DNA of 60,819 nucleotides, the filler included, from Porpidia crustulata (lineage: Eukaryota): assembly GCA_964255105.1 (NCBI GenBank). It is 10 parts of 10 records of this genome, joined end to end, with 100 filler letters (N's around TTAATTAATTAA, not from the genome) between each part and the next. Parts side by side here need not be neighbours in the genome. Positions count along the whole stretch, not along the records: positions 48,787 to 54,753 come from CAXUWE010001662.1; 9 more parts are not named here. The stretch is one strand, 5' to 3'. A program made the position numbers and the translations under genes. The notes below the pieces were generated by a model. It was not told where the DNA came from. It saw only the letters and a program-made list of their open reading frames with translations, and made no database searches. How positions within the stretch are numbered: position 1 is the stretch's first letter; every line of letters begins with the position of its first letter. Below are positions 1 through 60,819 of the stretch, piece by piece.

Positions 1-182
1 TATGGAAATGGACCATCTCAAAGCTCGTCGGCAGCTTTGATCACGTCGCGACTGTTGCCATTATTGCCCACCCTTGGAAAAACAAATCCACACTTTTGAT
101 CGATTTTCGCACGAAGAGAAAACAAAGAGCTTGCTATGGATACACGGGCTGCTTACGGCCTTCTTGAGGGGGGGGAGGAATC

Positions 183-2033
183 TTACTTGGCGCAAGGGTC
201 GGGAGCAAAGTGGATGTTGCAATGCTCCCACTCATCGAGACGGGAGATGGAAGCTTTGAATTCGACGGCGTGATCGATCTTCATGAAACGGAAGGTTACC
301 GCGCGTAGCTGTGAGATGGCTTAATTGAGTGAGACATTGGGAGGCAGACGAGAGGGGCTTACACCACCAGGATTCTCCCCGACCTCGATAACCTCGACCT
401 TCCGACCCTTCGCCTCAGCCAAACAGTAAAGCTTCCCTAATGACATATCCGCATCGACGCCGATAGCGCGAATGCAGCGGGTCATGCCCGAATCGATCCA
501 CTGGCGAAGTTTGCCGCCAACAACATCGACACTTGCGCCGTCCATCTCCGTGAGCACGACGTATTTGACGCCTTCTTTCTGGTAATCAAGGCCATTCGCA
601 GTTCCCTTGTAGAACTTGGCGGCATCATCGGGATTGAGAAAGTAAACGATTGCGCTGGAAGAACCGGCAAGATGGATTTCTTCGAGCGGGCCACCGGAAA
701 CCAGCGAAGTGACGAAGACGGGACTGGAAGCCGGGGGGAGGCCGGTCAGGGTCACTTTACGCGCGCGGGCCGCTTGATTGAGAGTCAGTGTGCGTCTAGT
801 CTTGTGCTTGAGACTTTACGTACCTGGCTGATCTCTCTTTTCCACAGATGGCCAAGAGTCGAAGATGAGTGCTGTCTTTCGATCCTCTTCCTTTCTAGGA
901 GGTTGAGTGGAGATGGTACTTTTGGACGGATTGTGATTCGCGAGGCGCTTCATGGTGTCTACTGTATAAGTCCTGGGCGCTTCAGGAGCGGTAGATCCGT
1001 TCAAGGTGAGCTTGGCGAGCGAAGTAGACGGCGTGTTTTCTTTGGCGACGCTATTTGGTTGGTCGGATAATGCCCATGAATCTTCTGCATCTATCAATGA
1101 AGGACTAGGAGCAGAAGCTGTTTTTTTAGCTTGAAGGTGTGGTGGCATAGACTGAGACTTGGAGACTGAGTCCTCGGTCACAGCTTTTTCGTCCTTGAAG
1201 CCCTGTAGGTAAGTTCGCGCCTCAGTTTGAACCATTCTCTCTTTGTCCTTGGGTTCCTGCCGGGAGCGAGATCGAGGGTAAGGTGTGGGGGTAGCAGAGC
1301 TCTTTTCCTTGACTTCGTGTGGATCAGTAGACACGAAGACTGGCTCATTGATCGCATGGTTCTCTTCAATTCCATGCTTGGAACTTGGCTCGGCGGATGC
1401 CGCATTGATTGCAGTGCTCTGCTTTTGAGTGTTCTTTTCGTTGTCTGCTGAAGGGCCTTCTAATCCCGCAGAAGCTGTCTTGGACATGAGCCCGAAAATG
1501 CTTCGTCGTGGCGGCTCAGAAGCCGCGAACGACATCCTAGGAAAAGACATGTTGTGTGCGTTGCGGTCCTCTGATGATACTGCTTGAGCCTTGGGAGATG
1601 AAGAGACATAAACCCCAGGCGTCACAGTGGGTCGGGCTCCACCGAGTTTTGAGCTGTTCTTTGGCGCATAACGAGAGTCTCCCAGGGTAAAAGTGGTCGG
1701 CGTTACCTCCATTGAATCTTGAACAATCTGTCCGCTACCCGTGTCCCCACGATTTACTTCTGGAGTTGGTGGAGGGGCTAAGATACCGCGTGCCAACGGG
1801 CTCTGCGTATCATGCGCTAAAGTGACCGGCGGGGAGGAATGAGTGCTGGCCAGTTTTGCGCTGCCATCACTGTCCGTGTGCTCTCCACTATCGTTTCCAG
1901 TAGCTGTTGTATTCATATCCGACGTGTTCACACCTCTCGATGTAGTAGAGTTGGTCGTGTTCGAAACACCCCCCATCGATGCGATAAACTTACGAATGTT
2001 ATCGGCATCGTCTACCGAGACTGGGGGTATCAT
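183..2033 (-). CDS. Fungal protein with long low-complexity N-terminus and C-terminal RRM-like domain(s); 3 exons (2033-824, 772-363, 308-183)
   Basis: ORFs 816..2033 and 321..755 join through a GTACGT..AAG intron (823-773), giving ...DQPAARARKVTLTGLP. A second intron GTAAGC..CAG (362-309) leads to LRAVTFRFMKIDHAVEFK...CNIHFAPDPCAK. The 3' end could instead be a further intron. Confidence 0.7.
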
Positions 2034-2508
2034 CTTAGCTTTCTGCTTGTACTCGACAGATGAGATTAACGCGGTGCAGAGAATGGAAGTTGAATACTCA
2101 TGTCACATCCAATGTGATCAACGGCAGCCTTACGAACTTGGCTGACAGATAGAGAGATGAGATTGTAGAAGGAGCTATGATAGAGGTAGGAAAATGTGGT
2201 GCTATACCTTGTGTTGAGGCATTAGTATACCGGCTGGAAGAATTCACGGTGGTTACGCGTGACCGAGTTTTTGTGCGGAAGCAAAGCCATTCACAATATG
2301 ACACAAAGTGCCACCAGGACACTAGAATGCGGATTGCTGCTTGGCCTGTAGAGCAAATTTCTCATACTCTACAAGATTATGATCGAGAGAATAGGGCCTT
2401 GAATATGTGCAATTTCCAAGGAAAGGACAAAAAGCTAGTATCCAATCACCCAGGGTATCTTTCGCCAACCTATACGCATATGACTGGAAAGATATCCAAA
2501 GATCTTAC

Positions 2509-4152
2509 TTATCTGTTAGGTACTGGAATACTCTCCCAGTTTTTCTCGCCATCTCGTGGGGTTTCTTTGATGACTTGCAAAGTGCGCATCCCACAATATC
2601 CACCGTCGACGGCAGTCCTGGTCACTTCTTGGAATGAACCACCTGCCTCCAGAGAAGCATCATGCACCCATACACGCTCTTTTACAAGTTCTCCTTCGAG
2701 TTCCGTACGGCGCGGATTGTACCAAGGCAGTCCAATAAGCTTGTTGACCAGATAATGTGGTATAGTATAAAGACGCTCAAAGCGACGGGCGTATTTGAGC
2801 CACCAGAGAGATCTTGCGTCGTAAGCCACACGGATGAAGGGATTTTGATAGACTTCGTAGTCTCTGGTGACATCCTTCTTCGAGCCCGCCATCAGCAGGT
2901 CGGCATGGACCAGACAGCACTCGGAAGCGTCCCAGTAGAGATCTGGTTCAGCACGAAAGCGGATGGGTAATTTGATTAAGCGTGCAAGCTTGGTTGTAGG
3001 TGTATTAGTGGCGATCTCAATGTGTTTCTTTTTTGCTGAGTTCCCAGTAGATATAGGGTTCTGGAAATATTGGGCATCAAAAGCCACCATCCCACTCCAG
3101 CAGCTTTTGACACGCACAGCATCGGTGCCATCCAAAACGTCTTGCCTGCTGTGGCCACCGCCTGCTGAAGAGTACCATGGGAAGAACGGAACACCCATAC
3201 TATACCCTTCTAGATCCCTAGTGGCGAATGTATCGTAGAACTTGAAGGGATTGATAAAGTCTACTGCACAAGCTGCACGGTAAGATGCTTTGCCGTTGCT
3301 ATCTACGTTTGTTGATAGTAGAAGCTGCGCAGCATCGATTGGGTCGAATATAATGTCGTTCAGAAATAACAGCTTGTCGTACTTGACGTTCGAGGGCTCG
3401 TCTAGGGGTCTGAGGGCTTTATTACGGACCTCAGCTAGATAGCCAATGCGCTTGACTCTGTGGGAACCATCAGGGAGGGTGACTTTAGGCAAACCCTCGA
3501 GGGGCATTATGTCTTCGAACACTAGTTTGCGTTGACATTTGACCTTGTCTTCAAAACCGATGAGTGCAGTTTGGGCCTCGCCACCACTATCATTCTCATA
3601 GATGCTTAAAAAGACGTTATCAGACCCCAAAAGTTCTACAAGATCTAGGATAGCTTTTCCCCAAGCTCCGTTCACGAGTTTTCCTCCCTTATCATAGATG
3701 GTTGCAGCAATGAACACCTTTTGGTTGTTGGGATTTGCCCGCCCATTCTCACTAGACTGTAAACATCGTTTTTTGAGAGCTTCATAGTGTGCCGGTAATT
3801 TAGTGTATGATGGTCGAAAAATTGCCGTGATTAAAATCAATATAAATATTATTGCGGAAAGTACATTGAATAGGAGGCAGATTCGGCGGGTGGATATTCT
3901 CGGTATTCCACATTTGCGCCCTGGCGAATGGTTCGTATGTCTATATCTGAAGCGGCGTCGGCCAAAGGCGGATTTCAATTGGAAGAGAAGCCATTGTGGC
4001 AGCGACTTGGGCTGACGATTGTGAACATAGGAGGCAGTCGTTAGGCCTTGCGATTCAAAGTCAGCGTCATCGAGATCGAAGGTCTCGTGGGAATCGGATG
4101 AGTACCGAGCAACAAGTTCGTGCTCCTCTGGATGGGCTTCGCGCGGTGGCAT
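2509..4152 (-). CDS. Glycosyltransferase family 69 (CAP59/CMT1-like alpha-1,3-mannosyltransferase)
   Basis: 547-aa single ORF with a type II membrane anchor (CLLFNVLSAIIFILILITAIF) and motifs VFLSIYENDS, RIGYLAEVRNKAL, LLFLNDIIF, FYDTFATRD, SCWSGMVAFDA, SECCLVHAD. Confidence 0.9.
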   Translation of the reverse strand: MPPREAHPEEHELVARYSSDSHETFDLDDADFESQGLTTASYVHNRQPKSLPQWLLFQLKSAFGRRRFRYRHTNHSPGRKCGIPRISTRRICLLFNVLSAIIFILILITAIFRPSYTKLPAHYEALKKRCLQSSENGRANPNNQKVFIAATIYDKGGKLVNGAWGKAILDLVELLGSDNVFLSIYENDSGGEAQTALIGFEDKVKCQRKLVFEDIMPLEGLPKVTLPDGSHRVKRIGYLAEVRNKALRPLDEPSNVKYDKLLFLNDIIFDPIDAAQLLLSTNVDSNGKASYRAACAVDFINPFKFYDTFATRDLEGYSMGVPFFPWYSSAGGGHSRQDVLDGTDAVRVKSCWSGMVAFDAQYFQNPISTGNSAKKKHIEIATNTPTTKLARLIKLPIRFRAEPDLYWDASECCLVHADLLMAGSKKDVTRDYEVYQNPFIRVAYDARSLWWLKYARRFERLYTIPHYLVNKLIGLPWYNPRRTELEGELVKERVWVHDASLEAGGSFQEVTRTAVDGGYCGMRTLQVIKETPRDGEKNWESIPVPNR

Positions 4153-4363
4153 GACGACTCATGGTGATGCTGCGAGGGCCAGAGATTAGGAGATTACAAT
4201 TCCTGAGTGTAGCTAAACGGCGGGTGTCGCAACTTGTCGTCCACTGTAATTTACCGGTGCCGCATTGCGCTAATTTTAGATTACCGTCATATTTGTGACT
4301 CAATTCGATATCATCTTACTTATTTCGCAACGGTTCTGTCACCTTTGCTTGCCATTGAACAAT

Positions 4364-6011
4364 ATGGCGATTCCTGGTAGAGCTGTATATGTCGACGAAG
4401 ACGTTGGTAAAGACGAGACCTCCCACAATGGCACACAAGACCTCCCTTATCAAACGTTACTCTTCGCCCATATTCAACATCCCCCCTCAGATGGTACGCA
4501 GTATCATGTGCGCAAAACGGAAACCATAGCTGCTAGCGATGGTGGAGAATCCAAGGAAATTCGAGAGTGGAAACCAGCTGCAAAATCCGCGTTGAAAAAA
4601 GCTGCCAACCTGTATGATCAACATAAGAGAAAATTGGCCAAGAGCAATGAGATTGCCATTCGGGAAAAGCAAGAAACTGAAAAGCGCCAACAAGGGCTAG
4701 AAATGGCCAAAAAAATCAAGCTCTCCCAAGATTCAAGCTTACCAAAGGCGACTAAAATCATGCTCGGCGATAGGGACCCTCAAAAAATAAAGCTTCGGAG
4801 CGGGACGAGTTCGAAAGACGTAGATTACAGTGAGGGTAGAGGCACAAGAGTACGAGTCACGGGACGAGTCCATAGACTTCGCTCACAAAAGGATGTCATA
4901 TTCGTGACGCTCCAAGACGGCTACGGCTTCCTCCAATGCGTCCTTACCGGCGACCTCTGCAAGACCTACGATGCCATGACCCTTACCCTCGAAACCTCAA
5001 TGGAGATTTACGGTGAAATGTGGGAAGTCCCCCCCAAACAACACGCCCCCGACGACCGTGAACTCCACGTCGACTACTACGAGATCATCGGCAAAGCCGT
5101 CGGCGACAAAGAAGCCATTACCACGCGCGTCGCCCCTGACTCTGACCCCCAAACCCTCTACGACAACCGACACCTGGTCCTACGCGGCGAAAACTCCTCC
5201 TCGGTCATGAAAGTCCGCGCGGCCCTCCTCCGCGCCTTTCGCCGCACCTACGAAGAAATCACCCCGAGCTGCCTCGAAGTCACCCCTCCTTGCATGGTGC
5301 AAACCCAAGTCGAAGGCGGCTCCACCCTCTTCGCCTTCGACTACTACGGCGAAAAGGCCTTCCTCACCCAATCCTCCCAGCTCTACCTCGAAACCTGCCT
5401 GCCCAGCCTCGGCAACGTCTTCTGCGTCGCGCCCTCCTTCCGCGCCGAGAAATCCCTCACCCGCCGCCACCTGAGCGAATACACCCACATCGAAGCCGAG
5501 CTCGACTTCATCACCTTCGAGGACCTCCTCGTCCATCTCGAAGACGTCATGTGCCGCGTCATCGCCACCGCCCTCGCCGACCCCGCCACCCACAAACTCG
5601 TCCACGACCTCAATCCGGCCTTCCAGGTCCCCGCCCGCCCCTTCCTGCGGATGCGCTACGCCGACGCCATTGCCTGGCTGCGCGACCACGCGATCCTCAA
5701 CGAAGACGGCCAGCCCCACGCTTTCGGCGACGACATCGCCGAGGCCGCCGAGCGCAAGATGACCGACATTATCGACCGCCCCATCTTCCTCACCCACTTC
5801 CCCGTCGCGATCAAGGCCTTTTACATGAAGAAGGATCCCGCCGACCTCCGCGTCACCGAGAGCGTCGACTGCCTGATGCCCGGCGTCGGGGAGATTGTCG
5901 GCGGCAGCATGCGCATGGACGATTACGACGAGCTGATGGCGGCCTACAAGCGCGAAGGCATCGGCGCCGAGCCGTACTATTGGTATACGGATCAGAGAAA
6001 GTCTGTCGCCC
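4364..6011 (+). CDS. DED81: Cytosolic asparaginyl-tRNA synthetase (3' truncated at contig end)
   Basis: OB-fold RVRVTGRVHRLR, class IIb motifs QTQVEGGSTLF, LTQSSQLYLE, FRAEKSLTRRHLSEYTHIEAE and GEIVGGSMR. It ends at YWYTDQRK, before motif 3. Confidence 0.95.
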
Positions 6012-6111
6012 NNNNNNNNNNNNNNNNNNNNNNNNNNNNNNNNNNNNNNNNNNNNTTAATTAATTAANNNNNNNNNNNNNNNNNNNNNNNNNNNNNNNNN
6101 NNNNNNNNNNN
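6012..6111. other. Artificial contig-joining linker
   Basis: N44-TTAATTAATTAA-N44, which has stops in all six frames. Confidence 0.98.
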
Positions 6112-6658
6112 GGATTGCGGTGGAGGGGATGGGATGGTTTTTGGAGATGTGTGTATGTGTCGAGGGTACGAGACAATTGGGCCATTTCGTGCCATACATG
6201 CCGTTGAGAGTGTGGGTTTTCAATATCCTCCAAGTTTGCTTGGCTTGGGAGGATTCTCACAGCATGTGTCGAAGTCAGGAAATCTGGTCGGTCGTGCATC
6301 ACATCTAGGCGAAAGGTACATTTTCTTACTGCTTGACATGTCAGCGAACTAAGCCTGCGGATACCATACATATATAGTGGAGATGAGGCATTGTAGGTTT
6401 CAGAGAGAAGATTATCAGTCGTCATGATCCGCTCAGTTCCCCCTTCGATTGCTTTATGCCGGAGCCAAAACTCATCGGAAGGGCTGATGGGACGTTGCGA
6501 GATGTTCCGACTAAGGATGACGATAATCTGATTCATCATGTGATGGGGGTACTAAAGAGATTGAAGAAATATGTGCTTACTCTATGAGTTTCCAGGGTCA
6601 ACCAATTCTTCCGTAGAGTCTTCGTGGATCGTAGTTCATGCTGGTCTGAAAAGCTACT

Positions 6659-7498
6659 TTATGTTCCAATCGTTGGCCACCAAATTTTTCTCCCTTGCTC
6701 GGGCGCTATTGTTGTGGTATGAAGAGCGTGTGCAGCAACAACAGGCTGATCAGCATCCCCATCATCATAGACAACAGCCTTTCGCTCGTGCCTCTCCTCC
6801 AGCAAGTCCATCTGAGGTGTACACTGGTTTGCATTTGTACACGATAACGGCTCCTCACCGTAGTCCAGCACTCCCTCATCAACCACGGCCTCATCGAGTT
6901 CTCTTGCGAGCCTTCGATGAGTTGGTGCTCGCTCAAATTTCCCACCCATATCTCTGCCATTTCTTTTTCGCTTCTTCCGCGTATTCTCGGTATCCACGTC
7001 TTTCTTTTCAGCTTCCAAGAACCTTACATACTCCTCCTCGTCATCACTGTTGACTAGTTCTTCTCGCGGCGAGGGTAAAGTTGTGGCTGCCTCTGTTGTA
7101 TGGAAATGTCCTTGCATGACAGCAGTAGTTTGCCCTTCTATATGTAAATCTTCATTTTCTTCCGAGTCTCGGTCCTCTTGACCCACGCCTTGGTTTTCTA
7201 CTCGAAGCTGTCTCTGACGTATGATTGCATAGATCTCACTATGCCGGAACATGGCAATCTGCTCGTCCGTCAAGGTTCGCTTCACGCCATTCGGGTAGTA
7301 TCCAAGGTCATCTTCTTCTTCAACCTCCTCGGCAGCTTCCACTGCATGCTTTTTAAAGGTAGGTGCGGATGGTGCAAAGATCTGTGCCTGGAAAGTGTGA
7401 AGGTCATCCTACCCCAAGTTTAAGTAGGTGTCTCTCTGTTCAGGCATACATAGCATACGTACCTGAGTGACCGTTGGTATGACTAAATTTGCAGCCAT
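6659..7498 (-). CDS. DUF3807 family protein; 2 exons (7498-7463, 7408-6659)
   Basis: Signature EEEDDLGYYPNGVKRTLTDEQIAMFRHSEI. First exon MAANLVIPTVTQ is joined in frame via a GTACGT..TAG intron (7462-7409). The protein ends RKIWWPTIGT. Confidence 0.85.
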
Positions 7499-7938
7499 TG
7501 GGAAAGTTATGGAGATTTCCCATCATATATCTCATAACGACTGTCGGAGCATGGTTGGGCTTAAGGGTCAAGCATAACCTTGTGGGGCCACTGCCTAAGG
7601 AGAGGCCCGGGCCGAGGGCTTCCTAGCCACTTAGCCACCTAGCCGTGCTAGCTTAAATGCAATCTTGTCCAGCCATAACACGGAATTATATGTGTTAAGT
7701 GGAATAATATGTTAAATTTATACCGAAAATGCCGTGTCTAATCAAGGCAAAAATCAGAATAATGCCAAATCTCATCTAATCTCATCTTGTCAAAACAAAC
7801 CAATTATCGAGTATTAGACCGAGGCTTGCAGCTTATATGCCCAATTCCACGCCCGCTGATTCCTACCATCCCGCGCGGTAACCTTTACCCTGACCTGCAC
7901 CAGCCCCATTGCTGCATATATACTTGCCGAAGAGAAAT

Positions 7939-9380
7939 TCAGGCGCCGTGCATTCGTGGGAATACATCTTTTGGAGGTGTGGGTGGACCACGGTCCAACC
8001 CACAACTCGATATCCTCACTGGATGCAAAAAGGGCCTCGGAGATTGTATGCATTCCAAGGAGTAGACCCGTTGGCCCTCATACTGCATGTAGACTTGTGT
8101 GCTCGATCTACTAGCGTGGACTTGAGTTACGTTCCGGCCTCGAATCGGCTGGAATTGGGCTTGTTCAGCTACAGTAGACTGCTGATGAGACTGCGAGAAC
8201 GATTGTAATGGTGATATCTTCTTCAATTTCTTACTCGCCTTTTGATAAATGACTCGCAATAGTGGACGGATAGTAGGCAGACAAGCACAGGTCAAGGCAA
8301 CAGCGGGCTCTAGAACACTCCAGACTATGAACGAAACATTACGGGCTGCAGGAGGAAGTCGTGTCAGTACATTCATAATTGTCCATATCCTCCAGAAAGA
8401 TATTGAAACCCACAATTGAAAACTGGCGATCTCGGGATTGTTGCGACTCTTGCAATGCTGACACCGCAACCGCTGTAGAGATCATTAACCTGTGACGGAG
8501 CATAATCTCGAAAGCGGTGTATACTTACATGGCGCCGAGCAGAGAAACCCCGGATATAGCGTATTTTTGCTTTCTTGCCACTTGGAGAGTCCAGACCATG
8601 GGTATCGGCATTATCAAAATTGTTATGTCAATGATGATATTGACGATGCCGGTGATTTTCGCATGATGAGGACCTCCTGTTGATATGGACTGCCCACATA
8701 AGTGTTGCCTTCCCCACAAAGCGCTTATCGGATGTGGCAGACACTGCAATTGAAAAGCGATGAGAAGGATAACGAAGTAGGCTAAGACGAAGAAGAAAAT
8801 AATTCGCCAGCAATTCCGAAACCAGCGGATCTCTAGAGTGAAAACGCGGCTGTAGAGTAGTAGAATCGAAGCTTTAGCCAGTGAGATTGCCATGAGATAA
8901 GTCAGCTGGCTGGCGTATTGTACCTAAGTCGCTGTGAGTATGGTATGCAAACCCGAATGCTCCCCATATCGAGGCCTGAACCCGATACCTTTGCCATACT
9001 TTCAGCAGCGCCTGGCTTAAGTAGAGATAGATCTGTGCCAATTCCCATACGGACGACTGCAGTGGAATTAGCAAGTGTTTCACTAGATCATGTAGGTTGC
9101 AAAGGAATTTTCATACGAAAGAATTGCTCAATTGCGAGACCGATGATAATAATCTAAACATGACCTCAAATCAATGTCAACATACGCAAATCGGGTAAAT
9201 TTCTCTTACTAGTCCGGCAAGCGTCAAATAGTCATCAGCCGATACTCCCGCATTGCTCATCCGCCTTGATGCAAATCGACCAGCTGCTGCTCCTGAGCAC
9301 AGTACTATGACCATGATGGCATTTCCACATACTCGTCGTTCGCCTCTATTGCCTGATGAGCTCTGGCGAATAGCAATCAT
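7939..9380 (-). CDS. PTH11-like (fungal rhodopsin-domain) integral membrane protein without CFEM; about 6 exons
   Basis: Spliced segments GRFASRR..SADDYLTLAGL, RMGIGTD, AKASILLLYSRVF, IIDITILIMPIPMVWTLQ..KQK, SIARV and WSVLEPAVALTCACLPTIRPLL. Confidence 0.85.
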
Positions 9381-12118
9381 CGTTACGGTATCTATGATGA
9401 TTAAATTGTTAACTGAGTCAGAGTCTCGAAGGAAGAGGAAAGATAATTCACGGCGGCTCTCCGTGAATTCTAGAAGACTAGGCCAGAAAAGCGTGCGCTC
9501 CGAAATCTATTACATATTCAAGTATGAAGGTCAGGCCTTCAGAACAGATAGGAGGGTAATGATCATAGAGCTTTTGCGCTAGATCTGCCGTCGACCTCGG
9601 ACACTCTCCATGGCAAATCTTGGGTTTCTCGGCTCTCGAGGCTGCCAAAACATGCGTTACAGAGATCAGAGCAAGGATTCGTGTGTGGGCCATGGATGCG
9701 AAAAGTATTCAGGAGTCTACGAAGATTGCCGAATAGTCCTGCGGTAAATGAGTGTCCTGGAGAATTTGAAATGTAAGGCTGCGGTGCGGACGTTTGGTGG
9801 CTGCAGATTGAGTTGGAGGTTGAAATTGAGATTTTTGATCCTTCGCTTCAGGAAAAAAATGCGAAGCGATACAGACAGCATTAACCATTCATAGCAAGGC
9901 AGTGGGGCGAAGTGCATTGCGTTCCATTGCTCAGGCAGTTCGCAGCGACGAAACGTTCAATCCCTCGGATCTTTGTCAGCGCTGTAAAATGGGGCCCGAA
10001 AGGGCGAAACATTGGCCACGCAGTGCCGATTCGTCGATAACGAATGCGCAGCAGGAGACAGGCCTGCCACCACAGCGGTGCAAGATATCAAAAATATTCT
10101 ATTTCGCGCAAACGAAGACAGCACAAAGTAGGCTGTCACTGATTCTTGAACTTTTCAGTAGTCTCGTGGCTTTGATTTGCGTCCGTATTCTCTCAGCCTG
10201 GGTATAACGGCGGGATCATTAGGATAGACAGCTGTGCTCCGGCCTGAAAGGTCGTAGACCGCAGGCGAGTCTGTCACCACTTGTTTCCTCTTTGATGACA
10301 AAACGTAAAAGACAAGGAGGTGGAGATCATGGCAGCGTTTTCGGATCGAATACTAGCAGAAACGGGCCATCTTGAGCTCTACTGATCGGCAGTCGGCAGC
10401 ATTGTCGTCCTTACATGAAGAATCTTTGATGTTCTAGGTTGGTTCCACCTAATTCGGAGATTGGTGTCCCGGCAGCGTGAACGATTTTGCTTGTACAATG
10501 ACAAACACCATATCTTAATAACAATTAGGATCCAGATCTTATACCAAAACTGCGGATCCGATGCAAAGAATCCTCATTTGAGAGATTGAACCTTACTATA
10601 TGGAAAGACATAGCCGTGTTAGCGATAAAATCAGGGGATCGTCATTTCCTCCTACCATGGCTTCATGGCTTCCATATCCGTCGACGAAATGCATGCAATG
10701 TCCAGATAAGCTCTTGCGCCCGCGCGTTTCTCGGGCCGCTATAGTTATCGGAAGGGCAAGATCGTGACGACAATTCAGTAATAAACCTATCGAGCCATCG
10801 GGGATCCCTAGAGTTGCATCACCCTTGCGATTTGGTACAAAGGCAGGTAGCAAACTCTTCGTATAAGCTAGCATAAGTCCTGGTCGACATTTCGACAGGG
10901 CTTCTTGTACTACAGCCATGATCTTCTCACAAGGCGAGTGTGAGACTGGGTTGTGGTCGACATAATGTAGCTTCAAGAGCGTCGTCTGGGCTGAAATTTG
11001 AGACCTGTGCGGGCCAATCATTCCTGAAGTGCATAGAGTCAGGTACGACAAGACCGTACGAGAAAAATCTGGGAAAACCAGGGGCGGAGCGTCCTTATGT
11101 ATTCCCTATTTGGACTGAATGACTGTCTCGAACTAAATGGAACGCACTAGCACCTGAACTCGTACGACAGTTAGAACGGGAATCACAGGCTTGAGATGTG
11201 ACGTAAGGTGGGCAACCGTTCCTGTAAAAGGAAAGTTGTAATCAATGAGAAAGGTCGAAGAGAAAACATCGATGTCTTTGCAGCAACACGATATAAAAGT
11301 CTGCGACCAAGACGCCCATGTCCAGCCTCGACAAACACAGGGCAATCATGAAGCTTAGATACTATCACAAGGGACTGCAAATGCGCATCAACAATTCGGA
11401 CTTCCCCAGAATACAAAATGCAAATATCAATAGAGAAGCATCGTACACCGCAGGCGGTGACTGTAGAATTGAGAAAATCTTAGCCAAGGTAAACCAAACA
11501 CCACAAACGATATAAGATGCAGGTTCCTGTGTATTCAGCAGATTGTTTCGCGCCCAAGCGATTTGCCAAATTGCATCCTTATCGTGAGGGTGAATGGACC
11601 ATAGTACTGTTTCATCGTCTCATGTTCTATTGCAAAGTAAACATGAATTTGGATACAAGGATTCCCTGGCTGTGATTGGACAGTTCTTCCTTAGTCACGA
11701 CAACAGGGGTTCGCCAATCATCTATGTTGAGGTCTGGACGAAACCGTATCTTTACGGCGAAAATATCACTCGTCATGCAGCAGATACGGCCAATGATCTT
11801 GACCGATATGCCGTATACTTAAACAAGCGTGCGAATGTCTTCATTGCAGTTTCTTGCGCCAAGAATTGGTTATTTGACTAAAGCGAGACTGTCGATGAAG
11901 CTACCTATCGGCTTATCAACGATGCAGCTCAAATCGTCAATTCATAGATCGAGCTATCCGGGTCTTCAGCAGCGTCTGACGAAAGGCTAAGAGATGTTGC
12001 CTCGACATAGACGCACAGAAAGCAGTCACATCCTTTTTAAATGGTTGGGTGTGCGAGAGATACTTGACCGCAATTGCGATGCTAACGCAATGCCCTGACC
12101 TTCAATCAACTACACAAC

Positions 12119-12218
12119 NNNNNNNNNNNNNNNNNNNNNNNNNNNNNNNNNNNNNNNNNNNNTTAATTAATTAANNNNNNNNNNNNNNNNNNNNNNNNNN
12201 NNNNNNNNNNNNNNNNNN
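12119..12218. other. Artificial contig-joining linker
   Basis: N44-TTAATTAATTAA-N44. Confidence 0.98.
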
Positions 12219-15200
12219 CTTTAAGATCTTCTCCTCTAGGGTACCCCGCGTGATCAAGCGGTACACGTTGACGACCTTCTTCTGCCCGATGCGATGTGCG
12301 CGATCCATGGCCTGCAGGTCCTTTTGCGGGTTCCAGTCGTGCTCGACGAAGATGACCGTGTCGGCACCTGTCAGGTTCAGGCCGAGCCCGCCGACGCTGG
12401 TGGTGAGGAGTAGGACGTCGTAGCTGGGATCAGTGTTGAATTGGTTGACAATGTTCTGGCGCTTGTTGGCCTCGACGCTACCGTCGAGGCGGAGGTACTG
12501 CACTCCGGGTAGGAGTTTACGCAGTACGTCGGTCTGGACTATGTCGAGCATTTCTTTCATTTGGCAGAAGATCAGGGCGCGGTGCTGGGAGACGTAATTG
12601 GTTTCGGGTGCGAGGTCACCGGAGCTGCTGGTAGTGTCGGAGCCGATGCCACAGTCGACAAGGAGGTCACGGAGGGCGGTAAGTTTGGGGGCGTGGGCGA
12701 TGTCTTTGAGGTTGGAGTGCGAGCGGGCGAGTTGGGATTGGATGGCATCGTATTGCTTATGGCCTTCTTTGACGACGAGGGAGGGAGAGTTGCAGAGTTT
12801 GCGCATGTATTGGAGGGCTTGGAAGATGTGTTGTTTGGCTTCTTTATCGTCGCTGCCAGCGCTTTCGGCAAGGGTTTTGCGCTCCTTCTTGGCGAAGTCG
12901 TCGAAAAGCTGCTTTTGAAGGTCACTGAGGTCGCAATAATAATTTTGGAGGATCTTAGGTGGAAGGTCGTCGAGAACTTCTTCTTTGAGCCGACGAAGTA
13001 GGAATGGGAGAACTTGTTTATGCAGAGCCTCAATGGCGAGGGCACCGGCTTCTTGTTCTTTAGAAGATGACTTACTGTAACGCGACGCAGCGATAGGTTT
13101 GGCGAACCGGTCAAGAAATACCTTTTCAGTGCCTAGGAAACCCGGCATTAAAAAGTCGAAGAGTGACCAAAGCTCCAGGACGTTGTTTTGTATGGGCGTG
13201 CCGGAAAGGATGAGGCGATGGTTGCTACTGATACGTTTAACGGCTATGGTAGTCTTAGCTCTAGGATTCTTGATGAGATGCCCTTCATCTAAAACACAAT
13301 AATTCCAGTTATGTGGCAGGAAAACATCAACATCATTCCTGCAGACATCGTACGATGTGATGACTACATCAGTCTTGCCTATTTGATCCCTTAATCGTAT
13401 CCTGTCTGACGCAGGCCCTACGTAAGCCAAGCAGGACAAAAATGGCGCATAAGTCTGAATCTCTTGCTGCCAATGACCCGAAAGCGTTGGCGGGCAGACT
13501 ATGAGTGAGGACAGACGCCGTGAATCGGAAGCCTGCGTTTTTGCAAATTCTTCAGCTCGAAGGTGATGGTCGCTCGCCATAATGCAGAGCGTCTGCAATG
13601 TTTTGCCAAGACCCATGTCATCGCAAAGAATACCATGGAGATGATAGCGATTGAGGAAGGCTAGCCAGTTGACACCTTCTTGTTGATACGTTCTGAGTTC
13701 GGCTTTAATGGTCACAGGCACCTCGAAAGGCTGCACTTTCTTGGGATCAAGCATTTGCGAGATGAATTGGCGCTCACGATCTCGGCCTTTTAACAGCTTG
13801 TCAGGTAGGCCGGGCGGATCAGGTATACCTACTTCCAGAGGGACGAGCTTGACAAGGGTCGCAAAGGTAGTGGTTGCTATCAATCGAACGTCGTTGTCCG
13901 AGTCGCTCATTCGGCCGAGTACGGGCACAATAAGGAATATGACATATGGTAAAATGCTTTCTTCCATGACATGAATGATGTGGTATACGAGTTCGATGAT
14001 TCCTTGGCGAGGATGTATTTCTGAGGAGCCGATGAAAGGGAGTATGTCCTCAACAAGCGTTGTCATGCCTTGGATCCTTAAAATACTACAGATTGTAGCA
14101 AAACACTTCGCTGCCGCATAGCGGAAAACGGACAGCGTGCTTCGTAAGGCTTTTGCTACCAGTGGCATCAGTTCAATAGCGAAAGGATGAAGATCATGAT
14201 GCATGCCAGGCAATAAAGCTCGCAATATGGATAGACCATCGACTACATCCTGGCCAAGTTCTATATTACTCTCATTGACCTCCATCGAGACGTCCTCCCC
14301 AAATACTTGATGGAGAGGGGATCCGATCTTGGTCCTTAGCACAGGCGCTTTGATGAGCAGATCTTTACCAAAAGTCTCAGTAATCTGGTCAAACGCCTCT
14401 TTCGCACCTCGTCTTGTAATCCGGGCGGCTCTCGCCTCCATTTCATACTTGAGCGCGTCAGGATGATCTCGACGATCCTCCTCCTTCCGAAGCGAGAGCA
14501 CGGAATCTTGGAGACTCGCATTGGGTCCAAACTCTGGCGTTTCAGAAGTATCAACACAATAAAACTTCATCAGATTCACAATAACTTTGTCGGCAGGCCC
14601 GCGGCGCTCGGAATTAGCGTAGTAGCTCATCAAGGAGGCTATCGAAGCAGCCGATCGTTTTTGCAACTCGAATTTCTCTTCGGTCTTGACGCTGTCCATT
14701 AGCCCTTTAATCACCAGGCTTGGTTTCTTTGGGACGTCGTTGAAAGCCACAATGGCACCAGATGCGGCTGCCCTAATACGTATATCTTTTTCAGCCTTAG
14801 CTTGCTTGGCATCTTCAATAGCCGTTACAGCAGTCGCCCGAGCGTCATTCAATATCTGTAATGACGTTATTCGCTGGGCCGGTGTCAACGACTTCTTCAA
14901 ACGCTCAAAATCTTGCCCGACTACGGTATCAGCATTGGCAATTGAAAAAGCAGAAGGACCTGCTCCCGTCTCGCCCTGGACTACAATAGCAAGGTTTGGG
15001 ATCTTTGCAGAGGAGACGTGGCCTTGATCCCTGAAAGCATTCAACAATGAGTGGCATTGCGCTCTTGCAATTCTCAGATATGGTAGGAGGTCATCATAGC
15101 TCTCAGGTCGGTCCTCCTCAAGCACATTTCGAAGCGGTTCACTAAAACGGCTGACTGTTTCAGCAGCGTTGGGCGAAGCACTAGCATACTCTTCTATGAT

Positions 15201-17877
15201 GATGGCAGTCGTCATTTGAGTTGTCGAGAACGGGGATCTTAGCCGAGAAACAAGATCCTCAAAAAAGGATTCCAATGCCGGATTCTGCTGCCAGAGGGCT
15301 AACGCTCTGCCAAATGCCTTTGCTGCAAATATTCTAGATCTTATCAGCGTTTCGGCACCTACAAGATCGATGTCGCCCTGTATCATATGTCCATCAACGT
15401 TATGGGATGAGGGTGATGGTTCTTCCTTTCTGTCTGAGCGCCTCCTTCGTTTGGGTGCTGGCTCACTGCTTTGATGCGGCGTTGGTCTGCTATTCGTAGG
15501 GTTCGGTAGAGCGAACATCTGCCCCGAAGGCTTCATCAAGAGGGACATGTCCATGGGAATTGAATATCGTGACGTCCCTATAGGATGCGTTGTTAGATCG
15601 AAAAGATCTGGAGCATGCGGCAGGAACTCAGAAGTGAATCGGTCGGCATCTTGATCAATCAGGGCATTCGCAAGAGAATACCATACTTCAAGAGATAGCT
15701 TGAGCACAGCTTCGTTTCGTTCCACCAGTAGATTCTGAAAAACAAGCCGCAATATCTTGCCGTTAACCCAACCCTTCGTGCCTCCCCCTCCGATTTGAAG
15801 AAACGTTTGTAACGCCCTGAGCACGGCTAACCGCACACTGGTAATCGTATGTCTGAGGAATGGATAGAGTCGCGGAACTAGGTGGGTAAAAGAATGCTCG
15901 GGATCTTTGGCCGCGTTCTGCTTCATAGCAGCGAGTACCTCTGGAAAGCTGCAGAGTTTGGCCAAGAGGTCCATGACAGACCCGGTACTAGCACTCAAGT
16001 CGTCCCGAAGATCTGATAGACAATCCCACACGATGTTCATAAGACCGTCAAGAGCTGCCGGACGAAGCACTACAAAATCTTTTGCTATAGGCGTCAGTGT
16101 GGCTGCGCTCACAGCACGGACGTCGTCGTCGAAATCTCCGAGTCCAGTCATCACTGCCTCAACCACGCCGTCCATCAACCCATTATCTTTGACAAGTAGA
16201 TCATTTCGAACGGCAACCAAGTACCGCAGACCGATCATCCCTCCATGGCAGACTTCCCATATCCGATGACCGATTTTTAGATCTCTTTGCATTACCATCC
16301 GGTAGAGCACCCGGTAGACCGAAGTCACCAAAGCAGGCATTAGGTGAACCATAAGCGCCCCAAGGGTTTGCCCAACAGTCTCTCGAATGGGTGCTACGAC
16401 ATTGTCCGATATGTAATCGCCGAAGCGATCAAGCATAAACACGCAGCAAAGTCGACAAGCCAGGTTGTCCAACCATCGGGCGTTGAGCGCATTGTTGAGA
16501 AGCTTGGTTTTACCGCGAACACGCCCGGCTCCGGCGCCGTGGACTCGAATGACTTCTCGCAGGCCCATGGCCGCGCCATGCCGGATTTCCCAATTTTGGT
16601 CAAACATGTCGACCATCAATACCTCGCACAACCGTTCAAAAGGCCACTCGAGCCCTTCTTCTTCAGCCTCGGTTTGTAAGACTGACTTCTCTGATAATAT
16701 CGATCCTTTAAAGTCGGAAACAATCTTCGCATCCTCATCAATGTCGGTTCGGTCCAGAGAGAAGACATCAGCATGAACGTCATTCTCGTATTCGTTCTTG
16801 ATTTCTGTTTTGATCCCGTAAGGCTCAGCGGTGGAAGGTGTCGTGGATGTGGCGCTGCTGGGTCTGCGAATCGACAGGTCGACCACACGGACTTTACTCG
16901 ACTGGCTTTTTGCATTCAACTTGTTCTTTCTTTTCAGCTGATTCAGTTGGCGTTTACTGAGTCCTGTCTCATCCGTGGGTGTCTGAGAGAACGAACCTCT
17001 GGGCGAAGCCGCTGTGTAGGGCGAAGGCGACTGTACATGTTGATGGCCAAATAAGGCGCTAGATGAAGTATCTACTCGAGGTAATCCACTTTTTGAGTTT
17101 GCCTTTCGCCGCAAGTCGGCGGTCACCAGGTCCTCCTCAAGGGTTAATCCTTCAATCTGTTCACCTAGAAGTCCCAACCTTGCATTTAGGCTCGATTTCT
17201 GAATTGCAAGCTTCTCCCCCGGTTCCAGCGCGGCGAGAGCATAGTCGTGCTCCTTACCAGCGCTACCGAGTAGCTTCTTACCATAAGTCAATATGGCTGA
17301 AATATCCAAGGTATCCAGCTGTAGCTGATCCTGGGCCAGGGGAACATCGGCCAGAGTCGGACTACCAGTTCCAGGGTCATGATTCTCCAGCGTCGCTTCA
17401 CTCGAGTCATCGCCAGAGACTACGCTGTTGGGCTCAAACAGACCGGCATTTTCGACCACGCCCCCAATTGCTTTGGCGGCAGCTGTGCGCGTGTCCCAGC
17501 TTTTGCACCTCAAGAACGGGAGCACTCGGGTCAGCAGATTAAACAGTTCATCGGGATGTTGTTTTTGAACATCGGCGAGTTGCTGGGCAGCAGTGTTCCG
17601 TATGAGCTGTGTACTGCCTGTTTCGAGTAATCTGTTTTGCGTACGTACCTAGTCAGACGTGATTCGTTGATTGGGACTACCTTAGGGTTTCACCTACGTG
17701 ACTAAGCGGTCGAGCCTAAAATGGACGACACGTGATGATTAGCAGTCGGCCACATAAATTACCCTTGTGGTACGTGCTAAGACCATCGATCCTTTCAACC
17801 AGGACCAGGGGATTAGGAACTGGAAATGAACAATGACAACAAAGATCATAGTAATTAACCACATACCTCGAGGTCAT
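12219..17877 (-). CDS. MOT1: TBP-associated Snf2-family ATPase Mot1/BTAF1 (3' truncated); micro-exons 17877-17867 and 17715-17698, then long exon from 17631
   Basis: Spliced start MTSR-LDRLVT-LLETGSTQLIRN, HEAT-repeat region (DRFGDYISDNVVAPIRET), and Snf2 motifs LCDDMGLGKT, LDEGH, SGTPIQNN, GGLGLNLTGAD and QAMDRAHRIGQ. Confidence 0.97.
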
Positions 17878-18223
17878 AGCTTCACACCCGAGGGAAGATT
17901 TCCCGTGATTACTACCTCCGTCTATGGTCGTTGCCTTTCCAATTTGTCTGTCACTGAAAGCTGAGGTATCTTGAAATTATGCTGTAAAATAGTGAGGCTC
18001 GTCAATATGCACAATTAACATGATGTCGATTAATAATGATTATCATCACCCAGAGATCATTCTTGGATTGATGGTAGAAAATATTCGTACTCGAAAAGTA
18101 AGTAATCAGGAATAAGCGGATGGGGCTGGACGTATTCAATGTGTCTATATTCCCATTAATTTTGGCGGCGAAACGGGCAGTTGGTTGTGCAGGTCGCTTT
18201 TTAGTTTAGCAGCCTATGGGACA

Positions 18224-18323
18224 NNNNNNNNNNNNNNNNNNNNNNNNNNNNNNNNNNNNNNNNNNNNTTAATTAATTAANNNNNNNNNNNNNNNNNNNNN
18301 NNNNNNNNNNNNNNNNNNNNNNN
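18224..18323. other. Artificial contig-joining linker
   Basis: N44-TTAATTAATTAA-N44. Confidence 0.98.
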
Positions 18324-18613
18324 CATTACATCATCCAGCACCAACTCGGCTTCACCCACGTCATCCGCCCAACCTTGAACGCCGGCGACGCACACAGGTT
18401 CTGCGCCTCGACGGCGGGGATGGCGATGGCGGCCGGGTAGGCTTGGTAGACGGTGTTGGTGTCTTTGTCGTAGAGCGCGCGGATCTGCCGCTGCGGTGTG
18501 GGTTCTCTGGTGGTAGCTGGGCGATGGTGAGCGGGAATGTCATCGTGGACGCGACTGTGGTTGGCGTGGTTCGCATGTTTGGCGGGAGATTCAGTATGAT
18601 CCAACAGCGACAT
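18324..18613 (-). CDS. DUF4291 family protein, 5' part (truncated at contig end)
   Basis: RQIRALYD..T.TVYQAY...IA..AV and RMTWVKPSWCWMM, followed by a GTAATG donor at the contig edge. Confidence 0.8.
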
Positions 18614-19324
18614 TTTCAGCGCGTTTTACTGTCGGCGGATGGAGATGATCTCTGGTTGATGGGGGAGCCAGGCTGAGATGAATTATACCCTTCAGAAGAT
18701 TTTGCGCCCCCACGGGTTGCTTGTCGTGTGACTCATTTCGCGATCTTGGGCCCCCGAGCTGGTAATTCTAGTCTTTGGGTGTGAGAGGGAGGACTTAGCA
18801 GCGAAATGAATCGAGCTTTGGTGTAGGTCGCGTCGTTTACGTTTTTCAAATGGCCGTTGTGTCGGTTGTGTTTTCTCCCAATTCGTTAATCCGGGGAGTC
18901 GATCTTGAAATGCACGTCGACTTTTGTTCTTGATGCTCAATTCGACGATTTTAGAAACGATATGATAAAGTTATGTGCGAAAGATACAAATGTCACAAAA
19001 GCATAATGAAAAATAGAACAGAATGTGAAGAAAGGTGAAACGAAGATCGTGTAGACAGAGAGAGCTAAGATACGCAGGCGATATCTTTCCACAGACACAG
19101 CAACAAAAGGAGAAGAGATAGCAGAGAGAAGATACATCACGCCGGCGGCTTGTTCACTGTAGTCAGCTGTACGCAAGCAGTCAAACATCCCGCTCGAGCC
19201 TGCACAAACTAATTCAGTCTGAACAGAAACAAGAGTCTCACCTTGACACAAAGTTGACACATCTGTAAACGTCATTTCTATTTCTACAAAACCACACAAC
19301 ACTATTCCCACTCACCCAAACCAC

Positions 19325-21446
19325 TTATAGTGCCTCCCCCGGCGCCAGCCGCCATGCCCGCAACGGCAGCGCCTGCAGCTTCATCGCCGCGGGTCGGATA
19401 TATACCCAGAACGTGACCACGCCAATGATCACGCACACGACGTTGGTAATGTAATAGCCGTCCCTCGATATGGTGCAGGTTCCTCCGCCCTCCGTGCAGC
19501 GGTGCTTTTCGGCCTCGGCGACACAGGAGAAGGCGGTGGTGATGAGAGATCCTTTCAGCTCTTTGGGAGGGTCGAGGGGAGGGGCGCAGGTGGCAACGGT
19601 GAAGGCATCAACGAGTTTGAGGATAAAGAAGCGGGGAAAGGTGCCGCCAAGGTTGGAGACGCTCGAGGATGATAGTTGTTAGTTAGGTAGGTTCAAGGGA
19701 GAATTGAAGACGTACGTTGCCAGGAGGGTCATGTAAGTGCCTCCGATGGCTGGGTCTGCGATTTTGGCGTGGAATGCGGAGATGGCAACGAACATTACGG
19801 TGTTGGTGAAGGTGGAGAAGATGTGTTCGGCGATCACTGTCAGGAGGTACCATGTCTGTACCCCGTCTTTCGGGAACAACATGACTACCCCTTGAGCAGC
19901 AACGGCTGCTAAGAGTCTACCAATGAAGGCCCAACACCAGACGTGGATAGGTGGATAGGCGGTGGACCAACGTCCAGCATAGTAACCCAGACCAATCTCA
20001 AAGGGAAAGTCGATAAGGACGGTAAGGGCCATGTCTTCTTGGCTGAAACCCTTATCAATAAGCTTGAGGTTTGTGACCCCATCATTGGCTTGGAATCCAA
20101 TTTTAGCGATGAGATGGATTATTATAATACTTTGAATGTTTTTGAGTCTTAAAACACCAAGCATGCTTTTATAAACCTCCGCGATCCCATCTCGTTCCTT
20201 CGTCTTATCTTCCCTCTTCAGAATGGCGAGGCCAAGTGTTACCACAAGATATGCCCAGCCCCAAAACGTAAGGTAGCCACCAAGCGTCATTACTCCAACG
20301 TCACTAGGGAAGGAGCGGAACCATCTATTGGCGAAGTGAGGCGAGTTGAATGCTAAGAAGACTGTATATGACAAGAAATGGCCAGCAGTTAGGCCAACCG
20401 TTTGGGCAGTGGAAGCGTAAGATAGATTTTGAGGGGAAAGGAGTGTAAGAGCCCAGCCTAGATATCACCGTCAGTTCCCAGAACAACGTGATCTTCGAGG
20501 GGGGTCCCCTACCGTCTACAGCAATGTCCTGCGTAGCGCAGAGAAACACCAGGAAAAACCACCACCGGGTGAAATTCCAGACTCCAGCGCCATCGTTCGC
20601 CCCCGCCGCAATCATCATGTCTTTGATCCTCCCTCCGAGGTATATCATCCCTAATCCTGAGCAAATCTGTATTGGCATAATCCAACTTTTTCTCCTTCCC
20701 AGCGCCGGGCTCCATACCGCATCGACGATTGGACTCCATAACAGCTTCAACGAGTAGGGATATGACGCCAAGGAGAATACCCCTATCTGGCCGTAAGAAA
20801 GATGTGATTTTAGCAAGAAGGGCACGGATCCACCCGCTAGCCCCATAGGAATGCCCTGAAGAAAGTATAGTAGTACGAGAAGTAGAAAGTTCCGCCGATC
20901 TTGCCTGGGCAAATCGAAGAGGCTTGCGTTTGGATTTGGAGTCATTGGGGTCGGTGGTGGCTCATCATCGAGGCTGAAGTTTTCTCGGCCCATAAGGTGA
21001 GCTGTCTGTGATGCGGCTGTAGGATATTCCAGGGACGGGTCTTTCCGCCGCATCTCGAGGTGAGATCCCATGTCGCCGTTCGCGTGGCCGTTTTGGCCTC
21101 CAGAAGCCGTCGAAATTGGCCTATCCGGCACTTTGATTCTCGAATTTGGCGTCCTGCGTCCCATTTGCGGATCGTCTAGCAGATCTTCGGATGTAGAGGT
21201 AGGACTGACAGCTCGTTTTTCAGGATCTACTGGCAGATCGTGTATGTTCACTGGCAACGCTTTTTTGTTATGGTCTCCCTCGCTGTTTGCCCAGTGCCCA
21301 GTAGCGTCTACCTCTTTATCTATACTGCTGAATGGTCTCAATTCCAACTGACTGGAGGTACGATGCAACGGTAGACCAGCCTCAACTTGCGAGGGCACTT
21401 GGTGTACTCTATTATAAGGAAAGGACTCGCCGAATGAGGTAGGCAT
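19325..21446 (-). CDS. Acetyl-CoA transporter (Acatn/SLC33A1-like MFS); 3 exons (21446-20513, 20457-19716, 19661-19325)
   Basis: Motifs LLYFLQGIPMGL, YPYSLKLLWSPIVDA, ATQDIAVDGWALT and DPAIGGTYMTLLATVSNLGGTFPR. The start codon is uncertain. Confidence 0.92.
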
Positions 21447-22302
21447 CCATGTACTGGGGGCGAGTCTTAAACTAAGAACTCGCTGGCATCAAGAAAACTA
21501 CTAATTAGTCATTGGGCGCGAGGACCGCCTGCACTCTCTGCCCTAAACGAGTGTGGTCTAATCGGCAGATTCGAGTGGACTTTCGGCGCGCAGATATCGT
21601 CATTGGAACAGCAAAACGAAGAGGACACTCTGCGCTTTTACTAGCGCGTAATCGCGCTTAGACGGCTTACTTCAGGATCTTTTCTCATCTCGTCAAGTCA
21701 CAAGTAGCCTTTAACAGAGCTGCTACCATCTATATACATGTCTTTCAGAGGCACAGAACCATGATTTCATGAGGCTAGAAAGCCTTAAGTCGTTCGTCCG
21801 ATATGGATGCCAGACGCGACTTCTCCGAAACCCTCAACTCCACTACTTGTATGACATGTGTCCTTTCAGTACCACTGCCATAGCCAATACTGTATCAACG
21901 CCTTACTGCCATTCGTGGAAGTCTCTATCTAGATTCACGCCTGGTACTGCTCCTTTTCAGGCTTGCTAAGCACACCTGCCGAATTTTCCGTGCTCATCGG
22001 CAAACCCTTTCAAACTCGTCAATCATAGTGCTAACATCTCACCAACGTGGTATCTCTGCCTACCATCGCTGTATTATATGTGTATCAGCGCTTTTCTATA
22101 ACCACTTGCTCGCTTTGACAATGGAAAATCATGCTTGAGTATGCAGCTATCTTCCAACTGGAAACATCTTCCGATAACCAATCTTTGTCTTTCTATATAA
22201 CGATCCATACTGTTTGAGTTATATCATTATGACGCACGTTGTTCATTTTCACAAGTTCAATACCCTCATTCGTCAGATACAACATCTCGATGAACTCAAA
22301 GG

Positions 22303-23224
22303 CTAAATTGTCCCAAACTGTGCATATCGATTGATTTCCTCCTCGATGGTCCGGTCTCTCGCATGAACAGCAATACCGCGCGGGGTCATGGACTCTGGTC
22401 TGGCTACATTGTACTCGGGGTCATATCTCATGATTCGAAAACGCTTCAGCCGCCGGATCCCTCTCGCACCCCAGATGCAATTCTCCCAGTTCAAACGACG
22501 GACGGATGACGTCGGATATCTCATTCGGATCTCCAAGTCTTCCAAAGACTGCAGTCCTGCCAACGTTCTCCAAATAGTGTCATGTCGATCCATGAACGGC
22601 ACAACGAGTTGCACCGACCTGATCTGAGAGAGACATCTTTGAGGTATATCGACGCAGAACGCTCTAAGCGTTTTGAGCGTAAAGGAGAATGTGTTCTTCC
22701 CGTAGTACAACGTATATCCTTCTTGGTATGCTTGTCTTGAGGTCATCAATAAAGCAAGTCGAGAATGTCCGAGGGCCCGTTTCTCCGCCGATTGTTCTTG
22801 GCTTCGGTTGATGATACGGCCAGCAGGCGTCCTTTTTTGAGGTTTGGGACGACGATTGAAAGACTTTCCGTGGATCTTGATAGGCGTTACTTCTGTGATT
22901 CCAAGAACCATAATCTCATTACGGATCTCGGGAGGTAATGCAAAGAAACGGAATGGAGTTGGAATCTTACGAGAGTGCAGTCCGCAGGAACTTCTCGAAG
23001 CAGACATAGCAGGAGGCGAGGGAGATTGAAAATCTGTGATCCGGTCTACATACATGGTTTCGCATCTTTGTTTTCCAATATATAATGTCGGACACGGGCT
23101 CGTGACGCCGGTAGTGTGATCGTCTCTCTTGCTCTGTTCCACTGACGGAACAGAAGATCACGTTGTGAGTCTTCATCACGATGCCGACCATGCGCTGCAA
23201 ACACGGGCGACATCTTTTGGTCAT
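22303..23224 (-). CDS. Hypothetical protein with F-box-like/DUF7730-type N-terminal motif
   Basis: PFRFFALPPEIRNEI...LLMTSRQAYQEGYTLYYGKNTFSF pattern. The 5' end is either ATG 23055 or an upstream exon from 23224 spliced via GTATGT(23053)..AAG(22966). Confidence 0.7.
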
Positions 23225-23467
23225 TTCATATGTGTTTATAGACGGGCTGACAATAATTAGTATAGCTAAAGCACCCTCGTGGAGTACCTACCTATTCAAT
23301 CAATCAAACGCAAGATCGGAGTGATCAGACACTTATGTCATCCGACAGGGCTGATCATCTGATCATGGGCAACGCTTTCTCTCAAATCATCACGATATCC
23401 TGAAATGCCACGTCTGGGACTCTACGCTGAAGGAATGGAACGAATGTCAGTTCGCCATCCTTCATTA

Positions 23468-23660
23468 TCCTCTGCATTCACGTCAAGCGACTGGACAATT
23501 ATCAGTCAACCATCGCGACATTAAAGGGCTGACGGTGCCGCATTTGGCGGTTCCGTGCAGGGAGATGGTATCTCCTCTGCATTTACGTCGAAGGCCTTGA
23601 CAATCACCAGTCATACCACCGCGACGTTAAAGGGTTGACGGTGCCGCATTTGGCGTTTCC
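23468..23660. repeat. Imperfect tandem direct repeat, two ~87-nt copies, period ~105 nt
   Basis: 23468-23554 and 23573-23660 share TCCTCTGCATT.ACGTC...TTAAAGGG.TGACGGTGCCGCATTTGGCG.TTCC. Confidence 0.9.
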
Positions 23661-24324
23661 AAGCCTCAAAATAGCACTAGCGAGGTAACTTTTGCGGCAC
23701 CCAGAGAACGAAGGTGATGTCGGGGCAGGGGAAGGCGTCAAGAGAGGCACTGGTGAGGGAGGTTCAGTGGAGCGGCAAAGCAGAGGTGTGGCTTATGAGC
23801 GCTAGAGATGAAAAATTTCGCAGTGAAAGCATAGTGTCAGGAATAAGGAAATCCTATTTCCATGCCCATCTCACCCATACCTCTTACATCCAAAATCCCA
23901 TTCCACAACTCCTAAACCCTATACATCTCAAATCTCCCACCCTCACAATCCCGTCTCTTTCCCCCAAACCAATTCTCTCCCGCTACTTCCATCACTCCGA
24001 CCGCGTCCCCCCGTTACGTCCCTCTCAGTTCCCTAGTCCGACGTGTGTGATTTATGCTTGCACTCGAAAGGAGCTTCTTGGTGCTGGATTGATGCTGTAT
24101 ACTCTGGAGCCTGCATCTGCCGTTGGCTTACCGCAATACCAAGGGGCAGTGGTACGGGTGGGGACATAATGGAACTTGTGAAACAGGTGCCGTGAAACTT
24201 TTTGTACCCCGCGTCCTCTCACTGGTTTATCACGACGATTTTGACGGGCGATTTGATACGTGCCTTATTTGTCGTTCTTTTAGGTATGAGAGGGTGTGAT
24301 GGTTGGAGAGGTTGAGATTGGGAT

Positions 24325-24424
24325 NNNNNNNNNNNNNNNNNNNNNNNNNNNNNNNNNNNNNNNNNNNNTTAATTAATTAANNNNNNNNNNNNNNNNNNNN
24401 NNNNNNNNNNNNNNNNNNNNNNNN
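24325..24424. other. Artificial contig-joining linker
   Basis: N44-TTAATTAATTAA-N44. Confidence 0.98.
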
Positions 24425-25835
24425 CTTTAGGTATGGTCAGTTCAGCTGGGGGCTTCGATATACCTCTTAACACTCTGTCCGGATTGAATGGCACCAACCC
24501 ACATGTAGCGAAACCGGCCTTGATGTTTTTAGACGTGAACGCTGTTTCCCTTGCACGGCTATATAAAGAGGTGAAATACTCTTTTTAAATTGTATTCACA
24601 CCTCCTCGTTCTTGTTAGGAACGTGCTTCGAAGGTCCCTTTCTAACGGTAGACCTAATCAAGTGGATTTGATTGGTCAGTTAGGGGTTAATAAACAAAGA
24701 TCTAAAAGCTAAAGAAGAAAGAAAACAAAGGGCGGTGGGTGGTCTATTTAGGAAGGTCGGAAATTAGGTCCGGCCAAGCGCCATGGTCCGAGCTTCACCC
24801 CTTGGTGCACTGAGCCCTATAAGGAGGTAGGGGAGGTTTGGTCGTAACAGTTCTAGTCGTTCAACCTACTCGCGATAAGCTGATTTCAGTGGGGCAAATA
24901 CTGCGACGTCACAGGGCTGGAGCTTATGGAAGGTGTGGGAGGGCAGTCGACACAGAAGAATATTGTTCTCGAAACAATACTCTAAGATTTCAAGGGTCTC
25001 GTGCGTTCCGAAGCCGTCGCAAATTAGCACTCGTGGTTTCTGGTTAGCTTGTTCCTTGGTTTGGGGATCAAATATCTGCTTGAGCCACTTCAAGCTGATC
25101 TTGAAGTCGGTATATCCAGATTCGGAGCATGCATACTGCCATCTGGGGGTGGGGAAAGTGGTCCAGTTGCTTCGATGGATACTGGCTGGCCAAATAATCC
25201 TAGGTGTCAAATACTCACCGTCAGCTGATGCACTCGATCGCAGTCACCGTTGTTCGCTTGATTTGTGAGCCTCCATAGTTTCGTATATTGTCCTTACCTA
25301 CAATGACTTTGACGGAGTCTAGCATGGATAGCATTGTCCCAGCCTCGTCCATATTATAGACATTATTTGGTAGAATGCTTGGATCTTGTAATACCTTTTC
25401 GATCACCTCAAACCAGTGCGTGATCTTCTTGTACGTGTTTTTCTTGTGACGGTTTCAGTCTACTGCTCTAACTCTTCTCGCTTGAAGTACTGTATGGCGC
25501 TTCTCGAAAGCCTTCGCTCAGTTCTTGCCTGAAGGCTTGAGTGGTCTGTCCGTCGGGGGTCGCCGGTGGGTGACACTAAAAGAGAGTGAAGGTACACATT
25601 TGATTCACACAGGTTGTCCGAAATCAGCCATTTGGCATAAAAACTTAAGGAGGGCTCTCTCTTCCCACGGGGTGAGATACTGTTGGCTCTCGGCCTTTTG
25701 TTCTAGCGAGCGTTGTCCCTGTGCACGGTGATGTAGGTTCGAGTGAGGGACCCCGCCATGATCTGCTAGGGCAAAGTATGATTTAGGCATGCCAAAAGAA
25801 ACGCCTTGCATCAATATTTAACTGGCTCTGTCCAT
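24425..25835 (-). mobile_element. Degenerate pogo/Fot1-type (Tc1/mariner superfamily, DDE_1) transposase
   Basis: HTH region QQYLTPWEERALLKFL and catalytic-region motifs NVYNMDEAG, RVLICDGFGTHET and HKLQPCDVAVFAPLKSAY, ending NIKAGF..GLVPFNPDRVL. It carries six in-frame stops, a frameshift near 25225 and an LTR insertion. No TIR was identified. Confidence 0.93.
24613..24849 (-). mobile_element. Solo LTR (237 bp) inserted in the transposase
   Basis: Begins TGTTA and ends TAACA, flanked by direct repeat GTTCT (24608-24612 and 24850-24854). Removing it plus one GTTCT restores the frame VERLERGGVNTI. Confidence 0.88.
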
Positions 25836-26555
25836 GTTAGCTTACTGTAATGATAGCGATAACGGACGGAACCGAGTGAGAAGCAGCACCTCGAGGCAGC
25901 AAGAGTGAGGCAGACAATAATCGCGCTAAACATAAAGAAAATGGGCATGTGCCTCCCTATGGACGCTTGTAGAAACATAGAACGGTGCGCCACAGTCAGC
26001 CTAGAAGCTATATCGAAAAGAGGATGGCTCTACATGATACCAAAAAATACGGTATCAAGCCATAGACTAACGCATGCCAAGGTACACTTAAATATCGCTC
26101 CAAGGCACGAGGCTGTTGCCACCCTTCTTCGCACGGGAGACTTCGGAATGTATGTTTAAAGCTTGGAGTTATATTCTTTCTTTACGGAACTTTCATACTA
26201 TGGTTCCGAAAACCGAAAATATGTGACTGATCGTAATCTAGCAGGGGGGAACAGCTGAAGCGGCAATTGATGGCGTCAACCGAACGAACGTCAGCATGAC
26301 CAATACCGCGGTAACTTTTGTTGCAGACAGGTGCTCGGGAGGAGAAATGGCTGTGGAAAAGTCCTTTACCAACCATATCTTCATAGTCTTGCGAGGGCGA
26401 GACTTCAAAAGCCTAAATTGGTGGTTTGTCCCGCGACGGGGTGCGTCTTGCGACCCAGGGACGGACGTTACCTACCCGTGCTTCCCTTACAGCGGCGAAA
26501 ACTGCCACCACACCACCCATCCACCCACCACCGAGCTTCAAAAATCCGAAGGGCC

Positions 26556-27151
26556 ATGGTACGTGCAATACACATCAAGCGGACTATTACTGATAGTTCT
26601 AGGCTCCCGTAGCTGGCAAGCATCATGCCGCCAAGTCTCGTATCAGCAGACCCAATCTGGCTTCCACCAATGGGTCCAAGGGGCGCCGAGAACATGGGCT
26701 GTTCATGTCTTCTAAAAAAGACAAGCGAACCATCAAGCACTCAGCCCTCCTGTCTCGTATCGAGAAGTCGAAAGCGCCACCCAAGAAGCGGAGACGGCCA
26801 TCTAAAAAGCTGATCACTACACTTAAATCATTAACCGATGCGCTACCTCAGATCAACAACGACAGTGAAGTAATTGAGACAAGCGATTTGAAGATCAGGT
26901 ATAAAAGCTCGAAGAGCCGACCGGGAGCTATGAAAAAAAGGGATGCCTTAGTGAACATGGAAAAGGATAGTTTTAATAGGAATATGGCACAGATGGCAGC
27001 TATGCCGGCCGGCGCCCAGATCGCGGATACTAATGACAAAGCGTTGCACAGCACGGGCAAAAGTGGCTACAAATGGGCGGCTTTGAGAACATTTCTCAAG
27101 AAGACAACAGTGCAAAAATCCGATGCCTATCCTGCACCCGCGAACGGATGA
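26556..27151 (+). CDS. SLX9: Ribosome biogenesis protein Slx9-like; exons 26556-26558 (ATG only) and 26603-27151
   Basis: SSKKDKRTIKHSALLSRI, KKRRRPSKKL..L..L.DALP, KSRPGAMKKR and WAALRTF. The GTACGT..TAG intron 26559-26602 keeps the frame. Confidence 0.82.
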
Positions 27152-27942
27152 ACTTACACAAATGGCTCTTCTAAATGTGTGGGTGTTCCATATTCAAGAG
27201 ATATCAACGGGTTTGGCCCCCACTTCCCGCTGTTGCCTTGTGTGGTAAATTAGCGATATTGCCAGGCTGCCTTGCTTGCTAATCCGAAAATATTCGAAAC
27301 CCGATCGAATAACCAATGGCGGACCTTGTAACGATCTGACACCCGATCATTCTGTTTATGTGTGTCTGGTAAGAACTACTTATCTGCTCCTATTCCGATG
27401 ATGCCGATAAGGATTCGCGCATGGTGGCAGCTCCCACAATAGTTGTGCCACCAAGTCGGGGCAGCCATCAAATAGATGCGAGAAGCAAGGCTGTTACTCT
27501 CCTTCCGTCTTATCCCCTGCATGTTATGACCAGCCTTTTGTACCCTGGTCAACCCTCTGGCCTCACGCGTGGCATATAGGTATCTCCAATCTCGTAAATT
27601 CAACCTTCAGTTTCGTGGTCTGCCTGTTTCAATGCCACGTGGTTGGCATATATCATCTGGAAGCTCGCCCACATCCACGACTTACCCACATGGGTTGCTC
27701 GAGTTGCGCAGCAGATTTGAGGCCTGGATTTATTTATTTCCACATCATCGCGACATTCTCAGCATTTTACGTACTTCTGCCTACAAGGACAAGCCCGACC
27801 CTTCATCAACCTTTGTCTGTTTCTTCCAGATTTTATCGTCTCAACCATCTCTGGCCATCCTTCGAGGCTAGCTTAGTCATATCTTCTTTAGTGGCCAGCA
27901 CCTACCACCCAGATTGCTCAAGGGGTACTTTTCCTGGCTAAG

Positions 27943-28332
27943 ATGCCCTCGACTAATCAGACCAACACTGGCAGTTCCACCTCTTCGAAGGTTGCTCAAT
28001 CAAGTTCTCCGCAGGGACAGCAAGCTCCATTGGAAGTTTGTGAGCTCGCGATTTCTTCGTTATCCAGAACTATATTACTGAAGAAGAAAATTGATATCTA
28101 ATATATGAAGTATTGACAGCTCAGGGTCAGGGTCAGCATCCTCCTCAAGTCTTTACCAAATCCGCATCACGCTAAAGATTCTTCAGGCCGCAAATCGGCA
28201 GACCGTGTACAGTCATTGTATAAGGACGCTCGAGCCCTAGCCAGTCCTCTCCAACAACAGGGCCTCGACAATCTCGCCCGCCAAGCAGACCCGAACGCAA
28301 AACCATCAGCTAGAAGAGGAGGTGGTACTTGA
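27943..28332 (+). CDS. Putative small two-exon orphan protein (101 aa); exons 27943-28035 and 28120-28332
   Basis: AAGATG start, GTTTGT donor, TCTAAT branch-like site and CAG acceptor. The phase-0 join gives an uninterrupted frame ending ARRGGGT-TGA. No family recognised. Confidence 0.35.
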
Positions 28333-29688
28333 TTTTGGCTTCGGTCAAGGGTGATTGAGGTTCAACTGTGATTGACAAATCCTGCCTAGGTCCCAATGAA
28401 CCTTACCTTTGAGCGTAGCGTTATCAATTCTAAAGCCAATCGCTTGCCTGCAAGTTGATACCGCGCTCAAGCGGTGAGACTCGCTGTAAGTGGGAGGGAC
28501 AGCTTAAACCTCCGATAGTTCTTACAAGCCTTCCTATATGTAAATACTATGCTTAGCGGGTTTTGCAAGAGTTCAATGCTGATGCTGAGCTATAGTGTTG
28601 AAAATACCTTTGCATCGTGAATGATTATTTCTCAACTGTCGCACGGAAGAATCTGTTCACATCTCGATCAAGACTATCAGGATTAGCAGAATCTAGAGAA
28701 GAGCCGATATAAGTTCTCACCTTTCAATCAAATCTCATTGACTGTTCACTTACGCTGAGATCACTCGGCTTACGCCTATATATTACGGATATGAGCTGCG
28801 GTACCTACTCGCTGCTTTTAATTGTTTACGAATTATAGGCTATCTCTCGGTATATAGAACAATACTAGGATATAAATAAGGATGTTAAGAGATTCGAAGT
28901 TCACCCTGCAAAACGGCAAACAGCGCGGGCCGCAATTCAAGTAAAAGAGCTGTATTTGAACAATGGAGTCGACTAGTATGTACGAAATTTATAGGACTTG
29001 GACTAGGATCTCAGATCCGTTGTGCAAGTTTATCCTATCGATAGGGCCATTCTCTGAGAAGTGTCAAGTACTCTTGTAGTTAGCTGATATTAATTTCCGA
29101 CACTGCGATGACGGTCTTGTGTATTAAGATTTGGAATTGATGGTGTTGAGGGTCAGAAGTGTGGAGAGAGGGCCCGAACTTGAAAAGGTGATAAGAATGG
29201 GGAAGCATTGACAAGCGCCGCCTTTTTTGCCCGGGTCATCCTGAAGGTATATGTGGGCTTCTCGATAAAGATAGAGATCTAACGATCTTCAGCAAGGAAT
29301 GTGGATTCGATGTCAGCCTCCTAGGGTTTTTTTATTGTCGTTTCTTTCAAAATTAGCCAGTGCTCAAATTCATTGACTGTCATCTCATCAGGTACGCAAG
29401 ATGTCATATCATGACTACTGTGTTCGCTACTGACACAGAAGTCTAGTCAATGCGATTTGTGGTGAACAATCCAATAGTGAACAGTCTCGTGAGCCACATG
29501 GCGGCTTTGACAAAGATACATTCATGGTCTTGACAACGAAATGAAGTCTTTATTTATCCCGAATGATACGTTCTTACCTTTGAGGTCCCATTACTCTTAA
29601 ACATCCTACTATCGCTCGGAATCAAAGGTATCCTATAAGTCAGACTCGAAATCAACCGACGGACACTACTGTGCCAAATATCGCCGCC

Positions 29689-30423
29689 ATGAACACGGCA
29701 GATGTCAATTTCACGATGGTTTCCTCCTGGCCCATGGCAGGTTCCGAATTCGTGGAGTGCCTGTATACGACCCAGATAGAGAATTTACCCGCAAATGAAC
29801 GAGCCGGTTGCGCCATATGTCACAACCCCTACGGATCTACGAGAGGACTCACCCCATCAGAGGTGGCGACCCGATTGCCATGCGGTCACTACTTCGGAGT
29901 CAACTGTATTCTTAATCAAATGTCTGAAAACCACGGCAACAGCAACCGCTGCCCCGATCCCAATTGTAATAAAATCTCATACTTCAAGCTTTTGAGACAC
30001 CTCACTCTCGATGACATGATCGAGACTGAAGAGTTCGACGAGCAGACAGGACACGACGGTTGACTGCAGGAGTATACCGTCGAAGAACCTAATTCCGAGA
30101 ACCATGGATGCAAGTACACCATCGACGAAGCCGACTCCGACTCCCAACAGTATAAGCACACCACCGAAGAATCCCTCTTCACCTCTCACTACCACCCCTC
30201 CACAAACGCCCGCTCCATCCCCCTCGCCTGTGCTCACGACGAAGGCCAGCGCTGGGATCACGCCGAAATCCGCCGCGTCGGTGCCATCATGGACGCCTGC
30301 ACGTACCAAGACCTACTGGCGCGCGGCGCAGCCCTGCCGTCCTTTGACCTCACACAGATGGGGCTGACGCGCGCGCAGCACGAGGCAATGTATGAGGAGC
30401 TGCGGCGGAGGGGCGCGCTGGAG
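29689..30423 (+). CDS. RING-finger-like protein with one in-frame TGA at 30061-30063 (pseudogene, readthrough or short gene); 3' truncated
   Basis: GCCGCCATG start and motif CAICHNPY...RLPCGHYFGVNCI...RCPDPNC. The same frame stays open for 120 codons after the TGA. Confidence 0.65.
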
Positions 30424-30523
30424 NNNNNNNNNNNNNNNNNNNNNNNNNNNNNNNNNNNNNNNNNNNNTTAATTAATTAANNNNNNNNNNNNNNNNNNNNN
30501 NNNNNNNNNNNNNNNNNNNNNNN
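30424..30523. other. Artificial contig-joining linker
   Basis: N44-TTAATTAATTAA-N44. Confidence 0.98.
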
Positions 30524-30679
30524 GGATTTTTTGGCTAGCTCTTCTTCCTTGGCGTTGAGGCGCTGGGCTTCGGACTCGAGGTGGTCGACGCGGGCTTTGA
30601 GTTTGTCGTAGAGATTGTCGAAGTCGATAAATTTGCGCTTGACGTCGGCGGGGATAGTGGTGGGGTAGGGAGGCGGCAT
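30524..30679 (-). CDS. N-terminal fragment of a coiled-coil hypothetical protein
   Basis: ACAATG start, C-ending codons and heptad-like LYDKLKARVDHLESEAQRLNAKEEEL; runs off the contig. Confidence 0.5.
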
Positions 30680-31234
30680 TGTCTATTTTGCGATGTCGGT
30701 TGTAGTGGGAGTTTTTCTATGGAGGTATGGGAAGGAGGAAACGCATAGAAGAGGGATTGGGATGGTTTTGAGGGAGTGCCATTGGGATACCGGGAACCTG
30801 TTGCTGCAAAATGTGTGATGGAGGGTAGATTGGTTACATCATACTTTGATGTTGGGAGCTGGGCAGATAAGCGGAGGGTCAGGCTTATCGGCACGTGATG
30901 GAGGAGAAGGGATGAAAAGTTGGCACCGTCGAAGGGAACGTCAATAAAAGGAACATTAACGGTTACACAGTGACACAATGACACAATGACTTGGCTTGAA
31001 CTGAGAGTTGGATGGAGATCTAAATGGGGCTTCTCGTTGCTCATCAAGTGCCCGCTGGCACATGTAATCCGAAGGATTCAAATCGCCGCTGTTCTGTGCG
31101 TATGGAATGAGTCATGTTTTAGACGCGGGTTGTGATTATGAATCATATTGACTTGCTCATGTTTCTTGATAAATCAGGACGAATAGCTTTGTAGTTTGGC
31201 AAGGTATCTCTTATCTTAATGTTGGTTTGGTGCA

Positions 31235-32617
31235 ATGGCAGAACCAAAGTCTCCCAAGGTCCCGTTCGGCCACTCCATGAGAAAGGCCCATTTCAATTTC
31301 GCTCCATCCTATACACCTCTCAACCATGGTGCATTCGGTACGTACCCTAATGCCGTGCAGAATAGGCTTCACCATTTCCAGAAACTTGCGGAGGCAAGGC
31401 CAGATACTTTCATTCGATGGGACATACCCATAGCCCTCGACAAATCTCGAGCTGCGCTGGCCTCGTTCCTGGAGGTTCCAGCCTCGGAGGTTGTACTGGT
31501 ACCAAATGCTACTACCGGGGTCAATACGGTTTTGCGAACTTTAACATACGAAAAGGGAGATGTCATCCTTTATTTTTCGACATTGTACGGAGCCTGCGAG
31601 AAAACGGTCTCGTATATCTGCGAAACCACGGAAGCCGAAAGCCTGACGATCGAGGTGTGCTATCCATGTAGAGACGATGAAGTTGTAAAAAATTTCACAT
31701 CGGCTGTAAGAGCTGTGAATGCGCAGACTGGAAAAAGGGCCCGAGTGGCCATCTATGATAGTGTAACGTCACTGCCTGGAGTCCGCGTACCATGGGAGAG
31801 ATTGTGTGGTATATGTCGAGAAGAAGGTGTGCTAAGCTTGGTTGATGGAGCTCATGGTATTGGCCATACCAAGTTGAACTTGACAAAAGCGAGCCCAGAC
31901 TTCTTTGTCAGTAACTGTCACAAGTAGGTGGTGTCTAATTAGCTCTTCGATTGATATGATCGCTTATTCCCTATTGAAAGATGGCTCTATGTACCTCGAG
32001 GCTGCGCAATCTTTCACGTACCGGAGAGGAATCATCACCTGATCAGGACTTCACTACCGACATCTCATGGGTTCGTGCCAAGTCCTGAGAAGGCACCCGT
32101 TTTCAACCCAATGCCACCTAGTACTAGAAGTCGATTCGTCGAATTATTCCACTTTGTTGCCACTATCGATATGAGTCCATACCTTTGCATCGAAGAAGCA
32201 TTAAACTTTAGACGAGAGATATGCGGAGGAGAAGATACCATTCTGAGGTATTGCGAACACCTAGCACTCGAAGGAGGGAAAAGAGCTGCAGAGCTCTTGG
32301 GAACAGAAACGATGGAAGAGACTATGATAGGAAAATGTTGCTTTGCAAACGTACGATTACCATTGGCAGTAGGAGATGGCTCTGGAGAGATCAAGAAGCC
32401 CAATGCTTCCATCTTCCTGAACTGGTTTGCGCATAGATTAGCGGCAGAATTTGATACGTTCATGGCCCCATATATGCATGGAGGCTGCTTCTGGGTCCGT
32501 ATCTCAGGTCAGATCTATCTGGAGGTGCAGGACATCGAATGGGGAGCGAGAATACTGAAGGAGCTCTGTATAAGAGCTCGAATGGGGGAGTATCTGCAGA
32601 TGAAGGCGCAATTGTGA
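31235..32617 (+). CDS. egt2: PLP-dependent class V aminotransferase/C-S lyase, hercynylcysteine sulfoxide lyase (Egt2)-like; intron 31924-31980
   Basis: LNHGAFGTYP, VPNATTGVNTVL, VDGAHGIG, spliced PLP-lysine motif SNCHKWLYVPRG, IRTSLPTSHG and WVRISGQIYL. Confidence 0.85.
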
Positions 32618-33475
32618 AGGATGTCGGACATGATCGGATCCTGCCAGAGCTGTTGAATGACTTCTTTCTGATACTCATCGCTCACCACTTCGCAATAAGA
32701 CTCATCCTTTGACAACAGTCGTTCACGATGAATAAACACCCATGGTAGAACTTATTGAGGCTATTCCTGCAAACGCTTTCTATGAAATTGAAGGCAAGTG
32801 TACTGTGTGTACGCGGCAAAGCAGATAGCCTTGTACGACATGAAAATGATTTGACAGAAATGACGGGCTGAGATCGCGATTTTGAGATTCTCCCGCAAAT
32901 TTACATGCAAGCTGCAAGCCCCATGCTCGAAACACTGGTATAAGGCTCTGTGATTCGATGTATTGCGGTGCCCGACCGAGATCATACTTAGGCTGCAACC
33001 GATGGCCATGCTATGACTTGTCCTTGCATGAAAGTACAAATGAACATTGTTGTTCTTGGAATGATGTGTGCAGTGTGTAGGTAGGGTGTGGTGTGTGGTG
33101 TGAATGCGCCAGATTACTCTCTTGCTTATTACCTCGTGACCCCAGCCATCATGATCGGTATGACCTTTCATTGTTATCGAGAGGATGAAGACAGAGAGGC
33201 AATACAAGGGTTAACGGCTTACCGCTTTAAAATCCGCCCACTAAGATCTACTTCCGAGGACGGACTGCTTGCCTCATGCGTAGGCTCCAGCTACACTACT
33301 ATCTTTCAGCCGGGCAATGACTATTACATCTTCTGAGGCTGGATCTGATTCATAACTCTGGGTATTAATACTGCTGAAGGTCGTCTACAGGGCAGAATCC
33401 GTCACCATCACTAGATCTACAGACCGGAGGCTCCTCCTGAGTTGTAAAACACGTCAAACGTCGGTGTCATCTCCG

Positions 33476-36364
33476 ATGCCAGCGAGAGCTTCAGACATCG
33501 CCAAACTGAAAACACATACCTCTTTCTTAGCTGGCTGGAAGACTTCATCTGATTCTAGCCACGACAACACAACAGTTCCTACTCCCTCCGAGACTCCTCC
33601 CCAACTTCCAAATTCTAGGACCACAAGCCTTCCAGACCTAGAAAATCTCAGCATTACCAACATGGATGAAAGCAAAGCCACTGGCTCCAGCTTGAGGGAA
33701 GATGTACCACCAAATTCAGCCGAGGGCTCTGGAGCACAAGTCGAGACTAAGACCCAAGATAGTGGGGATGCTAAAGTCAAAAAGGGCCCCTGCCGGAAAC
33801 ATTTGAAAGGGCACAAGAAGGCGAACAAGCGATCGAAGGTCAAACTAGAGGAGTCTAGCTCCAGTGAAAGCTCGTCATCGAGCAGCTCCAAATCCAGCTC
33901 CACTGAATCCGAAGAATCCACAGAAGGCGAATCTTCAGACGAAGAGGAGGATACAGATGCTGCGAAGAAACGAAAGAGTAAGGCCAAGAGGGCGAAAAAG
34001 CTGAAGGAATTAAAAGAGAAGAAAAAAGCAAAGTCACGGAAGCACAAGGAGCTGAGCGACGAGGAGGAGGTGTCCGAGTCAAGCAATGAGTCTAGTTCCG
34101 AGGAGGAAGACAAACGCCGAAAGTTAAAATCAAAGAAGAAGAAAAAGCTAAGGAAACACCGAAAAGAGGTCGAATCTTCAGACAGTGAAGAAGAGGATGA
34201 GGATGAATCTGAGTCTAGAGCTCGTGTCCATCTGAAGGCTCTAAAGCTTCGAGGCTATCGACGCGTCAATAAAGGAGGTTTAGCTTCGTTGAATGATCGA
34301 GGGCTCAAAAAGAATTCGAAATCGAAGGGTAAAAAAAAGAAGAGGTTAGTTCGATTGTCTTACGTGCATGCTTCTAAAAACCCGTCGGCGCGCCATCGCT
34401 GACGTTCCAGCTATAGGGGTTCTAAAGTAGACTTTGTTCGGGTCGATCAACTCTGGGACAGCTCAATTCATAATTACAAGCTGACAGAAACCGCCGAAGA
34501 TGCTGACGCTAACGAATATGATCAATATGTTTTTACTGTCCGAAGGAAGTTTGATTGGGAAAACAAGTATACAGAGACGGTTGTCGACATCAAAAGCAAA
34601 CCGCTGAAGGAAGCCCTGACCCACGTCATGGGTGCCGTTAAAGGAGTGTCGTTTGCGGAAGAGACCCCAATCGTAGACCCGAATATGCTTTTCCTGTATC
34701 TGGAGGAGCTACGCACCTACACAAAGGAGCTCAAGTCGCTCAGCAAATCCGAGAAGAAGAAGAAAGCCAAGAAAGTGGCTCAAATCAAGGCTGGTCATGT
34801 CAAAGTGCTTGTCAAATACCTGGACAAGGACTACGCCGAAACGAAGAAAACCCTTTACCCGCTGCTAGAATCCAATACGATCACCTTTGATCTGCTATGG
34901 GCGTTGTTCAAGAGCAATGAGATTGCTTACTGTCCGACGTATTCAAATCCTGACGAACCCCGGGCATTCAAGATCGAGTATGCTACGAAGGAGTCTTCGT
35001 TCATGAAAGGTACATGGTACAGTATTGAAGGCCGGTATCTCGAATACGATGGCAAGACTTTCGGTATGGGAACGATGGAAGTTGAAGTCGAGCAATTCAA
35101 AGGTCCACGGAAGATTACCAGCCTCGCATGCTACCCTCTGAAATATCACAAAGAATCTGCAGCCCTTAGACAGCAACTGATCGAGCGAGGCAAGAAGTTT
35201 GTGGCTTTGCAAGGCATGAATTATCGCTTTCATAAAGGCATGGCATTTTACAAGAAAAAGCGTCAGATCATTAAAGTCAACATTAATGGCCGTGTCATGG
35301 TCGATCCTGCGATTCACCGCCGCATTAATCCCAATTATCCTATCTCTACCGTCAAACCGAAAGACCCCGATATCCTCGAAGAAGAGGAGGGCAGCGGTGA
35401 TGAAAGCTGCGGCTGCTGTGAAAGCTCCGAAGACGATGGTGGCCAGAAACCAACAGAGCAGCTCGAAGACGCTGACAAGCCTAGGACAAAAATGAAGTTG
35501 GTCGTCGACGCCGACGAACGTCCCCACATCGTCGAAGTGGAAATGGACGAACATGGCAACGAGGTCCAAAAAGAAGATATTGATCAGCTCCCCGGCCAAG
35601 ATGGTGCTGCAGAACGCCAATTCGACGATGAGGAACTCCTCATTGCTAGCCCCGTTGTCCTTGGCTTCGCCTTTAGCGAGAAGCTCTGGCTTGAATTCAC
35701 CGTCAGCGGCATAAATGACATTGATTGGAACGAAGGCGCCTTCACCTCCCTCGTGCTTCCCGAAAACCAAAAATCCATCGTCAAAGCCCTGGTGGAATCT
35801 CACACCTTTCAACCAAGCCGCAACATCGACGACGTCATCCAAGGAAAAGGCCGAGGACTCGTAGCCGTCTTGCACGGTCCCCCCGGCACAGGCAAAACGC
35901 TGACCGCAGAGGGTATCGCCGAGCTGCTCAAATGTCCGCTTTACATGGTCAGCGCTGGCGAACTCGGCACCAACCCCCGCGAGCTCGAAGCCGAATTGAA
36001 CAAGATCCTCGACATCGCGCACTCCTGGGGCGCGGTCCTCCTCCTCGACGAAGCGGACGTCTTCCTCGAAAAACGTACGATCCAGGACATCCATCGCAAC
36101 GCCCTTGTGAGCATCTTCCTGCGCCTACTGGAGTATTTCCAGGGCATCCTCTTCCTCACCACCAACCGCGTCGAGACCTTTGACGACGCCTTCCAGTCGC
36201 GCATCCACGTCGCGCTGCGCTACGGCGAACTGACACTCAAGGCGAAACGCAGCGTGTGGAAGATGTTCCTGGACAAGGTCAAGGCCAAGGACGGGCTCGA
36301 GACGATAGACTTCAAAGAAACGGATTACGACAAGCTAGCCAGGCACAACTTGAACGGGCGCCAG
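33476..36364 (+). CDS. Fungal AAA+ ATPase (DUF7025-associated type) with long Ser/Glu/Lys-rich N-terminus; intron from 34345; 3' truncated
   Basis: ITFDLLWALF, INGRVMVD, Walker A HGPPGTGKTLTAE, Walker B LLLDEADVFL, LTTNRV.TFD.AF.SRIH, then LNGRQ and a GTACGT donor. The start could be 33662. Confidence 0.92.
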
Positions 36365-36515
36365 GTACGTACCCTCTCTTTCCCCAACTCATTAACCCCA
36401 TTTACCTCCTCCCAAGCTCGAGTCCCCACCCCCCCCCAAAAAAAAAAAAAAAAAAAACCACAAAAAAAAACACCACCCCCCAAACAAAAAAAAAACCAAC
36501 CCCCCCCCCCACCCC

Positions 36516-36615
36516 NNNNNNNNNNNNNNNNNNNNNNNNNNNNNNNNNNNNNNNNNNNNTTAATTAATTAANNNNNNNNNNNNNNNNNNNNNNNNNNNNN
36601 NNNNNNNNNNNNNNN
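36516..36615. other. Artificial contig-joining linker
   Basis: N44-TTAATTAATTAA-N44. Confidence 0.98.
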
Positions 36616-39378
36616 AAGGAAGAAGGAGTGGAGAATGAGGAGATCTAGAGTTGAAGATAAAGGCGCTGTGATACGTGAGGAGATTCCGCCATGAAAAAAA
36701 GTGAGAGAATAACATTGATTGTCAAACGAGTCGAGTAATTGTTACACTTCAAAGCCCCACAAAACGAGAAGATGACAAGAAGCTCGAGGACGATGTGATG
36801 ATGAAGTGTCATGCCTTACTTTTTCCCCTTGATAAGATCTTATATTGATGGTTTATATTGAACTTCGCTTTCAAGAGAAAATGCTCCTTGGGAAAAAGGG
36901 TTTAATTTAGCGAGTCCGCGACCAGAACCTGGTATTGAGGCATGGAGTATCTTGGAAGAATTGCTGTATTCCCAAAGGAGCATGCTGACAAGCAAAAGAT
37001 TTGGCTCAGGAGACCATTACGCGACAATGTGCTCAATTGGGGGGGGAACGCCTGAGACGTCAGTCGACAAGATCAAGATATTGATTTTGGGTTTGTCTCT
37101 GTGACTGAATAGCTCTACATCGATTTGTAATTGTTCGACTCCTGTCTGGTAGAGATGGCCTGTTATTTACGGGGCGGAGTTCAACGACACTGAAGCTGTC
37201 ATTGAATTGCAAAATCGTCGGGCTGAGATTGACCTGGCTAGCTTGATAAGAGGTTTGGTCAAAGGACTTGGGAATATCGAGTTTCTGCCGGTCGCGCGTT
37301 GTCTGCTTACAAACATCAGAGTGTCGTAAGAGGCACGAGGTCTTACTTCGTGCAGGTGGGTCGATCATTCACTGCCGGGGAAGAATATGCATCAGCGATT
37401 ATCGATCAGTTAAGAGTTCGAGACAGAAGAGTATAACGAAGACCGTTCCAAGGTCTCATTATCCTATAGGGAGGAGTACAGAAGTGGAGCATCTATCAAA
37501 AGGTCGTATGCTAGCATTAGATTTCTCGCTATGTAAAATTGATGGCTCCCAGCGTGCTCAATCATGGAGGCGGTGCAAGTCTTCGATATGGGTGGGGATG
37601 AGCGTAAAAATGTCGGGTGTCGGACCAACAGACTGAAGGTCTTGTGGATGAAGTATGATAGAAACTCTGATTCAATTTCAGTCACAACAATCGCAATACG
37701 CGTCTCGGAGTTTTGGTTGCGACTCTTTTAATCTCAGCATTTGTACCTAGACATCAGCCTCGACTGAGCAATGTGGTGGTATCTGTAGACGTATGCAAAA
37801 TTCTTTGATAAGTGAGCGTGGCTTTGCATCACTAACTACCGTCGTCTTGATCCTGGTTGTTAACACCAACACTCCGTCTTACGCGGCAAATAGCAAGATG
37901 CCACCAGAGGGAGTTTGAGACTGTGGAGCACAGTCGGAGCTTGTGACGTCTAAACCATGCGAGGCGAAAGGAAATATGGAAAATATAGCCATCGAAGACT
38001 GAAGAACATTCGAAATCTACTCAATTGACTGACAAACAAACAAGACGACTGGTGACGATGATGCAACGATAGGTATATCAATTCGGAATTTGGCTTTAGG
38101 AATGCAGGAGGATCTTGGAGTGTATAGAAATTGCAAAGATGAGTGGAGCGTCTCTAAGACGTTGACGAATATGCCTCTCCTTGACGTAGTCCACTGCCCA
38201 TCAATACCTTATCACACATTGAAAATATAGAAACCCTCTGTAGCCTCTGCAGATGCGCAGAATTGACTCGGTCGCAAAGAGGCTATTCAGCAGCGATCCA
38301 GAAGGTGGTATGGGTAGAGATGTTTAGTTAGATAGCCGAGGTTGAGGCTGTTAATCTCGGACACTGTTTGGTTTGGGTGTTCCTCAATCTTACATCTGTT
38401 CGAGCCTGATGGTCTGAGGCACAAGGAAGTACCTCCGTACTCCCGTCAGCATCATGAGTGTTGTCTATCCCTGGAGTAGGTAGCAGAGACAATTGCTTTT
38501 CCAAATCGCTGACCGGATCGTCGGTGCCAGTAGATGTCGGTGATTGCGTAACAGTTGGCATTATTGAAACTGAAACAAGCCACTCAGGAAGAAGAGCAGG
38601 GGACCGAAGCTATCGACCTCCGCGGTTCACCCATCCCCACTGTAAAGTGTTTATACCAGGATTTATATTCTTTTTCTTGTGGTTACCTTGCACCCTCGAC
38701 AGCAACATCATTTTTGGTGAGCTTCTACCGCTGATTGAAGCTTGCTTGCCGTACTTCGAGAAAACTGACAGGATTGCTATTCTGAGACGGATGGTCGCGA
38801 CTCGAGTAGTGTAGGGCGAAAGCGATCTTGACGGTGATGGCACAGCTTTCAATTTCCCCGCAACGAAGGTGGAACGGATGACTGGTTGCCCGTGCACGAG
38901 TAGTGTTGATAATTAAAGAGTTGATTTAGCTGAAGGTGTGGCCAGATGAGCCGAGTTTCTATCTAGCAGAGCAATTCAAAACATGGTTACTGGCTGTTTT
39001 GACGGCACGTTGATTGGATACGCACCTAGTTCAACCTCTCTCCCCCGCAAAAGACTAGAAAGTTAGTTCCCTCACGCTAAATGTTATAAAACGGCGAGTC
39101 GGTATTGTAAGATAAACTTCTTTAATTCTCCTATCTCGATTGTCAATTCTCAATCTGTGCCCTGCCTGACACTACTGTGACAACCATATTGCCTTGCCTA
39201 TAGACGGCGCGAGAGAGACTGCAAGTGGTCAGAATAGGGCAATGAGAATGGGTGCTTGAGCGACCGTTCACTGTGTTCTGTCTCATCCACTCAGTGTTGC
39301 TCCATCCTCAATGCATTGTCTCTTTAACCTATCCCTTAGTTTGTTACACTCCCCCAAGGTCATGATCGTCGCCTTGTA

Positions 39379-39489
39379 CCAGCTAAAGTAGCCCTGTCTC
39401 TACCCCGTAGTACCAGCCGCCAGCGGACTACCCCAGATTTGGCGTATGTCTAAGTCTGGGGTAGTGATGGGACTACGGGCTGTAGCTGG
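39379..39489. repeat. Nested inverted repeat / long hairpin upstream of alcS-like gene
   Basis: Three nested arm pairs: CCAGCTA (39379-85) with TAGCTGG (39483-89); CCCGTAGTACCA (39404-15) with TGGGACTACGGG (39468-79); ACTACCCCAGATTTGG (39427-42) with CTAAGTCTGGGGTAGT (39450-65). Confidence 0.85.
39431..39461. promoter_or_regulatory. Pair of inverted CreA/Mig1-type sites (SYGGRG)
   Basis: CCCCAG at 39431-36 and CTGGGG at 39456-61, about 600 bp upstream of a gene family known to be carbon-catabolite repressed. Motif match only. Confidence 0.35.
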
Positions 39490-40055
39490 ATCCCTCACCT
39501 TCGACAGCCTCCATTAACCCGGTAGATCGTACTTTGATGTTGTGAACCGTCGGCATTTGAATGCAAAACAGCCATCCTGCTAAATAATGTTGCTATAGCG
39601 AAGCTTGGCTAGCTTTTAGCTGCTTGCCTCAATTGGCCGCCAATCGACCATACACCTGCTTCGATCGAAGCCGTAAGCTTTTTTGGGACAAGATATTGGT
39701 CAAATTGTGCATGCGCTCGTCCCAAAAGACCTAGGACAACTGGGTAAGGTAGGGGGCATGAGGTACGCTGACGACGGGATGCGCCAGGCATGTACGCTGC
39801 AGATCGGTCTGGCCATTGCAGACTATTTAGTCACGATATACCCCATATAGCTGTTGGTGCAAGTAGAGACTCCTCAACATATTGCCCTCCTTTTTAAATC
39901 TCTCATACAGTCATACTGTTGTGGACAGCAGCCCATTTTCCCGTTGATGATTCATTTCTCATTCACTTCACACGTCTCATCCATCCAATTAGCTTTGATC
40001 TCGCTGCCCGAGGATTTCGTCTCATCTCCAAAAAAGTCAGAGCATCGGAATCAAA

Positions 40056-41267
40056 ATGTCCAACATGCACGGAGCCAACGACTCCCCTCCCCTCGAGAAG
40101 GACTTCCACCAAAACAATGGCAATGCCTATCACCTAGGCGAGAGTGAGACCTCGGAGAATGCTCTTCGTCGTATTCGTACAGCCGGTAGCATTTCCATAT
40201 CTCCTGAGCTATTCGAGAAACTGTACCTCTCGCCCGAGAACCGAGTTTCTGGTGATCTCCGAAAGACCTTTGGTAACCCGACCCCACTGTGAGTCCTAGG
40301 TCCATGACTTTCTTAAGTAGCTTACTTACTCTTTCAGTGCACTCGTGGGTTTCCTTATCAGCTTGACGCCTCTTTCTGCCGACTTGATGGGATGGAGGGG
40401 TGCTGGAGGCAGTGGAGCTGCCTCAACCGGTTTGTAGCAATTTTATGCGCTACTTGAGCATAGAGAGCTCACGCAATACAAAGGTGTCTTTTTCTTCTTC
40501 GGCGGTCTTTTGATGATCCTGGGTAGCATTGGAGAGTGGATCATTGGCAACACCTTTCCCTTTGTCGTCTTCGGAACTTTTGGTATGTGCCGTGGATTGT
40601 ATTTGCTGTGTCTATAGTGCTGCAGCTAATTGCGGTGTCTAGGTTCTTTTTGGGCTACATTCGGAGCCACTCTCGTCCCCTGGTTCAACTCTTATGGTGC
40701 CTATGCTCCACCACACGCCGCGAATGCAGCCACACAAGCAGGCAACCCAGGCAACCCTCTCGGTCTCATGTCGCCAACTTTCAACTCAAGCTTCGCCTTC
40801 TTCCAGGTGTTCATGGGTAAGTCAAACGGCCCCGAATTTGGAAGCTTTGACTAATAAGTCCCAGGTGTCGTCTGCTTTGTCTTCCTCATCTGCTCACTCC
40901 GCACAAACATCGTTTTCTTCACCATATTCCTGAGCCTAGTTCTTGCGTTTGGCTGCCTCGCAGGCGCGTACTTCAATTTGGCCTTGGCCTACGAGAATCC
41001 AGCAAACGTAGCCGCTGCTGCAAAGGCCGCGAAATTAACTGTGGTGAGTACTTGCTTTGTAAGAGTTCTACGAATCGATTCACTAAAGAATTTTACCAGG
41101 CGGGAGGAGCGTGTACCTTTGTCACCTGTTTGGCCGGATGGTGGATCTTCTGCGCCATCATGCTGGCGTCCCTCGATTTCCCCATTTCCATTCCCGTCGG
41201 CGACCTTTCTCACATCATCAAAGGTGCCAGCCAGAAGAAGAAGAATGTTACCGCCCCGGAGGTATAG
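40056..41267 (+). CDS. GPR1/FUN34/YaaH (Ato/Ady2) family transporter, AlcS-like; 6 exons
   Basis: [65 protein letters not shown] and [12 protein letters not shown]. Five short GT-AG introns. Confidence 0.92.
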
Positions 41268-42508
41268 GTATGGACGTAGGTTGAGGCGTGGTGAAGTCTG
41301 AAGACGGTCCCAGATTTGATACTTTTCTTTCCACATGGACATATTACCGGCATGCATAATCCCATCTTGTTACATAGTCTAGTGAGATAATTGCAATTCA
41401 ACATCTTCTTACTCTCATATCTCTAGTCCCATCATTTCGTGATCCCACATCGTCGTGAGCCGACATCGATGTTGCTTCACCTTGACGGCCCCGTGCTAGC
41501 AAGATCACGCACAAAATCCTACAACCACGACATCAGAACTTCTTGAATTTGTTGTCCTTACCAAGCTCTCTTACCTCTAACAATGCAACGGTCTACAATA
41601 TCAGCCAGGTTATACTAGTACTAATGAAGATAACAGCACCGTCACCGTCCTAACGTTCCGCCACATGGGGCTGAAGGCGCTAGCAGATTTTTCTTTTACC
41701 TCCAAGATAACCTTCCAGTGCAATAACAACATTAACGTCAATATCTGCTATTCCAATAAGAAGAGTCATTGAGCAACGATCTATTTGCTAAGCTACCAAT
41801 CATCGATCGTGATCAACTCCTTCCATGAGTCAGAATACTCGCAACGCGAGACACATCCAACCTTCCATGCATACGGACTCAAGAAGCGCAAGACACATCA
41901 CGTCGTGCGACCAAAGACGATCTAATCAGAATCAACCATCCGTCTATTTTCAGTCACACCCAGCTGCACCTTCTATTCGAACACACATGCACAACCCACA
42001 TGATAGCGTCAGCGCACCCCTCCACACCCCATCACAACATCCAGTCCCTCTTTTCATGGCACGAACTTGCAGAACAACCCCGAGTTCTGCTGCATGCCAA
42101 CCAAACATGTTCGAAATCACAACTCAACAAGAAAACCCATTCGTTCGCCTATGTGCCCGCCCTGCGGCAACAGGCATTTCTTTTTCTAACGGGATACCGC
42201 CCCCAACCTATCCGCGAAAAGCCCGACTTGGATATTTCACACATCCATCTTCATCGAGCGGCGTTCCTCTTCGCGGGGTCGATAGCAGAAATGATCATGA
42301 ACGGCGTGAAAGGTGAGTTTGCCTGACCCGTGAATCTCTTTATAATGATTGCTACCTTGCGCGTGCTTCGAGTTGCCTGGATATATGAGCTTCATTGTTG
42401 CTAAAACCGCGGTCTTCATCAAAAGCGGTGTGATTCAGCGTGTTTCACAGCTTCCTTTTCCTCTTTTTCTTACTCCAGAAACCCGAATCTCAATCTAGTT
42501 CTCTAAAC

Positions 42509-42606
42509 ATGCATTTCCGCACGCTCTACACAACATTCCTAACCTTCCTGTCCATCCCACACCTAATTAACGCCTCTCCCCCTCTCATCCGTCTCCCCTC
42601 CAATAC
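42509..42606 (+). CDS. Signal-peptide-like start of a secreted protein (truncated)
   Basis: AACATG then MHFRTLYTTFLTFLSIPHLINASP; runs off the contig. Confidence 0.4.
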
Positions 42607-42706
42607 NNNNNNNNNNNNNNNNNNNNNNNNNNNNNNNNNNNNNNNNNNNNTTAATTAATTAANNNNNNNNNNNNNNNNNNNNNNNNNNNNNNNNNNNNNN
42701 NNNNNN
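42607..42706. other. Artificial contig-joining linker
   Basis: N44-TTAATTAATTAA-N44. Confidence 0.98.
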
Positions 42707-43575
42707 AGCGGTAGACGAGATACATGAGAAAAAGACACGCGGTGGAGCTGTTGGACATGGAAATTTTTTCGCTGCTGCATTCAGGAGGGAATTCTCTTTT
42801 CCGAGTGTTCAGTCCTACTTCCGGGTGGATTTGGTTTCTTTTGCTTTGATTTCCTTCATTTTTTTTGTTCGGTTTTCTCTCGTCGTTGATGAGTTTTTCC
42901 TCTTTCTCCCTATCCTAACGTCCCGCACAGACACACTATTATAATGACATGCCCCAACGATGAACGATAAGGACAATCATGGAAGAAATATCCCAAATAA
43001 GAAAAACAAAGATGAAACAAGGGGCAAATTCATGAGCACGCTATCGCGCCTAACTCCCGGGGATGAATTTCATCTTTTTTCATTAGCTGTCATGTTTCCA
43101 TCATTTCAGGATTTTTCACGTCACATCTCTTTCACCATAGCGGGAGGAAGGCGCGAGAAACCCACGCGGATAGGTAGAAGGGATTAGGTGCGTTTTCTTG
43201 CGGATTCTGTTTCGTTGGGCTTACTTTTGGGAGGGGGGTTTTGGATTCGTTCATATCTGTTTTGTATGGATAGATAGATGACGGTTTCTGTGACGCGGCT
43301 CAACGTACTCTGATCGTCTCCCGTTCAGTCAAAGCTCGCTAAGATGTACAGCGATTCATTCGATTCCTCTCTACCTTGGTTAGCTAGCTCAGCAATACTC
43401 CTGTTAGACTCCTTCGTCATTGATATTCCCAGCAAATGTCCCACCATGTCGAGCTAGAGAGCAAGACGTCCTTTTCGTACACCCAAGCAACTCTGACAAA
43501 ACTCCGTCTAAAATGCTTCTTCATATGTCGCTCAGCATGAATGAATTCCTAGTCCGGTTCCACCACACACGTCTC

Positions 43576-44454
43576 TCATCCGTAGAACCAATATTGCGCG
43601 GCGTACTGTTCCACAAAAGCTTCTGGTTGACCCGAACAGCTTGCTGGTGCCTTGCCTCCGGCGGTCTCGACTCGGTATCCTTCGTGAAAGTTCGTGCTTC
43701 CCCCGGCATCAGATAAAGCTAACCAATCCACAGCGCCATTGCCCTGGTTGTTAGGTCCCTCGCTCGCAGTTGCCGGTGCAGAAATATTGGCGGCTTTTTT
43801 CCCTTTCAACAACCCAATAGCGCCAAGATCAAAGGTCGGTACCCCGGCGCTGTCGAAATAGTGGCGGCCGATGCTTGGAATGGAAGAATTTTCAATTGTG
43901 GCAAAGTCAAAAGAGACGAGGTAGCTTGGGAGGAGATTGAGAATCTGCATGCCTTCACTTGGCGGGAGAAGAGGCAGAAGTACGGACGCATCGAGGAGGT
44001 CTGCTATCGCACCAATGAGGACTGGAGGTCCAGCAGAGCCTGGGGCGCAGGTGTAGTTTTGAGTCCCGCGACCAAGAGTAATAGCTTTGACTTGGAGACC
44101 TGGCGTTGGCGAAGGGAGGGCAGAAGCACCTAATTTGGGGGTCAGCAAGTAGTTCCATGTGCACCTTGATTATATTCCTCTAGATGTGCGCAATGTGGCT
44201 GGCTTGGGCATTCAAAAATGACGGGCGCATGCTGATGAACTTTTTCAATTGTAGGATGAACTAGAATCTCGGCAAAAGAACGATAGTCGCTTACCGTTAT
44301 CAAGAGGCACGGTGTAGCTTGAAAGGTCCACCTCCCCAGCACGGGTTCCGACTGGTCGTCCTGGGCGTGGGGAATGTCGAGCTTCGGAAGATGAGACCAA
44401 GGCGAGCAATAACACCATCAAAGTGGCAAACATGGATACTTGGAACGACAACAT
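43576..44454 (-). CDS. Secreted DUF3455 family protein; exons 44454-44295 and 44129-43576
   Basis: Signal peptide MFATLMVLLLALVSSSEA and motifs GRGTQNYTC, GRHYFD..GVPTFDL, GAVDWL.L, YRVETAGGKAPASC, YAAQYWFYG. GTAAGC..TAG intron. Confidence 0.85.
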
Positions 44455-45946
44455 TTCGATTAATTCGAATCATCAAAAAATGTATGCTTAGAGAGAGACT
44501 CGGGTCGGTCCAAGTAGGGGAGAAGAATCGGCAAAGGAAGGACTGGCGATAGGGCCACGTCGTAGAGGAATAAAAGGGCAGGCAGAATGTGTTGAAGAAT
44601 TTGTGCTGTGTAGGTTGTTTCTCGAATGGGGCAAATCTTTCAGTGAATCTTCACACGTGCCGCGATTGAGACTAAAGAAAGCCTAATGCAGGAGGAGCGT
44701 TTCTGTTTCTGGCGGTCGCTTAAGAGGAATGGAAGAGGAGAACAATTGGGGGCCCAAAGATGAGATGAAATGGATGTACTCTAGATGGAAAGATGGACGA
44801 TGGTATCAAAATTCAAGGTTGGGTACAGATGTTTCTCGGGGTATGAGACTACCTTAGGTACGTCCAACGTACTACCTACCTACCTGCACTTTCCTACGCA
44901 AGATTACTTGAAACCGACGGCCACGTACAGCAGTTCGGTCGGTGTTAGATGGGTAATGATTAGCTACCTACACATTTGGCGGATGGTGTGCGCGTCGGCA
45001 TAATTGCAGTTATTCTAAGCTGCATGACCCTCTTTAGGACTCTGGGTGGCGGCGGTGGTGGTACAACGTGGAGTGCGTGGCCGATATATCCCATATCCGT
45101 CTGTCAATCTTTAAGGTTATCAATGGCAGTGTGACAGGCAAGACAGGATAGGTCATGGCCAGTTGAAGGACGCCAACACAAGCCAAAGAGCATTGCATAA
45201 GCCATGCATAAGGTATTGATGCAGCTTTTTGGTATGCACCTCAAGGTGTACCTCAAGATAGACATTGGACACATTTGTGTGGCTGGATCAAGTGGGGGAG
45301 TGACAGGCCTGGATGCTGTAAAAGGTCACAGGATTCGGACGAGGAAGGAAGGCGGATGAGAACTGGTGGTGAACTGTAGTTCGTAGTGTCTGCATGCGTG
45401 GAAGCGACACCAAGAGATCTTCTGTCGTTTTACTTCGTCAACGAGGCGCGGCCCGGAGATCATAAAAGTCGAAAGTCAGAAGTCAATTATCTACCTATGA
45501 ATGTCAAAATCCCTGCTGAAACGCTGGCCCGTTCCACTCCGCGCTTAGAGCAGCCACCAAGTTTCGGCGATTCGCCAAACACGTCCATCCATAAGCACAG
45601 TCCACGACGCCGACAAACCAAGAGCCTCCGAACAAACTCCACTGTTCGGAGGTGCCTTCAAGCCTTCTATTCTCAGCCTACCGAGTCGCGTGGTCAAGCT
45701 GGTCCTAATTCCATTTCATTGTACCTATGTGCTTTGACTGGCATCACACTAATCCAGTGGTATTTCGCAACCTCTCTCCAGGTGACTTTGTTAAAACAAT
45801 ATAGTGTGAACGTAAGCCAGGAGAAGATTCAGTCCATACGCCATACTCATCCCGTTATGCATTGTTGGAACATACCCCGAACCCACAATAAATGCACATA
45901 AGAGACCAAGTCCGTCTCCCTCGGAAAATCCGTTGGTAAGGAAGGT

Positions 45947-46765
45947 CTAATCCTCATCCAAGTCCTTACCTTGCTGCCATGCGCGCTTCCAAGGGCCATC
46001 CTGACCAAACACAGCTTTCTGGTCTCGCCGCATTCCGTCCAGCACTTCTCCTAATCCACCGTGTCGCAGACGCGCAAGCACAACGTTCATGCCGTCCTTG
46101 CTCTTGATCAGCGCATCTCGTGTTCTACGCATGCCGATGATTTCGATGCTGCGCTGGAGGGAAGACGTTGACCATGAGGCAAAAAAACCCTTCTTCTCTG
46201 GAACTTCTTCCTCTGTAATTGCTGAGGGAGTGGAGTTCGCCGCCCCCGCCACATACCTACTCTGCGCTCTTTTTGTTTTTGCTTGGCCAAATCTTGATTT
46301 GAAGGTGACCTCAGTGGTCACATCGGTCGACTCGTTCTTAGTGCACTCAATTAGGTCATCCGTGCCTGATATGTGACCAACATGACTGGGGTGTGGTCGC
46401 CGATATGATTGCTTCTCGATTACGCTCAATATGCCCGTCCATTCTAGATTCCTCGTTTCTGTTGTCATCCATCCCTCCTTAGCATCGACTACACTCTTCT
46501 CGAGTATGAAGCTCTGCCCAGTGTCGCTGCTTGAACCCAGTATTCCTTTCGGCAGTAATTTCAAGACCGCTGGAGGTAGCTTTGATCGTTTGAGATGTAG
46601 TCGCGTAGTGCTCAGCCTTTGGGTTTTGGTATCGAAATGACGGTCGATGACATCGGTAGAGAGCACGTGCGTTGCGTAGGGATTTGGGTAGCGCAGGAAG
46701 TATGCAAGACTCACGGCAGGAAAAGGATAGTCATAGCTAAATGAGCTTTCAAAGAACTTGACCAT
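45947..46765 (-). CDS. UPS1: PRELI/MSF1 family mitochondrial lipid transfer protein, Ups1-like
   Basis: MVKFFESSFSYDYPFPAVSLAYFLRYPNPYATHVLSTDVIDR, FILEKSVVD and TRNLEWTGILSVIE. Confidence 0.88.
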   Translation of the reverse strand: MVKFFESSFSYDYPFPAVSLAYFLRYPNPYATHVLSTDVIDRHFDTKTQRLSTTRLHLKRSKLPPAVLKLLPKGILGSSSDTGQSFILEKSVVDAKEGWMTTETRNLEWTGILSVIEKQSYRRPHPSHVGHISGTDDLIECTKNESTDVTTEVTFKSRFGQAKTKRAQSRYVAGAANSTPSAITEEEVPEKKGFFASWSTSSLQRSIEIIGMRRTRDALIKSKDGMNVVLARLRHGGLGEVLDGMRRDQKAVFGQDGPWKRAWQQGKDLDED

Positions 46766-47200
46766 AGTCAGAGTGATTAACGATTATAGATTGCATGTGG
46801 TCGTTGTCGACAGCCAGCGTACTTGTTGCCAACGTCGACCCTTCTTAGCTCATTCGTAGTTTCCTGAGGCAGAAGCCAAGGGGAAAGTTTTAGCGTGATA
46901 CGCTAGTGATATATCCGTATTATTACTAGCACGATTCGGTAATTTTGATATTGGAGGCATTCAGAGACCCAACGAGTCAACAATCGGAAGTTTTAATTCA
47001 GCTTACTTCCATAGACTTTTAAAATCTAGTGATAAACTTCTTGGGTTCAAAAAATTGACTTCTCGACTTTGAGAACTCAATTCTCCAATGTCTGGCTGTT
47101 ACTAAAGAAGATAGGTCATTGAAAAACATTGCTGCTGCACAGTAGCTCCTTAGTGCAAAATCAAAGAGCATCAACTAAATCTCGTGAGGAGAGAATAAGA

Positions 47201-48686
47201 ATGGCAGCGGTGTCTACAATCCCAGATGAGCTGGGCCAACCACCAGCATTGACTGCTCTAGCGCTTGCCGAAAAGTCCCAAGAAGCAGCAACAACGGAAC
47301 AAATCATAACTCCCTTTGACGTATCCGGGGGTGTGGACGAGCACGGCAAAGCAAAAGCTATAGACTATGACAAACTTATAGATACCTTTGGGTCTCAAAG
47401 AATTGATAAAGCGCTCCTCGAACGTTTCGAAAAAGTTACTAGCCACAAACCTCACCGCTTGATGCGCCGAGGGATGGTGTTCAGCCATCGTGATTTGAAC
47501 ATTATATTGGACAATTACGAAAAGGGGATACCATTTTTCTTATATACGGGAAGAGGTCCTAGTAGCGATAGTATGCATGTAGGGCATTCGATACCGTTTG
47601 AGTTTACCAAGTAAGTTATTCTCCAAATTCTCGAGATCTTGTCCTTTGAAGATGTCTTCGAAATTCGTGTATATCTTTGATAATTCTATCTTATCTAAGA
47701 TTTTCCTTGTGGTTGATTATTGCAAACTGAAGACTTCCCTCTGATTCTCAATTCTCCTTGCCTACTAATCTACGGACCCTCAAAATGCTCGTACTTTTAT
47801 GATAAACTCTGCTCCATGACATACTAAACGAACTAGATATCTACAAGACGTCTTCGATGTCCCTCTAGTCATAATGCTAACAGACGACGAAAAATTCTTC
47901 CACACCCCAAAACTCACCCTAAAAGAGGCCCATCGCTTCGCCATGCAAAACGCTCTCGACATCATTGCCATCGGCTTCGATGTGAAGAAGACTTTCATCT
48001 TCGCCGACACTCAATTTGTCGACAGCGGTTTTGCCGCGGCCTTTAATTCCAATGTCCGAGAAATGGGCAAGCGCACCACAAACAACCAGATCAAAGGCAC
48101 ATTTGGCTTCAACGACAGCAACAACATCGCCGAATTTGCCTTTCCCGCCATGCAATCCGCCACCGCCTTCGCCACCAGCTTCCCCTTTATCTTCGGCTCA
48201 GACCCGAAGAAAGTCGCCAAGATCCCCTGTCTGATCCCCTGTGCGATCGATCAAGACCCCTATTTCCGCCAATGCCGCGACAACGCCCCGCGCATCGGAT
48301 ACATCAAACCCGCCATCATCCACACCGTCTTCCTGCCCTCCCTCAAAGGCTCCGAGAGCAAAATGTCCGCCAGCGACGCTGACTCCAGCATCTTCCTCAG
48401 CGACACCGACAACCAGATCAAGAAGAAAATCGGCAAGGCCTGCTCCGGCGGCCAGGACACTATCGAGCGCCACCGCGAGCTCGGCGGCCGCACCGCCGTC
48501 GACGTCCCCTTCCAGTACCTGACCTTCTTCCTCGAGGATGACGACGAGCTCGAGCGGCTCCGGGCCGCGTACGAGTCGGGCGAGCTGGCGAGCGGGGAGA
48601 TGAAGGCGGCGTGCGTGCGGGAGCTGCAGGCGTACGTGCGCGCATTCCGGGAGAGGCGGAAGGGCGCGAGCGAGGAGGTGAGGGAG
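47201..48686 (+). CDS. WRS1: Cytosolic tryptophanyl-tRNA synthetase (3' truncated); intron 47611-47836
   Basis: FSHRD, YTGRGPSSDSMHVGH (HIGH-like), LTDDEKF, PCAIDQDPYFR and KMSAS. Confidence 0.95.
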
Positions 48687-48786
48687 NNNNNNNNNNNNNN
48701 NNNNNNNNNNNNNNNNNNNNNNNNNNNNNNTTAATTAATTAANNNNNNNNNNNNNNNNNNNNNNNNNNNNNNNNNNNNNNNNNNNN
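48687..48786. other. Artificial contig-joining linker
   Basis: N44-TTAATTAATTAA-N44. Confidence 0.98.
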
Positions 48787-49962
48787 CTTGTTCGGTGCTG
48801 GAGGGGCGGGTGGAGATGGCTGCGGGAGTGATGATGGTGGAGGTGGAAGAGATTGAGGGATAGGCAAAGTGGCGGATTGGCCATATCGCTTCTTAGGCGG
48901 CGGTCCAGCGGCAGGGAGGATACTAACCGAGCGACCACGCTTGATCGAAACAGGTGGTACAGGCGGCGGTGACGAGGGGACAAAAGGAAGGACCGATGGA
49001 CCCGCAGAAGCGGTAAGATGGATTTTGTGGGCCAGTTTGAGTCGCTTCGACCGCTCACCAGCGATCCCGATCAACGAGGCAGCCGGTGGTGCTACCACCA
49101 GGGCAGCAGCGGCCGAACTCGTCAATGCCTCCTGGACATCTGGAACGGACGCCACCGACTCCGATTCCTCGCGCGTTCACTTCCTTGACACGGGACCAGC
49201 CTGCGTCAATCGCTTAGGCGGAGGGAAAGGAGGTGCCGCTGTCGACTTCAACTTCCTCGACACGGAACCAGTCCGTGCCGATCGCTTGGCCGGCGGCGAC
49301 GGTGAGGTATTTTTAGGGGGTTCTCCCACGCCGAACTTCTTCGGCGCTGTCCTCATACGTTGGCCACGACCTCCACCGGTCGGAACATCGACTATGTCAA
49401 TTGCTAGCCCCTTTGGAGGAGCTGTGATGCCACCGTGGATGGTGACGGCTTGACGTTGTGGCCGAACCGGTGAAGTACGCGGTCTGGTAGCACGAGGATT
49501 GGCGGCGTGACGCTTCGGAGCAGCTTCACGGACAGGATGATCTGGGCTGTAGCCACCTTTCGGTGCGGTTCTCTCCTTCCACACATCGAACTTGCTTCTC
49601 CCATGATTTTTGCTCCAATTGCCGAAATCTTCATCGCCACGGAGGGCATACGGATTCGACTTCTTGGTAAAATTCGGGTCCTTGCGACGAAGATGAGCTT
49701 CTAGGTGCAAATACTCCTCTTGGTAAGCGCTCAACGCCTCCTGGCTGTTGGTTGATTTTCTCAGGAGCGCCATCATGGTGCTCTGAGTCGGCCTCGCCAA
49801 AGAGGAAGTGAACGTCGATGCAGGAGTGAGGGCTCTATAGCCATTATGATCAAGGAGCGCATCGTCGTCGTAAGGAGGAGGGAGTTCTACTGCTTCTTCC
49901 GCGACAGAAAGGTCGTCAAACTGCGATCTAGTCAGCACGAAGGCAGAATTGGAAGATTTCAA
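48787..49962 (-). pseudogene. Pro/basic-rich hypothetical reading frame with one in-frame TGA at 49177-49179
   Basis: ORFs 49177..49962 and 48739..49155 are the same frame, separated only by the stop in SRK*TREESES. Recurrent PP.KR motifs occur on both sides. Confidence 0.5.
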
Positions 49963-52895
49963 AGGAGGTTACATACAGGGAAGGGATTTTTCCGGAGCGG
50001 TATGGTATGCGCAGCCGCTGATGGCATATATAAGTCGGCAAATTCGCTCGGAAGGTGCAAAGGGATTGAAAGCTCAGCAGCAAAACGGGTTACAGCTGAT
50101 CGTGAAGACATTCCCTATCTTACTGGAAAACTTGAGGTATGAGTGTATTTCTGATGATACTGAGATCTTTCTGAACACAAGAAATTGCTTAGCGCTAAAA
50201 TTTTCACGATGCTTTGGAATGGGTGGGTGGTTTTTTGAACGTATGTGAAATTTTGGTGATGGTGCGTATGTATGGGGTTTACTTGAGAAGGAAAAAAATC
50301 AAAGGGAGAAAAGGTGTTCTTAAGTAGTGCCAGATTCATGCTAATGATCATGAATAGCTCAGACATTTGTTCGGACAATAGGGTCACATAGTGCTGGATT
50401 TGTACTATTTACCGCTTTGGTCATTCCACGTCGTGAATCTCAATAGAACCCCGATTTATCACAACACTTTGAACTAGTCTCCACTGATGGACAATAGCAC
50501 TATGAACAAAGGCTTGTTTCATCTTACGTCTGTAGACTGTAGCCTCTGAGATCTGAATATCGGTCTATCGTAAAATGCATCTATTAGGCTCATAGGAGAA
50601 CTTCACAAGGTTAGCCAAATATTGCTAAAGGTTGGAGGAACTGTAGAGATCAGTATGAGCTACGGTATGGAATACTACATTTGAAAGTAGATATAACATC
50701 ATGTAGAGTCTCACATATGGTCAAGTCAATCATTACTCTTCGCCCTGTCGAACCCCAATTTACACCTTATTTAATGCTTTACAAAGCTCTTTGTGCATAG
50801 TCTACTCAGTGAACTATGTACACCGTGACCAAAGTCCCTAAGAGACTTTCATTCTGTAGTTCGATCAGTATACCATCCAGTCCACAACGAGGTTTCCATA
50901 CGTGCTTCATCCAGTACCTCGCATGGATCATCTAATGCAGTCCATTCAGTGCTGTATATGCGCCAACTCTGATTCTCACGCATAGTGCAATACTTGCTTC
51001 GTCGATCCTTCGAATCGGCTTTGTTTATTCTCCATGCGAAGCTTCAGCTGAACCCAGAAATGATTATCCTAATTGTTCATATAGACTTTAGATTGGAGAA
51101 TTTGGCGTATATTAGCCAGAAATCTTCGCATCAAATTCGATCCGCCACGTAAAGCTTCGTAAGCGCCTTATTCGATACTCCTCCTTTGACCTGTCCAACA
51201 TCTATTTGAAGTCCCAAAGGTCTTGGGCTCATGCTTGATATTGTCCCGTCGGATATCATACGGGGTTTCCACCCAATCCTAGATCTAATGCTCCATTGAG
51301 ATCGCCTGATTTTCCAAACTAGGACGCCCAGATTAGTCTATCCTATGATCTATTGGAATTTTCGGAATAGATAAACCGGTATTTCAAATGTCCTTCATCC
51401 GGTCTTGATGTCACGTCCCAGGCTCGCCGAAGTTATGCTCGGATCTATTACTCTCTATTATGACATAAATTTCATACAGTACAATAACCGTCGTCATATA
51501 GATCCTTTGGGGGTATATCGAGTATTCGTGTGTATTCTCGACTTGAGTTCTGATCTGGCGTTATAGTTGCTTACCGGTGTCTTCACCGAACTTCCTATGT
51601 ACAGTTTGGTTTTCTCTTCCAATACTCTAGATGCTCATGCAATTTACTAGAGATTTGCTGCCTGGAATTCAATTTATGCTTTGCACAGATCCTCTGATGT
51701 GCCTGCTTATGGGTTGTGACCAGCTTCTGATCTATACTCCATGCAGAGCGTCCGAGTCGCTCTCATCGTTTCAGCTCATAAGCTATATTTATTTTAACCT
51801 CAGAAGGTTGGCCGTCGGTGCGCAATACTGTAGGATCCTTTAAGAAATTCCTTACTTGATATTTTGTCCAGTACTGATCTGAGCTTTGGAGGTAATGGCT
51901 GATGTATTTCAACCAGTGCTACCAACATAAGCCGTCCTATGCCGCACAGAAGATTCTCGAAGTACGCTATTCGTCTTCCTGGGTGAGTCTGATTCAATGC
52001 GCAGTTGGTAGATCAGATCGACGGAGCTATTTCTTTCGTATTACCTCATTGAGAATTTCATATAAATCTAGCTTGATATGTTGTTCATCGACTGATGCCG
52101 AATCTACAAGTGATTCCACTTAGTGCTTCGCCCAGATTTCATATATTACGATGTCTGAAACTTAGGACATGCTTTGATCAGCCCAAGGGGATAATATTCG
52201 ATCTTCGTATGACGGACTGAATGTCCTCTCAAAAAATCTGGTTTCTTGATTATTTTACTTATTGTTTCACGGCTTAAAGATACGATTCAAAGACATCAAA
52301 GCTGGCCATCAAGAGCTCCCCAGATTTCCGGAAAGGGTGAAGAGCCAGATCATGGTTGAAGCCCCTCCCGCACAGCGACAAGCCATATTCGGCAGTTGAT
52401 TGCTACGAAGCTCCAGGCGGTGAATCTAGGACTTAGCAGATCCGCCTTTCAGTGTTTCCATCTGCATTTTATCAGGTCAATCTTATGCTCCACAAATTCC
52501 TGAAACTACCTTATGTAGAGTGCCACCAGGTTCATCATTCTGGAAAAAAGGTACCATTCAGTGCTGGTCCATGGTGACAGGCTAAAATTATAGACTTGAG
52601 AATCATTAAGAGGAGATGTTTATCTTTTGGTAGGTAGTTCCGTGATCCTCTCATTCAATGAGCGATGACTGTGTATACCTAGGTTGTCTGTGGATATCTT
52701 TTGGCAACCACATGCTGTGCTGAACATACTTCCGGCATTAAGTTATTATCATAATGTTTTATCAGGCAGAGCGATAGGCCATAGGGCTGGAAAATCGATG
52801 TTATGTAAATAGGCGCTATCCTTAGTTCGGACGCATGTTGACTCAAAGACTGGGGATCAACCGCTGCTTTAACTCAACAGCTCACTCTGCGCAAC

Positions 52896-54453
52896 ATGTC
52901 AGCTGAAAAGAAAAGACCGACTGATGAAGATCTTCTGGCTCAGCTTGGAGCTTTAGGTGATGATAATGGCATAAATGACAAAGCTCCACAAACAGCTCCA
53001 CAGCAATCAGAAGCAGACATACTCGCGGAGCTTGGTATTCCGGAACGGCCAAAACCTGCTAGCAGACCACATACACCACGGTTACAATCAAGTTCGACCA
53101 CTCCAGCTCCAAGAGCTTCTCCCAAGCGTACCGGATTTTCTACATCTGCTTCGAACGATGGGACCCGAACTAGCGAAGAGAAGGCGCCTCTCAGGAAATC
53201 AGCCGAGAGCACGCGCTCTTTCCTTAATATTACCACGCCAGCAACGGAGACAGACATTGAAGTTGATCCGGAGAAGAAACAACATGTATCCGGGCCAGCT
53301 AAAGAGCAAAATAGTGGGGGTGGTTGGTGGGGTGGGATACTTGCAACTGCAAGCGCAGCTGTAAAACAGGCAGAAGCTCTAGCAAAAGAAATCCAGCAGA
53401 ATGAAGAAGCTCAGCGCTGGGCCGAGCAAGTAAAGGGAAACGTTGGCGCTCTACGAGGATATGGTGAGCGAATTTCAATTGTGTATCTCTCACAGTGCTA
53501 ACGATTCTAAAGGGGGAGAACTTCGTTCCCGTGCCCTCCCAACCTTTACTAACATTCTCCACACCCTTGCCCCTCCCATCTCTTCCCATGAACGTCTTCA
53601 AATCCACATTACCCACGACATTGTCGGCTACCCATCCCTCGATCCCCTTATCTATGCCACCTTCTCCCGCGTCATGGCCCAAGTTGAAGGCGGCGACCTA
53701 ATGGTCATCCAACGCGGTCAAGAATCTTCTCCCCGCCGCGACTCTAACGCAGGCTACAGTGGCTCCAACATCAGCGGCTGGAGCGACGGTCCTTGGTGGA
53801 GGCAGTCAGCGGAAACAAGAACTTTGGGAGCAGTAAAGGGTCTGGTCGAAGGTACCAAACTCTGCAAAGTCAGCGCCGAGTCGTACGCCAACGATTACTT
53901 TGCCTCATCCGGCGGCCTCGAAGAAGCAGCTAAGCAAGCTACCGAGGACCTAAGCGAAAGTAACCCCGTTCGCAGCAGCGACATATTCCTCTCCATCCAA
54001 GCCATTGCACATCCTCAGCCTTCAGACCTCTTTGGCGGTGCCGCACAAGACGCTAACAACAAATCCGAAGGTGTCATTGACCCTGAAGATCCGCCCGAAG
54101 ATCTCCTTGTCTTTGCAATCTACCTCCACGACCCCATCCACGGCATCACCTTCAACACCGTCACCCAAACTCTGCCAAATAAATGGGTCGAATGGCTCGA
54201 TGCTTCCCCCACCGCCGACTCCTCGGCATCCAGTCTCCCCGACGAAATCGCCGAGATCGTGAATACCGGGGGCGTGGACCCGAGGGAGTGGGTGGCGGAG
54301 TGGGTAGAGGAATTGTTATCGCTCGGGGTGGGTGTGGTAGCGCAGAGGTACGTGGGGAGGAGGATGGGTGTAGGTCAAGGGGGCCTAGGAAGAGGCAAGA
54401 TGAGGCAGGCGGCATTGGAGTCCGGGGGAGGAGAGGCCGCGAGAGCGGTTTGA
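52896..54453 (+). CDS. MTC1: Maintenance of telomere capping protein 1 (DUF5427); intron 53464-53512
   Basis: GGGWWGGI..TASAAVKQAE, LAPPISSHERLQIHITHD..GYPSLDPLIY.TFSRVM.QVEGG and DPREWVAEWVEE.LSL.VG.VAQRYV.RRMG. Confidence 0.9.
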
Positions 54454-54753
54454 TGTCGTATTCTATTCCCATAGCGGTATTGTCTTAGTCAGGGCGTTGG
54501 TTGTCGAGGGGTGTCAGTATGATATCCTTGTCTGCGCGGGCGTATCTGGAAACTGGACTTCTACGTAGCAGAGCAGTAGCAATACCAACGCTGTTTCTCC
54601 CCATCGATTGATAGCTACTCCGAACCATCACTCTCGCACACCCACAATCAGATTTAAACTAATACCCTCATTTCCACTCACCACCCAGTCCCGCAAAAAT
54701 CTCCCCCCCAACCTCACCACTTCCTCCCTATCCAAATCCCATCTCCACCCACC

Positions 54754-54853
54754 NNNNNNNNNNNNNNNNNNNNNNNNNNNNNNNNNNNNNNNNNNNNTTA
54801 ATTAATTAANNNNNNNNNNNNNNNNNNNNNNNNNNNNNNNNNNNNNNNNNNNN
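54754..54853. other. Artificial contig-joining linker
   Basis: N44-TTAATTAATTAA-N44. Confidence 0.98.
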
Positions 54854-55216
54854 GGCTAAAAGGATAAACGGCTAATGTCGGCGACCAAGCGTAGTCCTCA
54901 TATCACTATATGGCTGTGTTGCGGGGGCTTCTGCTAGCCCAATTCTCTACCATTCCAGACGACCGGCTTTACAAGACCGCGGACTATGGATCATCCATCA
55001 ACGTCCTCTTCAACTCCCTCATGGCTCTGGGCGTCCACTCCGTCGAAATTGAAGCTTTATAGGAGCGGCATCTGCTGCTCATGCTTTCTTCTCTTCTCTT
55101 TCCTCTTCTGCTGGCTTCATCCGAACTTAGGATAGGATTTTTGTGTACCTTTGCCCCATTTCCAGTCTACATCATCATCCCTATTCGCTCTCATCCACGG
55201 TGATAGTGTCCCAAGT

Positions 55217-56931
55217 ATGGCGTTCAAACCATGGCGGGCCGTGCCCGGACGTCTCCTCCTGTGGGCGCTCAATCTATTCTCTGCAGTTGCCTTGATCTTC
55301 GAAGGATACAATCAGGGTGTCATGGGCTTCGTGAATTCGACGCCTGGTTACGTACAGACGGTGGGTATCGGCGGACCTGACGGCAAAGTGACCAACACCT
55401 CCAAGCAGGGAGGGTTGGTTTCCTGCTACTATTTCGGTGCCATGTTCGGCTGCTTCATCGGCGGTCGATTCGGAGACCGCTTCGGGCGGAAGCGTGCTGT
55501 TGTCCTCGGGAGCTTATTCACTCTGCTCGGTGGCGGCTTGCAGGCCGGGACTCGAAGCAGCGACATGACCATCTGTGCGCGAGTGATCTGTGGTATTGGA
55601 ATCGGTTTCATCAATTCCGTGCGTATTGGGTGGAAAACTCGGCGTATCGAAGACTGACCGTGGCGGATAGATCATCCCGACTTGGGTTTCCGAGCTGGCA
55701 AGAGCTCACAACAGGGGCGCAGCCTTTGCATTGGTCTTTTGCGCCAACTATCTCGGCATCGTGATCGCCTACTGGCTGGGATACGGTCTCCGGAACAACA
55801 CCACAGACTTCCGGTGGCGCTTCCCTTTGGCTTTTCAGGTCGTCCCGGTCATCATTTTGCTCCTCACCGTCGCCTTCTTGCCCGAGTCTCCTCGCTGGCT
55901 AATCTCCCGCGGCCGACGAGTAGAGGCCGTGGAAATTCTGGCCAAAATCCGTGGCGACCTTGCGGAGAATGATCCGTCCTTGGTGGCTGAATTAGAGCAG
56001 CTTGACGCAATCGTCGACTCCGCAAACCATAAACGATATCGTTTCCTCAATGTCACGTTTGGCCGCTTTTCCGGACGCCTGCACCTGGGCCGACGCGTGG
56101 CTTTGGCCATTGGAATCATGATGATGATGGAATGGACCGGTATTCTTGCCATCACCGTCTACGCCAATATCCTCTTCCAGCAAGCTGGTTTCAGTGCAGA
56201 TAAAGCGGCCTGGCTGGCCGGGCTATGCAACACCTTTGGTATCATCGGTACCGCTGCCAGCATCTTCACTGTTGATCGATTTGGCCGGCGTATCTCCCTC
56301 TACTTTGGCTTCTTCGTCCAGGGCGTCGTACTCCTACTAGCTGGTGGCTTAGCACGCTTGGGCGAGCTTCACCCTGACAATGGCAACTTCGGGGCCGCTG
56401 CTGCTGCCATGGTCTTCGTCTATACCTTCTTCTTCGCTCAAACGGTCTTGATGATTGCCTTTATCTATCCCACCGAGATTTGGCCGCAAGAGATCCGCGC
56501 CTTTGGCAATAGCTACGGCGTTTTCGGCTGGGCGGTCGGATGCGGTAGCACTGTATGTTGTCCTGCTGATGCGCATGCTCCAAAATTGGGTTCTGACAGA
56601 TCGTTCACAGACTCTTGCGATCCCATCCATGTTCTCCACTCTCGGCTACAAAACTCTGATCGTCTTCGGTGTCTTCAATTTCTTGTCTCTTCCACTCGTC
56701 TACTTCTTCTTCCCCGAGACCAAAGGACGCACGCTGGAAGAGATCAATCTCCTCTTCGCCGCGGAGAGCCCGCTCGCATTGGCCAACGAGCAAGAGTATC
56801 ACCGACTACTCAACAAGGCCGGCGGGAACGTCGCCGTCGCCGAACGTCGAATGATGGAGGATATGGATATGGCGGTGGATGAGAAGTCTGTGGACGAAGC
56901 AGGGAACAGTTCACATCACGAGAAAGCCTGA
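55217..56931 (+). CDS. MFS sugar porter family transporter; introns 55619-55670 and 56553-56610
   Basis: FEGYNQGVMG, GDRFGRK, WRFPLAFQ, PESPRWL, VDRFGRR, YPTEIWP and PETKGRTLEEI. Confidence 0.93.
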
Positions 56932-57493
56932 GTTTTGGGGACACGTGTGCTTGCGGGAGATGGGATATTGATGCGCTCCGATTTATTACAAAAGCTGATC
57001 TGTTTGGCTCCTGATGCCATGGGCAGGATCTCTGGAGCCGCGGACGTGACCTGGATATTACTGTTCTGCCGTGGACTTTCATCGATATTTCTGATCTAGC
57101 AATTTATACTTAATCGGGGGCACCAAGCTCCAGTAGGTACTCGAGGTCAATCGATTCAAAGCTGTGCAAAGACAACAATCAGATCGTACTGCGCGCAAAG
57201 TCAATTGCCAACATCATGAACAGTCATAGATAGCTGAAGACTGAAGTTGAGTATTTGATGAAATGATCGCGCTGAGGATATGATGCCAAGCCCTACCTTA
57301 GGGCAGGGGTAGGCGGAGAGTCGGCAGCTCTTGTGGAACATCCGAACTTCCTTCAAAACATTTATAGCAATAGGTGAGACACAATGGGACTGCAACGAAA
57401 TGTATAGCCCTGGCTCACGCCCTCAATGTGTGTGAAATACTTGTTTTGATTCAGTGTCTCCGTGCGTGAGGTCTCTAAGTACCTGAAGCAATC

Positions 57494-58760
57494 ATGCTAG
57501 ACGTACCTCGATTGTTACAAAGATCCCTCGAAACCACCCAAGAGGCACCACTATGGCTGATCCTCGTATGGCTAGGGGGCACGCTGTTCGTCTTTGCGCA
57601 GGTGGTGGGTGAAGCAATAGATGTATTCGAAGCACAGCGTTAACATCGAATAGGCTTACACAATTCTATTCGCCGTTGCCCCAATCCCTCGAGATAGTCT
57701 AAGATCCGAAACGCAGTACAGAACCATAGAAGAAAATGGAGAGATTAGCGACGCGGAACCGCTGCCCTGCTGGCTGAACAATATTATTGCGCAAAGGAAG
57801 TCTGCTCAAAAGCATGGGGATTCGGATGCACACCCTAAAATTGAGAACGCAACGGTCTTCATGTCATTAGTTGTACCAGCATTTAATGAAGAGGACCGTC
57901 TCGAGATCATGCTCGCGGAAGCTGTAGAGTATTTACGGCAACAATACGGCAACATTCCGCAGATGGCAATTGCCAACGGTGCCGCCAAGCAACGTAGAGT
58001 CGACCAAGTTGAGTCCAAAGACTCTCTTCAAGGCGGAACTACTGGGTGGGAAATCATAATCGTATCGGATGGCTCAACAGACAAAACCTTAGAGGTTGCC
58101 CTAAAGTTTGCCCGGAGACTCGGTCCCAAGATGTCCCAATGTATACGGGTAGTCAATCTAGCGGAGAATCGAGGAAAGGGAGGAGCGGTGACACATGGCA
58201 TGAAGTATGTCAGAGGTGAATATGCCGTGTTCGCGGATGCCGATGGTGCCAGCAAATTTGAAGACCTAGGCAAACTCGTCCAAGCCTCTAAAGATGTTGA
58301 AGACAGTGAAGGTAGAGGTGTGGCCATAGGATCGAGAGCCCACCTTGTAGGCAGCGAAGCCGTAGTCAAGGTTGGCTTTGTAGCTCTGATTCACGGCCAA
58401 AGCTGACACATTCAGCGTTCTTTCACTCGAAACCTCATGATGCACTCATTCCATCTCCTCCTTCGCATTCTGACCCCTCCCGCCACAGCTCGTATACGCG
58501 ACACGCAATGCGGATTCAAACTATTCTCCCGTCCTTCACTACCGTACATTATCCCTCACATGCACTCTGAAGGCTGGATCTTCGACGTCGAAATGCTCAT
58601 GCTTGCCGAGTCAGCCGGCATACCCGTCGTGGAAGTCCCGATTGGATGGCAAGAAGTCAAAGGGAGTAAGCTCAATGTGTTGTGGGACAGCTTAGGTATG
58701 GCTTGGGGTCTAGCGATACTAAGAGCGGCTTGGGGGTTGGGCGTTTATAGGCGGCAATGA
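57494..58760 (+). CDS. ALG5: Dolichyl-phosphate beta-glucosyltransferase (GT2); 3 exons
   Basis: N-terminal TM exon from ATG 57494, then SLVVPAFNEEDRL, VSDGSTDKT, NRGKGGAV, FADADGASKF, GSRAHL, DTQCGFKLF, WIFDVEML and WQEVKGSKL. Confidence 0.93.
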
Positions 58761-59101
58761 AGTAAGATAATCTAATTTTGGCAAGGAATCTGTCTTTGGC
58801 CCAGCTCCACCCAGTAAACTGGTACCTGGTGAGAAGATCTTGAAGAGACGTACAGGGTCATCGTTTTTTACCTTCGGTGTGTGACGTGTGGCTTTAAATA
58901 TACTGACAAGCTAATTGCATAGCGAGATGGGCGGTTTCACTGTCTATAAAACTCATCTGGTATCTACACTACCTGCAAGATCTGCTCACTAACGGAACAA
59001 GTAATAAAAGATAAGCTAGTCCATGTCTAGAGTCATGACGCTCTAGCAGACAGACTCGCCCTGTCCCCGGATATCATCATGCCCGACCGTATGAAATTGA
59101 G

Positions 59102-60217
59102 CTAGAAGAAATCGCCCAAGGAGTTAGGGCACTCGATGTTACCGACTTGGATGATTTTGTTCAACATGCTCGACAACAACAAGACAACGTATTGAGGATC
59201 GTCTTTCTGGATAAAGTGCCCGCAACCTTTCGCTATCAGAGGTCCTTCACTACGATCTTTATCTGTGATCCTTGTGAGACCCTGATTGTATGCATGCCAG
59301 ACTGAGTTCAAGTATTTCATTGTCATGGATACTGGTGTACCAAGTTTCTAAGAAAATCCGTTACCCCAATCTGAGGGTAGAAAGGTGGTACTTACTTCGA
59401 AGCCCTCCTGGGCAAAAGTATTGGAATCGTGCCCTACTACCGTCACGAAAGGTCCCCTATTCGGCCCTTGAAGCATTGGACCGTCACTATCCGGCAAGAG
59501 CTGAGCTAGATTTCTCCTATCTAGGCCTTCTTGATTAATAACATCAGGACGAAATATGGCGGCATATTTGGCCCTTTGCTCCTTCAGCACATCAACCGTC
59601 ACATGATCTGGCAACTCGTGCATATCAAAACCTTCGGCATCTGGATCTGGCCACCAATCAAAATCCGAATTCGCTACTATAGAATCCAAGAGAAGTAGCC
59701 CTGCCACGACATCTGGATATGTCTGAGCGTAGAGTCTCGCAATCGCACAGCCGATCGAATTTCCCACGAGTATTAGCTGGAACTGTGACTGAATGGCAGC
59801 CAGATGTTCACTAGCCACGTGTGCGATAATTTCATGCAGATCCCTCACAGCGTCTGCAACATCATGCCCGTACCCTTTCTCTCGGCCTCGGTCCTGGGGG
59901 TCAGAATCCTCGGACAGCCCGGAGCCATAGCGATCATACGCAAGCATGGAATGGAAGCCGGGGAAAACAGCGCGTCTACGTATGATGCCGCTCATGACGG
60001 GAAGCCAAGCTGATTTGGTAGACATGAGGCCATTTAGGAAGACTACAAGATACTTGTCATCTTGACCACGAGCGAAGGAGTAATGGATCGATGCACCTGG
60101 TTTGGTACTGAGGGTGAGGGAGTCGTGGATTATTTCACGTGGGAGAACGATGGCGGGTTGAGGAGCTGCTGTAGCGAAGAGCCGGGGTATTGCTGTTTTT
60201 GTTGCAGAGTAGTCCAT
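59102..60217 (-). CDS. Alpha/beta hydrolase; intron 59395-59348
   Basis: VVFLNGL, YDRYGSGLS, nucleophile elbow GNSIG, LLLLDS and catalytic-His motif GCGHFIQKDDP in exon 2. Confidence 0.88.
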
Positions 60218-60571
60218 CGTTGAAGGGTATGCGAAGAGATCTATGTATGGTGAGGGTGATTTGAGCTTGATGCATCGAGCGCTCGAATTCTGCAATCAAC
60301 GACGTTCCTGGTAATTCAAGCTACAGCCTTTTTACTCTAGCCCAATGATATAGCTATTATGTTAAACAAAATGATGCTCAATAGGAGCTTGTCACCTGAA
60401 GCTGTCACGTCTTAGGCAGCCTCGTCGGTCAGCTTGTGACTTGGCGCTAGCGTTTCTTTATCTTATCGCCGTCTCCGCCATCTTTCGCCGCCATCATCCA
60501 ACCTTACTTTTCTTCTACCGCCTAAACACCATCATACCCATTAACCCTTTTCCCAAGAAAACAAACCCATT

Positions 60572-60819
60572 ATGAACATCATCCACAGCACCCTCGATAC
60601 GCTCCGTGACCGCTGGGCCCCCATCACCCATACCTCCACTTTCCGCACCACTGGCCAAATCACCCCCGAAGAATTCCTCCATTCTGGCCACTACCTCTTC
60701 TACAAATTCCCCACCTGGTCCTGGGCCGACGCCTCCCCACCCTCGAAACGCGTCTCCTACCTGCCCGCCGGCAAGCAGTTCCTCGTCATTGAGTCCCCGA
60801 CGCCCTATCGCCTCGTCCT
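60572..60819 (+). CDS. ATG3: Autophagy E2-like enzyme Atg3, N-terminal part (absent from the ORF track; truncated)
   Basis: Manual translation gives [46 protein letters not shown]...[11 protein letters not shown]. Confidence 0.9.

Follow-up and report, generated by a model that had tools for sequence, protein, structure and literature searches.

Introduction

Fungal genes tend to be C-biased along the gene body and G-biased at the 3' end, including at four-fold degenerate sites and in UTRs (McLean & Tirosh, BMC Genomics 2011, PMC3315797). This bias tracks the direction of transcription and enriches G-coded residues, such as Trp, at C-termini; the data set in which it was described contains many Pezizomycotina (Aspergillus, Neurospora, Fusarium, Botrytis and others) (PMC3315797). 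The host of the locus presented here is a lichen-forming Lecanoromycete, and this class is absent from the McLean & Tirosh species list. A literature search for the pattern in lichen fungi found no report, which is not proof of absence; among the results listed for codon usage in Lecanoromycetes, most concern mitochondrial genomes and none deals with nuclear codon usage in these fungi.

In closely spaced human genes, terminal GC skew is found together with R-loops at 3' ends, according to the parts of that study used here (Ginno et al., Genome Res 2013, PMC3787257). For the last 15-30 codons of eukaryotic genes, the portion of a further study used here describes a preference for A-ending codons and an under-representation of G-ending ones (Zahdeh & Carmel, PLoS One 2019, PMC6892556).

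The window, by which is meant the whole stretch of 60,819 nucleotides (filler included) from Porpidia crustulata that was analysed, contains the gene MTC1, and one exon of this gene changes abruptly from C-rich to G-rich on its sense strand. With a probability of roughly 0.78, this switch is where the MTC1 transcription unit passes from its C-biased body to its G-biased 3' end, and two layers add together in it. MTC1 would then be a very clean single-gene example of the fungal gene-end reversal published in 2011.

The MTC1 Gene and Its Surroundings

A match to the Pfam profile PF10310 identifies the gene as MTC1/DUF5427. The locus is composed of the following parts:

52896-53463, plus strand: MTC1 exon 1, the poorly conserved N-terminal part (PF10310 profile positions 3-178)
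53464-53512, plus strand: MTC1 intron, 49 nt, GTGAGC ... CTAAC ... AG, placed by frame shift and splice motifs
53513-54453, plus strand: MTC1 exon 2, entire
53513-54254, plus strand: body of MTC1 exon 2, silent sites strongly C-biased and G-poor (four-fold counts; Glu/Lys/Gln endings)
54255-54453, plus strand: last 66 codons of MTC1 and TGA, silent sites G-biased and C-poor (switch maximum at 54253)
54454-54560, plus strand: proximal 3' flank (presumed 3' UTR), G>C and T>A (skew +0.2 to +0.4)
54568-54753, plus strand: very C-rich block, 43% C, reaching the fragment end (G-to-C switch at 54552)

The intron is placed where the reading frame differs between two ORFs (52842-53501 and 53434-54453), and the spliced coding sequence has a stop-free translation that ends at the TGA at 54451-54453. 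In exon 1 the silent sites are A/T-rich with G close to C (four-fold sites G17 C14 A35 T37). The C-biased domain begins at about 53430-53470, with a G-to-C switch at 53471. At its other end, the G-biased zone carries on past the MTC1 stop through 54454-54560, up to a G-to-C switch at 54552 (delta -1.10). In relatives, a convergent DUF2462 gene has its 3' end at the position of the C-rich block that follows, and this gene is G-rich on its own sense strand.

The Skew Switch and the Conserved Peptide

The original prediction of a sharp C-rich to G-rich switch inside an MTC1 exon is borne out by the nucleotide skew. GC skew lies between -0.3 and -0.7 across 53460-54250 and between +0.3 and +0.64 across 54220-54540; in 120-nt windows, it changes from -0.46 (54060-54179) to +0.63 (54260-54379). 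When arms of 200 nt are compared, the maximum falls at 54253 (left -0.40, right +0.58, delta 0.98), and no other of the 55,928 scorable positions in the window has a C-to-G switch as large. The codons follow the same course, as had been described: the C-ending codons originally quoted lie at 54126-54152, and the run of G-ending codons starts at about 54255.

Such a switch might be set by a replication origin, or by a recombination or break hotspot, at about 54255 that imposes opposite mutational skews on its two sides. The position is the sharpest C-to-G switch in the window, and C-rich on the left with G-rich on the right is the polarity of origin-associated skew jumps. However, the G-rich side spans only about 300 nt before the skew reverts at 54552, and silent-site amplitudes of 0.6 to 1.0 far exceed replication skews. 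Both polarities are, moreover, equally frequent across the whole window, with four C-to-G and four G-to-C switches at an absolute delta of at least 0.7. The claim that the C-to-G polarity recurs is correct for gene ends.

Part of the jump comes from the protein. The C-terminal 66 residues of MTC1 (tail peptide GGVDPREWVAEWVEE..GVGVVAQRYV.RRMGVG.GG.GRGK..ESGGGEAARA) are near-invariant across Pezizomycotina in an alignment of 28 orthologues and are rich in Gly, Val, Trp, Arg and Glu, so that G is forced into codon positions 1 and 2. The size of this layer was estimated by permuting the synonymous codons of exon 2 with the protein and codon pool held fixed (n = 2000). Shuffled exons gave a switch of 0.60 +/- 0.06, with a maximum of 0.81, compared with 0.95 observed, and none of the 2000 came up to the real exon in the size of the switch or in third-position contrast. 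The conserved G-rich peptide accordingly supplies about 0.60 of the 0.95 as a first layer. About 60% of the nucleotide-level jump is thereby shown to be owed to the conserved peptide, and the remainder to be a true silent-site reversal.

A reading in which nothing but the conserved G-rich peptide and chance codon choice is at work, or in which the two sides were joined by an assembly chimera, counts as refuted and is the least probable of all those considered. The peptide does give a switch of 0.60 by itself, and the Logan contigs break at 54286; against this stand the shuffles just described, and the flip is found again in orthologues. As to a chimera, the tail reads on in frame as the conserved MTC1 C-terminus, and the same arrangement is seen on long contigs of relatives. 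The Logan contigs come from a single run and are uninformative on this point either way, since one ends at 54286, within the G-rich stretch, and 54287-54485 is uncovered.

Reversal at Silent Sites

Four-fold degenerate sites show the flip directly. The body of exon 2 has G6 C75 A19 T32, whereas the last 66 codons have G18 C7 A8 T4, corresponding to 68% G+C. Codons for Glu, Lys and Gln end in G in 19% of cases in the body and in 82% in the tail. Arg is encoded by eight CGN and two AGR codons in the body, and by AGR in all seven cases in the tail. The third positions of the last 20 codons comprise G11 and C3. The change takes the form of a step about 10 codons wide.

The preference for C-ending codons and the avoidance of G in the MTC1 body are typical of strongly biased genes in this genome. 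An expectation for the tail was derived from how codons are used in 20 other ORF parts of the window that have Pfam support, with both the codon family and the following base taken into account. The expected value of G minus C is -7.3 +/- 4.4 and the observed value is +11, which is attained by a 5e-05 share of 20,000 draws; the protein with chance codon choice is thus some 4 standard deviations off. At four-fold sites, TA skew changes from +0.25 in the body to -0.33 in the tail, a change that goes the opposite way in most orthologues.

Several simple sources of such a shift were considered and rejected. CpG avoidance does not explain it, since the shift is seen in all four next-base contexts and CpG has little effect in the genes of the window. 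Relaxed selection would resemble exon 1, where selection is weak and the silent sites are A/T-rich with G close to C, whereas the tail is G+C-rich. Nor do G-rich first and second positions drive the third: control genes give r = -0.01 over 220 windows, no trend with local context was found over 2550 sites, and there is no correlation within the MTC1 body (r = 0.11). A G-rich stretch is also present in the middle of the gene, at MTC1 residues 83-113, and its silent sites are still C-biased. Taken together with the lack of a local-context effect in control genes, this indicates that G-rich RNA alone is insufficient.

The Reversal in Orthologues

A set of 80 orthologous loci was reduced to 52 lineages by clustering at 97% nucleotide identity. 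Four-fold skew is higher in the tail than in the body in 43 of 51 lineages, and is not so in the other eight; the mean difference is +0.43, with a Wilcoxon p of 4e-8 that is optimistic because the lineages are phylogenetically non-independent. In these 43 lineages the switch is tied to the same MTC1 codon. This holds irrespective of a tblastn match to the convergent neighbour, which is a further point against an origin. When the orthologues are pooled, the change is a gradient and not a step.

From body to tail, C goes down and G goes up in all eight four-fold families. The CGN share of Arg codons falls from 82% to 39%, the C-ending share of two-fold codons with a pyrimidine ending falls from 62% to 34%, and the G-ending share of codons with a purine ending rises from 52% to 67%. 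Synonymous choices at the first position shift as well, from CGN to AGR and from CTN to TTR. The silent-site shift is present in 11 close and 40 distant lineages and in every next-base context. In the G-biased tails of other lineages, G and T are favoured.

Silent-site identity between the window and its nearest relatives is 0.40 in the body (0.36 expected) and 0.44 in the tail (0.33 expected), and is thus saturated. It follows that the bias is renewed in each lineage and not inherited site by site. The bias also extends into the 3' flank, where the first 50 nt past the stop have a mean skew of +0.22 (positive in 77% of 48 lineages) and nucleotides 51-100 a mean of +0.13 (positive in 68% of 47 lineages), after which the sequence is C-rich. 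A boundary kept despite saturation, together with the extension into the UTR, argues for a continuously renewed force anchored to the transcription unit.

The last exon of the convergent DUF2462 gene matches at 185-509 nt past the MTC1 stop in at least 18 lineages. Dependence of the reversal on this neighbour was rejected, as tail skew is about +0.12 in the 18 lineages with DUF2462 and +0.13 in 15 without a tblastn match, bearing in mind that tblastn can miss small genes.

Codon changes near the end of a gene could also reflect selection on translation, if the last 66 codons held a conserved group of non-optimal codons that slows ribosomes ahead of termination, for example to help the hydrophobic, Gly/Val-rich tail fold or associate with a membrane. 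In this genome, biased genes mostly use C-ending codons and shun G-ending ones even for Glu, Lys and Gln, so that the MTC1 tail is rich in the least used codons (GGG, AGG, GCG, GTG); tails are depleted of C-ending codons in most lineages, too. Yet the bias runs on for about 100 nt beyond the stop, in untranslated sequence. Among the 40 distant lineages, Glu/Lys/Gln codons end in G more often in the tail than in the body (69% vs 54%), and two-fold codons end in C less often (35% vs 61%), which indicates a nucleotide shift and not a uniform change in codon optimality. GAG, AAG and CAG are usually preferred codons in Pezizomycotina. The first-position choices noted above (CGN to AGR, CTN to TTR) move too, and exon 1, which is apparently unselected, is A/T-rich with G close to C and not G-rich. 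Translation selection is, on this evidence, quite improbable as the cause.

A discrete element lying over the tail would be another way to fix the boundary, be it an RNA hairpin, a G-quadruplex, an antisense or alternative-frame ORF, or a GRINS-type repeat. The tail does contain ten runs of three or more G (G4Hunter about 1.0), and the window has long open frames in antisense and of the +1 type. However, third positions are free to vary among lineages, with silent-site identity near saturation. The placement of G at third positions yields no excess of G runs over shuffles in any of the eight lineages tested, and in four of them (L014, L045, L057 and L077) G4Hunter falls below the shuffles, 97% to 100% of which attain the observed value. 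Over the tail, the antisense frames are open in 30, 6 and 27 of 52 lineages and the alternative plus-strand frames in 8 and 3 of 52, and the antisense ORF of the window that shares wobble positions has no usable ATG. No repeat family or inverted pair touches 53500-54750. A hairpin, whether it pairs the C-rich arm with the G-rich one or the tail with the C-rich block downstream, was rejected because fold energies are no better than those of dinucleotide shuffles (z +0.43 and +1.30). An element of any of these kinds is highly improbable.

Other Gene Ends of the Window

Four further genes of the window have G-rich codon stretches at or towards their 3' ends:

19328-19387, minus strand: acetyl-CoA transporter gene (Acatn), last 20 codons, third positions G17 C0 after C-rich codons
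58590-58757, plus strand: 3' part of an ALG5-like glycosyltransferase gene, C-rich codons followed by G/T/A-ending codons, candidate stop
32555-32614, plus strand: ORF after an aminotransferase exon, last 20 codons, third positions G12 C1, candidate stop
48570-48686, plus strand: class-Ib (Trp/Tyr) tRNA-synthetase gene, codons 251-275, G18 C6 (four-fold sites G11 C2)

The end of Acatn is a true C-terminus (PF13000 profile 450-545 of 546), and its flip has the same polarity on its own sense strand, with a plus-strand switch at 19494. The ALG5-like gene has G9 C1 in its last 20 codons and a switch at 58590. In the tRNA-synthetase gene, C is far above G over the approximately 225 preceding codons, and the fragment stops short of the stop codon.

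Taken together, 12 other candidate terminal exons have G80 A67 T53 C40 at the third positions of their last 20 codons, with G:C at about 1:1 upstream; this is a small sample, and most of the stops are candidates without a homology check. At four-fold sites, the last 25 codons of other genes have G40 C31, compared with G270 C426 elsewhere (Fisher OR 2.0, p = 0.005). A few genes carry much of this pooled signal, the counts without Acatn being G28 C30, and there is little or no reversal in seven to eight of the 12. A metaprofile of the 12 gene ends climbs from -0.05 to reach +0.24 at the stop, with +0.20 in the first 60 nt beyond. A criterion of G-dominance chosen post hoc is met by 4 of 12 terminal windows and 9 of 262 body windows. 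Among ORFs of at least 300 codons from all loci (n = 29), tail minus body is +0.15 (p = 0.09), a value diluted by internal exons. Promoter-type C-rich tracts also occur elsewhere in the window, at 23849-24043.

The sign of the skew tracks the sense strand of the gene on both genomic strands, the flips lie 60-200 nt ahead of stop codons, and the skew returns about 100 nt beyond the stop. This is at odds with an origin or a hotspot, which now appears scarcely credible. The original prediction had proposed a local strand-asymmetric force acting on silent sites at fixed points, and this much survives the shuffles and the four-fold tests and recurs in orthologues. The fixed points themselves, taken there for origins or recombination hotspots, are instead the 3' ends of transcription units, bound to the sense strand and near stops. 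R-loop sites, also named there, may still be fixed points for such an asymmetric process.

Possible Causes of the Gene-End Reversal

The second layer of the gene-end explanation is a reversal of silent-site preference: C is shunned and G favoured throughout the last 66 codons and the first 100 nt or so of the 3' UTR. The force behind it appears to be coupled to the direction and phase of transcription and not to replication. Its most likely cause would be altered strand-asymmetric mutation or repair where RNA polymerase II goes from elongation to termination. R-loop-prone G-rich RNA might reinforce the effect, because the non-template strand is already G-rich through protein constraint. Within the gene-end explanation, this mutation or repair version, perhaps R-loop-reinforced, is given slightly less than even odds. 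An adaptive version, in which C is avoided at transcript 3' ends or terminal GC skew aids termination before a close convergent neighbour, is more tentative and clearly less probable. MTC1 and the convergent DUF2462 gene form a locus where the mutational and adaptive explanations could be separated experimentally.

Some observations do not sit easily with the gene-end explanation. The published averages change in gradual ramps, which the flip in the window far exceeds, and MTC1 lacks a 5' C-bias, the skew at 52500-52900 being zero or positive. As for the mutational process, deamination of C to T on an exposed sense strand would enrich T, whereas the tails have G18 T4 in MTC1 and G12 T0 in Acatn.

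A bolder and unlikely reading is that the step at the same codon marks a discrete point, specified by sequence, at which polymerase II leaves elongation and enters termination mode; it might be a pausing zone prone to R-loops, and the change of state would leave a heritable mutational footprint. The pausing zone would be seeded by G-rich codons and the footprint would be strand-specific. If this were true, the sequence of a compact fungal genome would by itself show where termination is entered, and G-rich C-terminal peptides like that of MTC1 would be partly a product of the process. Such an effect has been proposed for amino-acid usage (McLean & Tirosh, PMC3315797). For annotation, a C-rich stretch that flips to G-rich on a strand offers a cue that the coding region is about to end.

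Comparison with Known Systems

Replication-origin skew switches share the C-to-G polarity with MTC1. They are, however, long-range and independent of gene orientation, whereas the MTC1 switch differs in scale, in amplitude, in its dependence on gene orientation and in its return after 300 nt.

GRINS have in common with MTC1 an intense skew that peaks at the third positions of functional genes, and Gly, Val and Trp are enriched in their positively skewed stretches as in the MTC1 tail. Their mean absolute GC and TA skews are above 0.15 and are marked at third positions; the GC skew of MTC1 exceeds this value, while its TA skew (+0.25 in the body, -0.33 in the tail) changes in the opposite way in most orthologues. 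GRINS are duplicated, longer than 500 bp and more than 80% identical, in contrast to the MTC1 tail, which is about 300 nt long, unique in the window and anchored at the gene end.

The change in codon usage over the last tens of codons, with a drop in C-ending codons, is shared with the eukaryotic pattern as given in the parts of Zahdeh & Carmel used here (PMC6892556). Unlike that pattern, the genes of the window over-represent G-ending codons, and do so over 20-66 codons.

Closer in form is the positive, co-oriented gene-end skew of human genes, which can start before the poly(A) signal, according to the portion of Ginno et al. used here (PMC3787257). In that portion, skew is enriched where the next gene is close, and DUF2462 lies a few hundred nucleotides from MTC1 in relatives; yet the tail skew of MTC1 orthologues is equal with or without a tblastn match to this convergent neighbour. 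The human skews described there are kb-scale and mostly non-coding, with R-loops detected by DRIP-seq, whereas the MTC1 reversal covers about 300 nt and lies mostly at coding silent sites.

The closest match is the fungal pattern of McLean & Tirosh, with which MTC1 shares a C-biased body, a short G-biased 3' end, the bias at four-fold sites and the extension into the 3' UTR. That pattern covers many genes and is bound to the sense strand, as is also seen in the window on the small sample of 12 other terminal exons. It differs in being described as genome averages with gradual ramps, whereas MTC1 is a single gene with a step of about 10 codons and a near-complete reversal from NNC to NNG. In addition, the strongest C-bias in the earlier study is at the promoter, 5' UTR and gene start, which MTC1 lacks (exon 1 G17 C14). 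What is new beyond McLean & Tirosh is that 43 of 51 lineages share the codon at which the reversal occurs, despite saturated silent sites.

The skew switch in MTC1

The GC skew of MTC1 rises from -0.46 to +0.63 across 54180-54260 (120-nt windows). The switch is at its maximum at 54253, with a delta of 0.98 (200-nt arms); no other C-to-G switch in the window is as large. The gene belongs to the DUF5427 family (PF10310; E 4e-130 for exon 2); the best named matches of its protein are in lichen-forming Lecanoromycetes (~81% identity), and other relatives reach up to 91%.

48787-54753: fragment carrying the MTC1 switch
52896-53463, plus strand: MTC1 exon 1
Between exons 1 and 2, plus strand: MTC1 intron, 49 nt
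53513-54453, plus strand: MTC1 exon 2

This fragment is one of ten, each of ~6 kb, separated by linkers (N44-TTAATTAATTAA-N44); there are nine joints, the first two at 6012-6111 and 12119-12218, and a skew change across any of them, such as the one at 48687-48786, is a joining artefact. An AT-richer stretch of ~2.6 kb (50000-52800, GC 0.41-0.43) lies 5' of MTC1, and no ORF of at least 120 codons was found in it.

The four-fold sites of exon 2 are G6 C75 A19 T32 in its body (53513-54254) and G18 C7 A8 T4 in its tail, the last 66 codons. The reversal occurs within codon families: GGG is used for 0/18 Gly codons in the body and 5/14 in the tail, Arg goes from eight CGN and two AGR codons to AGR in 7/7, and the G-ending share of Glu/Lys/Gln codons is 19% in the body and 82% in the tail. 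The original observation of a C-rich to G-rich switch inside MTC1 is confirmed, and the switch persists at four-fold sites.

The last 66 residues are near-invariant among 28 Pezizomycotina sequences and abundant in Gly, Val, Trp, Arg, Glu, and Ala. When synonymous codons were permuted inside exon 2 (n = 2000), the switch was retained at 0.60 +/- 0.06, compared with an observed 0.95, and the third-position contrast at 0.36 +/- 0.14, compared with 1.30; neither observed value was matched by any shuffle. Since the shuffles keep 0.60 of 0.95, ~60% of the jump is imposed by the peptide. The remainder is a genuine reversal at silent sites. Codon usage in 20 other Pfam-supported ORF parts of the window, conditioned on codon family and next base, gives an expected G minus C of -7.3 for the tail; the observed +11 is an excess of about 4 standard deviations.

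Several other readings were rejected, namely a hairpin at the switch, G-quadruplex placement in the tail, a conserved antisense or alternative-frame ORF over it, relaxed selection on it, a general effect of local G-richness on silent sites, and a CpG effect, as the shift is present in every next-base context. No repeat was found at the switch region. An assembly chimera was also rejected, from the tail alignment and the loci of relatives. Independent Logan contigs of the only sequencing run that contains this stretch end at 54286 and restart at 54486; the uncovered G-rich stretch, 54287-54485, may reflect low read depth (5 to 10).

Orthologues and the neighbouring gene

A metagenome scan yielded 80 MTC1 loci, forming 52 lineages at 97% nucleotide identity, the window included. 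The switch recurs in orthologues: 43 of the 51 other lineages have a higher four-fold skew in the tail than in the body (means +0.12 and -0.31), with a Wilcoxon p of 4e-8 that is optimistic, the lineages being related. Pooled over lineages, the skew forms a gradient, about -0.5 at the 5' end and +0.2 or +0.3 at the 3' end, with no step. From body to tail, C falls and G rises in 8/8 four-fold families, Arg, Leu, and Ser move to C-free codon boxes, the C share of Y-ending codons drops from 62% to 34%, and the G share of R-ending codons climbs from 52% to 67%. This shift is alike in close and distant lineages and in every next-base context.

Third positions of the tail are free to vary among lineages, and at four-fold sites the window and its nearest relatives are about as identical as saturation would predict; thus, the bias is renewed in each lineage and is compositional, with no conserved motif behind it. 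G still exceeds C, and T exceeds A, for ~100 nt past the stop codon (77%, then 68% of lineages), beyond which the flank is C-rich.

The Gln-Arg-Tyr-Val codons of the tail (54346-54353) match a consensus 5' splice site, AG/GTACGT, and the 91% relative has AG/GTATGT (locus L004, about 3828-3836). In a relative, one public gene model (P0006, 431 aa) runs beyond the MTC1 stop codon. On these sequence features alternative splicing is possible; the G that the consensus requires at the Arg third position occurs in only 11/51 lineages.

In many Pezizomycotina a small convergent DUF2462 gene (PF09495) lies a few hundred nt 3' of MTC1, with matches in at least 18 lineages (e.g., L004 4353-4810, minus strand; locus L015 4357-4695). 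Its Gly/Lys/Glu-rich C-terminus is encoded nearly exclusively by G-ending codons (GGG, AAG, GAG), and the purine tract continues beyond its stop codon. The MTC1 fragment of the window stops short of the DUF2462 gene. Dependence of the MTC1 reversal on the neighbour was rejected in an orthologue comparison by tblastn, a search that can miss so small a gene.

Skew at other gene ends

Switches with |delta| >= 0.7 number four in each direction in the window. The polarity expected of an origin is thus not in excess, and the original reading of the MTC1 switch as a replication origin or hotspot is unsupported. The C-to-G switches are:

54253: MTC1
58590: ALG5-like gene
19494, minus strand: acetyl-CoA transporter gene (Acatn)
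24043: end of an intergenic C-rich tract

Three of the four lie ~170-200 nt 5' of stop codons, when genes are taken in their own sense. Acatn, whose C-terminus is supported by Pfam, has third positions of G17 C0 in its last 20 codons. In the Trp/Tyr-tRNA-synthetase gene, the flip comes at codon 251, after ~225 codons with C far above G.

Twelve terminal exons other than that of MTC1 are candidates, with homology backing only a minority of their stops. Third positions of their last 20 codons are G80 C40, compared with about 1:1 upstream. For the last 25 codons the odds ratio at four-fold sites is 2.0 (p = 0.005), much of it from Acatn. At the stop codon, all-position skew has risen from -0.05 to +0.24; directly after, it is +0.20. 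The effect is small in about 7-8 of the twelve genes.

In gene bodies, silent-site C exceeds G on the sense strand, whichever genomic strand this is, and G is avoided even at Glu/Lys/Gln codons; biased genes are marked by G-avoidance, besides C-preference. The G share of these codons is 38% in the AsnRS gene and 19% in the MTC1 body, and correlates with silent-site GC skew (rho +0.43, 47 windows). The most C-biased genes (4280-6010, 34403-36514, 53513-54254) favour A over G there.

Large intragenic skew changes are not exclusive to MTC1, since silent-site skew also swings inside the single 1810-codon ORF of a Mot1-like SNF2 ATPase (12219-17648, minus strand), between +0.57 (codons 621-680) and -1.0 (codons 1561-1620, helicase domain). 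Elsewhere, a G-rich stretch (23680-23843, 40% G) adjoins a C-rich tract (23849-24043, skew -0.73) in a G-to-C switch with a delta of -1.09. The arrangement resembles a bidirectional promoter, with a C-rich leader on each of two divergent transcription units.

Interpretation and comparison with known systems

The original idea that a local process with strand asymmetry works at fixed points holds in another sense: the points are gene 3' ends, with origins or hotspots unsupported. The switch of MTC1 is unusually sharp, since its silent-site reversal at the gene end coincides with an invariant G-rich peptide. The reversal might arise from a mutation or repair asymmetry linked to transcription phase, in which R-loops could take part. 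Such an asymmetry is favoured over adaptive C-avoidance at 3' ends, one of the two explanations kept by McLean & Tirosh (2011; PMC3315797). These authors argue against simple C-to-T deamination, which does not fit here either: the tails of this genome are G-dominated and T-poor, and mid-gene G-rich stretches are without any effect.

GRINS (PMC8256042) require duplicated regions > 500 bp long, which are absent at MTC1. According to Zahdeh & Carmel (2019; PMC6892556), G-ending codons trend the opposite way at eukaryotic gene ends, so the fungal pattern is distinct from general 3'-end codon bias. Terminal GC skew is tied to R-loops and termination at closely spaced human genes by Ginno et al. (2013; PMC3787257). 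The same gene-end skew as found here was described in fungi by McLean & Tirosh (PMC3315797); it affects amino-acid usage at protein ends as well as four-fold sites, and peaks at the stop codon.
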